IMG/VR virus record: IMGVR_UViG_3300047322_001016
Origin: an uncultured virus (IMG/VR IMGVR_UViG_3300047322_001016)
Taxonomy: Duplodnaviria > Heunggongvirae > Uroviricota > Caudoviricetes
Reading direction: 5' to 3' (one strand)
DNA length: 64,000 bases
The notes under the pieces are model-generated. The model was not told where the DNA came from and searched no databases. It saw only the letters and a program-made list of their open reading frames with translations. Positions 1-64,000 of the stretch are shown here, one piece after another (the stretch's first letter is position 1; each line of letters opens with the position of its first letter). A program made the translations under genes and the position numbers.

Positions 1-231
1 CTCGAGTCTGCTCAGCCTGCCCCAGTCGCGGTCTCCTTCCCTGTGTTCCGCGTATTCGGTGACGGCCGTGGATGCGTTCGACGTGCATGCCCCGAGCGCC
101 AACTGGTCGAAAACAAGGGGCATCTTCGGCCGCAGGTCAACGTCGACCATGACCGGAGTTTGGGTGGCGAGGAAAAGCAGGTCTCTCGGGTCGGGAGAGT
201 CGCGTTTCCAGCCGTATGCGTGTTCGCTCAT
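1..231 (-). CDS. Papain-like C1 family cysteine peptidase, N-terminal part (runs off the window edge)
   Basis: Not in the ORF track. Minus-strand translation from ATG at 231: MSEHAYGWKRDSPDPRDLLF...VDLRPKMPLVFDQLALGACTSNA..., matching the YGWxxDxPDxRD / VDLR / DQxxxGxCxxNA motifs (oxyanion Gln, catalytic Cys) of bacterial C1A peptidases. Confidence 0.8.
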   Translation of the reverse strand, partial: MSEHAYGWKRDSPDPRDLLFLATQTPVMVDVDLRPKMPLVFDQLALGACTSNASTAVTEYAEHREGDRDWGRLSRLE

Positions 232-295
232 GCCCGTGATGATTGCAGCCGCCGCGGAAGCGATGTCACTCCGTATGGATAAAAACTGACATGAC

Positions 296-316
296 GTCCG
301 CTCCGTGTGCAATTCT
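296..316 (+). promoter_or_regulatory. Putative late promoter upstream of the capsid operon (GTCCGCT-N8-AATTCT)
   Basis: Same spacing motif recurs at 17674, 22420, 23153 and 53185. Confidence 0.45.
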
Positions 317-416
317 GTCGCGCAGTCGCACCGCGGGGCGGTAAGCGGCTAGCCGGGTCCAGGGGACTCTAGGCGCAATTTGTTTCCGCGTCTACGAATC
401 AGAAAGCGAGAACCCC

Positions 417-2177
417 ATGGACGACCCGCTGTTCCCCCCGCTGCCCGAATCCCTTGCCGATCTGTCCGACGATCAGCTTTCGTCGCTGCTCGACGAGCAT
501 CAGGTCGCGCTCGACAAGATCGAAGCCGACGACGAGGCCTACACGGCCGGGCTCGACGGCGACGAGATCATCGCCGCGCTCACGCTCGGCCTCGAGCAGA
601 TCAAGTCCCTGAAGGCGGCGCAGGCCCTTCGCGTCGAAGAGGCCATCGCCTTCAACACGAAGAAGCAGGAGCTTCTCGCGGCCGCCCGCGAAGAAGAGAA
701 GCCCGCCGAGGAAGAGGCCGTAGCCGCGGCCGACGAGACGACCGACGAGCTCGCCGCCGAGACCGAAGAGGGCGAAGGCGACGGAGACGGCGACGGTGGC
801 GAGGCCGAAGTGGCCGCAGCCGTCGAGCCGGAGCCCGCCCCGATCGTCGCGGACGCCGCGCCCGCACAGCGCTACCGCAAGGCGCCGCTGCCGGTCGTCG
901 CACGTGACCGGTCGCCCGCCCCGGAGAAGAGCCGCACCGTGCTCGTCGCGGCAGCCGGCGCACCGGGCGTGACGCCCGGCGTCGAGCTGGACAGGATCGG
1001 CCTCGCGAACGCGATGGTCGAGCACGTCAAGCGGATGCCCCGCCCGACCAAGCACGAGGGTGGCGTCGAAGAGAAGACGCTGATCGCGGCTGCGCACTTC
1101 GCGTTCCCGCCGGAGCGTGTGCTTCGCCCCAACGACGCGGAAGGCAACAACGCGAAGATCCGCTCGATCGGGAACCCGTTCCTGGGCGTCGAGGGTCGCA
1201 ACGCGCTCGTCGCGTCCGGCGGTCTCTGCGCCCCGCTGACCCCGTTCTACGACATCCCGGACTTCGCGGTCACCGACCGCCCCGTCCGTGACGCGCTGCC
1301 GTCGTTCCAGGCGGAGCGTGGTGGCATCTCGGTGCCGTCGGTGTCGACGATCGGCGACATCACGACGGCCATCTCGGTCATCGAGGAAGCGGACGACGCG
1401 GCTGGCGGAACGTTCGCCACCAAGTCCTGCCAGGACCTCGACTGCCCGGTGTGGACGGACGTCGCTGTCGGAGCGATCAGCCACTGCCGCGAGTACGGCA
1501 ACTTCAACTCGCGGGCGTGGCCGGAAGGGATCGCGCACGAGAACAACCTGACGATGGCGGCGCTTTCGCGCACCGCCGACGCCAGGCTCCTGAACCGCAT
1601 CAAGGCGCTGTCGATCAACGTCACGCAGGCCGCGATCGGCGCGCAGCTGAACATGTACGCGTCGCTCGTCTACGCGATCACCCGCATGGAGGCCGGCGTC
1701 CGCTACCGGCTGCGGCTGGAGCGTGGCACGCAGTACCGCGTGATCATGCCGGAGTGGGTCGCGGACGCGCTCGCGGCTGACTCGGCGGCAACGCAGTTCA
1801 CCCGCTGGGACGCTCAGGCTCAGATGGCGGCGCACCTTGCCAACATCGGGGTCACGATCGCCTGGTCGAAGGACACCGTCAACACGGGAACGTCGCAGGG
1901 CTTCGCCAACGAGACGGCGAGCGCGATCGACGACTTCCCCGACGACGTCCAGTTCCCGTTCTTCGTGGAGGGCGAGTTCCTCCATCTCGACTCGGGAGTG
2001 CTCGAGCTCGGCATCGTCCGCGACTCGACGCTCAACTCGACGAACGACTACCAGGTCTTCGGCGAGACGTTCGAGAACGTGGCGCGGATCGGTCCGACCC
2101 AGGGCGCGCTCTGGGCGACCGTGGACGTCTGCCCGTCGGGCGGCATGCCGAGCCTGATCTCCGGGCTGACCTGCTGA
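417..2177 (+). CDS. Major capsid protein with acidic N-terminal scaffold-like extension
   Basis: 586 aa; acidic coiled-coil N-terminus; ALVASGGLCAP motif and C-terminal LELGIVRDSTLNSTNDYQVFGETFE typical of actinophage major capsid (hexamer-type) proteins. Confidence 0.85.
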   Translation: MDDPLFPPLPESLADLSDDQLSSLLDEHQVALDKIEADDEAYTAGLDGDEIIAALTLGLEQIKSLKAAQALRVEEAIAFNTKKQELLAAAREEEKPAEEEAVAAADETTDELAAETEEGEGDGDGDGGEAEVAAAVEPEPAPIVADAAPAQRYRKAPLPVVARDRSPAPEKSRTVLVAAAGAPGVTPGVELDRIGLANAMVEHVKRMPRPTKHEGGVEEKTLIAAAHFAFPPERVLRPNDAEGNNAKIRSIGNPFLGVEGRNALVASGGLCAPLTPFYDIPDFAVTDRPVRDALPSFQAERGGISVPSVSTIGDITTAISVIEEADDAAGGTFATKSCQDLDCPVWTDVAVGAISHCREYGNFNSRAWPEGIAHENNLTMAALSRTADARLLNRIKALSINVTQAAIGAQLNMYASLVYAITRMEAGVRYRLRLERGTQYRVIMPEWVADALAADSAATQFTRWDAQAQMAAHLANIGVTIAWSKDTVNTGTSQGFANETASAIDDFPDDVQFPFFVEGEFLHLDSGVLELGIVRDSTLNSTNDYQVFGETFENVARIGPTQGALWATVDVCPSGGMPSLISGLTC

Positions 2178-2222
2178 TCGAAGGAATAGGCGAATGAAGG
2201 ACAACGGGAAGGGAGTTCGGCG

Positions 2223-3152
2223 ATGACCAGCATGGTGACCTTCGGTCCCCCTGTGGTTCTCAACGGACCCCTTCCCGTTGCTCCTGCCCGCTCTCTCCTG
2301 AAGGCCCCTGGTGTTCTCCAGACCGACAAGGTGCTCGACCCGGAAACAGGAGAGCTTGTCGACAGGATCATCCTTGACGCCGCCGGGAACCCGATCAGGA
2401 CTGACCGGTGGATGAACGGTGTCGCGGTCTACGGCTACCCGGACTCTTTGCCCGACGTGTGGGAGCCGTGCGAGACCGGCACGTTCGCGGTGAAGTCGGA
2501 CGAGTCGTCGTTCCAGACGCCCGACTTCGGCGCGTTCGTGGCGTACATCCCGATCACGTGCTCGTCGTTTTCGCTTGCGAGCGACCCGGAAGGGTTCGCG
2601 GAGAGAGCCGAGATCGCGTTGGACGCGAGGATCTCATATGCCGTCGAGCATGCGCTCGCGGCCGGCATCCCTCTTCCGTCGTCGAACCCGTACCTGGCGG
2701 ACGCCAACGTCGATGTTCTCGGCAGCGGCGCCGCGCAGTCTCCCTACGCGGCCCTCTCGTATCTGGAGGAAGCGATCGGGCAGACAGGGCAGCAAGGAAT
2801 GATCCACGCGACACCGGGTGCGGTGTCGAGCTGGTTCACGACGTTCCCGATGTCGGAGAACACAAGCCCGCTCTACACGACGGCGGGAACGCCGGTGTCG
2901 TCGGGCGGAGGTTACGCCGGGGCGACGCCGTTCGGGGAGTCCTCCGCCGCAGCAGGCCAGTCGTGGGCGTTCGCGACAGGCCCCGTCCGGGTTTGGCTCG
3001 CGGACGAGCCGACCCTCGACATCAAAGACGTCCTCGACCGGCAGGACAACAACGTCACGTTCCGCGCCGAGAAGTACGCGCTCGTGGAATGGGACACGTC
3101 TTTGCAGGCGGCCGTCCTCGTCGACTGGGGAGCGTGCCCGTGTCCTTCCTGA
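2223..3152 (+). CDS. Second capsid protein (pentamer-type / minor capsid)
   Basis: 309 aa directly after the MCP; RWMNGV, GMIHA, GGGY, ATGPV and DRQDN...RAEK motifs as in the capsid partner gene of actinophages with this MCP type. Confidence 0.65.
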   Translation: MTSMVTFGPPVVLNGPLPVAPARSLLKAPGVLQTDKVLDPETGELVDRIILDAAGNPIRTDRWMNGVAVYGYPDSLPDVWEPCETGTFAVKSDESSFQTPDFGAFVAYIPITCSSFSLASDPEGFAERAEIALDARISYAVEHALAAGIPLPSSNPYLADANVDVLGSGAAQSPYAALSYLEEAIGQTGQQGMIHATPGAVSSWFTTFPMSENTSPLYTTAGTPVSSGGGYAGATPFGESSAAAGQSWAFATGPVRVWLADEPTLDIKDVLDRQDNNVTFRAEKYALVEWDTSLQAAVLVDWGACPCPS

Positions 3153-3262
3153 CCAAGTTCCCACAGATCCGTCGGCGGCGAGACGGTGCTTCACGCTCGA
3201 CAGCCGCGACCAAGCTCGCCGTCCGGTGGGCGTACACGTCTATTCCTGAAGGAGGGTACTAG

Positions 3263-3940
3263 ATGGCAGCTCCTTGTGGTGTGCCTTTGGGCCTCTGTGC
3301 CCTCAGAATCACTCGCCTTGTTGCTACGACAGGCTGTGTCGCGGCTGAGCCCGACAACAGCTTCGTCACCACGGACCTGATCTCGCTGCAGCTGACGCCG
3401 GTGATCGAGGCCGGCGCCGACACGACCCTGACGGGTGGCTGCGACTGCGTGATCGCGTCGTACCGCGGAACCGACAAGCTGAAGCGGTTCGACTTCACCA
3501 TCACCAACCCGAAGCTGTCGCCGGCTCTGTACGAAATGATGATCGGCGGCGGCCTGATCAGCGACACCACCGTCCCGGTCGGCACGACCTGGCCGGCAGA
3601 GCTCGAGTGCGGCGACACGCAGTCCGCCGTCGCGATCGAGTTCTGGATCAAGCACTGGAACGGAAGCTCCCAGGACGCCACCTACCCGTGGATCCACCAC
3701 GTGTATCCGCAGACGCTGTGGCAGATCGGTCAGCAGCAGTTCCAGAACGACTTCGCGCAGCCCACGCTCACCGGGTTCTCGCGAAGCAACACCTGCTGGG
3801 GCGACGGGCCCTACGGGGACGGTCCTGAGGCCGAGTACGGCAGTCCCGTCGACATTTCCAACGGCGGTTTCTACTACACCGCCGAAGACCCGCCGGCCGA
3901 CACGGCCTGCGACTACGCCGACGTTGTCCCGTCGAGCTGA
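3263..3940 (+). CDS. Major tail (tube) protein
   Basis: Strong RBS (GAAGGAGGG); ALRITRL..GC N-terminus, AIEFW and WGDGPY motifs of actinophage tail tubes. Confidence 0.75.
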   Translation: MAAPCGVPLGLCALRITRLVATTGCVAAEPDNSFVTTDLISLQLTPVIEAGADTTLTGGCDCVIASYRGTDKLKRFDFTITNPKLSPALYEMMIGGGLISDTTVPVGTTWPAELECGDTQSAVAIEFWIKHWNGSSQDATYPWIHHVYPQTLWQIGQQQFQNDFAQPTLTGFSRSNTCWGDGPYGDGPEAEYGSPVDISNGGFYYTAEDPPADTACDYADVVPSS

Positions 3941-3956
3941 AAGAAGGAGGTAGGTA

Positions 3957-4469
3957 ATGGCAGCAAAGACATACGGGGTTACGAACGGCGCAGCCCCGGG
4001 TGCGGCAGCGGCGGTCCCGATCACGACGGGAACGGCCATCAAGACGCACATCCAGATCGCGACGAACACGACCACACCGGCGATCCGTTTCGTCGAGTGG
4101 TGGGCCGAGTTCGACGGTTCCACCGCGGCAACCCCGATCAAGGTCGAGCTCATCCGTCACACGGGTGGCCCTCAGACGACCCTGACCGCGTACGCCGCGA
4201 CCGACATCGCCAAGTTCAACGATCCGAACGCTCCGGCGTCCTCGGTCCAGTTGGGCACGGCCCTGTCGGGCTTCTCGAACACGACGACCGAGGTCACCCC
4301 GACCACGGCCGTCTCGCTCGAGACGCACTTCGTGCCGCCGACGTCCGGGATCTACGTCCAGTTCCCGCTCGGACGCGAGCCCGAGATCCAGACGTCCGCG
4401 TTCGCGCGTCTGCGCACAACGGCAGGCGCCGCCGTGAACGCATACGGCGGGCTCGTCTGGGAGGAATAA
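3957..4469 (+). CDS. Putative virion structural protein (beta-rich)
   Basis: Strong RBS (AAGGAGG); Thr/Ala-rich 170 aa; co-transcribed with the tail tube. Confidence 0.55.
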   Translation: MAAKTYGVTNGAAPGAAAAVPITTGTAIKTHIQIATNTTTPAIRFVEWWAEFDGSTAATPIKVELIRHTGGPQTTLTAYAATDIAKFNDPNAPASSVQLGTALSGFSNTTTEVTPTTAVSLETHFVPPTSGIYVQFPLGREPEIQTSAFARLRTTAGAAVNAYGGLVWEE

Positions 4470-4505
4470 CGGCCAGGCGGATTCGTCCGTCTTCTGTTCG
4501 ACTTT

Positions 4506-4530
4506 GGGGCCTTCGGGCCCCTTCGTCGTT
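4506..4530 (+). terminator. Intrinsic terminator hairpin
   Basis: GGGGCC-TTCG-GGCCCC perfect stem with cUUCGg loop, followed by TTCGTCGTTT. Confidence 0.65.
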
Positions 4531-4601
4531 TACGTGCGGAAACGCGGCAGATCCGTCCTTAGCGTGATTTATGCTCAAGGCCGACTGCGAAAGGCGGAGA
4601 C

Positions 4602-5816
4602 ATGAGCGATCTACCGCTTCACGTCATCTCGGAAACAAACACAACGATCACGCTGGGATGGGTTTCGCCGGCGGGGTGCCGCGGCTACATTTTCGACGCG
4701 AACGGGAAGAGATCTTCGACGCTCGATCCCGCCCGATCATCGGTCAAGTTTGCGAAGCCCGGCCCATACCATGTTGAAGCACTGGGGACGCTCGCGACCG
4801 GAGACTATCCGCCCCCAACGCCCGTGGGGCCAAAGCTGATCTGGTCACCCCCGGGGCTCACTGTCGGAGCAGACCCGACGAACCCGAATAGTTTCCCGGG
4901 CTACACCGTCATTGACTTGCCTCCGATGGGAACGATTCGTGACTGCGGTGGCAAAAACGTGTGGGTGCGTCCGGCCGCGTTCACTGCGACTGAGCATGGC
5001 GTCAAAGACGCACGGACGCCATGGGGGTTTTCGAACTACGCCAACCTGGTCGCGGTCGGATCCACCTTCAACGTGTTGAACGACGCGAACGAAGGCGACT
5101 TCGCTATGCAACTCGCAGGCGGAACACCGTCCTCGGTTGCGTACTTCGAAGGTTGGGACATCCGCACCGTGAACGCCTGGACGATCCGGAACGCCGGCAC
5201 TCTGATCGTGCAGAACTGCCGAGCTCAGGTTTCGACGTATCCGCATAATGCTTCAGCCGACCATTCCTCAACGCATCCGGATGTGATTCAAATCTGGAAC
5301 GACGAGTCAGGCGCGAATGGCCACCCAAAGGTCAAGATCCATAGGCTGTCGGCGTTCTCCGACATGACGTTCTGGTCGCAGCTCGAGAACTACGTGGCTT
5401 CGTGGGAAGCGCACCAGTGCAACCTGAAGGGCCTGCCGGATTCGCAGGACACACGGGTCGGCGGCGACATGATGTACCCGTGGGGCTACGACCACGCAGC
5501 GTGCAAGTTCACGCTCTCCGAGATTTACTGGGAGCCGACGGGTCCATATCGGAACCTCGACAATCACGTCGGCTACGACTCCGGCGGCAATACCTGCACC
5601 ATTCATGACGCCAGCGGCCAGCACCCTGACTACAAGAAGGTTCCCGGCTCCCCTGATTGTCCTTGGGCGACAGAGCAGGGAGACACGATCACCTTCACCA
5701 AGACAGGGGAAGGGCTATTCGGGCAGACGGTGATCGCCGGCCCGCCGCCTGCTGGTGATTTTGTTCCCGCGGGTTCGGTTGGGCTCGGATACACGAGTCC
5801 CGGCTACCAGCCCTAG
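4602..5816 (+). CDS. FN3-like domain + Pro linker + putative beta-helix carbohydrate-active domain
   Basis: N-terminal ~70 aa paralogous to that of 19948..21168; YPPPTP linker; HPDVIQ motif reminiscent of pectate-lyase-like beta-helix proteins. Confidence 0.5.
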   Translation: MSDLPLHVISETNTTITLGWVSPAGCRGYIFDANGKRSSTLDPARSSVKFAKPGPYHVEALGTLATGDYPPPTPVGPKLIWSPPGLTVGADPTNPNSFPGYTVIDLPPMGTIRDCGGKNVWVRPAAFTATEHGVKDARTPWGFSNYANLVAVGSTFNVLNDANEGDFAMQLAGGTPSSVAYFEGWDIRTVNAWTIRNAGTLIVQNCRAQVSTYPHNASADHSSTHPDVIQIWNDESGANGHPKVKIHRLSAFSDMTFWSQLENYVASWEAHQCNLKGLPDSQDTRVGGDMMYPWGYDHAACKFTLSEIYWEPTGPYRNLDNHVGYDSGGNTCTIHDASGQHPDYKKVPGSPDCPWATEQGDTITFTKTGEGLFGQTVIAGPPPAGDFVPAGSVGLGYTSPGYQP

Positions 5817-5821
5817 GAGGC

Positions 5822-6448
5822 TTACTTCTTGGCGTCGCTGCGGGCCGTGCTGGCGACGCGGATGATCTCGTCGATCCTGGCGTCGTTCGCGGCGTCCGTG
5901 TGCACTTTCAGGTCTCTCGCCATCTGCACCACGCGCGAGCAGGCACCGTCGAGAAGCTCGACGCGGTACTCGTAGTCGAGCAACGGCGTCTCGAGGGTGT
6001 GGGTGTAGGGCGCCCCGGAGAGCGTGTCGGTGGGTGCGCGCTTCAGCAGCTCGTCGCCGATGAAGTTCCCGACGCCGCGGACGGCGCGCTTGATGTAGCT
6101 GTCGCGCAAGTAGACGTTCAGCTTGTAGGCGTACCACGGGTCGAAGCCGCGGGCCTCGAAAAGGGTGCGGGCCCGCTGGACGTTGTAGTCGGGATCGGCG
6201 AACAGCTTCTTCTCTTCGTCGGAGCCGATCTTGAGGGCGGGAATGTTGATCTGGAACAGGCCGCAGTCGCGGGACAGGACGTTGCCGTCCGCGTCTTTGT
6301 TGTCGTTGTAGGCTCCCTGGTAGCCCTGCGATTCGGAGAGGCAGACCGCGATGATCGTGACCAGGTTGACCGCTTCCGTCCAGCCGTTGTCATAACACAG
6401 CTTGGCTAGGTCTCGAGGCTGCCACTGTTTGCCGAGCAGGAATCCCAT
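5822..6448 (-). CDS. Lysozyme-like / SLT transglycosylase
   Basis: AVCLSES (catalytic Glu), DCGLFQIN, LFADPDYN and FDPW motifs; leaderless start (TAAAGT-N6-ATG). Confidence 0.75.
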   Translation of the reverse strand: MGFLLGKQWQPRDLAKLCYDNGWTEAVNLVTIIAVCLSESQGYQGAYNDNKDADGNVLSRDCGLFQINIPALKIGSDEEKKLFADPDYNVQRARTLFEARGFDPWYAYKLNVYLRDSYIKRAVRGVGNFIGDELLKRAPTDTLSGAPYTHTLETPLLDYEYRVELLDGACSRVVQMARDLKVHTDAANDARIDEIIRVASTARSDAKK

Positions 6449-6822
6449 GGGCGCACTTTACACCTTCGTCCTCTGGTGTCACACTCGGCCGTGTGGCGCT
6501 AGAACCCGTTGAACTGCGAGTGTGGCTTGAGCAGCGTGGCGTCGACTGGCGGTCAGTCCCGCTTGTCGCAGCCGATGATGTCGGCGCGTCAGGCGGTGTC
6601 TGCTCTCCGTTGCCTCAGTACGCGGCCGTTACGGAGCCGTGGGCGTTCCCGACGATCGCCGACAAGTCTCCCGAAGCCACGATTGTTGTGCGGCGCCCGG
6701 ATCTTGCTCAGGGCAGACCAACCCTTGGCGCCGAACACGAAGGCGTTTCGGCTTTCGGCCGTTCCGTCCGACCCAAGAGAGTTCCTTGGATGAACGACTG
6801 GTAGGTATATACTCGCCGGACG

Positions 6823-7179
6823 ATGGGATCCCCTATTGGCCGCCTGGCCGAAGACGCGCAGGAGCGAGCCAAGTTCTACCTCACCGTGAACAAGGACGAC
6901 CTGGACGGCACCGACGCGCAGAACCTCGCGCGGCTCGTCGCCGCCGAACTCCCGGACGTGACGGACGGGAAGTGCGGCACGTGTCTTCACTGGATACGAC
7001 GAGACGGAGATTACAAGTCGAGCCACGAGTTCCATCGTTGCGACTCGCCGAGGTTCGCGCTCGGATACAACGTCGACATCTCGAAGCTCGCTCCCAACCA
7101 AGTTCATGTCGAGGACGACGAAGGATGGGGGTTCTTCACTGGGCCCGAGTTCGGATGCGTCCACTGGGAGAAAGCATGA
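6823..7179 (+). CDS. Hypothetical Cys-containing phage protein
   Basis: CGTCLHW and TGPEFGCVHW motifs; TATACT -10 box upstream. Confidence 0.5.
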   Translation: MGSPIGRLAEDAQERAKFYLTVNKDDLDGTDAQNLARLVAAELPDVTDGKCGTCLHWIRRDGDYKSSHEFHRCDSPRFALGYNVDISKLAPNQVHVEDDEGWGFFTGPEFGCVHWEKA

Positions 7180-7539
7180 TCCGCCGTTGGTGGCGCCGGC
7201 TTCGCTGCGACCATCCTGAATGGATCAACCACCATCTCGGTGTTCGCGAGTGCGCGTCCTGCGGCAAGGTAGAGATCGCGCCGGGCCCGCGCTGATGCCT
7301 GACATGGACGCGAACATCTGGGTTGACGGCTGGTTCCTTGGCGGCTGGGAATGGGACGACGAATGACCGACGAAGAACAGGCGCCCGAGTTCGTCGACGA
7401 GAACGGGAACCCGCGCGCGCCCACCAACACCGATCTGCTGGCCGTGATCAAAGAACTCGAAAAGAAGGTCGACTACCTGACGACGCTCGTCGACGACGGC
7501 TACGGATGCCGGTACGGCAACGACTACTGAGAGGAAACC

Positions 7540-8439
7540 ATGCCCGACGTGAACGTGTCCAACCCGCTTGCCGTGCCGTACCGGACGGGTGCCTACCTGA
7601 TCTCGGACGAAGGCCCCGACAACTTCCGCACGGCGATGACGCTGGCCGACAATCCGTACCGGGCGTCGGGAAGCCACCAGCTCGGGATCGCGGACTTCGC
7701 GAGGATCTTCGCCCCTGTCGTCTCGACCTACGCGCCCTCCAAGATTTGGCTTGTTGATCTGCGCGAAGAAAGCCACTGCTACTTCAACGGCAACCCGGTG
7801 TCGTGGTATGCCGATAACGACTTCGGCAACGTCGGCCAGAGCGAGCATTGGATTCGGCGGTACGAGGAAGCGATGGTCGATCTTCACCACGACCGTACGG
7901 TGCAGCTGTTCACGATCGAAGACGACGCCGGCGACGACCTCGACCAGGAGCGCGTGCTGCCAGTGAGCTACACGAACATCTCGGTCGGTTCCACCCGAAC
8001 CGAAGAGGAAGTGGCAGGAGTCCTCGACTCGGTGTTCAAGCCGACGTCCGTCGGCTACGCCCGCATCCCTGTGACCGACCACTGCGCCCCGTCGCACGAA
8101 GCTCTCAGCAAGCTGATGAGCTTCGTGTCGGGTGTCAGGCCGAACGACTGGGTTCACTTCCACTGCCACGGCGGCGACGGGCGCACCAGCACGTTCCTGG
8201 CGTTGTACGACATCATCTGCTGGAAGAAAGCAGGCGGCACGCTCCCGGCTTTGGAAGAGTTCGCCGCGCGCCAGTGCCAGCTGTTCTCCTACTGCCTCGA
8301 CCCGGCCGGCTGCGACAGCGGCTGCGGCAAACCTCCGAAGCCGTGGCAGCTTCCGCTGGCGCAAGCACGATGGGCAGTCATGGCAGACTTCCTCGCAGGC
8401 AAGGCCCCCAAGCGCCCTGACACGTTCACAGGCTCCTGA
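7540..8439 (+). CDS. Protein-tyrosine-phosphatase-like phytase (myo-inositol polyphosphate phosphatase)
   Basis: ASGS, DLREESH, PVTDH general-acid loop and P-loop HFHCHGGDGRT, all hallmarks of PTP-like phytases. Confidence 0.85.
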   Translation: MPDVNVSNPLAVPYRTGAYLISDEGPDNFRTAMTLADNPYRASGSHQLGIADFARIFAPVVSTYAPSKIWLVDLREESHCYFNGNPVSWYADNDFGNVGQSEHWIRRYEEAMVDLHHDRTVQLFTIEDDAGDDLDQERVLPVSYTNISVGSTRTEEEVAGVLDSVFKPTSVGYARIPVTDHCAPSHEALSKLMSFVSGVRPNDWVHFHCHGGDGRTSTFLALYDIICWKKAGGTLPALEEFAARQCQLFSYCLDPAGCDSGCGKPPKPWQLPLAQARWAVMADFLAGKAPKRPDTFTGS

Positions 8440-8441
8440 AG

Positions 8442-9092
8442 GTGGCGGGGTACATCGGTGTGGCCTGCGCCGAGACAGGCCGGTACAGCGCGTTCAGCGA
8501 AGCGCTGGCGCGTCTCGAGAAGCCCGAGGGAACGCAGGTGGCGTTCGCGAAAGGATCCGACCGTGAGCTGGCGCGCAACGTCCTCGTCCGCGACATGCTC
8601 TCCAACCCGGACTACGAGTGGATGCTGTTCGTCGACGACGACCAGGTCTTCGCCGAAGATCTTCTCGCCCGGCTTCTCTTGCACGAAAAGCTCGACATCG
8701 TCGGAGGGATCTACCTGCGCCGCGATGTGCCGTTCTCGCCGATCGCCTACGAAGCCGTCACCGAGCAAGGACAGTTCGTGCCGCTCGACATGAAACAGCA
8801 CGCCCACGACGCGGTCGTGGAAGTGAAGGCCGCCGGCACCGGCGCAATGCTTGTTCGCCGCCGCGTGTTCGAGACGATGGCTGACCCGTGGTTTATCCGT
8901 TCCGACAAGGGCACGGAGGACATGCTGTTCTGCCTGAAAGCGCGGCTGGAGCACAAGTTCTCCGTGTACGTCGACCTTGGCGTCCGGGTGGGGCACATGA
9001 CGATCGCGACGGTGTGGCCGTCGACGGGCGAGGACGGTGAGTGGGCCGCCGGGTTCCAGATCAGCGACTTCGACTTCATGGCGAAGATGTAG
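8442..9092 (+). CDS. GT2-like (GT-A fold) glycosyltransferase, paralog 1
   Basis: ARN, LFVDDDQ, AAGTGAMLVRR, EDMLFC and GH motifs. Confidence 0.8.
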   Translation: MAGYIGVACAETGRYSAFSEALARLEKPEGTQVAFAKGSDRELARNVLVRDMLSNPDYEWMLFVDDDQVFAEDLLARLLLHEKLDIVGGIYLRRDVPFSPIAYEAVTEQGQFVPLDMKQHAHDAVVEVKAAGTGAMLVRRRVFETMADPWFIRSDKGTEDMLFCLKARLEHKFSVYVDLGVRVGHMTIATVWPSTGEDGEWAAGFQISDFDFMAKM

Positions 9093-9101
9093 GATCGTCC
9101 G

Positions 9102-9332
9102 ATGCCTTGGAGTTCGATCAGCGAAGCCCGCGAAACCGTCGCGACAGCGAAAAGCGTTCGGCTGATGTGCCCTCACTGCAATGGCCACGTCCACGTCATG
9201 GTTCCTTGGAACGCTGACTACATACAGAGACAGCGTCTGATCTCGGCCGCGATCAACGAGCACCGCGTCATCTGCACCGGCGCGGACGCAACCGAGGGCC
9301 GCGTCTACACCATCGAATACCCGCGCCTGTGA
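9102..9332 (+). CDS. Small CxxC-containing hypothetical protein
   Basis: CPHC plus HxxxC; leaderless start TAGGAT-N6-ATG. Confidence 0.5.
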   Translation: MPWSSISEARETVATAKSVRLMCPHCNGHVHVMVPWNADYIQRQRLISAAINEHRVICTGADATEGRVYTIEYPRL

Positions 9333-9340
9333 AGCCCCGT

Positions 9341-9362
9341 TAGCTCCGGAATTCCGGAGCTA
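9341..9362. repeat. 22-bp perfect palindrome TAGCTCCGGAATTCCGGAGCTA (copy 1 of dispersed motif)
   Basis: Read directly; lies at a convergent gene junction. Confidence 0.9.
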
Positions 9363-9557
9363 CTTTTCGGCGGACGGGTCGACGGGCGGGCTGGCGTTGG
9401 CTTTGAACAGGCCCGCGAAATACGCAGCCAACACATCGAACGCTTCCGCGGACGTACCTCCTGCCGCGATGACGCCCCGGTACGTCGTCAGGCCAAGCGC
9501 ACCGAGGTCGCCGAGCGCCTTGTCGCTCTCGATGTCGTCCATCGGGTTGTCGCTCAT
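9360..9557 (-). CDS. Small hypothetical protein
   Basis: 65 aa ORF coupled (ATGA overlap) to 9554..10249. Confidence 0.5.
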   Translation of the reverse strand: MSDNPMDDIESDKALGDLGALGLTTYRGVIAAGGTSAEAFDVLAAYFAGLFKANASPPVDPSAEK

Positions 9558-10249
9558 CCGCTGTGCCTTAGCGGCTGCGTGAACTTCATGTTGTCGCCGA
9601 CGCCGACCGACAGCTCCCAGCGGTCTCCCTTGTGGGTCGGCATGACAGCCGCGTCGCTGAGCGTCGCCAAACGCGACGACGTGTCCAGGTAGGTTTGGAA
9701 GCTAAGGCCGCGGGCCCGTTCGCAGAAGTACTGGTCTTCCGACACGTTCTCGGTCAGGCTTTGCGTGCGCCGGAACCACGGCGACCCCATCGCTTCGAAC
9801 ACGGCACGGCGCACCAGCATCCCCGTCACGGTCGCGCCGCGAACCTCGACCATCGAAGCGGGCCCGATCACGTCGTTCAACGGAAGCGACACAGGGCCTT
9901 TCGAACCGATGTCCGTCCAGGCCATCGCCGAGTACGGCGCCGTGTTTTCGACGACGACCGGGGCGACGATCGGCTGCTCCCGCGACAGGAGCTTCTCGAG
10001 CAGATCCGGTTCGAACGCATGGTCTTCGCTGATGAACCAGATCCAGTAGGAGTGGCTGGCGAGCGCATCCTCGACGGAGCTGTTGAGGGCCGCGTCTCTT
10101 TCGCCGTACCAGAACGTCTTCACCGTCCCGTCGGGAACCTTGAGGTCGTTCAGGTTTTTGAACAGAGACGAATGCCGTCCTGCTTCCGACGAAAACAAAA
10201 CCGCCACCGTTCCTGCGGGGGCCGGGGCTCCCTGTCGATCCGTGCTCAT
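9554..10249 (-). CDS. GT2-like glycosyltransferase, paralog 2 (degenerate DXD)
   Basis: Aligns with the other paralogs (GMLVRRAVFE, WF, SEDQYFC) but has FISEDH instead of FxDDDH and lacks the GH motif. Confidence 0.7.
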   Translation of the reverse strand: MSTDRQGAPAPAGTVAVLFSSEAGRHSSLFKNLNDLKVPDGTVKTFWYGERDAALNSSVEDALASHSYWIWFISEDHAFEPDLLEKLLSREQPIVAPVVVENTAPYSAMAWTDIGSKGPVSLPLNDVIGPASMVEVRGATVTGMLVRRAVFEAMGSPWFRRTQSLTENVSEDQYFCERARGLSFQTYLDTSSRLATLSDAAVMPTHKGDRWELSVGVGDNMKFTQPLRHSG

Positions 10250-10590
10250 GCTTCTCCCTTCATTGGGTTCTGGAGTCTACGTGGTTTCTCGACCCGCTCC
10301 TGAGAGTCGAGTTTGGCGAGCAACCCTTGGCTGAGGAAAGGGCGGAGAAGGTCGGCGACGGCGGTTGCTTTCCAGCCGCGCGCCACCCACACCCAGTACG
10401 GCGACCCGCCAAGCTGCCCCTTGTAGGGGCCGTAGCTGCCGTAGACTTTGCCGAGTCGGACGGCCTCGCCGAAACGCCTTACGCTGCCTTCCTCCGATGT
10501 TTTCACCTGCAGTAGCGGCGCCCGACCGGGCCTGCTTACAGACCCTTTCGCTTCGAAAAAGCCCGCCGCCCATGCCAATTCTTCTTCCAC
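10246..10590 (-). CDS. Single-motif LAGLIDADG-like endonuclease / DNA-binding protein
   Basis: LAWAAGFFEAKGSV motif, G.V.G and YWVW strands, LLRPFLS helix; the catalytic acidic residue appears replaced by K. Confidence 0.6.
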   Translation of the reverse strand: MEEELAWAAGFFEAKGSVSRPGRAPLLQVKTSEEGSVRRFGEAVRLGKVYGSYGPYKGQLGGSPYWVWVARGWKATAVADLLRPFLSQGLLAKLDSQERVEKPRRLQNPMKGEA

Positions 10591-10625
10591 AGTAGAAGAT
10601 TACACCCTGGAACGTATAGGATCAC

Positions 10626-11147
10626 GTGGAAACGATGGCTGACCCTTTCCATGATTTCTCGGCGACGTCGTTCGGTGGCGTACCGGCGGCACAGTACTTC
10701 AGCGATTTTCTGTTGTGGGAGATCGTGTTGAACTCGAACCCGCAGCTGCTCGGGATCGTCGAGCTCGGCACGTTTCGCGGCGGCATGTCCCGGTTCCTGT
10801 ACGCGCAGGCCGAAGCCCGCGGTCTCGCGTTTCTGACATTCGACGTGATCGAGCCGGACGAGCCAGCCCCGAACTTCGAGAAAATCGACATTTACCGCTT
10901 CTCGGGCGAGCTGGCGCAGCGCTTCAAGAAGATGGGAGCGATCGCGTTGTTTTGCGACGGCGGCAACAAGGCGCGGGAGCTGCGCACGTTCCCGCCCGAG
11001 TTGGAGCCAGGGTCGATCGCGCTCGTCCACGACTGGGGCACCGAGATGCTGCCCGAATACGTGCCGGACTTTCTCGAGGAACTCTACGGCGACTATTGCG
11101 ACGAGATCGGGTCGGTGACGAGAGTGTTCAGGATGAAGGAGGAATGA
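10626..11147 (+). CDS. Class I SAM-dependent methyltransferase (CmcI/Methyltransf_24-like)
   Basis: IVELGTFRGG motif I, FCDGG, PGSIALVHDW. Confidence 0.7.
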   Translation: METMADPFHDFSATSFGGVPAAQYFSDFLLWEIVLNSNPQLLGIVELGTFRGGMSRFLYAQAEARGLAFLTFDVIEPDEPAPNFEKIDIYRFSGELAQRFKKMGAIALFCDGGNKARELRTFPPELEPGSIALVHDWGTEMLPEYVPDFLEELYGDYCDEIGSVTRVFRMKEE

Positions 11148-11428
11148 TGGAGCTACGCACACCAGACCAAGCCGAGAATTCCATGAAGGTCGAGATCCAC
11201 ACTCTGAAGTGGAACGGCAGCGCCGCCGTCACGGACGCAGAGGCCGAGAACGGAGTCGACGCGAACGTGACTCTATACTCGCGTGTCTTCGTGGGAGGGA
11301 TAGAGCTTCCAGGCGTCACGAGGGCACGCGTCCTGTTCGACAACGGTGGGTTCACTGAGGCCATGATCCGTCTCATCGGCCCCATCGAGGTCGTGAACCA
11401 CACCAAGGAATCGTGGGACGCTCTATGA
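11144..11428 (+). CDS. Hypothetical protein
   Basis: GGAGG RBS; overlapping start and stop with neighbours. Confidence 0.45.
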   Translation: MMELRTPDQAENSMKVEIHTLKWNGSAAVTDAEAENGVDANVTLYSRVFVGGIELPGVTRARVLFDNGGFTEAMIRLIGPIEVVNHTKESWDAL

Positions 11429-11994
11429 ACAAGATTCCGACAGTGTTCGAGCGTGACTGGGACGGCGACCGTTCCCGGGTGGTCAGCCAGGTTCACCCTG
11501 GTTGCGAGTGGGTGTTGGCCGGCGAGGGAGTCGCGACCCGGAAGTACGACGGCACGTGCGTGATGTTCGACGGCACGGACTGGTGGGCGCGGCGCGAGGT
11601 CAAGGAAGGCAAGACGCCGCCCGCTGGTTGGTATGCCGTCAGCCACGACGATGTGACCGGGAAGAACGTCGGTTGGGAGCCGATCGAGGGTTCTCCGTTC
11701 GCCAAGTTCCACGCCGAGGCTGTTGCCGCCGTCCGAGACCAGGACTCTGGCATCCCGTTCCCGGCTGGAACCTACGAGCTGATCGGACCGAAGGTGCAGG
11801 GAAACCCGGAGAAGTCCGAGGCCCACGCGCTCGTTCTTCACACCAACGCCGAGCCATTCATCGTGCCTCGCACGTTCGACGGGATGCGTGAACTGCTCGG
11901 CGAGCTTGACGACATTGAGGGCTTCGTATTTCATCACGAAGACGGGCGGATGGCGAAGATTAAGAAGCGCGACTTCGGGCTCAGGCGTGGCTAG
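11425..11994 (+). CDS. RNA ligase-like nucleotidyltransferase
   Basis: ATRKYDGTC (KxDG motif I), YELIGPK, EGFVF (motif IV), MAKIK (motif V). Confidence 0.75.
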   Translation: MNKIPTVFERDWDGDRSRVVSQVHPGCEWVLAGEGVATRKYDGTCVMFDGTDWWARREVKEGKTPPAGWYAVSHDDVTGKNVGWEPIEGSPFAKFHAEAVAAVRDQDSGIPFPAGTYELIGPKVQGNPEKSEAHALVLHTNAEPFIVPRTFDGMRELLGELDDIEGFVFHHEDGRMAKIKKRDFGLRRG

Positions 11995-12478
11995 GTACGC
12001 GGCCAACACCAGCGTCTCCGTCGAGAAGTCCCGTGCTGAGATCGAAGCGACACTCGTCCGTTACGGCGCTTCGTCTTTCATGTACGGCTGGAACCTCACA
12101 GACGCGATGATCGCGTTCGTCGTCACCGTCGGTGAAGGACAGCAGCGCCAGGTGCGCTTTCGGCTTCCGTTGCCTTCGCGAGACGACCGACAGTTCACCC
12201 ACCACTCGTACGGGGAGCGCACACAGTCTGCCGCCGAGAATCTGTGGGAGCAGGCTTGCCGCCAACGCTGGCGCGCGCTGGCGCTTGTCGTGAAGGCGAA
12301 GCTCGAGGCCGTCGAGACCGGTATAGCCACGTTCGAGGACGAGTTTCTTGCTTACGTCATGCTGCCGGAAGGCCAGACAGTGGGCGAGTGGATTAAGCCT
12401 CAGTTGCAGGATGCCTACGACCCTGACAAGGGGATCATGCCGCGGAGCCTGATGCTTCAGCTCGGCAGTGGAGAATGA
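11987..12478 (+). CDS. Conserved phage hypothetical protein
   Basis: YAANTSVSVEKSRAEIE...RQRWRALALVVKAKLEAVETGIATFEDEFL, a recognisable widespread phage family of unknown function. Confidence 0.65.
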   Translation: MARYAANTSVSVEKSRAEIEATLVRYGASSFMYGWNLTDAMIAFVVTVGEGQQRQVRFRLPLPSRDDRQFTHHSYGERTQSAAENLWEQACRQRWRALALVVKAKLEAVETGIATFEDEFLAYVMLPEGQTVGEWIKPQLQDAYDPDKGIMPRSLMLQLGSGE

Positions 12479-12924
12479 CGAAAGGAGAAGAGTGATGGCA
12501 CCACAGTGGTTCCATTGCAGCATTTGCGGGTTGCAGCGGCTCGGAGTCGGGCCCGTTCACGGAGACAACCCGTGCCCGATGAAAGTGGAAGAGCACGCCG
12601 CGACGATGGCGCTGCTCGAGCTGCGGAAAGCAGCCGAAGCCGGCGGGAGCTTCGCCATCAGCGACATGAACGCCATGGTCAAAAAAATGGCTGAACGCAT
12701 GCTCGGGGCAGACGATGACGATTGACCTCGACCGTTTGCGCGAGCTCGCGAAGGAGCCGGAACGGGACGCGATGCCGCGCACGTCGCAGTTCCCGTCGAT
12801 GACCGACCAGCTTCTGCGCCAGAAAGCCGAGATCGACGCGCTCCGTCGAGGCCTCGCGGACGCCATCGTGGAGATCGAGTCTTTATACGCACAGGTCGCT
12901 GAAGCTTGGGGCGTGGACGTATGA
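12468..12924 (+). CDS. Two small coupled hypothetical proteins (12468..12725, 12715..12924)
   Basis: Overlapping ORFs filling the operon; the first has CSIC, the second a coiled coil. Confidence 0.45.
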
Positions 12925-14081
12925 AGATCCTCGTGGGCGTGATAGCGAACGACGCTGCCCGGTTCAGCGAGTTCTGGTCGTGTGTGCTGCGGCTGAAGGT
13001 GCCTGTCGGGTCGGTGAAGGAGAACGTGATCGGCGGCGACTGGTGCTCCGCCCGGAACGAGCTGGCGCAGCGGTGCGTCGACGAGAACTACGACTATTTG
13101 TGGTTCATGGACGACGACCACTCGTTCGCGCCGGATCTGCTTCAGAACCTTCTCGAGTCGGCCGTCGAGTACGACCTGCCGATCGTGAACCCGGTCTGCA
13201 CCACCAGGACGGCGCCGTTCCATCTGGTCACGTTCGCCGCCAACCCCGACCCGCAGTCGACGGACCGGTATTTGCCGATCTCGATGGAAGGCCTTCCCGG
13301 TGAAGGGATCGTCGAGTTGGAGGCTGGCGGCTGCGCCGGGATGCTGATCCGCCGCGACGTTCTTGTGGCGCTCGGAGGGAACTGGTTCGAGTACACCGAC
13401 AAGTCGGAAGACATTCTGTTTTGCGAGAAGGCGAAAGCAGCGGGGTTCAGGATCTACGCCGACCTTTACTGTCGACTTGGGCACATCACGACGGCTGTCG
13501 TGATGCCCGGCCAGACCGAGGACGGCGAGTGGGTGACGGGGCTGACGGTCGGCCGTGACCTTCAGCTTTCGATTCCGAGGGCCGAAGTGATGTTGAAAGA
13601 ACAGGAGCGGCTCGAGTTGGTCGAAGCGGTGGACGAGATCGCGGCCGACGAGTTCATACCGCCAGCGGTAGAAGTCGACCCTGTCGACGCGGCCGAAGCG
13701 TCACTGGTTGATGAGCACACTGAGCAGGAGTGGGAAGATCTTCAGACCGAGTCGGTGGCGCCGGTGGAGGTTCGTCCGGCGTTCATGACTCCCGGTATGA
13801 GAGGAACGCGTATGGAAACACCGATCCCCGATCAGGAGCTTTTCAACGGGGCCGAACGGATCGAGATCTGGGTCGATGAAGAGACCCGCTGGTGGTGGCG
13901 CGCGATCGACGAACACGGCCACATCCTGAAGAAGGATTCAGGGATCAACGAGGCAGGAGTTATCGGGGCGGCCCACTTTTTCTACCCCGGGGCTCCTGTG
14001 CACCAAGTCCAGCGTGAGGTCGACGACTCGCGGAACCTGCGTCAGTACGGGGTGCCGGGACGCATGTGGGACCGCGGATGA
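12921..14081 (+). CDS. GT2-like glycosyltransferase, paralog 3, with acidic linker and extra C-terminal domain
   Basis: WFMDDDH, GGCAGMLIRR, SEDILFC, RLGH; ~165 aa C-terminal extension. Confidence 0.8.
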   Translation: MKILVGVIANDAARFSEFWSCVLRLKVPVGSVKENVIGGDWCSARNELAQRCVDENYDYLWFMDDDHSFAPDLLQNLLESAVEYDLPIVNPVCTTRTAPFHLVTFAANPDPQSTDRYLPISMEGLPGEGIVELEAGGCAGMLIRRDVLVALGGNWFEYTDKSEDILFCEKAKAAGFRIYADLYCRLGHITTAVVMPGQTEDGEWVTGLTVGRDLQLSIPRAEVMLKEQERLELVEAVDEIAADEFIPPAVEVDPVDAAEASLVDEHTEQEWEDLQTESVAPVEVRPAFMTPGMRGTRMETPIPDQELFNGAERIEIWVDEETRWWWRAIDEHGHILKKDSGINEAGVIGAAHFFYPGAPVHQVQREVDDSRNLRQYGVPGRMWDRG

Positions 14082-14491
14082 GGGACCGCTATGAAGAACT
14101 TCCCGCCAAGGTGCGTGAGGATCTCGAGGTTCAGGCATTGGCTCGTTTCCTCGGCGCCGGGCACTCCTTCGCAGACGAGTGTCCACGAGAGGATCGCAGG
14201 AGCCACATCGCCTGGAATGCCAAGGCGGCGTGGGAGGAAGAGCATCGAACGTGGCTCGAGCGCTGGAGCCACGGCTGGTACGGGATGACCTGGCGCAACC
14301 ATCTTTCGATGTTCAGAAACAACTACATCGGGCATCGCAACATGCAAACGTATGTGGACGGCCCGAGGTTCTACATTCCGCCGCGCCGAGGGCCGTGGCT
14401 TGCTTTCCTTCGTTGGCTCCAGGTTGTTCCACCACGGCCGATGACGGTCGGCGACGCCGCGAAAATACTCAACGAAGAACCGTTCGCGTGA
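14078..14491 (+). CDS. Hypothetical Trp-rich protein
   Basis: Coupled ATGA/GTGA overlaps on both sides. Confidence 0.5.
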   Translation: MRDRYEELPAKVREDLEVQALARFLGAGHSFADECPREDRRSHIAWNAKAAWEEEHRTWLERWSHGWYGMTWRNHLSMFRNNYIGHRNMQTYVDGPRFYIPPRRGPWLAFLRWLQVVPPRPMTVGDAAKILNEEPFA

Positions 14492-15144
14492 GCGGCGTTA
14501 TCGGCGTGAGCGCGTCTGTGCTTGGCCGCTTCTCGGCGTTCACCGAGTGCCTCGCGAACCTCGAGAAGCCGCCAGGAACACAGGTGATCTTCAAGACGGG
14601 GATCGACATTTCGATCAACCGTCGCGACATTGTCCGTGAAGCGCTGAAGCAGAACGCGGAGTGGGTGTGGTTCGTCGACGACGACATGGTGTTCCGCTCC
14701 GGCCATCTTCACCGACTGCTATCGCACGACAAGCCGATTGTGGCGAGCCTGTACCTGAACCGGAAGCCGCCGCTCTATCCGGTTGCGTTCAACGAAAGAC
14801 TGTTCGACAACGGCGTCGTGACGTGGAAGCCCGTCGTTCTCGGAGACGCCCCGGCCGACGCGCTCGCTGACATCGTCGCGGCCGGCACCGGCGGCCTGCT
14901 GGTGAAGCGGGAAGTGTTCGAAGCGATCGAGTACGACACGTGGTTCGACCATGATGAGGGCACCGAAGATCTTCCATTCTGTTTTCGCGCGTATACAGCC
15001 GGGTTCAGCCTGTACCTGGATCTGGGGGCGCCGATGGGCCACATCTCGACGTACACGGTGTGGCCTGGTCGCGAAGAAGGGCAATGGAATGCCGAGTTCG
15101 TTGTCGACGATAAACATTGCATTGTCGTGGAGCTTGGCGAATGA
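14488..15144 (+). CDS. GT2-like glycosyltransferase, paralog 4
   Basis: GTG start at 14488; WFVDDDM, AAGTGGLLV, EDLPFC, MGH. Confidence 0.8.
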   Translation: MSGVIGVSASVLGRFSAFTECLANLEKPPGTQVIFKTGIDISINRRDIVREALKQNAEWVWFVDDDMVFRSGHLHRLLSHDKPIVASLYLNRKPPLYPVAFNERLFDNGVVTWKPVVLGDAPADALADIVAAGTGGLLVKREVFEAIEYDTWFDHDEGTEDLPFCFRAYTAGFSLYLDLGAPMGHISTYTVWPGREEGQWNAEFVVDDKHCIVVELGE

Positions 15145-15304
15145 TGGAAAGGGAATGGATGCGGGCCGGTTACATGCTGCACGCGCTCAGGTTCCGACAC
15201 TGGCCGATCTGGGTTGGCAACGCCGCCGAACGGGTGCACCGTTGCAAAATCTGCGGGCGTGAAGTCCTGCTCGACAAGGAATCGTTCGAAAGAAGGAATC
15301 GTTC

Positions 15305-15949
15305 GTGGCAGGCCTGATCGGGATCATCGGCGACCACGCCGCGCGGTACACGTGGTTCAGCCAGTGTCTGGCCGCACTCGAGAAGCCCGAAGGGACGGTG
15401 GTTGAGTGGCGTGTTGGCGCGAACCGCGGCGCGATGCGCGACGAACTCGCCCACGCCTGTCTCGATCAGGGCCACGACTGGATCTTCTTCATCGACGACG
15501 ACCAGGCGTTCCACCGTGGTGTTCTGAACCGGCTGCTCGCCCACGAGCAGCCTGTCGTGTCGGGCCTGATCGTTGGCCGCAAAGCGCCGTTCCTTCCCAC
15601 CGCTTACGCGGACAAGGTCGAGGGCCGCTACCGGCCGCTTGACCTCCGGTCGGTCGGAGCCAACAACCTTGTCGTGGTCGCGGCCGCCGGGACGGGCGGG
15701 CTGCTTGTCCGGTCGGAAGCGCTGCTGAAGCTCAAACACGGGGAGCCCTGGTTCGTTTACAGCGAAGCGCTCGGCGAGGATCTGTTCTTCTGCGAGCGCC
15801 TGACGGAAGCGGGCGTCAGGATCCTTGTCGACACGGGATGCCGGATCGGGCACATCGCTCCGGCGGCTGTGTTCCCGACGTTCGATGATGAGTGGGGCGT
15901 CCAGTTCCAGTTCGCCGACGGCACAACAACCGACATGTGGAGGGCATAG
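15305..15949 (+). CDS. GT2-like glycosyltransferase, paralog 5
   Basis: FFIDDDQ, AAGTGGLLV, EDLFFC, IGH. Confidence 0.8.
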   Translation: MAGLIGIIGDHAARYTWFSQCLAALEKPEGTVVEWRVGANRGAMRDELAHACLDQGHDWIFFIDDDQAFHRGVLNRLLAHEQPVVSGLIVGRKAPFLPTAYADKVEGRYRPLDLRSVGANNLVVVAAAGTGGLLVRSEALLKLKHGEPWFVYSEALGEDLFFCERLTEAGVRILVDTGCRIGHIAPAAVFPTFDDEWGVQFQFADGTTTDMWRA

Positions 15950-16144
15950 ATGGAGTTCAAGGAAGAGGTCAGCCAGGAAGAGATGAACGCACGGTTCCCT
16001 GATCTCATGGCGGGACTTTCTTCGGACGACGCGGACTACTGCGGCTCCGGAGGATGCGATGGCATCCGGGCGATGGTGACAGGCGACGACGGAATACGTC
16101 GCTGTGCCGCCTGTGGGACTCCCCACCCGAAGTGGAATCCGTAG
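15950..16144 (+). CDS. Small Zn-ribbon-like protein
   Basis: CGSGGC and CAAC pairs. Confidence 0.45.
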   Translation: MEFKEEVSQEEMNARFPDLMAGLSSDDADYCGSGGCDGIRAMVTGDDGIRRCAACGTPHPKWNP

Positions 16145-16843
16145 ATGGCCGGAAGCATTGGTGTCACGGCGGATTCGACGGGCCGCTACACGGAGTTCAC
16201 GCGTTCGCTCGCGAACCTGTCGCGGCCCGTTAACACTCCGATCCATTTCGCGATCGGCTCGGACAGGTCGCGCGGCCGCAACCAGCTCGTCGAGACGGCG
16301 CTCGAGATCGGCTCCGAGTGGATCCTGTTTCTCGACGACGACCATTCGTTTCCGTACACGCTGTTGCAGCAGCTTCTCTCCCACGAGCAGCCGGTCGTCG
16401 CCAGCCTGTACTTGCAGCGCGGCGACCCGTTCCTGCCGATCGCGTACACGCACCGGGAAGGAGACTCGTACTGGCCTTTGGATCTTTCGCTGTGCCACGG
16501 CCACGGGCTCGTCCCGGTTGTGGGCGCCGGCGCGGGCGGGATGCTGGTCAGGTCGGAAGTGTTCTACGACATGGAGCCGCCGTGGTTCAGGTACACGACG
16601 GAACAGTCCGAGGACCTCCATTTCTGCGACCGCTGCATCGAAGCGGGGTTCCCGATCTTCGTCGACCTCGACGCCAGACTCGGCCACATCGCTGCTGTGA
16701 ACGTGTACCCGGACTTCCAGGAGGAAGGGGAAGTGTGGACGGCGGGGGTGGCGATCAGCAGTTCGGCGCGGGCCCTGTTCCCGATACAGATGCCTTTGCC
16801 TGACCCTGCTCCGGAATTCCGGAACGAAGAAACGGAGGTATGA
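16145..16843 (+). CDS. GT2-like glycosyltransferase, paralog 6
   Basis: LFLDDDH, GAGAGGMLV, SEDLHFC, RLGH. Confidence 0.8.
   Translation: MAGSIGVTADSTGRYTEFTRSLANLSRPVNTPIHFAIGSDRSRGRNQLVETALEIGSEWILFLDDDHSFPYTLLQQLLSHEQPVVASLYLQRGDPFLPIAYTHREGDSYWPLDLSLCHGHGLVPVVGAGAGGMLVRSEVFYDMEPPWFRYTTEQSEDLHFCDRCIEAGFPIFVDLDARLGHIAAVNVYPDFQEEGEVWTAGVAISSSARALFPIQMPLPDPAPEFRNEETEV
16810..16823. repeat. Palindrome TCCGGAATTCCGGA (copy 2)
   Basis: Read directly; in the 3' tail of the GT gene. Confidence 0.9.
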
Positions 16844-17018
16844 GCGTGTCTGTTTGGCGAATGACCGTCATCATCGAGATGGAAGCTGAGAACATCGACC
16901 AGGCCGAGTCGATAGGACAAGTGGTGTGGGAGAGATGCGCCCCTGTCGTCAAGGATGTCCCTGGGGCCAAGTGGATGCTTCCTGTGGGCGACTTTAAAGA
17001 GCGCGAAAGCTTCGCCGC

Positions 17019-17672
17019 ATGACGCCGCAGAGACGCGAATCCGCGGGATCGGTTGGCGTGGTCTCCAACGACACTGGCCGCTTCACGGTGTTCACCGCGT
17101 CGATGGTGGGGCTCGAGATGCCGCCCGGGTCGGGTGTGATCTGGGCGTCCGGCTCCGACATCGTGCTTGGCCGCAACAGCTGTGTCGAGAGGATGCGCGG
17201 AGAGTGGCTGTGGTTCATGGACGACGACCATGCTTTCGAACCCGGCCTGCTGATGCAGCTGCTGTCCCACAACGTCGATGTGGTGGTGCCTGTCTGTCTG
17301 ATGCGGCAGAAGCCTTTTTTCCCGGTCGAGCTGACCGCGGAAGGCCAGGCGCTCGATTTGACGACCGCGCCGCGGACCGGCCTGGTCGAACTGTATGCCG
17401 CAGGGACAGCGGGGATGTTGATCCGCCGCCGTGTGTTCGAGCGGCTCGAGCCGCCGTACTTCGCCCACGGCGACACGTCGGAGGACTTCATTTTCTGCGC
17501 CAGGCTGCGCGAGCTTGGGATCCCTATTCACTGTGATCTCGGGGCGCGGCTTGGGCATGTGACGACAACCGTGATCTGGCCGGACGTGACGGCGGGGCCG
17601 GATCCGTCGTGGTGTGTGGGGTTCCAGGTGTCGGATTCGTACATGATCCAGGTGGGGATCGAGAAGGAGTGA
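17019..17672 (+). CDS. GT2-like glycosyltransferase, paralog 7
   Basis: WFMDDDH, AAGTAGMLIRR, SEDFIFC, RLGH. Confidence 0.8.
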   Translation: MTPQRRESAGSVGVVSNDTGRFTVFTASMVGLEMPPGSGVIWASGSDIVLGRNSCVERMRGEWLWFMDDDHAFEPGLLMQLLSHNVDVVVPVCLMRQKPFFPVELTAEGQALDLTTAPRTGLVELYAAGTAGMLIRRRVFERLEPPYFAHGDTSEDFIFCARLRELGIPIHCDLGARLGHVTTTVIWPDVTAGPDPSWCVGFQVSDSYMIQVGIEKE

Positions 17673-17673
17673 A

Positions 17674-17700
17674 GTCCGCTTAGGCTCGTAGACTCCGGGC
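17674..17700 (+). promoter_or_regulatory. Leaderless promoter GTCCGCT-N8-TAGACT-N6-ATG
   Basis: TANNNT box 6 nt before the ATG with no SD; shared upstream motif. Confidence 0.6.
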
Positions 17701-18558
17701 ATGGCCTCGGTCGCTGTTCTCGGAACATCCGTCTTCAACACCACCGCCGGTGACAAGACGATCACGGCCACGCCGACCCTCGGCACTCTGATCTTGATCA
17801 TCGCCTGTGCCACCGGCGTCACGGGCGGTGCGCAGGGAGCCGTCTCCGTAAGTGACAACCAGACCGGAGTCAACGCCGCAACGTATGTGAAGGCGGGGAG
17901 CACTCAGGGAGGGTTTTCGACTACGGGCGGGCTCGACATCTGGGTCCGCAACAAGCTGATCACGTCGAACGCGTCGACGGTCTTCACCGCCGTCCAGACA
18001 AGTTCGACGGGCGGCGGCCTTGTGATCTACGCAATCACGGGAATGTCGATCGTCGGCCTGGGGGCCGTGCGCCAGGCCGGCGGCACGACAGCAGGGACAC
18101 TAGGAACGACGCCATCGGGCGCCCTCATCCCCAGACTCGGCTCGATCTTCACAGGAAGCAGCCTCGCGGCCCTGACGGGGAACGTCGTGATCGGGGCGGT
18201 CGCCAACGGGACAAGCCCGGCAACGGTGACTCCGCCGACGTCGTGGACGGAAGCGCCCACGCCGGACTTGGGCTACACCGTCCCCACCACGGGACTGGAG
18301 ACGGCGTTTATCAACTCCGGTTTTACCGGCTCGACTCCGACATGGGGTAGCACGTCTGCTACGGCCTGGGCCTCTTGCGTCGTCGAGATGGACGCGTCCG
18401 TGCCGCAGTACGACTGGGTGACCCGCAACCAGGCAGACTCGGACAGGATCATCTCGAAGGAAGCCGTGATCGGCCGTGCGAACACCTGGATGAAGGGCGC
18501 CAGGCGCGAGTGGCGGCGGGCCAAGTCAGGGATCCTCGTGCCGGAGCTGGCGTTCTGA
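17701..18558 (+). CDS. Thr/Gly-rich beta-sandwich virion decoration protein
   Basis: 285 aa, Thr/Gly/Ser-rich, basic C-terminal tail; first gene of the module array. Confidence 0.55.
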   Translation: MASVAVLGTSVFNTTAGDKTITATPTLGTLILIIACATGVTGGAQGAVSVSDNQTGVNAATYVKAGSTQGGFSTTGGLDIWVRNKLITSNASTVFTAVQTSSTGGGLVIYAITGMSIVGLGAVRQAGGTTAGTLGTTPSGALIPRLGSIFTGSSLAALTGNVVIGAVANGTSPATVTPPTSWTEAPTPDLGYTVPTTGLETAFINSGFTGSTPTWGSTSATAWASCVVEMDASVPQYDWVTRNQADSDRIISKEAVIGRANTWMKGARREWRRAKSGILVPELAF

Positions 18559-19205
18559 TGACGTTCCCGAACACACCCGTGTTGGATACCTTCAACCGGG
18601 CCAACGGCGCGATCGGATCGAACTGGACGCAGCCGGTTAGAACAGGAGATGGCACCGCCACGATCAACACGAATGTAGCGATAGCAACATCGGGGAATTA
18701 CGGCTCGATCATGTGGAATCCGACGACGTTCGCAGCCAGGCAAGAAGCGTTCTTAACTATTCCTGCTGCGTGCACGGACTTCCAATTCGCTGGCGTATAT
18801 CTTCGTTTGAGCAGCCCGGGTGCTTCCTATAACACATACACAGTTAGCGCGGATTTGAGTTTTAATTACGTGACTCGTGGTATTAGCGGTACGCCAACGC
18901 TTCTTTCCACTGTGGCTTACACAGCACTTGTACCGGGAGATGTGTTCGGCGGATCGATTGACAACGTTGGGGCGGATATTGTCATCACTATCTACAAGAA
19001 CGGTGCGGTTCTTCGCACGTACACAGATACGGGCGCTATTGCGTCCTTCCCCGCTGTAGCTGGTACAGGAAGCATCGGCGCAACTTTCTTCGGTAGCGGC
19101 ACTACAACAAGATCGATCGATGACTTCGGCGGCGGCAACACTCCACCAGTAACGTATCCCACTGACGTTCCGATCCCGATGCTCGGCGGAGCAGCGACAT
19201 GGTGA
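18558..19205 (+). CDS. Lectin-like (ConA-type) module A
   Basis: N-term FPNTPVLDTFNR, C-term DDFGGG...TDVPIPMLGGAATW; lower-GC core. Confidence 0.6.
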   Translation: MTFPNTPVLDTFNRANGAIGSNWTQPVRTGDGTATINTNVAIATSGNYGSIMWNPTTFAARQEAFLTIPAACTDFQFAGVYLRLSSPGASYNTYTVSADLSFNYVTRGISGTPTLLSTVAYTALVPGDVFGGSIDNVGADIVITIYKNGAVLRTYTDTGAIASFPAVAGTGSIGATFFGSGTTTRSIDDFGGGNTPPVTYPTDVPIPMLGGAATW

Positions 19206-19212
19206 CCTGGGC

Positions 19213-19932
19213 GTGAGTTACACGTCCGAAGTTCTCACCGATAACCCGCGGGCCTGGTACCGGATGAGAGACCCCAGCCCGAACCTGATCGCGGACTCGT
19301 CGGTGAACGGCCTCAACTGCGAAACGCAATACGGGGTCGGCGGCAACGGAACCGGCGTGTTCGCCTACAGATTCACGTCCCCGATCCGATCAGAACCCGC
19401 CGACGCGGCCATATGGTTCGAGACCAGCGCGATGAGCAAGAACCACAACACGTTGCTCAACCTCGGAGATATATTCACGCTGGAAGCGTGGGTGAAGCGC
19501 CACTCGCTCGGGTCAGGGACCGAAGGCATCATCTCCAAAGAAACCGGCGCCTACTACATGCGTCTCAACAACGGTTCGATCGAACTGCTGAACTCAAACG
19601 TCGCGTCGATCGTGACGTCGACGGCCCGGATCACCGACACCGGCACCTGGCATCACGTCGTCTGCACGAAGAATGGCTCGACCGTGAAGCAATACCTCGA
19701 CCGAGTCGACGTGACGGGCTCTGTCGTGAACTCGACCTGTGGCAACAACACGAACGCTCTCAACATCGGTTCGGACCTCACGAACAGTGACTTCATCGAC
19801 GCGTACCTCGCGGAGGTCGCCGCGTACCCGACGGCCCTGTCCCAGGCGCGCGTGTTCGCTCACTACGACGCTGCTTTTGCCGTTCTTCCCTCCGACACTC
19901 CCGCCATCATCCTAGGCTACGGAGCCTGCTGA
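19213..19932 (+). CDS. LamG-like jelly-roll protein
   Basis: YTSEVLTDNPRAWYRM, FTLEAWVK, WHHVV, EVAAYPTALS motifs; C-term SDTPAIILGYGAC. Confidence 0.8.
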   Translation: MSYTSEVLTDNPRAWYRMRDPSPNLIADSSVNGLNCETQYGVGGNGTGVFAYRFTSPIRSEPADAAIWFETSAMSKNHNTLLNLGDIFTLEAWVKRHSLGSGTEGIISKETGAYYMRLNNGSIELLNSNVASIVTSTARITDTGTWHHVVCTKNGSTVKQYLDRVDVTGSVVNSTCGNNTNALNIGSDLTNSDFIDAYLAEVAAYPTALSQARVFAHYDAAFAVLPSDTPAIILGYGAC

Positions 19933-19947
19933 CCCGGAAGGGACGCC

Positions 19948-21168
19948 ATGACTGATCTTCCCCTGACCAAGATCTCGGAGACGACGAAGACGATCACGCT
20001 CGGCTGGACTCCCGTCGCGTGTGAGGGCTATGAGTTTCTTGCCGGCGGAGTGCGCGTTTCGAACTCGTGGAATTCCGCGCAGTCCCAGGTGAGATTCTCG
20101 AAGGTCGCTTCGGGTAAGTACGCCGTGCGGGCGCTCGGCGTGAGCGCGGAAGGACTTTATCCGCCCGTCGCGCCGCCCCCGCCGCCGGGGTACCCGGCGT
20201 CGTACTTCACGGGCCCGCTCGGCGCTGCGAACTTCGTCCCGAAGAAGCCGGGAGCGTTCCTGATCGAGAACTGGGGCCAGCCAGGCAAACAATGGTCTGA
20301 CGCACAAGCAGCCATCGCTGCCCGAGAGACGTTCATCGGCCGCAAGTTCGACAGCATCCACATCCAATACTGGGCTGGAGGTTCCTATCTTGGTGTTGCC
20401 GGTATCGACGGAGCGGACGTGAACCGCCACGCGGAGCAGTGGGTTCACGACCGCGGTCAGTTCCCGGTCATCACCTGGGCGCCGCCGATGACGATCGACC
20501 AGGTGAACCAGGGTGCCGCCGACCAGGTGTTCGGGGTGGCCGCCGACCTCTGGAAGGCGATGCCGTTCACGATCATGCTGCGCCCGTTTTGGGAGTTCGA
20601 CAACGACGCGGGGTTCCCGTGGTCGTGCGGTCACACAGCCTCGATCGGCGCTCCGTTCGTGGCCGCCTGGCAGCGAATGGTCAACATCTTCAAGCAGCAT
20701 GGCGCCAACAACGTGGGGTTCTTCTGGAATCCGCTCGAGGGCGGAGACCGCGCGGGCGTCAATCAGTCCTACCCCGGAGACGCCTACGTGGACTGGGTCG
20801 GCTCCGACATCTACAACGGCGGCGACGGCAACTGGAACACTCCGCTGCACCAGGGCTGGGCATCGTTCCAGGAGTGCGCCCTCTACCCGAACCCTCCGGG
20901 TGCCTCGCAGTACAGCCTGTGGTCGCCGAAGAAACCGTTCGTGGCCGGGGAAGTCGGATGCACGCCCGACGCACGCAAGGGCGACTGGTTTCGCGCCATT
21001 CCCGCAGCTTTGAAAACCGCGCCTAACTACTGTGGCATCTCGTTCTTCGACCAAGACGTTTCTGGGCTGGAAGGCCCGACCGCGAACTGGTTCGTCGACA
21101 CTTCTACTGACTCGTATGCCGGGTTCAAGCAGATGGCCCTCGATCCGTGGCTCAACACGGGGACATAG
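19948..21168 (+). CDS. FN3-like domain + GH26-like glycoside hydrolase (beta-mannanase family)
   Basis: PVITW, MLRPFWEFD (acid/base), YPGDAYVDWVGSDIYN, KPFVAGEVG (nucleophile). Confidence 0.8.
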   Translation: MTDLPLTKISETTKTITLGWTPVACEGYEFLAGGVRVSNSWNSAQSQVRFSKVASGKYAVRALGVSAEGLYPPVAPPPPPGYPASYFTGPLGAANFVPKKPGAFLIENWGQPGKQWSDAQAAIAARETFIGRKFDSIHIQYWAGGSYLGVAGIDGADVNRHAEQWVHDRGQFPVITWAPPMTIDQVNQGAADQVFGVAADLWKAMPFTIMLRPFWEFDNDAGFPWSCGHTASIGAPFVAAWQRMVNIFKQHGANNVGFFWNPLEGGDRAGVNQSYPGDAYVDWVGSDIYNGGDGNWNTPLHQGWASFQECALYPNPPGASQYSLWSPKKPFVAGEVGCTPDARKGDWFRAIPAALKTAPNYCGISFFDQDVSGLEGPTANWFVDTSTDSYAGFKQMALDPWLNTGT

Positions 21169-21804
21169 ATGGCCGCGCCGTCCACACCGATCCTCGACGA
21201 CTTCTCGGGCACGCTCGGCGGCTGGGTACAGCAGGCGTGGGAGGTCGGCGTTGGGTTTCCCGCCGCCGTGTTCACGATCTCTGCTGGCACGGTTGTCGGT
21301 GGCGCGGGCCTTCAGAACGCGATGGCCTGGAACTCGATATTTCCGTCGGGTGACCTGGAAGCCTACGCCACGATCTCGACACTCGTTGCCGGTGGGGACG
21401 CGCAGATCCGAATCGAGAACAACCGTGGCGCGAACTACGACAGTGTCGACGGGCACGGCTACGTCCTGAGCGTCTACGAGTCCGGAAACAACTACCGGAT
21501 CATCCGTCAGTCCGACGACTCCACGGGCACCGTGATCAAGAGCGGGAACTTCACTCTTGCGAGCGGAGACAAGTTCTGCCTCCAGAGAATCGGAACAACC
21601 TGTTCCTACTGGGCCTTTACGAGCGGGGCTTGGTCGCTGGTCGATTCTGTCGTAGATGCGACCTACACGGACTCTGCGTATGTCGGGCTGTTCAGCTTCG
21701 ACAACGGAATGCACTTCGACGACTTCGGCGGCGGCACCCCACCGGACACGACGCCGCCGCAGGTGATGCTGACGATGGGGATGCTCGGGACGGGACGCTA
21801 CTGA
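21169..21804 (+). CDS. Lectin-like module B
   Basis: N-term APSTPILDDF, C-term FDDFGGG...MGMLGTGRY. Confidence 0.6.
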   Translation: MAAPSTPILDDFSGTLGGWVQQAWEVGVGFPAAVFTISAGTVVGGAGLQNAMAWNSIFPSGDLEAYATISTLVAGGDAQIRIENNRGANYDSVDGHGYVLSVYESGNNYRIIRQSDDSTGTVIKSGNFTLASGDKFCLQRIGTTCSYWAFTSGAWSLVDSVVDATYTDSAYVGLFSFDNGMHFDDFGGGTPPDTTPPQVMLTMGMLGTGRY

Positions 21805-22415
21805 TGGCCTTCCCGACGACACCTGTTCTAGACACGTTCAGCGGGCCGAATGCAGGTCCTCCACCATCAGCCAACTGGACGGGAAATGTCGGCAACGGTT
21901 TGGGGGATACACTCCAAACTTTCTTTGGGAGCTGTATAACGAACACATCTGGGTCGGCCTACTGGAATCGTTCCGTGTTTGGGCCAGATTGCGAGACGTA
22001 TGTCACTGTCTCTAGCTCGGGTGGATCGTATTACCTGTTTGTGAGAGTACAGAATCCAGGGGCCGGTACTTTGGACGGATATGTGTTGTGGTGGTTCGCT
22101 AACGTCGCAAAAATGTTCAGATTTGACAATGAGGTCTCATTCCAACTCGGGTCTGACCAAGCATTGACGCTAGCGGGTAACGATAAACTCGGCCTTGGCA
22201 TGGTTGGAAACACCTTGACCGTTTATGTCTTTAAATCAGGTTCCTGGTCTTCTGTTACGTCAGCCATAGATGCAACCTATCCTGGCGCTGGATATATAGC
22301 AATAGGACTAGGGAATTCAACAGGCTTCATGGATGATTTCGGCGGCGGGACTGTTATATCGCCATTGGCGTCCGACACTCCGAGGCCCCCTATGGGTCGT
22401 GGGGCCACATGGTGA
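21804..22415 (+). CDS. Lectin-like module C
   Basis: N-term FPTTPVLDTF, C-term DDFGGG...SDTPRPPMGRGATW; markedly lower-GC core. Confidence 0.6.
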   Translation: MAFPTTPVLDTFSGPNAGPPPSANWTGNVGNGLGDTLQTFFGSCITNTSGSAYWNRSVFGPDCETYVTVSSSGGSYYLFVRVQNPGAGTLDGYVLWWFANVAKMFRFDNEVSFQLGSDQALTLAGNDKLGLGMVGNTLTVYVFKSGSWSSVTSAIDATYPGAGYIAIGLGNSTGFMDDFGGGTVISPLASDTPRPPMGRGATW

Positions 22416-22446
22416 CGGCGACCGCTTCCCGCAGTACGCTTTCCGC

Positions 22447-22488
22447 ATGAGACTCGTGGCAATCAGTAACTGGCGGCGAAGATCCTGA
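22447..22488 (+). CDS. Putative leaderless 13-aa leader peptide MRLVAISNWRRRS
   Basis: GACCGCT-N8-TACGCT-N6-ATG; its stop overlaps (TGATG) the start of 22488. Confidence 0.4.
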   Translation: MRLVAISNWRRRS

Positions 22489-23144
22489 TGGCACTTCCTT
22501 CCACACCGTTGCTCGACGATTTCTCTAGGCCAAATGAGAGTCCTGTTAGCTGGGGACAAAGATGGCAAGCGATCGACACGTCTTTGGCTGCAGGCCCAAA
22601 CCTGACGTCCAATAGGCTGGTCGACGGATCGTCAGGAACGTGCGGACGCTACTGGTTCGGCCCTGAGCCGTCGGCTGCAGTCTTCGTCGACACGGAGGTA
22701 TGGGCTACTCTTGGCGCAATCGGGTCAGGGCCGGCAAGTAACAGCATTCGTTTGTGGGCGCGGCTCGGCACAGTCGGGGGCACAAACACCTACACCGGCT
22801 ACTTCCTTGATCAGAATCCCAACTCTCATACATTGGGACTTGGGATGGCCATAGGAAATGGTTCGACGTCAGGTTTGGGTAGCCTCACTCAGAACCTCGT
22901 CGCCGGAGACACGATCGTGCTCAGGGTCGTCGGATACACGCTCACGGCTTACGTCATCTCTTCTGGTGTGATCAAGACGGTGTTTTCGGCGGCTGCCACT
23001 CTTTTGGTTCCCCAAGGAAGCATCGGTATTGGACTTTCGATTACTGGGCTAGCAGGTGGCTGGAAGGTGACTAGTTTCGGCGGCGGTACGATCGACTCAC
23101 TCACTCCCGGAACTCATCCTGTCGGGGGCTTTGGGGCAACCTAG
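22488..23144 (+). CDS. Lectin-like module D
   Basis: N-term LPSTPLLDDF, C-term SFGGG...PVGGFGAT; lower GC. Confidence 0.6.
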   Translation: MALPSTPLLDDFSRPNESPVSWGQRWQAIDTSLAAGPNLTSNRLVDGSSGTCGRYWFGPEPSAAVFVDTEVWATLGAIGSGPASNSIRLWARLGTVGGTNTYTGYFLDQNPNSHTLGLGMAIGNGSTSGLGSLTQNLVAGDTIVLRVVGYTLTAYVISSGVIKTVFSAAATLLVPQGSIGIGLSITGLAGGWKVTSFGGGTIDSLTPGTHPVGGFGAT

Positions 23145-23181
23145 GTAGTGGAGTCCGCTTGGCCGTCTAGCATTGACGGCG

Positions 23182-23397
23182 ATGACACGGCTCGTATCTG
23201 TCCGCACTGCTTCCCTCTCGCACCGAGTTCCGTATCGTCGGCTGGGCATGCTGCGTCAGCGGGTGGCGCGAATTCCGGGACATGTGATTCGTCTTCCGCG
23301 GCGCGTCTCGAGAAGGACGTTCGTTCGAGTCGCGATCCGCAGATCTACCAGTAGCGGGAGCTCAGGCGAACCTCACCTAGCTAGCCGGGCCGTCTAA
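23182..23397 (+). CDS. Small Arg-rich ORF abutting the giant gene
   Basis: Follows the promoter motif at 23153; stop directly adjacent to the GTG at 23398. Confidence 0.3.
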   Translation: MTRLVSVRTASLSHRVPYRRLGMLRQRVARIPGHVIRLPRRVSRRTFVRVAIRRSTSSGSSGEPHLASRAV

Positions 23398-26300
23398 GTG
23401 GCCCGGTTCCTCCGCACCGAAACGAACGCGAGCGGCGGCCACTCAAGGCTACGACCGCCGACCGTCGTCCTGGTGCCGCCACTGGCGCCGCCCCTGAGCG
23501 TCAACCTCGCAATCGACGGACGGTCGAGGTCGAGACGAAACCAGATCCAGCGTGGCGCGAAGTCGTTCAGGATCCAGCCGCCACCCGTTGTTGGCGCGGG
23601 CATCGCCTACGGCGGCCCCGGCGTCAGGCTTGCCGAGCCGTGGTCCGCGAATAACCTGAACCGCAGGAAGGCGACATCGGAACTGCGTCCGCCGGCTGTC
23701 GTTCGCCCCGTTGACCAATTCTTCGGTCCTCGGATCCGCTTTGTTGGATCTGCAATTAGGTCCACGGCGTGGTTCACGTCTCGAGCGAAGCCGTTCCTCC
23801 GTTCTCCTGTTCTCGTCTTCGCACCCGCGTTCTACGGCCCCGGCGTTGTCCGGCCCAGGGTCACGAACGTCTCGATCGTCCGTCGCGTCGCTCACTCGCG
23901 GCTTCCGCAAGTCATTCCGCTCACGCCAGCGGTTTTCGTCGCCAGACCGGTCAAGGTCTATCTCACCGACATCGAAGACCGCTCTGCCCACAATGCCCGT
24001 CAGCGCAGGGCTGAATCGAAGCTGTTCCCGCCCGCTGTTGTCGGCGCCGGGATTGCGTTCTCTGGCCCCAGGAAGAAGATCTCTCGTACCCCACCGCGGA
24101 AGACACGCTCGTTCCTGCGCCCGCCAACGCGCGTATCCCCGGTACTAGCACCCCCGATCACGATCAATCTGGTCGGTCGCAACCGTCTGATCCGGGCACG
24201 CAAGACCGACTCTGTTCTTTTCCCGCCGATCATTCCGACGACGACGTTCGTTGCGGTCCCGATTGCAACCACGCTTGTCGGGCGCAATCGCCTTCTCCGC
24301 GCACGCAAGACCGATTCTCTGCTGCGGCCGCCCGAGTCGGCGTTCCAGTGTCTCGTCACCCGTTATGTCAGCCGCCAGTTCCTGGCTCCGCCCGCGTATC
24401 TGCCGGGAGGAAACGGGTTCGCCGGCGGCACCGCGGTCTTTTTCTCGGATGCGTTCAACCGCGTAACAGCGAACGGCTGGGGAACCGCCGACGTCGGCGG
24501 AGCCTGGACGGTAACGACAGGGACAGCATCCTTCGACTCGACTGACGGCTCGGTCGCCAAGATCGTCCCGGGTTCGGTTGCGACACAGCGGCTGCGGCTC
24601 GCGGCGGTCAGCGCCAGCGACGTCGACGTCTACGGCGAGATCACGTTCTCCGCCACGGCGGCGACCTCGAACGGTGAGTTCGCCTGCGAGGCCCGGTACA
24701 CGGATACCAACAACACTCTCCGCTTCCGGGTCATCCAGTCGACCTCCGGGAACATCGTCGTCGCGGTCGACGAGGTTGTTGGTGGCGTGGCGACCGAGAT
24801 CGCGGTGGCGACCCCGGCGTTCACTTCGTACATCGCCGGCGAGACGATCTCGTTCAGGGCCAGGGCGGTTGGCCATGCCGTCTCGATGGTGGCGTGGCGC
24901 AAGGGCACATCCGAACCTGCGGCACAGACCACGGCGAACACGGCGATCGTCATCGCGGGGGCCGTCGCCGCCCGCTACATCGCGGCGGGGAACTTCCCGA
25001 ATCTGACGCTCGACAATCTCGTCGGGGTCGCTCCTGGTGGTTGCGCGGAGGGTGGCGGGCTCGAGCTTCCTCCGCCTGTCCGTGACCGCCGGCCTGCCGT
25101 TCGTTCGTTCCTGCGCCCGCCGACCGCTGTCGCGTCCTCGTTTGTCGCATCACCGATCGCGGTCAACCTCGTTGGCCGGAACCGGCTTGTCCGGGCGCGT
25201 AAGACCGACTCAACGCTGTTCCCGCCGATCCTTCCGCCTGACGCAGGCAGGATCCGGGGCTCGCTCACCAAGCCGCGCGACACGGCGCCGCGGACAAGGT
25301 CGTTCCTCCTTCCCCCGGTCCTCGCTGTCTCGACGGTCTTCGCACGGCCGATTGACGTTGCTCTTGCTCGGATCAAGCCTGGGCGCACCGCCTACTTCCT
25401 GCGCGGCGCTGTTGTTATCACCCCGGCTGCGCTCGCGAGCCCGATCAAGGTCGCACTTGCGCCGCAGAAGCGCGGGGCGCCGAAGTCGAAGCTTCCGCAG
25501 GTTGTCTATGCCGCCCAGGTTTACCCGGGCATTGAGGGCTTCCTCGCCAAGCGCAAGCACGTCAACCCGCGGACAAGGTCGTTCCTGCGGCCGCCCGAGT
25601 CGGCGTTCCAGTGTCTCGTCACCCGTTATGTCAGCCGCCAGTTCCTTAACCCACCGGCGTACATGCCGGGCGGCAACGGGCTTCCGAGTGGCGACCCGAC
25701 AACGTATGCGCTCGACAACTTCAGCCGCGTCACTACAAACGGCTGGGGAACCGCCGATGTAGGTGGAACCTGGAACAACACCGGGTCGCGTTGGAGCACG
25801 GACGGAACGCGTGCTCTCTTCACGGTTTCGGACGGATCCGCCGTCGTTGAGGGTTCGAGCCTTACCGGCGTAGGGACGCTTGGGAACGATTTCGAGGCCG
25901 CGTTCCGGTGGACGTTCAACGAAGCGTGGGCCGGAAATCTCAATCGCATCAACATGGGTTGGGCTGGCTTCTTCGTTCGCCTTGAGAACACCACGAACGA
26001 CCGGGTAGCAGCGGGGATCTTCGATGCGGTCGGCAACGCTATCACCGGAGGGTCGCTTGTTTGGCCTGATGGCTCTCCCGATTACGGGCACCTTTGGTGG
26101 CTGAAGTTCCGCCAGTCTGCCGGACGTCTCTATGTGAAGGCATGGAAAGACGGTTTGTCGGAGCCAGCCAATTGGCTGCTCGAAGTTGCTGCTCCGTACA
26201 CGAATCTCAACAACGGTGCCGCCTTTAGCTTCGAGAAGTTCTCGACCGTCCCGAACACGTTCATCATCGATTCGTTCTCGTTGGTGTCGCTCGACGGTTG

Positions 26301-29300
26301 CGCGGCTGGCGGCGGACTCGAGCTTCCTCCGCCTGTTCGCGACCGTCGTCCCGCCGTTCATTCGTTCCTGCGTCCGCCGACAGCCACTCAGGTTCAGGTC
26401 GTCTACTACGGGCCGAAGACCCCGCTTGTTCGGGTCAGGCCGCAGGCAACACACAGCGTTTTGCGGCGCCCTGCCGTTGTCGGCCCTGTTCTCGCCCCGC
26501 CGATCGAAGAGCGCATTGCCGTTCAGCTCACCCGCGCCGAGCTCGAGCGGAAGACGATCTCGCGGCTGTCCAAGCCGGTCGTTGTTGACGCATTCCGAAT
26601 CCCGGTTGTCAAGGTCTCACTGGTTCGGATCCGTCCGGTCAGGACGAACCCGGAGCTGCGGCCGCCGACCGTCATCGACCTTCGTCCGCAGACGTACTTC
26701 GTCGACGTTCACCTTGCCTACTCGAAGCGCGGCGCCCCGAAGTCGGTTCTGCGTCCGGCGATCATCCCGCTGCTCGCCCCGCCGGTCGACGCGGAAGTCG
26801 CCGTCCAGCTCACGCGGGCTCGGCTCGAGCGGCGCCTGGCGCTGTCCCATCTTTCGCCCCCGGCGGTCATCGACAACTCGCCGCAGGTCTTCTATCTCGC
26901 AACGTGGCTGACGTACTCGCTGCGCGGGAAGCCGAAGTCGTTCCTTGGCAAGCCAACCGATCTCGTTGACCAGCAGGATCTCGGGTTCGTTCACGCACAT
27001 CTGGCGTACTCGCGCCGCGGCCGTCCCGTCTTCAGGCTGCAGCCGCCCGCGGTTGTCGGCCCGGTTCTCGCCCGCGCGATCTTCGTCCATCTTGCTCCGT
27101 CTAGCCATGGCATTCCCAAGTCGATCCTGCGCGAGCCGACCGTCGTCGCCCCGGTGTTGGCCAGCCCGATCAGGGTCACGCTCGACCGGATCAAGCCAGC
27201 CCACACGATCGCGCGGCTGTTCCCGCCCGCCGTCGTCACCGGACATACCCCCGAAGACGTTTCCGTCGACGTCACTCTTGCTCCGCAGCGCCGCGGCCAG
27301 CCGAAGTCGGCCCTGCGCGCCCCGACGGTTGTCGCTCCCGTCCTGGCAAAGCCGATTGGTGTTGCGCTCGTCAGGATCAAGCCGCAGCCGACAACCACGT
27401 ATCTGTTCCCGCCGGTCGTTGTTTACCTGGCCGTCGAGCTCAGCGGCCCCGAGACGAGCCTGGCGCCTTCCCGCCGCGGCGTCCCGAAGAGCGTTCTGTT
27501 CCCGCCGATCCACCCGGAGAGCTTCCCGCCCGTCCACGAAGTAATCGCCGTTCAGCTAACCGAGTCGTCGCTGATCCGGCATCAGCCGAAGTCGCGTCTG
27601 TTCCCGCCGACCGTCGTGTTCACGGCCGTCGAGCTGAGCGGCCCGGACGTCACTCTCTCCCCGCAGAAGCGCGGCGTCCCGAAGTCGAAGCTCGCCGCCC
27701 CGACCGTCGTCGCGCCGGTTCTCGCGCGTGCGATCCAGGTTTCGCTTGTTCGGATCAAGCCGGTCAAGACGCATCCGGCGCTGTCCCCGCCGGTCATCCC
27801 GCCGCTGCCGCGTCCCGTCGAAAGCGAGCTTTCCGTCCAGCTCACCCGGGCTGCGCTGGAACGCCACACGATCTCCAGGCTCGGCGCCCCGACGGTCGTC
27901 GACACGTTCCGCATCCCGGTCGTTTCGACGCGTCTCGTCAGGATCCGCCCCGCTCTTACACACTCGGCTCTGCGTCCTCCGACGGTCATCGACAACAGCC
28001 CGCAGGTCTTCTACCTGACAGTCGGGCTTGCGCCATCGAAGCGTGGCGTTCCGAAGTCGCATCTGCTCCCCGCGATCATCCCGCCGCTCGCCCCGCCCGT
28101 CGACGCCGAGATCGCGGTTCAGCTCACCGAAGCAACGCTGATCCGCCGCGCTTCGATGTGGCGCCTGTCGCCGCCGACGGTGGTTTACACCGCCGTCGAG
28201 CTGAGCGGCCCCGAAACAACGGTCGCTCCCAGCTCACGCGGCAAGGCCAAGTACTTCCTCCGCCCGATGGGCTCGCCGGCTGTCGTCTACGCGCCGCTCG
28301 AGGTTCGTCTTGCTCCCTCAACGAAGCTGCCGCGGGCACCCCACGCCAAGCTGTTCCCGCCGACCGTCATCGACAACCGGCCGCAGACCTACTACCTCAC
28401 GGTCGCTCTCGCGTACTCGCTCCGCGGTAAGCCGAAGCCGCATCTCTTCCCGCCCCCGACGATCCAGGCCACCCCGAAGGCAGAGACCGTCGTTGCCGTC
28501 ACCCTGGCCTACTCGCTCCGCGGGAAGCCGAAGCCCCGGCTCAACCCGCCGACCGTCGTCACCGCGGCCACCCCGTACCTCCGGGCGATCGACACAACCC
28601 TGGTTCGGATCCGCCCCGTTCGCACCCTGGCGATCCTCGGGAAGCCAACCGACACCGTCGGACTCGAAGACCAGGGCCGCGTCGCAACCCATCTCGCCTA
28701 CTCGCGCCGTGGCCGTCCGCTGTCGATTCTCCGCCAGCCGACCGTCGTCAGCCCAGTCCTGGCGCGTCCCGTCCTGGAAGGTTTGTCCGTTCAGCTCACC
28801 CGCGTCGAGCGGGAACGCAAGACAATGTCGCGGCTGTCCCCGCCGACGGCCGTCGACACGTTCCGGATCCCGGTTGTCGAGGTCAGGCTCGCGAGGATCC
28901 GGCCTGTCCCGACGCACCCGGAGCTTCGCCCGCCAGCCGTAATCGACCTGACACCACAGGTTTACTACCTGACGCTGTCGCTCGCGTACTCGCTCCGCGG
29001 CACACCGAAGTCCGAGCTGAAGCCTCCGGCCGACACAGTCGGGATCGAAGACCAGGGCCGCGTAAACGTCCACCTGGCCTATTCGCTGCGCGGCACTCCC
29101 AAGTCGCGCCTGGCAGCGCCGACCGTCGTCGCCCCGGTTCTGGCACGGCCGATCGACGTTGCCCTCGTTCGGATCACGCCGCCGCCGGTCGTTTCCCGGT
29201 TGGCGCCGCCGGTTCCGCCGGAGACATTCCCGCCCGTCCGTGAAGAAATCACGGTTCAGCTTGCGCTCGCCGAGATCCGGCAGCGCAAGACCACATCGCG

Positions 29301-31158
29301 CCTGAAGCCGCCCGTCGTCGTCTTCACCGCCGTCGAGCTCAGCGGCCCCAAGGCCGCGCTTGCCCCGAGCGCACGCGGGAAGCCGAAGTCGTTCCTGCGG
29401 CCGATGGGCAGCCCGGCCGTTGTTTACGCGCCGCTCGAGACTAGGCTGGCGCCGTCGACGCGGCTGCCGCGCGCACCGCACTCGGAGCTGAAGCCGCCGA
29501 CGGTTATCGACAACCGGCCGCAGACGTTCTACCTGGCGGTCTCGCTTGCCTACTCGCTGAGAGGGAAGGCCAAGCCGCGGCTGTTCCCGCCGCCCGCGAT
29601 CCAGGCGACAGCCAAGGCCGAAACGGTTCTGTCGGTCACGTTGGCGTACAGCCTGCGCGGCACGCCGAAGTCGTTCCTGACGCCGCCGACGGTCGTCACC
29701 GCCGCGACGCCGTACCTGCGCCCGGTCGACGTCACGTTGGCCCCGCAGGCACGCGGCCACGCAAGGCCGTTCCTTGGCGACTACATCGTCCCGGCGTTCT
29801 CGGGTCGGCCGATCGCCGTCACGTTGGCTCCGCAGACGCGCGGCAAGGCAACGTCGTTCCTGCCGAAGACGATCTACGAAGCACGGTCGTACGCCCCTGT
29901 CAGGGTCACGTTGGCGCCGCAGAAGCGTGGCGTTCCGAAGTCGCTGCTGGCGCAGGTTGTCTACGAAGCACGGGTCTACGCCCCGGTCCGCGTTGAACTT
30001 GCTCCGTCGCGTCGCGGCACACCCAAGTCCGTTCTCCGCCAGGTCGAATACGGCGCTGTCTCGTTCAGGCCCGTCGCGGTCACCTTGGCGCCGTCGTTCC
30101 GTGGTCAGCCGAAGCCGATCCTGTCCGCGCCGGCCGTCGTCTTCGCGTTCACAGCAACCCCGACCGCGATCCAGCTCGCCTACTCGCGTCGCGGACGGCC
30201 CGTCTCGCGGCTGTCCGCGCCGGTCGCCGTCGCGCCGTTCTTCGCACGTGCAGTCGACGTCGCCCTGGCTCCGCAGCGCCGCGGAACACCCAAGTCGACC
30301 TTGGCGCAGGTTGTCTACGAGGCCCGGTCGTACGCCCCGGTCAGGGTTGTTCTCGCCCCCGCCGCGCGTCTTGACCGGACGCCGCATTCGCGCCTTGCCG
30401 CCCCGACGGCCGTCAGCCGCTTCGTCGCCGCCCCGGTCAGCGTCACCCTGGCGGCGCAGCGTCGCGGCAAGACAACGTCGTTCCTGACATCCGTCGCCTT
30501 CGAGCGCCGCTCGTTCGCCGCAGTCCAGACGCACCTTGCCCCGCCGACGCGGGTCGGCCGGGCCGCCCACAGCAAGCTCGGGGAGCCGACGGTTGTCTTC
30601 CCGTTCCTCGCGAGGCCGGTCAGCGTCGAACTGGTGCGGATCCGGCCGCCGCGGACGATCGCGCGTCTCACGCCGATCCCGACGGTCGCGTTCTTCGCGA
30701 GGCCGGTCAGCGTCGAGCTGGCCCGGACACCGCAGAAGAGCGTCGTCTCGGCTCTGCGGCCGCCGACCGTCATCGACCTCACACCCCAGGTTTTCTACCT
30801 GAACGTCACGCTGGCGCAGATCCGGCCGCCGAAGACAACCGCGCGAATCGTCCCGCCGGCGGTAGTCAACCCGTACCGGGCCCCGGTGTCGTCGTTCATC
30901 CAGGTTCACCTGGCCTACAGCCGCCGCGGACGCCCGATCCACCATCTCGGCTTCGTCCCGGGCCTGTCACACGGCGGAATCATTTGCGGCGTCATCCTCG
31001 ACCTGACCAGCGTCTGTCAGGACATCACGGCCGACGTCGACACGATAATCGACGGCGGAGTTCTCGAAACGCATGTGGTGAGCGAAACGACGACCGCTTC
31101 AACGGTCATCATGGGTGAGACCTTGGCCGAAACACGCGTAGAACAGGACATCGAATGA
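23398..31158 (+). CDS. Giant (2586 aa) Pro/Arg/Val-rich repeat protein with two embedded lectin-like domains
   Basis: Dozens of ~27-32 aa degenerate repeats (e.g. PVLARPIxVxLAxxxRGxPKSxLxPPTVV); two globular inserts; acidic C-terminus. Confidence 0.8.
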   Translation: MARFLRTETNASGGHSRLRPPTVVLVPPLAPPLSVNLAIDGRSRSRRNQIQRGAKSFRIQPPPVVGAGIAYGGPGVRLAEPWSANNLNRRKATSELRPPAVVRPVDQFFGPRIRFVGSAIRSTAWFTSRAKPFLRSPVLVFAPAFYGPGVVRPRVTNVSIVRRVAHSRLPQVIPLTPAVFVARPVKVYLTDIEDRSAHNARQRRAESKLFPPAVVGAGIAFSGPRKKISRTPPRKTRSFLRPPTRVSPVLAPPITINLVGRNRLIRARKTDSVLFPPIIPTTTFVAVPIATTLVGRNRLLRARKTDSLLRPPESAFQCLVTRYVSRQFLAPPAYLPGGNGFAGGTAVFFSDAFNRVTANGWGTADVGGAWTVTTGTASFDSTDGSVAKIVPGSVATQRLRLAAVSASDVDVYGEITFSATAATSNGEFACEARYTDTNNTLRFRVIQSTSGNIVVAVDEVVGGVATEIAVATPAFTSYIAGETISFRARAVGHAVSMVAWRKGTSEPAAQTTANTAIVIAGAVAARYIAAGNFPNLTLDNLVGVAPGGCAEGGGLELPPPVRDRRPAVRSFLRPPTAVASSFVASPIAVNLVGRNRLVRARKTDSTLFPPILPPDAGRIRGSLTKPRDTAPRTRSFLLPPVLAVSTVFARPIDVALARIKPGRTAYFLRGAVVITPAALASPIKVALAPQKRGAPKSKLPQVVYAAQVYPGIEGFLAKRKHVNPRTRSFLRPPESAFQCLVTRYVSRQFLNPPAYMPGGNGLPSGDPTTYALDNFSRVTTNGWGTADVGGTWNNTGSRWSTDGTRALFTVSDGSAVVEGSSLTGVGTLGNDFEAAFRWTFNEAWAGNLNRINMGWAGFFVRLENTTNDRVAAGIFDAVGNAITGGSLVWPDGSPDYGHLWWLKFRQSAGRLYVKAWKDGLSEPANWLLEVAAPYTNLNNGAAFSFEKFSTVPNTFIIDSFSLVSLDGCAAGGGLELPPPVRDRRPAVHSFLRPPTATQVQVVYYGPKTPLVRVRPQATHSVLRRPAVVGPVLAPPIEERIAVQLTRAELERKTISRLSKPVVVDAFRIPVVKVSLVRIRPVRTNPELRPPTVIDLRPQTYFVDVHLAYSKRGAPKSVLRPAIIPLLAPPVDAEVAVQLTRARLERRLALSHLSPPAVIDNSPQVFYLATWLTYSLRGKPKSFLGKPTDLVDQQDLGFVHAHLAYSRRGRPVFRLQPPAVVGPVLARAIFVHLAPSSHGIPKSILREPTVVAPVLASPIRVTLDRIKPAHTIARLFPPAVVTGHTPEDVSVDVTLAPQRRGQPKSALRAPTVVAPVLAKPIGVALVRIKPQPTTTYLFPPVVVYLAVELSGPETSLAPSRRGVPKSVLFPPIHPESFPPVHEVIAVQLTESSLIRHQPKSRLFPPTVVFTAVELSGPDVTLSPQKRGVPKSKLAAPTVVAPVLARAIQVSLVRIKPVKTHPALSPPVIPPLPRPVESELSVQLTRAALERHTISRLGAPTVVDTFRIPVVSTRLVRIRPALTHSALRPPTVIDNSPQVFYLTVGLAPSKRGVPKSHLLPAIIPPLAPPVDAEIAVQLTEATLIRRASMWRLSPPTVVYTAVELSGPETTVAPSSRGKAKYFLRPMGSPAVVYAPLEVRLAPSTKLPRAPHAKLFPPTVIDNRPQTYYLTVALAYSLRGKPKPHLFPPPTIQATPKAETVVAVTLAYSLRGKPKPRLNPPTVVTAATPYLRAIDTTLVRIRPVRTLAILGKPTDTVGLEDQGRVATHLAYSRRGRPLSILRQPTVVSPVLARPVLEGLSVQLTRVERERKTMSRLSPPTAVDTFRIPVVEVRLARIRPVPTHPELRPPAVIDLTPQVYYLTLSLAYSLRGTPKSELKPPADTVGIEDQGRVNVHLAYSLRGTPKSRLAAPTVVAPVLARPIDVALVRITPPPVVSRLAPPVPPETFPPVREEITVQLALAEIRQRKTTSRLKPPVVVFTAVELSGPKAALAPSARGKPKSFLRPMGSPAVVYAPLETRLAPSTRLPRAPHSELKPPTVIDNRPQTFYLAVSLAYSLRGKAKPRLFPPPAIQATAKAETVLSVTLAYSLRGTPKSFLTPPTVVTAATPYLRPVDVTLAPQARGHARPFLGDYIVPAFSGRPIAVTLAPQTRGKATSFLPKTIYEARSYAPVRVTLAPQKRGVPKSLLAQVVYEARVYAPVRVELAPSRRGTPKSVLRQVEYGAVSFRPVAVTLAPSFRGQPKPILSAPAVVFAFTATPTAIQLAYSRRGRPVSRLSAPVAVAPFFARAVDVALAPQRRGTPKSTLAQVVYEARSYAPVRVVLAPAARLDRTPHSRLAAPTAVSRFVAAPVSVTLAAQRRGKTTSFLTSVAFERRSFAAVQTHLAPPTRVGRAAHSKLGEPTVVFPFLARPVSVELVRIRPPRTIARLTPIPTVAFFARPVSVELARTPQKSVVSALRPPTVIDLTPQVFYLNVTLAQIRPPKTTARIVPPAVVNPYRAPVSSFIQVHLAYSRRGRPIHHLGFVPGLSHGGIICGVILDLTSVCQDITADVDTIIDGGVLETHVVSETTTASTVIMGETLAETRVEQDIE
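24322..24383 (+). repeat. 62-bp exact direct repeat, copy 1 (left flank of insert 1)
   Basis: Identical to 25585..25646. Confidence 0.9.
25585..25646 (+). repeat. 62-bp exact direct repeat, copy 2 (left flank of insert 2)
   Basis: Identical to 24322..24383. Confidence 0.9.
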
Positions 31159-31171
31159 CGGGAGGCCCGAA

Positions 31172-32389
31172 ATAAACGGCGGCACCTTTCTTTACGGAAA
31201 TCCGTTCGTTGTCCGAGACACATTCGGGATCCTCACCGTTCCCGGAGACCCGACGTCGTTCGTCGCCACAAACCCGACGACGGTCACGTACACCGTCAGG
31301 GATCCCGCCGGGGTTCTGACCACCTACGTTTTCGGCGTCGACGTGGAAGTCACGAACCCGGCGGTCGGCGTTTTCGAGCTTCGCCAGGGGCCGCTGACGC
31401 TCGCGGGCGGCTGGACATACGCGATCGTCGGCACCGGCGCTGTCGAAGCGACATTGGAGGGCGACTGGACGATCCTTCCGTCGTCGGTTTTCTCGCCGGT
31501 TGTTTCCGAGTTCTCGCCGACACCGTGTGCGCCTTGGTGCGACTCCCAGGACGCATGGATCGCGTGCGGTTCGCCGATGACTTTGATCGGCGAAGGAACG
31601 GACGCGACGGAATGCCCGGTTGATTTGACGCCGTACACGCAGGCCGCTTCCTGGCTTCTGTTCGAGCTTTCCGGCCGTCTCTTTTCGGGCCGCTGCGAAC
31701 GCACCGTCAGGCCGTGCAGCGATCTTCCCTGCGGATTCCAGGTTTTGCCGGGCGGATACGTGGTTTGGCCTGGAGACTTCGGTGTTGGCGGCGGCTGGGG
31801 GTGGGGCTGGAGCGGGTCGGGTTGGAACTGGCCGAACTTCGGCGGCTGCGGCTGCGAGCCGCTCGACCGGATCAACCTGGCCGGGTATCCGGTACGCGAA
31901 ATCGTCGAAGTCAAAATCGACGGTGTCGTGGTGCCGGAAACCAACAACTGGCGTCTCGACAGGCGCCGCTTCCTGACCCGGACAGCCGACGCGGACGGGA
32001 ACGCGCAGCGGTGGCCCGCGTGTCAGCGGATGGACATGGACGACACGCAGCCCGGCACGTTCTCGGTCAAGTACGCCTACGGGCAGGACCCGCCGCTGAT
32101 GGGGGCGATGGCCGCCGCGAAAGTCGCGTGCGAGCTCTACAGCGCTTTGAACGGCGGCGAGTGCCAGTTGCCCGACGGAACGGTTCAGATCACCCGGCAG
32201 GGAGTGACGATCAACAAGCTCGCGACGCTCGGCTGGTTCCGTTCCAGCACGGCCGGTTGGAAGACGGGCATCGCTGTCGTCGACTCGTTCCTGAACGGCG
32301 CCAACCCGTATGGGATGACTCGCCGTCCGATGATGATGGCTCCCGGTAACCGCCGCGGTCGCTTCGCGCAGTCGGTGGGCAACGGCTAA
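31172..32389 (+). CDS. Head-to-tail adaptor with N-terminal Ig-like domain (probable ATA start)
   Basis: AASWLLFELSGRLFSGRCERTVRPC, WPACQ, LACE-like and ITRQGV motifs of actinophage adaptors; frame is open upstream of GTG 31343 to GGGAGG-N6-ATA. Confidence 0.75.
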   Translation: MNGGTFLYGNPFVVRDTFGILTVPGDPTSFVATNPTTVTYTVRDPAGVLTTYVFGVDVEVTNPAVGVFELRQGPLTLAGGWTYAIVGTGAVEATLEGDWTILPSSVFSPVVSEFSPTPCAPWCDSQDAWIACGSPMTLIGEGTDATECPVDLTPYTQAASWLLFELSGRLFSGRCERTVRPCSDLPCGFQVLPGGYVVWPGDFGVGGGWGWGWSGSGWNWPNFGGCGCEPLDRINLAGYPVREIVEVKIDGVVVPETNNWRLDRRRFLTRTADADGNAQRWPACQRMDMDDTQPGTFSVKYAYGQDPPLMGAMAAAKVACELYSALNGGECQLPDGTVQITRQGVTINKLATLGWFRSSTAGWKTGIAVVDSFLNGANPYGMTRRPMMMAPGNRRGRFAQSVGNG

Positions 32390-32896
32390 ATGGCGCCCAC
32401 TTCGATCGACCAGCTCACGGTTACCGCGCAGGCGCTGCTCGACACTGTCGTCGCGATCCTCGAGACGACGCCGTCGGGTGCCCCCGCAAGCCAGTTCCTG
32501 ACGCCGGCGGAGCCCGCGTTCGACTGCGAATTCGTCGCTGTCCAGGCCGCGCGCCTGGGGGAAGCGCCGACGTCGCCGCAGACGCCGCCGATGGCTCCCG
32601 GGAACCGGAACCGGATGGGGAACGTGATCTACGCGTCGTACATCATGTACGTCGTTCGCTGCGCGCCGCAGATGCAAGGCAACAACGCTCCCACCGACGC
32701 GGCGAAAACCGCGTCGGCCGGTGTTGTGCAGCGAGACGGGTGGGCGTTGTGGAACGGGATCCGCGACGCGCAGGACATGCTGTTCGACGACTGCCTTGGC
32801 GTTTTGTTCGACGGTGGCGTCCCGATCCCCGAGCAGGGCGGAATGGTCGGGTGGGCGTTCCAGATCCGCGCGACGATCGAAGGGTATATCCCGTGA
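32390..32896 (+). CDS. Tail terminator-like protein
   Basis: Position after the adaptor; PAFDC, VVRCAP and QGGMVG motifs. Confidence 0.6.
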   Translation: MAPTSIDQLTVTAQALLDTVVAILETTPSGAPASQFLTPAEPAFDCEFVAVQAARLGEAPTSPQTPPMAPGNRNRMGNVIYASYIMYVVRCAPQMQGNNAPTDAAKTASAGVVQRDGWALWNGIRDAQDMLFDDCLGVLFDGGVPIPEQGGMVGWAFQIRATIEGYIP

Positions 32897-33267
32897 ACGA
32901 CGAAATCCTTATTTACGACAGCGCGATCCGGGAAGTCGTGAACAGCCCCGGCGGCAGCATCGCGGAAGCGTTGACTGCGAACGCAGCCGAGTTCGTCCGG
33001 GACGCCAAAAACACGTTGAGTCTTCCCCGTATTTCCGGGACGACGAACCCGGCGCCGGGTCCGCCGCGGCGCCGCTCCGGCGACCTGTTCAACTCGATCA
33101 CGCAGACAACCCCTGTGATCGACTTCGACACTGGTTTGATCGCGGTCACGGTTTTCTCGGACAAAAACGTCTACACGCATCCGCACCATGACGAGCTTCA
33201 CGGCCAGTGGCTGCTCGACCACGGCTACAAGTTCCTGTCTTTCGAGCTGCCGGAAACGTTCCACTAA
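32893..33267 (+). CDS. HK97 gp10-like neck/tail completion protein
   Basis: PGPPRRRSGDLFNSI motif; GTG start overlapping the previous stop. Confidence 0.55.
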   Translation: MNDEILIYDSAIREVVNSPGGSIAEALTANAAEFVRDAKNTLSLPRISGTTNPAPGPPRRRSGDLFNSITQTTPVIDFDTGLIAVTVFSDKNVYTHPHHDELHGQWLLDHGYKFLSFELPETFH

Positions 33268-33282
33268 ACGGGAGGGAACCCG

Positions 33283-33771
33283 ATGTCGGAAGTATATGAC
33301 TTCAACGCAGGAAGGGCGAAGCGGCACGAAGAGCGTGCTGCTTCGTTCGGCTCGAAGCCGTTCAAGTTCGGTTTCAAGCCGCGCGAAAAGGACGAGGGCG
33401 GGAACCCGGTCGGGCCGCTGGTGCCGGAAGAGTTCTATGTGCGCGCGAACGTCGGCTACATGGGGATCAAGCGCGTCGCGGCTCTGTCGGAGTCGTCGTC
33501 GGGCGACGAGACGTTCTCCGCGATCGAGTATTCGGTGTTCTCGATGATCGACCCGGGCGACAACGCGCTCGAGCGGTTCAAGCAGGTCGTGAACAACCCG
33601 GACGACCCGGTCACGTTCGACGACCTGGTTGAGCTGCAAACGTGGCTTTTGACGGAGCAGACGTCGCTCCCTCCTACCGAGCCACAGCCCTCTGCTGCTA
33701 CGCCCACTCCGAATGGGTCCGTCTCGACGGCGCCCTCATCCACCGTACCGGGAGAAGCCTCGACGAGCTGA
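33283..33771 (+). CDS. Tail assembly chaperone (G-like)
   Basis: GGGAGGG RBS; upstream of the tape measure; low-complexity PTEPQPS tail. Confidence 0.65.
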   Translation: MSEVYDFNAGRAKRHEERAASFGSKPFKFGFKPREKDEGGNPVGPLVPEEFYVRANVGYMGIKRVAALSESSSGDETFSAIEYSVFSMIDPGDNALERFKQVVNNPDDPVTFDDLVELQTWLLTEQTSLPPTEPQPSAATPTPNGSVSTAPSSTVPGEASTS

Positions 33772-34037
33772 ACATGCGCCAGATCTGCAATTTGGCGTAC
33801 GCGATCCTGATCGAAAACCGGACAACAGCACAGATCGCCGAGCTCGACGTGATCCTGTCGGGGCCGGAAGACAAGGAAAAGATGCTTGAGCGTCAGAACG
33901 TTGTGGCTATGCGGGAGCTGGAAGCCCAGATGGGTGGCGTCGGCATGCTCGTGAAGCCGCCGCCCGGTGGGCCCAGGCGGAAGCCGAAGGACGGCCCGCT
34001 CCGGAATTCCGGAAAGGGTGATCAGCCACGTCGCTAA
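33642..34037 (+). CDS. Tail assembly chaperone second ORF (T-like, -1 frame)
   Basis: Overlaps the G gene in the -1 frame; WVRLDG...LNMRQICNLAY motif. Confidence 0.55.
   Translation: MAFDGADVAPSYRATALCCYAHSEWVRLDGALIHRTGRSLDELNMRQICNLAYAILIENRTTAQIAELDVILSGPEDKEKMLERQNVVAMRELEAQMGGVGMLVKPPPGGPRRKPKDGPLRNSGKGDQPRR
34000..34013. repeat. Palindrome TCCGGAATTCCGGA (copy 3)
   Basis: Read directly; abuts the tape-measure SD. Confidence 0.9.
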
Positions 34038-37000
34038 TCAGCCAGGCATTCGTTCAGGTCAGGCCTGATCTCAGCACCTTCAACGAAGAGTTGCGGACGA
34101 AGCTGACGGCGGCGTTGAAGGTCAACGTCGCCGACCGCACGCTCCTGGTCCGGGTTGCGCTGGAAGGCGGCAAAACGGGCGTGCTGGAGAGCCTCCAGGC
34201 GCAGATGCCGAAGACGCCGCTCAACGTTCTCGTGAGGCCGGTGCTTGTCGACGGCGCGGCTGCCGAGCTTCGCAACGAGATCGGCCTTGTTCCTGTTGAG
34301 GTCACTCTGGTGGGCGGCCAGGCCGCTAAGAGGGCTGCGGCGAACATCGCGTCGGTTGCGGCTCCGGCTGTGGGCGGGACGGTGGCGGGGGACACGGCGG
34401 CGCAGGCCCAGTTGGCGGCGCAGAGGGCTGCGGCGCAGAGGGCGGCGCGGGAAGCGGCGGCGGCTGTTGTCGGCAACCCTGATGCCGACCGGCTGGTGCT
34501 GGAAGCAACAACGGCGTTGGCTGGCGCCACCGGCGATCTAGAAGCGGCGACGAAAGCTCTTACTCTCGCCAACGAAGCGTTGCAGGCGTCCGAAACCGAG
34601 TTGAACGCCGCGACGACGGAAGGAAACAAGAACCGGATCGCGCGGGCCGAGCTGACGCACGACGCGGCGGCCGCGACGCAGGAGCAGGCGCAGGTCGACC
34701 GCGACGCAGCCTTGGCCGCGAAAAGCTCGGCCGACGCGCAGGCTGCGGCTACGGAGCGTGTCGCGAAGGTTCAGACGGCCGTCGCGGCGGCCAAAGAGAA
34801 GGTCACCGCGGCCTCGATCACGAACGTGAACGCGTTGGAGCTCGAGACGGCGGCAGCCAGCGCCGCTTCTTTGGCGCAGGCAGAGCTCACGAAGGCGCAG
34901 AACGCCGGTCAGGCTGCGGCCGCGGAGCAGATCGCCGCGCTCAAGGTGGAAGCGCTGCAGCTGAAGGAGCTGATCGACGCCCAGCTTGGCCTGACCGAAG
35001 TGTCAGGGCTGACTGCCGGCGTTTCTACCGCCGGACGTGCTGGCGGTACTGATCTGGCGAAAAAGCAGTTGGAGCTTTCGGCGGCGAAGAAAGCCGACGC
35101 TGAGGCCACCAAGGTTCTGGAAGCGGCGCAACGTTCCGGGGACGCGGAGACGATCAAAGCGGCGGACCTTGCGTCTCAGGCGACACGGAACCTGGTTGCG
35201 CAGACGGAAGCGAAAGTTGCGGATCTCAGGGTGGACGAAGCACGCGGACCTGTGCAGGCGAGGCTTGCGGCGATCAATTCTCTTGTCACTAAGGCGAATG
35301 ATCCGACGTTGAGTTTGGCTTCGCGGGCGACGGCGGCGACGCAAGCGCAGAATCTGGCTACGAAATCAGTTGAAGAGTTCGCGGTGGCCGAGAAGGGCGC
35401 CAGTGCCGCTGACAAGGATCGTCTCGCGACGCTTGCGGGCACGACTGCTGCTTTGAAAGAGCAGACGGTTGCGCAGAACCAGGCGTCGATCGCCGCGGCG
35501 AAGGCCGCTGAGTCTCTCCGCGCCAGCGCTGCCAGTTCGTCCCAGTTCCGGGCGCAGGCGGAGCGTGGCGCGGCCGCCACCGGGGCGACGTTCCTTGGTT
35601 TGCGCGGCGCGGTTCTGTCCGCGTCAACGGGGTTCCTGCTCGCGACCGTTGCCGTTACTGGCCTGTCCAAGATTGTCGCCACAGCCGAAGAGCTGCAGCA
35701 CAGCCTCAACGTCTTCCAGTCCGTTTCTGGGGCGACGAACGACCAGCTGATCCAGGTCGATGCGACAGCCAGGACGCTCGGTGCCGACCTTACGCTGCCA
35801 GCCACTTCGGCCACCGACGCGGCTCATGCAATGACCACGTTGGCGAAAGCGGGTCTTTCGGTTTCGCAGTCGATGGCCGCCGCGAAAGGCGTTCTCCAGC
35901 TTGCCGCCGCGGCGCAGATCGACGTCGGCACGTCAGCCGACATCGTCGCGACCGAGCTCAACGCGTTCGGTTTGGCCGGAGATCAGGCGACCAGGGTTGT
36001 TGACCTTCTCGCGGGTGCCAGCATCGCCGCCCAGGGAGACATCAGCGACTTCGCGCTCGCGTTCCAGCAGTCGTCCGCGGTCGCGCATGAGGTAGGCCTT
36101 TCCGTTGAGCAGACGACTGCGATCCTGACGCAGTTCGCGAAGGCCGGTCTTCACGGCTCCGACGCCGGCACGTCGCTGCGCACGCTGCTGCTGCGGTTGG
36201 TTCCGACGACGAAGGCCGCGGCAGACGCGCAGGCCGAACTCGGGATCAGCATCAATCGGAATATCCCGATCGGGAAGCAGTTCAGCAGTCTCGTCGACCA
36301 GTATTCAAAGGCTTTGGCGAGGCTGGGCCCGATTGCGCAGCAGGAAGTCCTGACGAAGATCTTCGGGCAGGACGCGATCCGCGGAGCCAGCCTGACGCTG
36401 ACGCAGGGGGCGGCTGCTCTCGCGCAGGTCCAGGCGACCGTTTCGAAGTCTGGCCAGGCCGCCGAGATCACGAAGGGACAGACCGAAGGGCTTGGAGGGT
36501 CGGTCGAGGGTCTCAAATCGGAAGTTCAGACGCTTTCGGCGACGATCGGAAGTCAGTTCCTGCCCGTCCTCGACGCGACGGCCCACACCATTGCCTCCAT
36601 CGCGTCGAACGCGAACACCGCGGTGACCGAGCTGAACAAGCTCTCGAGTTTGACGATCAAGCCGATCGCGAACGTTTTCGGCGGAGTCAACACCTTCGTT
36701 CCGGTTGCCGTAGCCGCCGCCGCTGGCGCAACGCTCCGGTCTCTGAATTCAGGGCGGGCCGCCAAAGCCCTCAACGAACAGGTCGAGAAAACGGTCGTTT
36801 CCGTCAACCAAGCTCTCGCAAAAGGGTCGATCACACAGGATGAGGTCAATGCCCTCTGGAAGGTTATCGGTATCTCGGCGGAAGACGCTGGCGCGATCCA
36901 GTTGCGGGTAACGGCCGAAGGAAAGGCGGGGTTCGACAAGCAGGTCGTCTCGATGAAGAGCGTGCTTGCAACGCAGGAGGAACTTGCTGCTGCGGCCGCA

Positions 37001-39661
37001 AAAACCCCGTCGGTGCGCTTGAGTGGACTCGCAGCCGAGTCCGCCGCGCAGAGAGCCGCGGGAGCGGCTGGAACTCTCCCGGCCCGTGCTGTGACGGAGC
37101 AGACACAAGCTGCTGTTGCAGCTTCCAGAGTGGAGGCCGAGGCAGCGCAGAAGGTGGTGTTGGCGGAAGGAGAGAAAACCGCTGCGATCGACAAGGTGAC
37201 GCTCGCATACGGGGAACAGGGCGCGGCGGCGGCGGCGGCGGGCCTGGAAGAGGTAGCGGCCGCCGACAAGGTAACGCGCGCTCAGCGTATCGCCAACGCT
37301 GCCACCAGTCGGGCCGGGCAGAACAAGGGACTTACGGCAGGAATCGCGGCTAGCGTGGCGGGAGGCCTTATCGGAGGAAGGGGGGGAAGTCTTCTTGCGG
37401 CGGCCGGAACGGGAGCGGCTCTCGGAAGCTTCATTCCGGGGGTAGGGACCGCGGTTGGAGCGGCGGTTGGAGCAGCGGCATTCACTGGCATCGATCTTTT
37501 TAAGCAGGTGAAGGGCTCTGAGAATAAAGCTCGAGAAAACTTTAAGACTCATTTCGATTCTTTGACGTTCTCCCAGCAGCAGATTTTCCTTCGAATTAAC
37601 GGACTGGCAGCTCCTGGAGCTATCACGTCAAACAGTTTTATCAGGGATGCTTTGAAAGGGCTAGTCATTAAAAAGGATCCTTTGCTTGCGTCGTTCCGTC
37701 AGGATCTCGGGGACAACACGGCTGCTTCAGAAGCGGCGGCGGCAGATAAAGCACGGAAAGACGCAGAGAAGGTTGTCGTAAGCCTCATTTTCGCTGGAGG
37801 TACGGTCGATCAGCTCGCTGCGGCAAGGAAAGACCTGGCCGACAAAATCAAGGCCGCGAACGAAGCTGACCAAAAGAATGCTGTCGCGTCAACGAACTTC
37901 TTTAATCGTGGCGACAATCTCACGAAGGGGGCGGCTGCTCAGTTTGCCGATCTCACAAGGCAGTTCAAGCCGGTGTTGCTTCCCAGGCCGTCGATCTTGC
38001 TTCCTCAGCAGACGGCCCCGCTGGGCGTCGGCCAGTCGATTGTGAGGGCGAGCGCGACGACGTTCCAGCTCAAAGACATTAACCAGATCACGAGCAAGTC
38101 GGATCTGAACGACAAAGCAATAATCAAGGCGATCCAAGACTTCATTGCGAAGAAGAAGGGGAACGCGCTCCAGATCCAGTTGGCCACGGCAGCCCTTCAG
38201 AGGGAAAGGGATCGCCAGGCGTTCAACTTCGGAGCTTTGGTACCGCAAGCACAGGACCCCGTGGTGGCTGCGATCCTGAACGGAGCACAGCGCTTGGGGC
38301 AGGTGAACGCCGCCGAGCAGAACGCTCTCAAGGTTCTCCAGGCGCAGTTGGACGGCAACGATGCGCTCGTCACTCGGTTCCTGAACCAGGCAATCGGGAT
38401 TGCCCACCGCACCACAGCGCGGCTGCAGGCCGCTCTTGAAGCGGCCAAGGAAACAGGGAATGGCCCCGCGATCCAGAAGGCGGCAGAAGCCCTGGCGCAG
38501 GGGCGGCAGGCCGAGCTAAACGCGATCCAGGCCGCCAACCAGAACCTGGCCGCGCAGGCGTCCGGCTTCGACGCGGCCGGGGCGGCGCAGACACAGCTTG
38601 CCGCTTCAGATGCGCAAAGAACGAAAACACGGGCGGATGACCTCGCGGCGGCGCAGGCGACGACGGCTCGAGACGAGAAGCGGCTGACGGTCATCGAAAA
38701 CCAGAATTTCCATTTCGCCAAGGATCGCAGGGCAGCTATTGCGGCTCAGCGGGTTGTGATCTCCCAGGACAGGAACGCCGAGCAAACGATCCGCGACCAG
38801 ATCGCTTCCGACAACCAAGCGGCGGCCGACAAGGCGAAGCAGGCTGCCGCCGACGCTGCGCAGTTCCAGGAGAACGAGCTGCGGGTCGCCGCCGACGCTG
38901 CCGGGAACACGGGCAAGGCCGAGCAAAGGCTGATCGACTTCCTGAAGCTGCGCGTCAGCCAGGCTAAGGCCCACACCCTTGAGCGGCAGTCGCTTGAGGC
39001 CGACCTTCGCGGGGAGCAGCAGAAGCAGGCGGCGGCGATCCAGGCTGTGGCGCAGGCGTCGACTGATCTCACGAACGCGCGGCTCGCGACGCAGCTCGCC
39101 CGGGCGCAGGCCACACCGGGCACGGCGGACGACAAGAGGGCGTTCCAGGCTCAGATCAACTTCAACACGTCGCTGATCGCCGGGCTCAGGGCAGAGGAAA
39201 CGTCGGTGAAGAGAACGTCTGCTGCCTACAAGGAGAAGGAGGTCGCGGTCCAGAACCTGATCCAGGCGAACATCGGTTTGCAGCAGTCGATCAAAGGTCT
39301 CAACGACCAGAGCAGCGGGTTCTCGCTCCAGGACTTCTTCAAGGCAGGCCAGGACCAGTTCAACCAGTTCGCGTCGAACGTGAGCTCGTCCGTCACCACT
39401 TCCGGCGGGCTGCGGGCGGCTTTGGCTGGCGCGTCTTTGTCGCTGAACCCGAAGATGTCGGAAGCGGACAGGGAGAAGCTGGTGGAAGCGTCGAAAACGA
39501 ACGTCTTGCTCCAAGACATTCTTGACGTCCTGCAGCAGAACGGACAGGTGCCGAAACAAACAACCGTTTCCGACACTGGCTGGCTGTCCCAGTTCGACCA
39601 TGTCACAGCCAGCGACGTCAAGAACGCGCGGCAAATCGGCCGACACGTAAGGACAAGGTGA
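34028..39661 (+). CDS. Tape measure protein (probable ACG start at 34028; first canonical start TTG 34091)
   Basis: ~1870 aa, Ala-rich helical; TP901-type core (AKAGL, GSDAGTSLRTLL, IFGQDAIRG); conserved N-terminal ISQAFVQVRPD lies upstream of 34091. Confidence 0.9.
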   Translation, partial: TSLISQAFVQVRPDLSTFNEELRTKLTAALKVNVADRTLLVRVALEGGKTGVLESLQAQMPKTPLNVLVRPVLVDGAAAELRNEIGLVPVEVTLVGGQAAKRAAANIASVAAPAVGGTVAGDTAAQAQLAAQRAAAQRAAREAAAAVVGNPDADRLVLEATTALAGATGDLEAATKALTLANEALQASETELNAATTEGNKNRIARAELTHDAAAATQEQAQVDRDAALAAKSSADAQAAATERVAKVQTAVAAAKEKVTAASITNVNALELETAAASAASLAQAELTKAQNAGQAAAAEQIAALKVEALQLKELIDAQLGLTEVSGLTAGVSTAGRAGGTDLAKKQLELSAAKKADAEATKVLEAAQRSGDAETIKAADLASQATRNLVAQTEAKVADLRVDEARGPVQARLAAINSLVTKANDPTLSLASRATAATQAQNLATKSVEEFAVAEKGASAADKDRLATLAGTTAALKEQTVAQNQASIAAAKAAESLRASAASSSQFRAQAERGAAATGATFLGLRGAVLSASTGFLLATVAVTGLSKIVATAEELQHSLNVFQSVSGATNDQLIQVDATARTLGADLTLPATSATDAAHAMTTLAKAGLSVSQSMAAAKGVLQLAAAAQIDVGTSADIVATELNAFGLAGDQATRVVDLLAGASIAAQGDISDFALAFQQSSAVAHEVGLSVEQTTAILTQFAKAGLHGSDAGTSLRTLLLRLVPTTKAAADAQAELGISINRNIPIGKQFSSLVDQYSKALARLGPIAQQEVLTKIFGQDAIRGASLTLTQGAAALAQVQATVSKSGQAAEITKGQTEGLGGSVEGLKSEVQTLSATIGSQFLPVLDATAHTIASIASNANTAVTELNKLSSLTIKPIANVFGGVNTFVPVAVAAAAGATLRSLNSGRAAKALNEQVEKTVVSVNQALAKGSITQDEVNALWKVIGISAEDAGAIQLRVTAEGKAGFDKQVVSMKSVLATQEELAAAAAKTPSVRLSGLAAESAAQRAAGAAGTLPARAVTEQTQAAVAASRVEAEAAQKVVLAEGEKTAAIDKVTLAYGEQGAAAAAAGLEEVAAADKVTRAQRIANAATSRAGQNKGLTAGIAASVAGGLIGGRGGSLLAAAGTGAALGSFIPGVGTAVGAAVGAAAFTGIDLFKQVKGSENKARENFKTHFDSLTFSQQQIFLRINGLAAPGAITSNSFIRDALKGLVIKKDPLLASFRQDLGDNTAASEAAAADKARKDAEKVVVSLIFAGGTVDQLAAARKDLADKIKAANEADQKNAVASTNFFNRGDNLTKGAAAQFADLTRQFKPVLLPRPSILLPQQTAPLGVGQSIVRASATTFQLKDINQITSKSDLNDKAIIKAIQDFIAKKKGNALQIQLATAALQRERDRQAFNFGALVPQAQDPVVAAILNGAQRLGQVNAAEQNALKVLQAQLDGNDALVTRFLNQAIGIAHRTTARLQAALEAAKETGNGPAIQKAAEALAQGRQAELNAIQAANQNLAAQASGFDAAGAAQTQLAASDAQRTKTRADDLAAAQATTARDEKRLTVIENQNFHFAKDRRAAIAAQRVVISQDRNAEQTIRDQIASDNQAAADKAKQAAADAAQFQENELRVAADAAGNTGKAEQRLIDFLKLRVSQAKAHTLERQSLEADLRGEQQKQAAAIQAVAQASTDLTNARLATQLARAQATPGTADDKRAFQAQINFNTSLIAGLRAEETSVKRTSAAYKEKEVAVQNLIQANIGLQQSIKGLNDQSSGFSLQDFFKAGQDQFNQFASNVSSSVTTSGGLRAALAGASLSLNPKMSEADREKLVEASKTNVLLQDILDVLQQNGQVPKQTTVSDTGWLSQFDHVTASDVKNARQIGRHVRTR

Positions 39662-39667
39662 TCAAGG

Positions 39668-40543
39668 GTGCCCATCGCCGACTGGACAGTTCCGTTCGAG
39701 CTTACGTCCGCTCCTTACGCGGGGGCGACCAGGCTCCCGATCAACACCACCACAACATTCAACTCAGGCACAGGCATCTACCTGCTCGACTCGTCCAACT
39801 GCTCTCTCACCAACGTCGTGCGGCAGACGAAAGACTACGTGCCCCAGGAAGACGGAGCGATTCTGCACCGCCGCTTCACAGGCGGCATGGAAATGGCGTT
39901 GTCCATCCAGTTTTGGCAGGACACGAACCACATCGCCTGCGACGAGCTGCTGCAAGAAATGATGGACGACCTGATGGGATATTTGTACGGGCTGATCAAC
40001 GCCGGCGACAACCAAGGGCGGATCGCATGGACACCAGACGGCGACTCGAGCCCGATCTCGACCTGGCGAATGCTGGACGACATCCGCCTTCTCTCCTACC
40101 CCGAAGGAAGCCAACAGGCCGGGAATCCCTTTGAATTGAAAGTGACGATCGACTGCGAGCTGCCCTACGCCGAGGACCTGTCCGAGGTCACAACCGCCCC
40201 CAACACATTCCCCACGCTGCCTGCGACGGTGACGAACTACGGGAACCGGCCGACCTATCCCGTCTTCCAGGTATATGGGTCGTCGTGGACGATCGTCAAC
40301 ACGACGACTTCCAAGAGCATCATCTTCAGCGACGCCGGTCTCCCGACTCCGGTGGGCGGCGGGTACGTCGAGATCAACACGTTCCGAAACACCGCCTTCC
40401 TGAACGGGAATGGGGCGAACATGCTCCCAGGAATCGACGTCCAAAACAGCGAGTTCTTCACTTTGATCCCGGGAGCAAATGCCATCAACCCCGTCGGGGC
40501 AGGCGCCGCGAGTCTCGTAAAAGTGAATGGGGCTTGGGCGTAG
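39668..40543 (+). CDS. Distal tail protein (Dit-like)
   Basis: Directly after the TMP; LPYA, NYGNRPTYP and FFTLIPGAN motifs. Confidence 0.7.
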   Translation: MPIADWTVPFELTSAPYAGATRLPINTTTTFNSGTGIYLLDSSNCSLTNVVRQTKDYVPQEDGAILHRRFTGGMEMALSIQFWQDTNHIACDELLQEMMDDLMGYLYGLINAGDNQGRIAWTPDGDSSPISTWRMLDDIRLLSYPEGSQQAGNPFELKVTIDCELPYAEDLSEVTTAPNTFPTLPATVTNYGNRPTYPVFQVYGSSWTIVNTTTSKSIIFSDAGLPTPVGGGYVEINTFRNTAFLNGNGANMLPGIDVQNSEFFTLIPGANAINPVGAGAASLVKVNGAWA

Positions 40544-40544
40544 A

Positions 40545-41932
40545 ATGACCGCCCAGGTATCCCCGCTTTGGAGGTTTGTGGTCACCACACTCGGTGGCGC
40601 GGCCCTGACCTATCTCGATCACCTTGCTTCGGACAAGCAGATTACGCCGAAGCTGGGTGAAGCTCTCGAGGTGACGTTGACCGTCCCTTCGGACAACAGC
40701 CAGGTGAACACTCTTCACACGGACGGGTTTCCGTTTGTGGCCGAGGGTGTGCGTCAGTTGATTGGTTTCAGACAGGGCCTTTCTGGCGCTTATTCCTGCA
40801 AGGCGGCTTGTTTGATCATGCAGGTTTCGGATGCGTCGGGGACGGGAGACGCTCGCACGACGGTAACGGCCTGGGATCCGTGGCGCTATCTCTTCAGCGT
40901 CCCCGTTTTTCAGTCGTCCGCTGCGACTGTCGGCAAGGACGGGCCTGCGGGCACGAACGGGGCACTGATCGACAAGGACAACATCTACTACCCGTCGTCG
41001 ATGGGAGCGAACGAAGTCATTTTCGACATTCTCGTGACGACGATCGCGTTCATGAGTGGGACGGCCCCGAACGCGGCGCAGGCGCTTTTCCTGGACATCA
41101 CGAGTGGGACGATCGAGACGTGCCCTGCTCCTGCTTACGGAAGCGCTACGCCTGAGGGCCAGTGGGAGATCCAGCAGGGAACGTCCGTCGGGCAGGCGTT
41201 GCAGGACATCGTCGCGAGCGGCGCCTGCGACATCGTTCTCTCCCCGATCTACGACACCGTCCGCCCGGGAATTCTCTGCGAGCTCAATATCTACGCGGAA
41301 GGCCTTGGCGGGAATGGAGCTGGCACCTACAGGCCGGGAGCATTCTTTTCTTGGGATATGCCAGGGAGATCACTCGTGGGCGTCGAGAACCTTTACGACG
41401 GCACGGAGCGTGCGAACCACATCCAGTACTACTACGGCCAAGGTGGGCCACCCGCCACGTCGCAGATCGACTCCAGCTCGATCGCGGTCTATGGCGAGTA
41501 CTGGGCGCAGCAGTTCTGGCCGGGGAACAAGATCAAGCCTGCCGTCGAAGTGATCGCAGCAAACCAGCTTAGTCTGCGCTCCACCTACAAGGAAACGCTC
41601 ACCGTTCACCCGGCCCCCGAGCGGTCGCCAGAGCCTTTCGTCGATTACTACATCGGTGACCGCGTCCCGGTCTACGTCTCTGACAACATGCGCCAGCAGC
41701 TTCCTCCTGCCGGAGATATTGATCGGGTCTGGCAGCGGGTCTACGGGATCCCCGTCCAGATCGACGACAACGGCGTCGAAACGGTCACCGAGCTTCTCGT
41801 CGGCCCGGTTGGCCCTGCTCCGCCGGTGACCTTGGCAGGGGTCAACCAAGGCCTCAACAGCCAGACCTCGATCCCCACGAGGGCGTCGATTCCTCAAAGG
41901 GGCGGCAGTGTCCAGGCCGTAAGGGGCGGCTG

Positions 41933-41933
<1 letters not shown>
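40545..41933 (+). CDS. Baseplate hub / minor tail protein
   Basis: Position after Dit; DYYIGDRV and RVYGI C-terminal motifs. Confidence 0.7.
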
Positions 41934-44670
<2,737 letters not shown>

Positions 44671-45819
44671 GTGGCTGTCGTTCTGATCGAAGGCTTCGAC
44701 AACTATCCAGCCGACGGATGGTCCGGCGAGGATCTGACATCGTTCGGGGCGGGCAATCCATCCGGTAGCGGGCAGGTCAGCCCTCGAGTGGGCAACGGGA
44801 AGGGTTGGCAGGTCTCGATTGGTTCGGGCGGCGTCAGTACCTCCGCGTACCGATACCGCAAGGTACTGCCCTCCACATATTCGACCCTGATTGCCGGATT
44901 CGCCCTGCTGAGGGTCAACTCCCGGACGGACACCGACGTGATCTCGTTCAGCCAGACGGGCGGGACCAGCATCCTCTCGATGAGGCTCGACAGCAACACG
45001 GCCCCATACCTGTTTTCCAACGCGGGCGGCGGCGTCACCAAGACATTGGACGTGGCGGGCTTCCAGGCGCTTGGCGGATGGAACTACTACGAGATCAAGG
45101 TCGTGATCGCCGGAGGCTCTTCGACGGTCGAGATGTGGATCAACGGCGTCCGCCAGATCGCGCCCGCGACGCTGAACTGCGGCAGCACGAACATCGGATC
45201 GTTCGCGATCCAGTCGGCGGGCGGCGGCGGCAGCCTGTCCAACCAGTTCGATGACATCTACTGCGCCGACACGACCGGCCCCGCTCCACGCAACACGTTC
45301 CTCGGTGACTGCCGTGTCCAGACGATCTACCCAACGGCCGCGGGCAACTCGACGACATGGACCCCGAACACGGCCACGAACTGGCAGGACGTGAAGGAGC
45401 CATTCGTTCCTGACAATGACACGACCTACGTGTCGTCATCGACCCCCGGCGCCGTCGATACTTACACCACCGGCGACTTGGACGCTCTCACCGGAACGAT
45501 CTTCGGTGTCCAGGTGAACGTTTATGCGCGCAAGGATGACGCCGGGACCAGAATCGTCGCGCCTGTGATCCGCCAAGGCGGCACCGACTACGTGGGCAGC
45601 AACATCGGCCTCACTACCACGTATGCGAGCAGCCGCCAGATCTACCAGCAAGACCCGACGGGTGCCGACTGGACTATCGCAAATGTCAACGCGGACGAGT
45701 TCGGAGTGAAGATGGTTGCTCCGTTCATAGCGCGGCCGATCAATATCGCTCTCGCTCCCGCCCTCGCTACGCGGGCACGACGCAAGACAAAATCATTCCT
45801 ACCCCAGGTGGTTCTCTAA
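44671..45819 (+). CDS. Lectin-like virion protein ending in a giant-protein-type repeat
   Basis: LIEGFD start, WNYYEIKV, DDIY, FLGDCRV; C-term APFIARPINIALAPALATRARRKTKSFLPQVVL. Confidence 0.65.
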   Translation: MAVVLIEGFDNYPADGWSGEDLTSFGAGNPSGSGQVSPRVGNGKGWQVSIGSGGVSTSAYRYRKVLPSTYSTLIAGFALLRVNSRTDTDVISFSQTGGTSILSMRLDSNTAPYLFSNAGGGVTKTLDVAGFQALGGWNYYEIKVVIAGGSSTVEMWINGVRQIAPATLNCGSTNIGSFAIQSAGGGGSLSNQFDDIYCADTTGPAPRNTFLGDCRVQTIYPTAAGNSTTWTPNTATNWQDVKEPFVPDNDTTYVSSSTPGAVDTYTTGDLDALTGTIFGVQVNVYARKDDAGTRIVAPVIRQGGTDYVGSNIGLTTTYASSRQIYQQDPTGADWTIANVNADEFGVKMVAPFIARPINIALAPALATRARRKTKSFLPQVVL

Positions 45820-45962
45820 TGGCTATCCGTACGACACAGGTCGCAGTTGAGGTACTCGTCAATAGCAGCTCGGTAGTAGCCCGCACAACACAGGTCGCGG
45901 CCGAAGTATTGATTCAAGCACCCAAGAAAACCGCCACCGCAACGGTGTTCTTCCCCGCCTGA
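45819..45962 (+). CDS. 47-aa peptide with internal RTTQVAxEVL repeat
   Basis: TAATG-coupled start; below the ORF-track size cut-off. Confidence 0.55.
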   Translation: MAIRTTQVAVEVLVNSSSVVARTTQVAAEVLIQAPKKTATATVFFPA

Positions 45963-45963
45963 C

Positions 45964-46068
45964 ATGCTGATTCGCTCCGGATACATCGATCTCGTTCGAC
46001 CGCAAGGAAACAGCGGCGCGGGTGTCCCTGGTGGGTTCCGCATCGTTGTGTACGGTGACTTCTCGTGA
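45964..46068 (+). CDS. 34-aa peptide MLIRSGYID...IVVYGDFS
   Basis: Fills the gap; stop overlaps the GTG at 46065. Confidence 0.4.
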   Translation: MLIRSGYIDLVRPQGNSGAGVPGGFRIVVYGDFS

Positions 46069-47612
46069 GCGCCTACTCGAGTTTTAGTCAGCGCGGACTG
46101 CAGGGGCCGACCGGGCCAACCGGGCCGGCTGGTTCGGCTGGGAACGCGATCGCTCAGTCCGCGCATGGCCTCGCGGTACAGGACATCGTCCGGTTCAACG
46201 GCTCTGCGTACGTGAAAGCGAAGGCCGACTCAGGCAACAACGCGGAGGTCATCGGGATCGTCAGCGCGGTCGCGGACGCGAACAACTTCACGCTTCTCGC
46301 GTCGGGGCATGTGACGGGCCTCTCCGGCCTGACGTCCGGGAACGTGTATTACCTGTCGGACGCGACCGCCGGATTACTGACGACGACGGAGCCGACGGCG
46401 GTCGGCTCGGTGTCGAAGCCACTTCTGATCGCGGACGCGACGACGTCGGGGTGGTTCTACGACTGGCGCGGAAAAATCATTCCGACGCCCGTGACGGACG
46501 GCGGGCAGATTGATTACGTCGAGCGTACGACTGACCTAACGGCGGGGGGAGAGACGGACTGGATCGTCGGAAACCCTGTCACCTACGACGGAGCAACGCG
46601 CATCAGGATCGAGATGTTCGCGTCGGCCGTAGACCTCGATAGCACTGGCGGCGTCGTGTTCAGGCTATACGACGGGGTCACAGTGATCAATCGTCTGGCG
46701 GATGTTCGCGGAAGTGCGTTTGGACAGGACGCCATCGCGTATGGCTCGTGCTTCCTGACGCCATCAGCGGGGTCGCACACCTACAAGATCACTGCGACAC
46801 TAGCGGGAACTGGCACGCAGGTCGTCCACGCTGGGGCGGCTGGCGGCGGCGCGGGTACCTACGTTCCCGCGTTCATGCGGATCAGCAACTCGGTCGCATC
46901 GGGGTCGGGCGTCTCCGGGACGGCAGGGTGGGTGGGGGCGCAGGAGACGTGGACGTATTCGTCCGTCGACGGCCCCACCGGCGTGTTCACGGCCCCCGGG
47001 GACCTGACGGGTACCTACTCGCCGGGGATGCGGATCAAGCTGACGCAGACGACGGTGAAGTACTTCATCGTGACGGCCGTTGCGTTCTCGTCGGGCACGA
47101 CGACGATCACGGTGTACGGCGGAACCGACTACACGCTCGCGAACGCCGCGATCACGTCGCCGTTCTACTCGACCGCCAAGGTGCCCGCGGGATTCAACGC
47201 GAACCCGGCGAAGTGGACGGAGTCGTACTCGTCGTCCGCTGACATTCGGCAGTCGAGTCCTGTTCAGAACATTTGGTACAACGGTGGCCCCGCCAAGCTC
47301 GACATCCCAATCGGAGCGTGGAACGTCCGCTATAGCGGGTGTTTTTCGTTCAACGTGTCGGGAGGATCCTATGGGGAGTCGACACTCTCGACAGCTAATA
47401 ACTCTCAGTCCGATTCGAGTTGGACTGTTGCCCCCTATATCGACGGCGTCAGCAACGCAAACATCCCTGTCGACAAGGCGGGGAATATCGCGGTGTCGTC
47501 CAAGACGACCCACTACCTCAACGCTCGCGTAATCGACGCTGGAGCTGGTTCCGTTGGCTACTACGGGGTTGCACAGCCGACGATCATCCGGGCGGTGTGC
47601 GCCTACCTATGA
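46065..47612 (+). CDS. Tail fibre / receptor-binding protein
   Basis: Short GPT run; [21 protein letters not shown] domain shared with 42130..44670; YSPGMRIKLTQ domain. Confidence 0.7.
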   Translation: MSAYSSFSQRGLQGPTGPTGPAGSAGNAIAQSAHGLAVQDIVRFNGSAYVKAKADSGNNAEVIGIVSAVADANNFTLLASGHVTGLSGLTSGNVYYLSDATAGLLTTTEPTAVGSVSKPLLIADATTSGWFYDWRGKIIPTPVTDGGQIDYVERTTDLTAGGETDWIVGNPVTYDGATRIRIEMFASAVDLDSTGGVVFRLYDGVTVINRLADVRGSAFGQDAIAYGSCFLTPSAGSHTYKITATLAGTGTQVVHAGAAGGGAGTYVPAFMRISNSVASGSGVSGTAGWVGAQETWTYSSVDGPTGVFTAPGDLTGTYSPGMRIKLTQTTVKYFIVTAVAFSSGTTTITVYGGTDYTLANAAITSPFYSTAKVPAGFNANPAKWTESYSSSADIRQSSPVQNIWYNGGPAKLDIPIGAWNVRYSGCFSFNVSGGSYGESTLSTANNSQSDSSWTVAPYIDGVSNANIPVDKAGNIAVSSKTTHYLNARVIDAGAGSVGYYGVAQPTIIRAVCAYL

Positions 47613-48820
47613 CCGCGTCAGCTTTCACCGTCGGCGGCGGCGCGACCCCGGCCATCGTCTACTCAGCGCGTTCCTCGAACACGATCCTCGGTACGGGCGA
47701 CGTCTCACACGTGATCGCTGCGACGGCATCCTTCACCCAAACGATTACGGCCGCCGCAACACTCGGGGCGGGGTGGTGGTGCTTCCTGAAGAACGACACC
47801 GCAGACGGAACAACGGTGCTGACGGTTGATCCGAACGGCTCCGAAACGATCGACGGGCTCACCACCATCAAGATGTACTCGGGTGAAATGAGGTTGCTCG
47901 AGTGCAACGGCTCGAACTTCACCAGCCAACTCATCGAAGGCGGCTACGCACTTTTCACCACCAGCGGAACTTTCGTGGTTCCTGCCGGGGCGACTCAGGT
48001 CGAACGAGATCTTGTTGGCGCTGGCGGTGGTGGTGGAGGCAGTGCTGGCGGCGGTAACTATGGTGGTGGCGGCGGTGGGGGCGGCGGCAGAATCCGTCGC
48101 GTCTCCACACCTATGTCTGTTTTGGGAGCCGCAGGTGCTTCTGTCTCTGTGACCGTGGGGGCAGGCGGTGCAGGCGGGGCAAACGGCGACGGCACCGTGG
48201 GGCCAAACTCGATCATCGGCGAGCTCACAGCCGGGGGCGGGGGCGGGGGCGGGGCAGCTACCTATGGAGGATCGGGCGGCGGGCTCGGGGAAGCCGGGGG
48301 CACGGCTGCAGCGTCACAGCGGGGCGGCGGCAATCCAACTGCTGGAGTTGGGGGAATCTACCAAGCTATGGGCGGCGGTGCCACTAGCGGCAACGGCACT
48401 TATGGGGTTGACGGTGGCGGTGCGGGCGGATTCCCGGAGCGCCACAATCTCGCCTATAGCGGCGGGATCTCGATCTATGGTGGTGGCGGCGGCGGTGCGG
48501 GGAGCGGGAACTATGTCGGCGATGCCGGCGGCGGCGGAGACGGTGGCAAGGCCGGCGGATTCAACGGTGGCACCGGCGGATCCGGCGGCGGCGGGGCGGG
48601 ACAGCCCAACGCCGGTGGTTCTGGCTCTGCTACTGCTGGGGCCGATGGCACCGGTGATTACTGCGGAGCTGGCGGCGGGGGTGGCTTCGGGGGAGGGACG
48701 AATGGCGTGGGTGCCCACGGGGGCTTTCCCGGCGGTGGCGGTGGCGGAGCTGGAGCGGGTAATCTCGGTCGGGCTGGCGGTGCCGGCGGTGGCGGACGAG
48801 TCCAGGTTTGGTACTCCTGA
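47609..48820 (+). CDS. Glycine-rich tail fibre protein
   Basis: PNGSETIDG motif, FTTSGTFVVP followed by extensive polyGly repeats. Confidence 0.75.
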   Translation: MTASAFTVGGGATPAIVYSARSSNTILGTGDVSHVIAATASFTQTITAAATLGAGWWCFLKNDTADGTTVLTVDPNGSETIDGLTTIKMYSGEMRLLECNGSNFTSQLIEGGYALFTTSGTFVVPAGATQVERDLVGAGGGGGGSAGGGNYGGGGGGGGGRIRRVSTPMSVLGAAGASVSVTVGAGGAGGANGDGTVGPNSIIGELTAGGGGGGGAATYGGSGGGLGEAGGTAAASQRGGGNPTAGVGGIYQAMGGGATSGNGTYGVDGGGAGGFPERHNLAYSGGISIYGGGGGGAGSGNYVGDAGGGGDGGKAGGFNGGTGGSGGGGAGQPNAGGSGSATAGADGTGDYCGAGGGGGFGGGTNGVGAHGGFPGGGGGGAGAGNLGRAGGAGGGGRVQVWYS

Positions 48821-50067
48821 TGCTGTTCCGCTCTGGCTATGACTCACTTACCTACCCTTCGGGCGGTAACCCGCACCAGTCGATCACTGGAATCTGTTTC
48901 GAACCGAAGGCGCTCTTCATCTTCATTCCCCCCTCCGGGTCGGCGGGCTCTTTTAGTAGCGCTGGAGGTTTTAGGCCGCCGAGGGCGTACTACTACACGA
49001 GCTTCGTGGGGGAACTCGGGAGTGATTGGGGGCAGAGGTCGCACTGGTCAGCCGGAGATGTTGCGTTCGACGAAGAAGAAGGAAACAAGCTCGGCTGGGG
49101 AGCGGGTCTTGACGCCAATCTTGTCTCATTTGACCCGTCCGGTTTTACGCTGAACCTGCGTTTCTTCGGAACGTACAACTTCTTCTGGATGGCCTGGGGT
49201 GGCGACAACCTCGAGGCCTGGGTTGGTTCGTTTCCGGTCCCAGCCGGAGACACGTCCCCGATCTCGGTTACGGGCGTCGGGTTTAAGCCGGATTTCCTTT
49301 TCTGCAACACCGGGGCCGACGAGAACACAATCGCTGCTTCGCTCAGTTTTGGAATGGCTTCGTCTCCTTCCGAGCAGGCGAGCATGGCCGGTTCGATGGG
49401 TGTGTTCGGCTACGCCAAGCACACACTTCTCGATGGCTACTTGGTTTGTCCTCGAGACCAGGCGGCGGGCGGAAACACGTGCTATTACCAGGCCCAGCTT
49501 GCGTCGTTCGACCCGGACGGATTCACCGTCAATGTTCCTTTGAATGCCGGTAGCGGGGGCAACTCTGTTCACTATCTTGCGATCAGGGATCCGGACGCAC
49601 AGTTCAAGGTCGGTGTCGAAACTCAGAAGACGTCAACGGGAACGAAGTCGACATCGGCGGCGGGATTTCGGCCGGGCGGCGGCATGTTTCTTGGCTCCTA
49701 TAAAACGGTCGACAACGATCTGACCTACGCTGCGTCTCCGGGCAGTACGCCGATGTTCTCGATCGGGGTCGCCGACGGCATCGTCAACCAGTCCTGCGAG
49801 ACGGAGTTCAACACGCCCGGGGGCTTCGGCGGCCACGAGCAGAACTCGTACTCTGATGTCGGCTGCGTGTTGGCGGTCGGAAGCACTCCCGTCCCGTTGC
49901 TGCTCGCGCGCGGCGAGCTCAGTAGTTGGGACAGCGACGGCTTCACGCTCGACTGGACGGCGTCGGATGGCGTCGCTCGCTATTTCATCTATGGGGTTTT
50001 TTCGACCGAGCTCATCAACCCATGCGACAAGCCTGTCTACTCTTTCGATATTGAGTATCCGCGGTAG
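48820..50067 (+). CDS. Minor tail / virion protein with internal triplication
   Basis: Three repeats of (G)FxP...SFDxDGFT. Confidence 0.6.
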   Translation: MLFRSGYDSLTYPSGGNPHQSITGICFEPKALFIFIPPSGSAGSFSSAGGFRPPRAYYYTSFVGELGSDWGQRSHWSAGDVAFDEEEGNKLGWGAGLDANLVSFDPSGFTLNLRFFGTYNFFWMAWGGDNLEAWVGSFPVPAGDTSPISVTGVGFKPDFLFCNTGADENTIAASLSFGMASSPSEQASMAGSMGVFGYAKHTLLDGYLVCPRDQAAGGNTCYYQAQLASFDPDGFTVNVPLNAGSGGNSVHYLAIRDPDAQFKVGVETQKTSTGTKSTSAAGFRPGGGMFLGSYKTVDNDLTYAASPGSTPMFSIGVADGIVNQSCETEFNTPGGFGGHEQNSYSDVGCVLAVGSTPVPLLLARGELSSWDSDGFTLDWTASDGVARYFIYGVFSTELINPCDKPVYSFDIEYPR

Positions 50068-50073
50068 CGACCG

Positions 50074-51414
50074 GTGATTGTCCAGCACTGCGTCCACGCG
50101 TACTCGACGAGCTCGTTCTCGTTCAGTCCTGGCGGATACGCAACCTGCACATCGCTCGACGCGTCCGTTGTCGACACCGACGGCTACTTCAGCGCCGGCG
50201 CGCCTGACCGGATCACCTTCCCCGACGGCGGCGTCCACCTGACGCTCGTGTTCCCGACGCTCTTCAACGCAGGGTTTCCCTGCCGAGCCACGATGCTCCT
50301 GAACGGCAGCCCGGTCGCGTATGAGTACAAGTTTTCGGGCTTCGCGGCTCACCCGGTGGAGAACTCGGGCGTCATGGCGATCTGGCTAGACGACATGTCT
50401 CCCGGTGATTACATCGGCGCCGAGGTCGGGTGTTTCCCGTACGAGTTCTCTCCCGCGACTCGGTTCGGCGCCTTGCAAATCGTGTCCGTCAAACTCGACG
50501 CGTTCTCCGCTCACGTCGGCTCCACGAGCGCGTCTTCGACCTTCCCGCGGACATACGGCACCACGATCTACGACCCGAACGGGATGCACACGAGTTCGTC
50601 GCGGCTGACGGCGCAGAAGGCCGGGTACTACATCGTGCTCGCGACGAGCGATGATCCCGGCGAAATCAAGATCTGCCAGAACGGCTCAGGGAGCCCGCTT
50701 AACGGCTCCTACGGCAACAACGTGGGCGAGGCCGACCCGCGCATGAACGGCGGCACATCCGACTTCGCCGTCGGCTGGTTCGATGTCGGCGACTACGTCG
50801 AGGTCAGGGGAACCGGCACCATCAGCGCCCGCCAGTTCATCATGGCCTATCTCGGGGACAGCAACTCGTGCATCGGATACTCCTATAACAGTCGCGACCA
50901 GGGGAACAATTCTCCTGACTTCATCTCGACGATGCTGATGGACTCGGCGTTCATCGACACATGTGAGGGCCTCGTGTCTGGAAACCTCAGGATGCTCGAG
51001 GGATACCACTTCGGGATGGCGAAGATCAGCACGGATGGCGGCACGTTCGTCCAGAACGACGGCGTCCATTGCGAGTTGAACGGGACTCAACTCGGCGCGC
51101 CTATCTTGTCATCCGTCCGCCACTCGCGAGGGGCGGAGACGACAGCGATCGCAGCAACATGTTTTTCGGCGTCTCTCGGAGATCTCTTCAACGGCTACTG
51201 GACGGCGTCCGGAACTTTTATTGAGACGCTCTACGCGCCGCACTCGAACGTGTTCGTCACTGACCCGGCCTCCGCCCGGGTGCGTATCTACTCCTTCGCG
51301 GATGCCGTCTTCCCGAATTCACAGGACCCCGCAAGCACGACGCCAGCATCTGGGGGAGACCAGATCGTCTCGATGTACTGGAGTTGCGGCCCTCTCACTG
51401 AAGAGGGCCCCTAG
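50074..51414 (+). CDS. Minor tail / virion protein (tandem C1q/TNF-like beta domains)
   Basis: Repeated xDTxG...RITxxxxGxY and xGDYV motifs. Confidence 0.55.
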   Translation: MIVQHCVHAYSTSSFSFSPGGYATCTSLDASVVDTDGYFSAGAPDRITFPDGGVHLTLVFPTLFNAGFPCRATMLLNGSPVAYEYKFSGFAAHPVENSGVMAIWLDDMSPGDYIGAEVGCFPYEFSPATRFGALQIVSVKLDAFSAHVGSTSASSTFPRTYGTTIYDPNGMHTSSSRLTAQKAGYYIVLATSDDPGEIKICQNGSGSPLNGSYGNNVGEADPRMNGGTSDFAVGWFDVGDYVEVRGTGTISARQFIMAYLGDSNSCIGYSYNSRDQGNNSPDFISTMLMDSAFIDTCEGLVSGNLRMLEGYHFGMAKISTDGGTFVQNDGVHCELNGTQLGAPILSSVRHSRGAETTAIAATCFSASLGDLFNGYWTASGTFIETLYAPHSNVFVTDPASARVRIYSFADAVFPNSQDPASTTPASGGDQIVSMYWSCGPLTEEGP

Positions 51415-51980
51415 TACTTGCGAAAGGCGAGCCCGCTCCTGGCGTAGTGGTTGTTCGGGTCGGTGTTGATGTCGGCGAGGGCGCGCGTCACCCGAGTGAG
51501 TTGGTCGTCGTAGCGGAACCCGTTCGCCGCCATGACGCCAATCCAGTATTCGGTTCCCTGGCAGTTCACATGGTGGTATCCGGGTTGTCCCGGGCCAGCG
51601 TGCGTCATCAGGACGAGCGGTGCTCTGGCGAAGTCGATGAGAAAGTTGTCGATGTACCGCTCTTCGATGTGTTCGACGAACTCGCATGACCAAACCATGC
51701 CCCACCCCGGTACTCCGGTCTCTCCCATCGGGCACCGGCCTGCGGTGTAGTCGTGCCGGAGGATTGCCTTGTGTTCCTGGGGCATTCCCTCGATCCCGAG
51801 CACATCGCAGCCGAGCTCGGCAAAGAAGTCGAGTGCGATTCCTTCACCGCAGCCGACGTCGAGGACAGAACGGATTCCCTCTGACTCGACGATCCACTTC
51901 CACAGATCCGGGTAGAACGTGGCCGGATCGCCGCCGCGGATATAGCCACCCAGATGCCCGTCGGTGACGAACTCGGTCAC
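51411..51980 (-). CDS. Class I SAM-dependent methyltransferase
   Basis: SVLDVGCGEG, WSCEFVEHI, PGQPGYHHVNC. Confidence 0.8.
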   Translation of the reverse strand: MTEFVTDGHLGGYIRGGDPATFYPDLWKWIVESEGIRSVLDVGCGEGIALDFFAELGCDVLGIEGMPQEHKAILRHDYTAGRCPMGETGVPGWGMVWSCEFVEHIEERYIDNFLIDFARAPLVLMTHAGPGQPGYHHVNCQGTEYWIGVMAANGFRYDDQLTRVTRALADINTDPNNHYARSGLAFRKY

Positions 51981-53140
51981 GCGGCGCGGGGCTGGCCAGC
52001 CATGTTGACGATGCTCCGCGCCGGAGTCGCGTGCGAAGTGCCCGCGTACCAGCCGCCCTCGTAGAGTCCGAGCAACTGCTTGAACCAGCGGTCGTACTCG
52101 GGGCCGACGGCGTCGAGCGAGTAGCGCTCGAGCGCGCGACGGCGGATCTCGACCGGGTCAAGGGCGGCTGCCTGTTCGACCGCGTCGACGCCTTCGCGGA
52201 GGGTGCGGAAACGGTATCCGCCCGCACCCTGGATGATCGTTTCCGGGAACGCGCCCCAGTCGGTGGCGATCGCCGGCGTGCCGCAGATCTGCGCTTCCAC
52301 CGCGACCGCCCCGAACGGCTCGATGTAGGTGGTGGGGCAGATCAGGGCTCGGGCGCCGGCCATCAGGCGGGCGCGTTCGTCGCCGCCGACGGTGCCGACG
52401 TACTCCATGTCGACGCCGTCGAAGCCCCATCCTTCGCACTCGATCCGCGTCGAGCTCGCGGACGTGACCCCGGAGCCGGCGAACTTGATCGGCATCCCCA
52501 CTTCCTGCGCGATCTGGGCCGCGACATGCGGGCCTTTGCGCGCGATCATCCGGCCGACGAAGAGCAGGTAGTCGCCGCCGCCCTGGTTGACCGGCCACTC
52601 GTCCTCGTCGAAGAAGTTCGGGATCACCGTGTCGTACCAGCGTCCGTCTTTGATGCCCCTGTTCCCGTATCCCCAGTTCATCCAGGCGTAGGACTCGAAG
52701 CAGACGTAGGGAAGATGCCAACCCTCATATCCAGCGGCCCACTCGCAGGCGAGATAGTTGGGCAGAGCCTGCGTGATCCTTTCCTGCGCCAGGCCGGCGA
52801 GGATGAGCAGAAGGTCTCCGTGCTCCCAGCGGCTCGCGATCTCTGCGACCGCTCGTCCGTTCATCGTTCGCCACTGCACGTCTGCGGCGTTCCAGGTGGC
52901 TCGAGACGGGAGCGTGTTCGCGTCGAGGTCGCCGTACCAGGCCTTCTGTTCTTCCCGCGTGTAAAGCGGGACGTGCTCGTCGCATTCTGCCTCGTTGTCT
53001 TCGCCCCAGTAGAGGATGGTGCGATAGCCCAGCCGGCGCATCATGCGCGAGAATTTCATCGCCTTCGTGGTGAAAGCGCAGACGCTGACATCTTTCGTCG
53101 TCATCGTGTGCGGCAAGCCCACAATGTGGAGCGTTGTCAC
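51977..53140 (-). CDS. GT4 family (GT-B) glycosyltransferase
   Basis: LLFVGRMIARKG, EPFGAVAVEAQICGTP; likely leaderless GTG start at 53140. Confidence 0.85.
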   Translation of the reverse strand: MTTLHIVGLPHTMTTKDVSVCAFTTKAMKFSRMMRRLGYRTILYWGEDNEAECDEHVPLYTREEQKAWYGDLDANTLPSRATWNAADVQWRTMNGRAVAEIASRWEHGDLLLILAGLAQERITQALPNYLACEWAAGYEGWHLPYVCFESYAWMNWGYGNRGIKDGRWYDTVIPNFFDEDEWPVNQGGGDYLLFVGRMIARKGPHVAAQIAQEVGMPIKFAGSGVTSASSTRIECEGWGFDGVDMEYVGTVGGDERARLMAGARALICPTTYIEPFGAVAVEAQICGTPAIATDWGAFPETIIQGAGGYRFRTLREGVDAVEQAAALDPVEIRRRALERYSLDAVGPEYDRWFKQLLGLYEGGWYAGTSHATPARSIVNMAGQPRAA

Positions 53141-53184
53141 GAAGTGGAGGATATATACCGGATCGGAAGCCGCGATGAAATGGC

Positions 53185-53205
53185 GACCGGTTCGCCAGGC
53201 ACACT
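53185..53205 (+). promoter_or_regulatory. Putative promoter of the lysis cassette (GACCGGT-N8-CACACT)
   Basis: Same motif and spacing as 17674 and 22420. Confidence 0.45.
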
Positions 53206-53245
53206 GTTCGTGACCGCATCCCGCTGGATAGGGAGGGAATCCGCC

Positions 53246-53362
53246 ATGTCGACGACCGAAAGCCCTGTTGTGGATCCTGCTGATCTTCCTCTTGATCAGC
53301 CGCAAGGACCGGACGGCGACGACCGTGGCAACGATCTGCCCGACGAGGCAGAGAAGCCATGA
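53246..53362 (+). CDS. 38-aa acidic peptide
   Basis: GGGAGGG RBS; ATGA coupling to the endolysin. Confidence 0.45.
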   Translation: MSTTESPVVDPADLPLDQPQGPDGDDRGNDLPDEAEKP

Positions 53363-54066
53363 CCGTCGTCCCGTTCGTTAGGCCGTTGCATCCGGGGAAG
53401 CCGCTTGAGCACGGCCAGGACGTCACGGCCGTCCAGCGTGCGCTCCGTGACGCCGGCTCGCTGACGAAACCGGTTGTGGCGGCCGCCTACGCCGAGAACA
53501 CGTGGGACGCGGTCGGCGTGTTCCAGCGGTCGGTGAAGCTGACGGCCGACAACATTTACGGCCCTTCGACCCATTTGAAGCTGGCGCCGCATTTCGACGA
53601 CTACGGCCGTTGGCTGCTCGTCCAAGGCAAAAACGATTTGAGGCCCGACCCGCGCGAGCTGGTGGTGCAGACCGCCTACTGGTATTACGGACAACGCTAC
53701 AAGATCGCGTACGACGAGGGAAGGCCGATCCCGACGGTGTACTACGGGATCAAGCCGCCGCAAACACCGCCGCATCTCGACTGCTCGGGTTTGGCGATCA
53801 CCTGCTACTGGGTGAACGGGCTCGCCGCGGTTCTGGGTGACGAAAACGCGCACGGGTTCGGGAACACGTATTCGCTTGCCCGCCACGGCAAAGTGATTTC
53901 GTCGGCGACCGCAAGGCCGGGAGACCTGATCTTCTACTATCCCGGCTGCTCCCATGTCGCCGTGTACGTCGGCAACGGCCGCGTAATCTCGAACGGGCAC
54001 TACCCGATGGGTTTGTTCGACATGCACTACGCGCCGATCTGGGGCGCCAGGAGCTACCTGGCGTGA
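53359..54066 (+). CDS. Endolysin: peptidoglycan-binding domain + NlpC/P60 peptidase
   Basis: VTAVQRAL...FQRSVKLTADNIYGPST (PG-binding 1); LDCSG, PGDLIFY, HVAVYVG. Confidence 0.85.
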   Translation: MTVVPFVRPLHPGKPLEHGQDVTAVQRALRDAGSLTKPVVAAAYAENTWDAVGVFQRSVKLTADNIYGPSTHLKLAPHFDDYGRWLLVQGKNDLRPDPRELVVQTAYWYYGQRYKIAYDEGRPIPTVYYGIKPPQTPPHLDCSGLAITCYWVNGLAAVLGDENAHGFGNTYSLARHGKVISSATARPGDLIFYYPGCSHVAVYVGNGRVISNGHYPMGLFDMHYAPIWGARSYLA

Positions 54067-54225
54067 TTCTTCTTTACGCGTTGAAGGTGACCGGGTTCAT
54101 GGCCGCGACTGCCGTCACATGGCTGTGGGCGAAAGGCGACTGCTCCCTAGCGATGCTGGCGGCCCCGATGCTTTGCATGATGTGGTACGCGACACGCCAG
54201 CGCGCGCGCCGGAGGGCGCGAGGAA

Positions 54226-54477
54226 GTGGCGAAGCGTGAAGGCGCCTGGAGCAGCGAAACTGTTCTGTTGGCGCTCGGATGTGTTGTCGTCGGGGCGTGG
54301 GTGATCGCTGTGCTGGTTGAGGCGGCGTTCCCTTCGCACGTCGTTCCGCCTGAGGTTCACGGGATCGTGTTCGTGGTTGCGACGTCGCTGTTCGGCGGCG
54401 CGGCCTACGCGAACAAGAAAAACGGGAACAACGGTGGCGTCAACGGAAAGAATGGAGGCAACGGAAATGGCTCCTGA
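54226..54477 (+). CDS. Two-TM membrane protein (holin-like)
   Basis: Two hydrophobic helices, in the lysis cassette. Confidence 0.55.
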   Translation: MAKREGAWSSETVLLALGCVVVGAWVIAVLVEAAFPSHVVPPEVHGIVFVVATSLFGGAAYANKKNGNNGGVNGKNGGNGNGS

Positions 54478-54874
54478 AATCCATAAGGCGCCGCGGCGCT
54501 GGATCATCATTTCGCTTGCGGTCGTCATCTTGGGTCTGATCTCGATCGGGACCGCCGCTTACACCGTCACGGTCGCGCAAAGATCGGACGAGCAGCAGGC
54601 CGAGATTTTGGCGTTGAAGGTGAAGGCGAAAGCGACGGAACAGTTGCGTGCGTCGGAGAGACGCGCCGCGAAGCTGCGGGCACAGTCGGAGTGCCGCTCG
54701 TCGAAAAAGACCACTCGGCAGACGCGAACGATCATCGAGGACCTCCGGGCGACATATCTCGAGCTGGCGGCGAACTCGATCAACCCAGCCAACGTCGCGA
54801 TTCTGCGGCGCCGCGCCAAGCATCTTCCGATGTTCAAGGTTCCGCACTGCTACCCGGGTCCGAAGGATTCCTGA
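54467..54874 (+). CDS. Single-TM coiled-coil protein (lysis accessory)
   Basis: N-terminal TM, coiled coil, two Cys. Confidence 0.55.
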   Translation: MAPEIHKAPRRWIIISLAVVILGLISIGTAAYTVTVAQRSDEQQAEILALKVKAKATEQLRASERRAAKLRAQSECRSSKKTTRQTRTIIEDLRATYLELAANSINPANVAILRRRAKHLPMFKVPHCYPGPKDS

Positions 54875-55236
54875 TGTCTCCGCGTAATGCGAGGGCCAGG
54901 ACGCTGTATTTCCTGATCATCATGAACGTCGTCCTTGCGGCCTTCTTGGTTGGCGGCGTCGTGCAGGTGACGATCCTCCACGACCGGGTCAACACCACCC
55001 AGAAGCGTCTCGACGTGACGCAGAGACGGGTCAGCGTCACCCAGAAGCGGGTTGACGCGACGCAGCAGCGTCTGGACGCCACGGAGGCCCACAACTACGC
55101 GGGCTGCCTGCGAGGCAACGTGTTGCGCGAAGCGGCGAGGTTCGCGCTGGAGAAACTCGGGTCGCCAGGGCGCGCGGCGCAACCCGCGTTGAGAAAGCAA
55201 CCATGCGCGCTCATCTATCCAGGAGGCTCACCATGA
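54874..55236 (+). CDS. Single-TM coiled-coil protein (lysis accessory)
   Basis: N-terminal TM, heptad TQKRLDV repeats, two Cys. Confidence 0.55.
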   Translation: MSPRNARARTLYFLIIMNVVLAAFLVGGVVQVTILHDRVNTTQKRLDVTQRRVSVTQKRVDATQQRLDATEAHNYAGCLRGNVLREAARFALEKLGSPGRAAQPALRKQPCALIYPGGSP

Positions 55237-55586
55237 AGTACCTGAAGGCGTTCGTCACGATCGTGGTCGCCACGGCGGGAGCGCTCGTCGTCGCTCTCGG
55301 AACGACCTCGACCGGCAACTTCGGCGACATCGACACAAAAACCTGGCTGATCGCCGTCTTGGCCGTCCTCGGCTCGGGAGGTCTGGTCGCGTTCGTCGAG
55401 AACCTGCCACAGGTCGCATCCGGCGTCATCAAGACGATCGTGGCCGGACTCACCGCCGGGATCGCGTCGCTGGTCGTGGCCCTCGACGACAACATGATCA
55501 GCTCGGCAGAATGGCTGACAGCGTTCTCGGCTGCTGCCGTCGCGACCGGTCTCGTCTACCAGGTCGCCAACAAGCCTCCCGCCTGA
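55233..55586 (+). CDS. Holin (4 TM, internally duplicated)
   Basis: AGGAGG RBS; YLKAFV...EWL...GLVYQVAN pattern of actinophage holins. Confidence 0.7.
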   Translation: MKYLKAFVTIVVATAGALVVALGTTSTGNFGDIDTKTWLIAVLAVLGSGGLVAFVENLPQVASGVIKTIVAGLTAGIASLVVALDDNMISSAEWLTAFSAAAVATGLVYQVANKPPA

Positions 55587-55591
55587 ACCGG

Positions 55592-55688
55592 AAAAGACCG
55601 CGTGCCGTCCCCACTCCCCCCGGTACGCGGAAAAACGGCCGACACGCCAGACGCGGTTCCCTCCCGCTGGCGTGTCGGCCGTCTTCTT
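55592..55688. terminator. Tandem-hairpin bidirectional terminator between late and early arms
   Basis: 10-bp stem 55598-55607/55621-55630 and perfect 16-bp stem 55635-55650/55667-55682, flanked by A and T runs. Confidence 0.75.
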
Positions 55689-55709
55689 GGGCCGGAACCC
55701 AAGCCTGTT

Positions 55710-56255
55710 CTAGGTTGTGACGCCCAGGTTTCTGGTGATCCTGTCGCGGTCTTCGGTTCGGGCGAGGTCGAACACCGGCACCGTGTAGGCGTTCGCGACC
55801 CTGATCGCCTGGCCGGTGCCGCCGCCGCCGCGTCCTCCTTCCGTCCAGCAGATCACAAACGACGACGTTTCGTGTGACTTGACCGGGGTGGGGCCGAGGA
55901 TCTGGTGGACGTTGCGGGCCTGCAGCTTCCTGCCGCCGAAGCTGAGCGAGCCCCAGGCGGGATGGTGTCGCTCCGCGATCGGGAACGTCCACTGTTCCGG
56001 CTCTTCCAGCAACTCGACGCCCGTCCGATAGTCGTCGTAGTCGCGGCCCTCGAATCCTTTCCACGGCAGAAACAGCTCGGCCGTCGCGAACTCGGACGCC
56101 ATCATTCCCGCTTCGAACGCGGTGTCGGCGCCCGGGGCGCAGCCGGAGCGCAACGTCCATTGTTTCTCTCCCAGCAGATACGCGATCTGGAACATCAGCT
56201 CCAGGATCTCTTCCGGGGTGTTCCGGCTTCCGATACCGGCGTAGAAGCCACTCAA
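55710..56255 (-). CDS. SLOG / DprA-Smf-like phage protein
   Basis: YAGIGSRNTP, LRSGCAPGAD, LFLPW, ARNVHQILG, GGGTGQAIRVA; TTG start overlapping the upstream stop. Confidence 0.8.
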   Translation of the reverse strand: MSGFYAGIGSRNTPEEILELMFQIAYLLGEKQWTLRSGCAPGADTAFEAGMMASEFATAELFLPWKGFEGRDYDDYRTGVELLEEPEQWTFPIAERHHPAWGSLSFGGRKLQARNVHQILGPTPVKSHETSSFVICWTEGGRGGGGTGQAIRVANAYTVPVFDLARTEDRDRITRNLGVTT

Positions 56256-56608
56256 CGGCGTCTTCGTGTTTGCAGCTTCTGTTTCGCCAGGTGCAAAGGC
56301 ATCCCGAAGATCACGGTCACGACGAGCAGGCCCTCGTCGGGGTCTTCCCGCATCAGGTAGCCGCGTTTTTTGTCTTGCGTCCAGACGAAGAAGGTGTTTT
56401 GTTCCCGCACCATCCAACGGTCGCCGATCTTCGACGACAGCTCGAGCGGCGGAACCCTGCCGTGGCGTCCGCTGTCGATCGCGTCCATCACTTCCCGGTG
56501 CACGAGCTGGGCTTGGTCGTCGTCGCTCATGCCGTCGATCAGCTCGGGGAAGCGCTGCTCGAGCCGTTCGAACGCGTGGATGGTGACGACGAAGTCTGTG
56601 GACGTCAT
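56252..56608 (-). CDS. Hypothetical protein (TxHAxER motif)
   Basis: VTIHAFERLEQR...LVVTV pattern of BECR/RelE-like small proteins. Confidence 0.5.
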   Translation of the reverse strand: MTSTDFVVTIHAFERLEQRFPELIDGMSDDDQAQLVHREVMDAIDSGRHGRVPPLELSSKIGDRWMVREQNTFFVWTQDKKRGYLMREDPDEGLLVVTVIFGMPLHLAKQKLQTRRRR

Positions 56609-56636
56609 GGGCGGGCCCCCGTTCGGGCCCGCCCAT

Positions 56637-56650
56637 TCCGGAATTCCGGA
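56637..56650. repeat. Palindrome TCCGGAATTCCGGA (copy 4)
   Basis: Read directly; intergenic. Confidence 0.9.
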
Positions 56651-56657
56651 GCGACGC

Positions 56658-57461
56658 CTACGCGCAGGCCGCGTCGATACGCGGATCCCAGTTTGAAGAT
56701 GCGCCGTGTGTCCGCATGTAGGCCGCTGTCACGGCTTGGCCGAGCGGATGCCGCCACGAGTTCGTGCTTTCGCTGATGATGAACCCCTTGCTGCGAGCGT
56801 ACGCATAGGCGGTGTTGTTGTACGCGTCGAACGTCGACTCGTACATCTGCATCCATCCGCCGGCGGGAGACCCCTGCGAGTTCATCACGAAACGGCCGTT
56901 GCCGCCCTCGCCGCCCGAGCAGGAAAGCAGCCAGCTCTCGGTGCCGGGGAAGATCCTCTGCACCAAATGGACAGCTGTGTTCCAGTCCCAGACCGACGGG
57001 ATCGTGCGGTCCTTGATCACCTGGATTCTGTTGCGTGTCCGAAGCAGGTTCGCCCTGGTCCACAAACGGGCTTCCAGGTTCCAGCAGGCCCACTTTGGGG
57101 CGACGGCCCCATGACACGATTTGATCTGCCACTGCGGCGATGTGGGGAACGCTTCCAGGCCGCGGTAGTGGGGCTTCACCACGGTTAGCCAAGTCATCCA
57201 CATCCCCGTATAGTGCGCGAGGGCCTTTGTTTGGAATCGTTCGAGTTCGGCAAGGCTCATCTGTGAGACTGGCTTCGGTGCCTTGACTCTCCGTATGAGA
57301 GACACCGTGGCTTTCGAATGACGAGAGTGTGGCGTCTGTTTGGCGACGGGCGCCACTCTCTGTTTCTTTGGTGCTTCGCGCGCTGCTGCTGATCCTGCTA
57401 CTGCGAGAACGAACACTGTCGCCATCAGTAGCGCAGTGATCCATCGGGCATATGACCTCAC
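56658..57461 (-). CDS. Secreted lysozyme-like transglycosylase (Rpf-like C-terminal domain)
   Basis: Signal peptide (…LAVAGSAAA); CSGGEGG...N...GWMQMYESTF...W...QAVTAAY...NW...C. Confidence 0.6.
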   Translation of the reverse strand: MRSYARWITALLMATVFVLAVAGSAAAREAPKKQRVAPVAKQTPHSRHSKATVSLIRRVKAPKPVSQMSLAELERFQTKALAHYTGMWMTWLTVVKPHYRGLEAFPTSPQWQIKSCHGAVAPKWACWNLEARLWTRANLLRTRNRIQVIKDRTIPSVWDWNTAVHLVQRIFPGTESWLLSCSGGEGGNGRFVMNSQGSPAGGWMQMYESTFDAYNNTAYAYARSKGFIISESTNSWRHPLGQAVTAAYMRTHGASSNWDPRIDAACA

Positions 57462-57593
57462 GGTCGATAACCTCCGTCTGGCTTACAGGGCCGAGGCCCG
57501 AACGTACGGCTACCCCCACCAGGGGTGCCCGCCCAGGACTCTGGTTGTCTCTGTTAACCAGAACGGTACTTGGCCTTCTGGGAGAAAGCAAGG

Positions 57594-58061
57594 TCACGCC
57601 CCGGCCTTTCCAGGGGAAACAGAAACGGTCGGTGATCGCGGGATGACTTCCTTCGCTCTCGTGAGGATCTCCGCGTAGACCGGATTCGCCCCGGAAAGCT
57701 GCCTGACCAGCGACCCATCGATTTTGTATGACTGTTCGATCAGGACGAGCTCGTTGAATCGTTCCTCCGGCAGGCCGGCGTCGACGAGCTCGAGCAGGAC
57801 GTTGTAGTCCCACCGGGTTTCGTTGGGCGTCGTGATTTTCGCGACGTAGCCGCCTTCTCCTTCTTCGCTTCCGAAGTGAAGCGTTTTGCCGCCGACGCGC
57901 ACCGACTCGTTGACGATCGACTCGCGCAACGCGGCTTTCAGGTCTCGGATCCGCTGCTCGAGTTCTTTGATCTCGTACAGGGCCCGGGCGCACGAGGCCG
58001 GGTCGTCGAGCGAGATCACTTCTCCCGTGGTCGGGATGACGGCGAGCTCCATGCCGGTCAT
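57594..58061 (-). CDS. Hypothetical protein
   Basis: ATG 58061; PTTGEVI motif, helical core. Confidence 0.55.
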   Translation of the reverse strand: MTGMELAVIPTTGEVISLDDPASCARALYEIKELEQRIRDLKAALRESIVNESVRVGGKTLHFGSEEGEGGYVAKITTPNETRWDYNVLLELVDAGLPEERFNELVLIEQSYKIDGSLVRQLSGANPVYAEILTRAKEVIPRSPTVSVSPGKAGA

Positions 58062-58065
58062 GGTG

Positions 58066-58446
58066 CTACTCGTCTGCGGTGTCGTCGGCGGCGTCGTCGG
58101 TCGCGAAGGTGATCTGGAGCGTGATCGTTGGCTTCTCCGGCCGGAAGGAAGACACCGGCACAGCCGCGAAAAAGTACTTTTCGGCGTCGTCGATCCCGAC
58201 TTTTTTGGCTGCTTCCTTCTTCGCGTTCGTTTGCCCTTGCGTCGTGAAGCGGCCGGCGACGTCGAACGGGCCGGCGAAGCTTTCGCCGTACAGCACGACG
58301 TACTCGGTTGTCCGCCGTCCCTCAGCCGCGGCTGCGGCGGCACTCGGCGACGCTGGGGCCGTTGCGGGGGCCGGGGCGGGGGTTTCGTCCGCCGCCGCCG
58401 GCGTGGGGGAGACGTCGTCTCCCAGCAGCTCTGGTGTTTCGGTCAT
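58066..58446 (-). CDS. Hypothetical protein with Ala/Pro-rich N-terminus
   Basis: Strong RBS AAGGAGG. Confidence 0.6.
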   Translation of the reverse strand: MTETPELLGDDVSPTPAAADETPAPAPATAPASPSAAAAAAEGRRTTEYVVLYGESFAGPFDVAGRFTTQGQTNAKKEAAKKVGIDDAEKYFFAAVPVSSFRPEKPTITLQITFATDDAADDTADE

Positions 58447-58743
58447 CGTGTCCTCCTTGGTTGTGCTGGCGGAGCCAGCGCTTGGCTTCTCATGAAATTT
58501 TCATGAAACAGTCTTTGCCGCCGTGGTCGTGGGACGGATGCTCTCCACAGACCACGCAGAAGTCGGACTGTTCCGCGAACGCCGCGATCGCCGCCACCAT
58601 CGTTTCGTAGCGGCCGATGATCATCCGGGCGTAGCCGACACACACAGGGCATGTGACGACCGTGTTCCGTTCGCCGTGGTCGGGGCACACGACGGTCTGG
58701 TTCGCGTAGTTCGCTTCCCAGGTGATGTCTTCCAAAACGACTC

Positions 58744-59157
58744 CTAGACCTTGGGGATGTGGGCGATAAGATGGCCGTTCTCGTCTCTTCTGAAAGTGAC
58801 GCCCGACCGCAACGGCATTTCCGTTGAGACACCGTGCCGCTCGAACCAGTCGAGCAGCGCGACGGCGCTCCCCAGCTTCTCCGCGATGTAGCAGGCCACG
58901 TCGGGGCGGAACACGTCGATGTGCTCCGCGAGCAGCCTGCGGGCGACAGGGTCGGCGGCGTGGTAGCGGGTGTGGAGCGTGTCGCTGACACAAACGATGT
59001 TCGATCTCAGGTCGTCGCCGCCGTGCGACTTGAAGATCACATGGTGCAAATGGAGCCCGGCCGTGACACCGGTGATCGCGCATTCGTCGTACTCGTGTTT
59101 GAGTAGCTTCATCAGCTGCGGGTCTCTGATCCGCGCCGCCGCTTTGAAATCAGGCAT
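58744..59157 (-). CDS. HNH endonuclease
   Basis: CAITG..LHLHHVIFKSHGGDDLRSNIVCV...HTRYH. Confidence 0.75.
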   Translation of the reverse strand: MPDFKAAARIRDPQLMKLLKHEYDECAITGVTAGLHLHHVIFKSHGGDDLRSNIVCVSDTLHTRYHAADPVARRLLAEHIDVFRPDVACYIAEKLGSAVALLDWFERHGVSTEMPLRSGVTFRRDENGHLIAHIPKV

Positions 59158-60241
59158 TGCCAGGGTCTTCGGCAGCAAGATGGCGGCGCTTCATGTCCGC
59201 CAGAGAACCCACCCACGCCACGAAGTTCCTGCACTCCCGTTCGCTCATCGCCTGCCCGTCCGTCTCGCGCAGGCCCGTGTCGAACTCCACCGGAACGAGC
59301 ATATGACGGCCGTGCTCGTTGAGTTTCGCCCACGCTTCCGGGAGAAGATCGGCCACGTTCCCTTCTATCGCCAGGGCCGTCACTTCGATGCGACGTTGCT
59401 CCAACGCCCTCGCTTCGGCGAGAAGTTCGTGGTGTTCGTCAGCTTCGCTCATCTAGTTCTCCCATTCAGACGATCCGTTGGCGGCCGCTTCCAGTTGCTC
59501 GCGGTGGCATTTCAGGCAGAGCTTCGTGACCGGCCCGACTGGCTCTTTGTGTTTCGGGCATTCGCCGTTGACGGGACGCAGCCACGCGACGCCGCGCCAC
59601 GCCTTCCCTCGTTCCGCTTTCCCGGGGCCGTCGCTCATGTCGCGCCACCAGCTTCGGCCTTACGGATCAAGGAGCGGATGATCCAGTCGGCGTTCCGCAT
59701 GCCTTCCTCGCCGTCTTCGCCGCCCCAGAACACAAGCGGCCAGCCGTGGTCCTCGACGCTCGTACATGCCCACACGACACCGAGTTCCGTGTCGATCAGA
59801 GGCACGAGCTTGTTTCGGCAGTAGCGGCAGCGCTGCTCGATGCTGGCGAACAGTTCGTCTGCGACGAGATCGGGGTCGCCCGTTTCGATGCTCATTCGCG
59901 TCATACGGGTTTCCGGAAGTCGTTCACGTGAATCATCGGAATCCTTCCCCGGTCACGGCGCCATCCGGCGTGACCCTGGTGCGCGTCCGGTTGTAGTGCG
60001 GCGCCCGGAAGTCGCTCCACGGCACCAGCCTGCCGTCCCTGGTCGGCTGCACCCGGTACTCGCCCGGGAAGAAGTCTTTCGGCAGGCCGCGCCAGTGATC
60101 GTCGTACTCGGTCATCAGGTCGAAGAAGCGTTCCTGCCACTCCTGCGGCATCGACTGCAGCAGCGTCCGCGGGAAGACCCCGAAGTTCGCGTACGTCAAC
60201 TCGAAGTACAGGTCGACGTCGCCGGTCATCCTCGCGCTCAT
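59150..60241 (-). CDS. Run of small coupled hypothetical genes (59150..59452, 59453..59638, 59635..59904, 59933..60241)
   Basis: Tightly packed ORFs, several with CxxC; 59933..60241 has FELTYAN...PRTLLQSMP.EWQ.RF, a recurrent phage motif. Confidence 0.5.
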
Positions 60242-60431
60242 GCTTCCTCCGTCTCGGGCCATGTCACCAACACCGGGCACGCTGCGTCTCCTTCCGAGAA
60301 GTGCTTTTCGAGCGTCGACTCGCTCAGGAACTGGCCGCAGAATTGGCAGCGCAGCTGCTTGCCGCAGTGAATGCAGGATCCGCCGCCGCGCCAAGTGTGG
60401 TCGTTGTAGTAGCACTCGGCGGGGAGGGTGC

Positions 60432-61184
60432 TCACAGGCTCACGTCCACGTCGGCGCGGTGCGCGCGCCCGCATATGACGCAGTGACAGATGTGGGAGCC
60501 GTTCTCTAACGCCGGCGGTAGGACTTCGACCCCGTCGACGGTGATGACAGGGACGTGCTCCGGAATTCCGGAGTTGCGGACCAGGTCCGTCGTTTGCCAG
60601 ACGTGGTCCGTGCTTAGCGGTCCGGGACCGCCGTTGGCGTCGTCTGTGCGGTCCGGGACCGCTGAAACCGGGACAGGGAAGGCGTTTTCTTTCTCGCGTT
60701 GCCTTTCCAGCCGTTTCGCGGCCCGCAGCGGAGCGAGCTCTTCCCTCACCTGCTCGCGGGTCATGCCTTCCCTCGAAACGCGTCTGAGCCACTCTTCCTG
60801 TTCTTTCGGGGGCATCCACGCGAACTCGGAGTGGATCGAGAAGGAGATCTTCAGCGGCTTGCGGCGGCGCGAGCGGGGGATCCGGTTGCACGTCGACGTG
60901 TAGTTCTGCAGCGTCTGCGGGGACAGCCCGGTGATCTCTGCCGCCTGGGCGTACGTTTCGCCGTAGACCTTCTCGATGTGGTTGAGGGCGTCCCCGATCA
61001 GCCAGGGGCCCATGCCGTGCAGCTGGCCGAGCATCCCGACCAGCGCTTCGCACTGGTCGTACGGCGTGTCGGGCGGAAGCGTCAGAGACGTTTCGGTGAT
61101 CGCGCCGGTCTGTTCCAGCTTCGCGAGAAGCTGAAGCCCGATCGACTGGATGGCTACCTCCTGTGTGGCGGCTTCCTCACTCAC
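60432..61184 (-). CDS. LmbU-family-like DNA-binding regulator with C-terminal Zn ribbon
   Basis: WLIGD...Y...TGLSPQTLQNY...RRR...SFSIHSE...EQEEWL pattern of LmbU-like HTH proteins; C-terminal CHCVIC. Confidence 0.6.
   Translation of the reverse strand: MSEEAATQEVAIQSIGLQLLAKLEQTGAITETSLTLPPDTPYDQCEALVGMLGQLHGMGPWLIGDALNHIEKVYGETYAQAAEITGLSPQTLQNYTSTCNRIPRSRRRKPLKISFSIHSEFAWMPPKEQEEWLRRVSREGMTREQVREELAPLRAAKRLERQREKENAFPVPVSAVPDRTDDANGGPGPLSTDHVWQTTDLVRNSGIPEHVPVITVDGVEVLPPALENGSHICHCVICGRAHRADVDVSL
60559..60572. repeat. Palindrome TCCGGAATTCCGGA (copy 5)
   Basis: Read directly; inside the regulator gene. Confidence 0.9.
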
Positions 61185-62142
61185 CGGCGCTCCGATCGCT
61201 GCGCGTCGAAAGGGCGTCCGCCAGAGCCTGGCTGACCTGCGCGGCTTTCTCGTCTTTCTCGAACCGCTTCAGGCCAAGCAGGGCCTTCGCCTGCTCGGCG
61301 GCTTTCTCGAGGGCCTCCAAAGACGCTGTCCGTTCGACGAGAAGCTGCGCCAGCGGCGGCAGCGCTTCGTTCAGCGCTTTCGTCTCGACGAGCCAGCGGC
61401 TGCGCCACTCGACCCGCTCCGCTTCCGCCGCGGCGTAGCGTGCCTCGGCCAGGTTGGCCCGCTCCGTCTCACGCGAAACACGGTCGGCCTGCGTCTGGTG
61501 CAGAGTGTTCGCTTCCTGCAAGGTCGTTTCGACCCGCTCCGCTCTTTGCGTGGTCTCGACGAGCCGTTTCTCGACGATCCTGATCCGCTCCTTGTATTCG
61601 GTTTCACGTTGTGCGCTGGCGGCGAGAAGGCCGGACTGCATCTCGCTCAGCTGGCGTTCCTCGACAAGGTCGGCTTCGGCCCGTTCGGCGCGGGACGCAG
61701 CGTCGCGGATCGCGTTCTCGTACTTTTCCGCGTCGACGGTGTTGGATTCGGCGCGGGCGGACTCCTGCGCCGCCAACGTTTTCTGCACTTCCGCTTCCGC
61801 CTGCGCCTGCGCGATCAACGCTTCCACCGACTCGGGGATGCCTGGTGCGGTGTCGAACCAGTCGACGCGCGTCTGGAACGTCCGTGTCTTCCCGTCGCGC
61901 ATGTCGATCGTGACCGACCGCATCCCGTCGTCTTCCAGCTTCACTTCGCGCAGCAGCGGCACCTGCTCGAGCGCGTCGGCGCGTTCGATGATGTGGGTGA
62001 GCTCGGTTGTCACCTGTTCCCGCAGGATCGCGAGGTTGGCCGGCGCCATCGGCGTGTTCCGCGTTCCGGCCCAGTCGAACAGCCGCTCCAGCTGCTCCCA
62101 GACTCTCCGAACGTCTCGCTGCGCGACCGTTGCTTCGCTCAT
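61177..62142 (-). CDS. Long coiled-coil protein
   Basis: AAAGGAG RBS before ATG 62142; Ala/Glu/Arg heptads. Confidence 0.6.
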   Translation of the reverse strand: MSEATVAQRDVRRVWEQLERLFDWAGTRNTPMAPANLAILREQVTTELTHIIERADALEQVPLLREVKLEDDGMRSVTIDMRDGKTRTFQTRVDWFDTAPGIPESVEALIAQAQAEAEVQKTLAAQESARAESNTVDAEKYENAIRDAASRAERAEADLVEERQLSEMQSGLLAASAQRETEYKERIRIVEKRLVETTQRAERVETTLQEANTLHQTQADRVSRETERANLAEARYAAAEAERVEWRSRWLVETKALNEALPPLAQLLVERTASLEALEKAAEQAKALLGLKRFEKDEKAAQVSQALADALSTRSDRSAGE

Positions 62143-62308
62143 TACGTCTCCTTTGATAGTGATCTGACGGCCCGCCGGGAAGTGACGACGCGCTCTCCGT
62201 TTTCGAACTCGACGAGGGCCGAACCCATTTTCCCCGTCGCCACGATCCTGCATCGGCGCCCCTTCAGCTCGGCGCGGCGCGGATTGTTTCCCCAACTGTA
62301 GGAGTGGG

Positions 62309-62818
62309 TCATCGGCTTGCTTCGTCGAGGATCGTGAAGGCCTCCAAGTGCAGGGCGGGAGCGAAAATCTCGTTGTCGGGGTCTTCGAGGACGCGGATCG
62401 CGTCCTGGATCTCGGCTTCGGTCGGCGTGTCGAGCGGGGCCTGCAGATAGTGGCGTCGCTGGCGTCTGTCCCAGACGGGACGCATCGTGATCTTGTCGCT
62501 GACGGCAAGAACCGGCTCGAGCAGCGCAACGCCTGTGTCTTCGCCGTGGCTGTAGGAAACGATCCCGTAGTGGCCCGGGGCGAGCGTGTCCCATCCCTGG
62601 GTTCCGTCGGGGTGCTCGAGGAAGTCGAGGCCCCAGTAGTCGAGCACCCACTGCATCCGGCACGTGTACCGCTCGTAGGTGATGACGGCTTCCCGGTCGC
62701 CGGAGATCGAGTCGAGCTCGACGAGTTCGGTGGCGCAACCCGGATGCTCAACGTCGAATGATGTTCCGTCGCCGTCCTCTAAGACGACGAGCAGATGCGG
62801 TTTCGTGTCGGTGCTCAC
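62309..62818 (-). CDS. Hypothetical protein
   Basis: AAAGGAG RBS before GTG 62818. Confidence 0.5.
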   Translation of the reverse strand: MSTDTKPHLLVVLEDGDGTSFDVEHPGCATELVELDSISGDREAVITYERYTCRMQWVLDYWGLDFLEHPDGTQGWDTLAPGHYGIVSYSHGEDTGVALLEPVLAVSDKITMRPVWDRRQRRHYLQAPLDTPTEAEIQDAIRVLEDPDNEIFAPALHLEAFTILDEASR

Positions 62819-63315
62819 TTCTCTCCTTTCGTTGTCCGAACCGATCCCGTAAGCCCGGCCACGAGTTGTGCGAGCGTCACTTTCGGGGACCCCGCGGCGA
62901 GCCATTGCCGCCTTACCTCTTCATACTCTTTCATCGTCATCTCTTCAAGGGAAGAGCCGCTCACGATCCCGAGATAATCCTGCTGCGGCAAAGCCCGGAA
63001 GTCGTTGTTGGTGAACCGCAGCCAATTCCACACGTGTATCCAGTCGAGCGGGTCGTCGGAGACGGTTCGCGCGACGGGATGGGCTCGCAGCGACGTTTCT
63101 TTCGCGGCTGTCATCTCTTCGACGGCTGCCTTGAACTCGTTTAGCCGCGGCCGTTCTTTTCTTGTGTCGTGGAGTTTCAGGATCGCGCCGGCGACGGTAA
63201 CGCTGTCGAACGGGGCCATCGCGTTGTGCCAAAGTTTGCGCGCGCTGTCGCCGAGCTCGAAGTCCCACATTTGCTCGACGGCGCTAACGGATTCCTGGGC
63301 TTGCCGTTCGTCCAC
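62815..63315 (-). CDS. Replicative helicase loader/inhibitor (G39P-like)
   Basis: N-terminal W...LWHNAM...AILKL......P..NEF helical pattern. Confidence 0.45.
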   Translation of the reverse strand: MDERQAQESVSAVEQMWDFELGDSARKLWHNAMAPFDSVTVAGAILKLHDTRKERPRLNEFKAAVEEMTAAKETSLRAHPVARTVSDDPLDWIHVWNWLRFTNNDFRALPQQDYLGIVSGSSLEEMTMKEYEEVRRQWLAAGSPKVTLAQLVAGLTGSVRTTKGEK

Positions 63316-63524
63316 TAGGGCACTCTACGCTCCTACGGTTGGACGTAGGCCCGAGTCGAGCTCGAGAACGGCGTCGTCGTCGGCCACGAGCTGTTCCGGG
63401 ACGAACTGCTGTGTGTAGGCGCCGCATTCGGGGCAGTGGTTGGGGCGCCGCGGGTTGACCCAGCAGAGCAGGTGTCCGCAGCACGTCATCCGCAGCATGC
63501 GGAACGGCACCCGCTCGTAAGTTT

Positions 63525-63875
63525 TCATTTGCCTCGGATCGCGTGGACGGGGCGGTGCAGCGCTTCCCACAGGTCGTATGAAATGCACGGGCCCATCGAC
63601 ACTTCGTATTCGACGACGCGCGGGTTCCGTTCGACGGCCTGCAGCTTCACGGCCAGGTCGAGCAGACGGTCGTCGTCTTTTTCGGCCCAGACGACGATCC
63701 GGTGCATCGCGGTCGCGTACAACGCGACGAACGTGCAATCCGGGTGCGGGCAGGGGAACGGCGTTGTTTTGATGCACCACCAGCCGGTCGGGTCGATCTC
63801 GACGTCAGCGACTTCCTCGTCGACGACGATCTGGCCTCTGTCGGTGACGAACGTTTCCGTCATCGTCTCCACCAA
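63525..63875 (-). CDS. Hypothetical protein
   Basis: CPHPDC motif; part of the minus-strand early operon. Confidence 0.45.
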   Translation of the reverse strand: MVETMTETFVTDRGQIVVDEEVADVEIDPTGWWCIKTTPFPCPHPDCTFVALYATAMHRIVVWAEKDDDRLLDLAVKLQAVERNPRVVEYEVSMGPCISYDLWEALHRPVHAIRGK

Positions 63876-64000
63876 GACCGTTTGGGCTGCTCGGGCCGAC
63901 AGTCAGAGCAGATGTCAGGGCGGTCTCCCGGATAGTGGAACGGATGCCCTGGTGGCGACAGAACACCGGGGCAGCAGACGCGAAGCTGGCGTCGGCGCGG

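Follow-up and report, generated by a model that had tools for sequence, protein, structure and literature searches.

What does a tailed phage do with a 2586-aa protein that consists almost entirely of short basic repeats, and how is this protein related to the small genes encoded just before it? We addressed this question in an uncultured virus of the Caudoviricetes (IMG/VR record IMGVR_UViG_3300047322_001016), using the whole stretch of 64,000 nucleotides, referred to here as the window. A first-pass annotation had pictured the repeat as a unit that tiles the capsid. The reading that we tentatively prefer is a different one, in which the locus would encode a modular adhesion apparatus of an actinophage-like siphovirus, with a neck-anchored fibre displaying glycan-binding modules.

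A giant repeat gene and its family

A stop-free reading frame of 2586 aa spans positions 23398-31158 (+ strand). It is a real gene: GC at the three codon positions is 0.67/0.54/0.81, and GC3 stays between 0.69 and 0.87 across all 600-nt blocks, as in the neighbouring phage genes. Iterated HMM building defined a repeat unit of 31 positions with the consensus LRPPTVVGAAVVFRGPRVTLARSRRGRPKSR, in which, over the table of 30 match columns, L1 (100%), P4 (99%), L20 (92%) and S30 (89%) are highly conserved. The unit HMM gives 55 domain matches on the protein, 43 of them at i-E < 0.01, and ~8 further variant units of ~35 aa each bring the total to ~65, which bears out the first-pass description of a protein built of short repeats. 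The copies are just 60-80% alike in DNA, contain 8.0% Thr and 6.6% Ser, and carry recurrent RRGxPKS loops, four of which read RRGRP and so resemble the AT-hook core. The whole protein has a pI of 11.2, and it ends in an acidic, Cys-bearing, non-repeat domain of 72 aa (30940-31155, + strand; pI 4.2). An AF2 model of a ten-unit segment, at a pLDDT of 33.8, is all-strand with no helix.

Profile scans matched no Pfam or PHROG family to the giant. Tape measure profiles (PhageMin_Tail / TMP) match within the window only at 34091-39661, and the giant gene precedes that of the adaptor instead of following chaperone genes as a tape measure gene would, so we rejected it as a tape measure protein. We likewise rejected a collagen-like fibre, as the Collagen profile (Gly-X-Y, PF01391) matches the protein at 42130-44670 and proteins of the related locus L005, not the giant. 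Out of 1.84 billion representatives searched, 130 metagenomic protein clusters contain relatives of the giant (77 with E ≤ 1e-30), and none was found among 50,697 sequenced phages. By these searches the giant is the founder of a new family that has no Pfam or PHROG model, in agreement with the earlier statement that such an architecture is not known from any described phage family; coding-type codon periodicity (GC3 0.81) and homologues, on which that proposal had been made to depend, are both present.

Length varies widely in the family (median 928 aa, maximum 2586 aa, among 76 members whose N-termini are typical, a set that includes fragments), and 0-51 units are detected per protein. Its basic body is general, with a median pI of 11.6 in the 111 proteins longer than 400 aa, 88 of which have acidic last 60 aa (pI < 5.5). 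None of 131 family proteins contains an adaptor domain.

Linkage to the head-tail adaptor gene

Immediately downstream lies the head-tail adaptor gene (31175-32389, + strand; phrog_783, 1.9e-44), whose relatives are annotated as head-to-tail adaptor in 431 actinophage records. Its first canonical start is a GTG at 31343, while alignment with locus L001 and reading of the frame place the homologous N-terminal domain open in frame from ~31142. Giant and adaptor genes adjoin in all six giant-bearing contigs (the window, L034, L035, L036, L032 and L033), with spacing from a 1-nt overlap to a 185-nt gap. No giant-family homologue was found in 27 other adaptor loci, where the lone match (L010:16070-17494, 4.3e-6) runs through a common insert domain. 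Gene adjacency by itself is no proof that the giant binds the adaptor. The capsid and adaptor proteins of the window have relatives in phages of Mycobacterium, Gordonia and Microbacterium.

The giant had been placed between the capsid and adaptor genes. The adaptor gene is indeed its immediate neighbour; 21 kb separate the giant from the capsid gene (417-2177) upstream, and no capsid gene occurs in the 10 kb upstream of the giant in L034, L035 or L036. The major tail protein is likewise encoded upstream of the adaptor in the window lineage, and gene order therefore cannot tell head parts from neck or tail parts.

Related phages fill this site in other ways. L022/L023 encode a fusion in which the adaptor domain (phrog_783, 1.9e-74) follows an extension of 1075 aa that contains a Laminin_G_3 domain (9.8e-13) and, as a long stalk, ~20 short acidic repeats; this extension has no significant similarity to the giant (E > 1) and is, by that comparison, analogous rather than homologous to it. 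Fused forms were not found among adaptor proteins of 610-2000 aa, which is weak evidence. In L005, the closest relative that lacks a giant, collagen-like fibre proteins occupy the slot before the adaptor. Here, too, long repeat fibre genes lie between capsid and adaptor genes beside a GT2 gene, but the repeats are Gly-X-Y (Pfam Collagen, 7e-55), not the 31-aa unit, and no tagged lectin set was seen.

Embedded and free modules

Two domains interrupt the repeats of the giant, at residues 329-555 (24382-25062, + strand; Cys-bearing socket flanks at 24322-24417 and 25039-25127) and 750-974 (25645-26319, + strand; flanks at 25585-25680 and 26296-26384). They are paralogues (E 9e-48) whose cores are 40% identical in protein, whereas their flanks are 87-90% identical in DNA. 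The first matches the C-terminal part of phrog_24476 (1e-10). The same domain is found in family members P0001, P0049 and P0050, and recurs in proteins encoded downstream of the adaptor in the related phages L019, L010 and L012; the L010 protein also matches a PHROG annotated as tail protein. A PDB profile search with the insert gave no match, and its AF2 model is poor (pLDDT 39.5), with no Foldseek match at E ≤ 1e-3 (TM < 0.3). That the two inserts may be lectin-like is hinted at only by a weak hhalign match to the profile of the free modules described below (probability 78.7%, E 1.7e-5, 63 columns).

Across the family, 19 modules are embedded in 15 proteins. The free-module family occurs in 11 of these proteins and the LamG type in one, P0119, which carries it twice. 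A single conserved type of linker socket (RFPLQGW ... LGPRPP) holds both module families, and 17 of the 19 modules lie in the N-terminal half (median relative position 0.17).

The block before the giant, entirely on the + strand, begins with a 285-aa protein without a Pfam or PHROG family (17701-18558), which is conserved in giant-bearing loci (L036, 2e-55; L034, 3e-21). Then follow a ConA-like module (18558-19205, its start placed by homology at MTFPNTP; ending ...PMLGGAATW), a free LamG protein of the ConA-like lectin/glucanase type (19213-19932; ...LGYGAC), a 406-aa protein with a weak GH26-like region (19948-21168; Glyco_hydro_26 2.2e-4, 21.1 bits against a cutoff of 20.2), and three more ConA-like modules at 21169-21804 (...GMLGTGRY), 21804-22415 (...PPMGRGATW) and 22488-23144 (...HPVGGFGAT). 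The LamG protein passes the gathering score of Laminin_G_3 (PF13385) clearly (5.1e-21; 75.8 bits against 27.6), as do P0119, L035:6772-7479 and the adaptor extension of L022, while the giant, both its inserts and the four free modules all fall below a match to this profile. The 406-aa protein is a paralogue of the one at 4602-5816, with which it shares its N-terminus, and both match L036:70-1440.

The four free modules are paralogues of ~200 aa each; the third matches the second in BLASTP at 4e-19, and the fourth matches the second and third at 9e-7 and 2e-9. Pfam scans of 18375-19205, 21169-21804 and 21630-22415 returned nothing even at E ≤ 10, and that of 22488-23144 only a chance MASE2 row (E 0.14), so that PF06439 (3-keto-disaccharide hydrolase / DUF1080-type) was rejected as a sequence-based assignment. 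The second module nevertheless appears to have a ConA-like beta-sandwich fold like that of PF06439, as its Atlas model (pTM 0.80) matches clusters that carry PF06439 or PF21708 with a TM of 0.68-0.72 over ~170 residues, a comparison between predicted models on both sides that implies no function. Together with the LamG gene, these paralogues uphold the earlier description of a run of small glycan-binding-type genes.

In all four loci with upstream sequence, free proteins of different families end in a common G-x-G-A-S/T-W-like tag. A regular expression for this tag, composed after the tags had been seen, matched 18 of 1404 ORFs, 13 of them in blocks just before the giant gene in the four loci. 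No cohesin or dockerin Pfam family was found in the giant or the tagged proteins. The first-pass proposal of passengers either inserted into the scaffold or free and tagged is thus sustained as regards where modules and tags occur, and the terminal tags it had noticed are real; attachment through the tags is a putative function.

A further link to the scaffold lies far downstream, in a 382-aa protein of the tail-fibre region (44671-45819, + strand; phrog_2448). Its last ~36 aa (45709-45816) comprise one scaffold unit and the first strand of the next, and align to giant residues 2277-2306 with a Smith-Waterman score of 65, a value reached by 0 of 500 shuffled sequences (35.9 ± 4.5). Among all ORFs examined, this protein is the best match of the unit HMM outside the family. 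Such a tail occurs in two distinct sequences of 121 compared, from this phage and its closest relative only (P0135; unit HMM E 2.6e-5), and both retain Ser30. The repeat-unit tail reported in the first pass is therefore confirmed; the lectin-like label given to the same protein is not borne out.

Alternative roles for the giant

The window encodes glycosyltransferases among its structural genes, as five paralogous GT2-type genes (12906-17672, + strand; Glycos_transf_2 / Glyco_tranf_2_3, phrog_1574) at 12906-14081, 14179-15144, 15305-15949, 16145-16843 and 17019-17672. Paralogue arrays also precede the giant in L034 (two genes), L035 (five) and L036 (four), that is, in 4/4 loci with upstream sequence. 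The giant could then be a heavily glycosylated protein in which each unit is an acceptor site for these enzymes, forming a mucin-like shield or fibre; the unit tail at 44671-45819 would be a glycosylation tag, and the lectin-like modules might bind the phage's own glycans. Ser30 suits this role as the only highly conserved hydroxyl residue, and the cited passages of PMC11600133 and PMC12363180 describe related mycobacteriophages whose own transferases add glycans to capsid and tail-tube proteins. We nonetheless consider it unlikely, although it could coexist with a fibre. The units are not rich in Ser or Thr, the GT2-type enzymes have no known acceptor motif, and glycosyltransferases are also found in the relatives L005 and Sixama, which lack the giant and in which the enzymes would have to act on other virion proteins. 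Moreover, because all loci with a giant are, judged by their adaptors, more similar to one another than to any other locus, the co-occurrence of tag, glycosyltransferases and giant may reflect shared descent.

A coat or cement of basic units tiling the capsid shell, with modules plugged in or docked, appears a little less probable again. The giant gene does follow the capsid genes and precede the adaptor, a polycationic protein could bind the capsid surface, and the very low AF2 confidence of the free chain would fit folding only against a partner surface. Nothing ties the repeat to the capsid protein, however: the giant gene is joined to the adaptor gene in every giant-bearing contig, related phages place fibres or lectin extensions at its slot or on the adaptor, and a fixed lattice on the capsid would hardly accommodate lengths and unit numbers that vary so widely. 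The tiling proposed in the first pass thus finds no backing. A tail-associated protein that follows the tail tube, each ring being paired with one unit, is very improbable. The position of the major tail protein gene would allow it, and at the usual figures of ~1.5 Å per tape measure residue and ~4 nm per ring a 1856-aa tape measure corresponds to ~70 rings, close to the ~65 units; this reading is already disfavoured by the absence of scaling between giant and tape measure in the three loci where both genes are complete (2586/1856 aa in the window, 1338/848 in L034, 1097/1758 in L036). Equally remote is an internal, DNA-binding or ejected head protein whose basic loops bind packaged DNA, for which the charge and the AT-hook-like loops might speak, since the insert flanks bear Cys, the embedded, putatively ConA-like insert domain recurs in related phages in proteins whose genes follow the adaptor, and the free lectin-like partners and the unit tail on a fibre-region protein point outward.

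A candidate neck fibre

The neck-anchored fibre accommodates these observations best. The scaffold would be an elongated, strongly basic, beta-rich stalk of ~65 units, most likely anchored by its acidic C-terminal domain at the head-tail junction, beside or on the adaptor, and so forming long neck fibres (whiskers) on the virion surface. ConA-like modules would be displayed mainly on the N-terminal, presumably distal part, some as parts of the scaffold, each set in a conserved socket within a single unit, and others as separate small tagged proteins. The complete unit at the end of the tail-fibre-region protein suggests that units or tags are a means of joining the scaffold. Many weak sugar contacts, combined with the positive charge, may provide a reversible first attachment to host envelope polysaccharides, and modules could be swapped by recombination.

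Cellulosomes are bacterial extracellular assemblies in which a scaffoldin with cohesin repeats binds dockerin-tagged enzymes. The locus resembles them in concept, with a long repeat scaffold and separate carbohydrate-active modules sharing a short C-terminal tag, but it contains no cohesin or dockerin family, its docking is putative and the cellulosome is not part of a virion. The beta-hairpin solenoids of choline-binding repeats and clostridial toxin CROP repeats, which bind wall polymers or sugars, likewise share tens of short beta-rich repeats (20-31 aa), an elongated body and many weak ligand sites; they differ in having no sequence match to the giant, whose units are Pro/Val/Arg-rich in a protein of pI 11 and have no confidently predicted fold.

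Among phages, the neck passage structures (NPS) of lactococcal phages carry carbohydrate-binding modules on neck fibres that bind host cells, and their proteins of 500-900 aa have at the N-terminus a BppU-like sandwich, which is followed by a trimeric coiled coil, as described in the cited passages of PMC6669499. As far as those passages go, both systems would be ancillary fibres of the head-tail junction, the neck site here being deduced, that end in exchangeable carbohydrate-binding modules of weak, multivalent binding whose classes differ between related phages. The giant itself was rejected as an NPS-type protein, having no PHROG or Pfam match and an all-strand model; relative to that account, its stalk consists of a basic, beta-rich repeat of 31 aa that is new, and its modules sit in internal sockets or on separate tagged proteins. 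The mycobacteriophages Che8, Corndog and Myrna, whose capsid and tail-tube subunits are glycosylated, are actinophages that similarly have tandem glycosyltransferase genes among structural genes, while the cited passages on them (PMC11600133, PMC12363180) mention neither a giant repeat protein nor a set of lectin modules or tags. At best reading, the proposed fibre would be analogous to NPS but built from a new scaffold.

How separate modules would be held is more speculative. One doubtful version is a cellulosome-like docking on the virion, with the units as receptor sites for short C-terminal strands of their partners, namely the free lectin-like proteins and the fibre-region protein; the attaching strand would be either the G-x-G-A-S/T-W tag or else a donated unit with LxPPxVV at its end, and attachment might work by strand complementation. 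If this were true, the scaffold could be re-armed with interchangeable binding modules while its own gene stays unchanged, and embedded and free modules would represent one plug-in design in two states.

Structural gene block and its lineage

The window (GC 59-69%) includes the structural genes of an actinobacteriophage-related siphovirus. The major capsid protein gene (417-2177; phrog_777, 1e-70) has its best tblastn matches in genes annotated "major capsid hexamer protein" in Arthrobacter and Gordonia phages (36-38% identity), and is followed by a phrog_779 gene (2223-3152), a gene matching a major tail protein family (3263-3940), five GT2-type glycosyltransferase genes (12906-17672), the head-tail adaptor gene (31343-32389; phrog_783, 2e-44), relatives of which are annotated as head-to-tail adaptor in 431 actinophage records, and the genes for the tape measure (34091-39661), Dit (39668-40543) and a collagen-like fibre (42130-44670). 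The same order, major tail gene before adaptor, is seen in Mycobacterium phage Marley1013, a relative in culture, and gene order is therefore no clean guide to head and tail parts in this lineage.

Several other genes accompany this block. Directly 3' of the major-tail-like gene, 3957-4469 encodes a 170-aa Thr/Ala-rich protein of no family, a possible decoration protein or target of glycosylation; its counterpart in the related contig L034 (1893-2405) is very strongly conserved (6e-98). The products of 4602-5816 and 19948-21168 are paralogous, with a common N-terminus (M.DLPL..ISET..TITLGW) and a weak GH26-like region in one of them, and both match a protein of contig L036 (70-1440) that begins with a signal-peptide-like hydrophobic stretch. 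A PTP-like phytase/dual-specificity phosphatase domain (7540-8439; PF14566, 1.4e-23) is found amid the structural genes. The minus strand encodes a lysozyme-like SLT_3 protein (5822-6448). Further downstream are a GT1-type glycosyltransferase (51977-53305, minus strand) and an NlpC/P60 plus PG_binding_1 protein (53359-54066, plus strand), likely an endolysin.

A giant repeat protein of a new family

The plus-strand ORF at 23398-31158, hereafter the giant, is open across 2586 codons with a GC content by codon position of 0.67/0.54/0.81, and the third-position excess is present in each of its 600-nt blocks, as it is in the neighbouring genes. This codon periodicity, together with the homologues described below, confirms the ORF as a genuine gene. 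Searching residues 1001-2200 against 1.84 billion representative proteins at E<=1e-3 returned 130 relatives, 103 of them at E<=1e-10 and 77 at E<=1e-30. Among the 28 of these scanned with Pfam, 26 matched no family, the exceptions being P0119 (Laminin_G_3) and P0121 (FG-GAP_2); all ten relatives checked in database records came from metagenomes, under the sole name "hypothetical protein". The giant itself matches no Pfam or PHROG family, and a search of the predicted-structure Atlas with 1200 aa of repeats gave a top score of 0.81, too low to use. Contig scans for the giant yielded 98 pattern matches in genome contigs, none confirmed, two loci only in metagenome contigs and, in viral contigs, three distinct contigs bearing it in total. 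The first-pass annotation did not know of a described phage family built in this way, and our searches agree: two family members, run by tblastn against a set of 50,697 phage records, gave zero matches and a literature search for a comparable architecture turned up nothing relevant. The giant represents a new protein family.

An HMM iterated over the family settles on a unit of 31 positions, LRPPTVVGAAVVFRGPRVTLARSRRGRPKSR, from 2198 copies; among the 30 match columns tabulated, conservation is 100% at L1, 99% at P4, 92% at L20 and 89% at S30. The giant contains 55 unit matches (43 at i-E<0.01), and about eight gaps of ~35 aa hold a variant unit, giving a total of ~65 units. Unit copies are 60-80% identical at the DNA level and recur at spacings of 93, 186, 378, 567 and 1137 nt, which indicates a higher-order block of ~12 units; within 28161-29597, 300 nt are duplicated at 76% identity 1137 nt (12 units) apart, with sub-spacings of 567, 378 and 186 nt. 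An AF2 model of ten units (47-row alignment of in-register segments) was unusable at pLDDT 33.8; this unreliable model has some three short strands per unit. A reading of the motif RRGxPKS as an AT-hook was set aside: the RRGRP form occurs just four times, no profile supports it and the genome is GC-rich.

The giant is rich in Pro (11.6%), Val (11.5%) and Arg (9.5%) and strongly basic (pI 11.2), while its C-terminal 72 residues are non-repeat and acidic (pI 4.2). A basic body with an acidic C-terminus is a family trait: the 111 members longer than 400 aa have a median pI of 11.6, and in 88 of them the final 60 residues are acidic. The N-terminus (MARFLRT...GGHSRL) is conserved, and there are several conserved C-terminal types, including ...GGDEKREGC and ...GSDRKAT.

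Different modules fill one socket

Two paralogous inserts, at residues 329-555 and 750-974 of the giant (40% mutual identity), each take the place of the middle of one unit, with one Cys on either side. At the DNA level the flanks of one copy match those of the other at 90% and 87% identity, and the cores are far more diverged. An AF2 model of the second insert with its flanks (five rows) reached pLDDT 39.5 and had no Foldseek match at E<=1e-3; the rows beyond this threshold, which we do not count as evidence, were mostly galectin-like or ConA-like sandwiches. A PDB profile search with the second insert gave no match either. The same insert type is present in the family proteins P0049 and P0050, in the C-terminal part of phrog_24476 and in proteins downstream of the adaptor in three related phages that have no giant (L019, L010 and L012), that of L010 matching a PHROG annotated as a tail protein.

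Upstream of the giant, four genes starting at 18558, 21169, 21804 and 22488 encode paralogous free modules of ~200 aa (E 1e-3 to 4e-19), and 19213-19932 is a Laminin_G_3 gene. The Atlas model of 21169-21804 (pTM 0.80) has its nearest structures at TM 0.68-0.72 over ~170 residues; these carry PF06439 or PF21708, both ConA-like sandwich domains. The inserts are weakly linked to the free-module profile (hhalign probability 79%, E 1.7e-5). Profile searches with the modules against giant-family proteins found the free-module family embedded twice each in P0130 and P0010 and also in P0106, P0048, P0078, P0089, P0053, P0081, P0005, P0009 and P0019, and the LamG type in two copies in P0119. Altogether 19 modules are embedded in 15 of 131 family proteins, 17 of them in the N-terminal half (median relative position 0.17). 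A linker pair, RFPLQGW before and LGPRPP after, flanks both the free-module and the LamG types in distant members, which argues that different modules fill one socket.

Terminal tags and a unit tail

A short C-terminal motif is common to the free proteins. It reads ...PMLGGAATW, ...LGYGAC, ...GMLGTGRY, ...PPMGRGATW and ...VGGFGAT in the window, ...LGRGAVR, ...SRGTSWV and ...GGFGAC in L034, ...GGKGASW, ...GGRGASW, ...HGRGAA and ...AGRGANR in L035, and ...SRMTSW and ...VRASFW in L036. Tagged proteins span several families, two of them recognisable: the free-module type and LamG, the latter in the window, L034 and L035 (6772-7479). For the remaining tagged proteins of L035 and L036 there was no match to either of these families or to any Pfam model. 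A regular expression for the tag, composed after the ends had been viewed, matches 18 of 1404 ORFs (>=120 aa, all frames, non-duplicate loci), and 13 of the 18 are plus-strand genes immediately upstream of a giant gene, a large enrichment, though of a pattern defined post hoc.

The unit itself recurs in the fibre region, as the C-terminus (VAPFIARPINIALAPALATRARRKTKSFLPQVVL) of the phrog_2448 protein (8e-42) encoded at 44671-45819. Across all ORFs of the window and 31 loci, this tail is the top non-family match of the unit HMM (E 0.22). It aligns to giant residues 2277-2306 with a score of 65, reached by none of 500 shuffled tails (35.9+-4.5), and the remaining parts of the protein score at most 40. 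Of 121 sequences of its family compared (the query and the best 120 of 283 matches), 118 end ~35 residues sooner, without the unit tail, and the extension is confined to the window protein, an identical database copy and P0135 (78% identical), whose tail fits the unit more clearly (E 2.6e-5) and continues into LAPPTVIN. Both unit tails stop directly past the first strand of the following unit. The arrangement suggested in the first-pass annotation, a repeat scaffold with modules either inserted or free, is well supported by this comparative evidence (19 embedded modules, a common socket and tags).

Linkage to the head-tail adaptor

In all six contigs with a giant homologue (the window, L001=L004=L034, L003=L035, L036, L032 and L033), the giant ends just upstream of the adaptor gene, at distances that range from a 1 nt overlap to a 185 nt gap. 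The homologue in L032 consists of two ORFs (3-2930 and 2981-3688) with a short break that could be a true interruption or an assembly error. No giant-family homologue was found in 27 other adaptor loci, four of which have <4 kb of upstream sequence; the sole match there, L010:16070-17494 (4.3e-6), arises through the common insert domain. GT2 paralogue arrays of 5, 2, 5 and 4 copies are present in all four giant loci with upstream sequence. By adaptor score the giant-bearing contigs are mutual closest relatives, and the co-occurrences of tag, GT2 and giant are therefore not independent.

Related phages without a giant fill this position differently. In L022/L023 the adaptor domain is the end of a 1326-aa protein (6884-10864), the first 1075 residues of which comprise Laminin_G_3 (9.8e-13) and ~20 acidic repeats of ~22 aa, without homology between the L022 extension and the giant. 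The closest giant-free relative, L005, has a pair of collagen-like proteins and a GT2 in the slot before the adaptor. Repeat proteins that are fibrous or bear lectins thus turn up repeatedly in related phages, either at the adaptor or fused with it. A search for giant-adaptor fusion proteins found none, which is weak evidence. Repeats of the L022/L023 type, A-D-x-A-x-G-x-D-x-V-T, also make up a protein of 1585 aa encoded ahead of the L026 capsid gene (1163-5920; 8e-21). A further decorated adaptor in the lineage is that of L020 (6859-9138), extended at its C-terminus by ~500 aa in which segments of ~90 aa with WGDG...H.Y motifs are repeated.

The adaptor N-terminal domain (...TNPTTVTYTV..., homologous to TNPTTVTFT of L001) is open in frame directly after the giant stop (31139-31345), and its frame holds no ATG, GTG or TTG before 31343. 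A non-canonical start is possible, since a Shine-Dalgarno-like GGGAGG lies 6 nt ahead of an ATA codon near 31175. The remaining contigs have an ATG that directly adjoins the giant stop. A programmed frameshift from giant to adaptor was judged unlikely, as its site would be confined to five codons that contain no slippery sequence.

A candidate neck fibre

Our preferred and most likely reading makes the giant a long stalk on the virion surface, whose acidic C-terminal end would be anchored at the head-tail junction and whose ConA-like modules would be shown towards the distal, N-terminal end. The free modules and the fibre-region protein would be recruited via the tag or a donated unit, and the assembly may serve reversible, multivalent attachment to host envelope glycans. 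The first-pass annotation had instead envisaged repeats that coat the capsid, a less likely mechanism that we find unsupported and that fits poorly with the linkage of the giant to the adaptor gene rather than to the capsid gene and with family lengths that range widely (median 928 aa, maximum 2586 aa). We consider a neck fibre the better guess.

The giant might alternatively run along the tail with one unit per tail ring, a reading we disfavour: giant and tape-measure lengths do not scale in the three loci with both genes (2586/1856, 1338/848 and 1097/1758 aa), and we therefore reject the idea of a tail ruler. An internal DNA-binding role is unlikely, as the modules are of an outward type. 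The units could also be glyco-acceptors, a reading based on the conserved Ser30, the transferase arrays and the virion glycosylation described for related mycobacteriophages in excerpts of two reports (PMC11600133, PMC12363180); such a role is compatible with the fibre model.

The nearest known counterpart of the putative neck fibre is the lactococcal neck passage structure, which excerpts of its description present as a collar with fibres that end in exchangeable carbohydrate-binding modules and bind the host cell weakly (PMC6669499). The scaffold of the giant belongs to a different repeat family without prior description. Our search found no counterpart to the socket-and-tag organisation, and we regard the system as a known kind of function organised in a new way.

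Decoration of virions with extra carbohydrate-binding modules is itself known. To our knowledge, it has so far involved single, modestly sized proteins, whereas here a giant scaffold from a new repeat family is the centre of an entire gene block, with transferases, six lectin-like or glycan-active genes and the 2586-aa scaffold itself. As the family comprises 130 unannotated clusters, a function for one member would name them all. If the tags or units do dock, they would provide phages with a general route to altered adhesion by swapping small genes, and a natural display scaffold with tens of sites.
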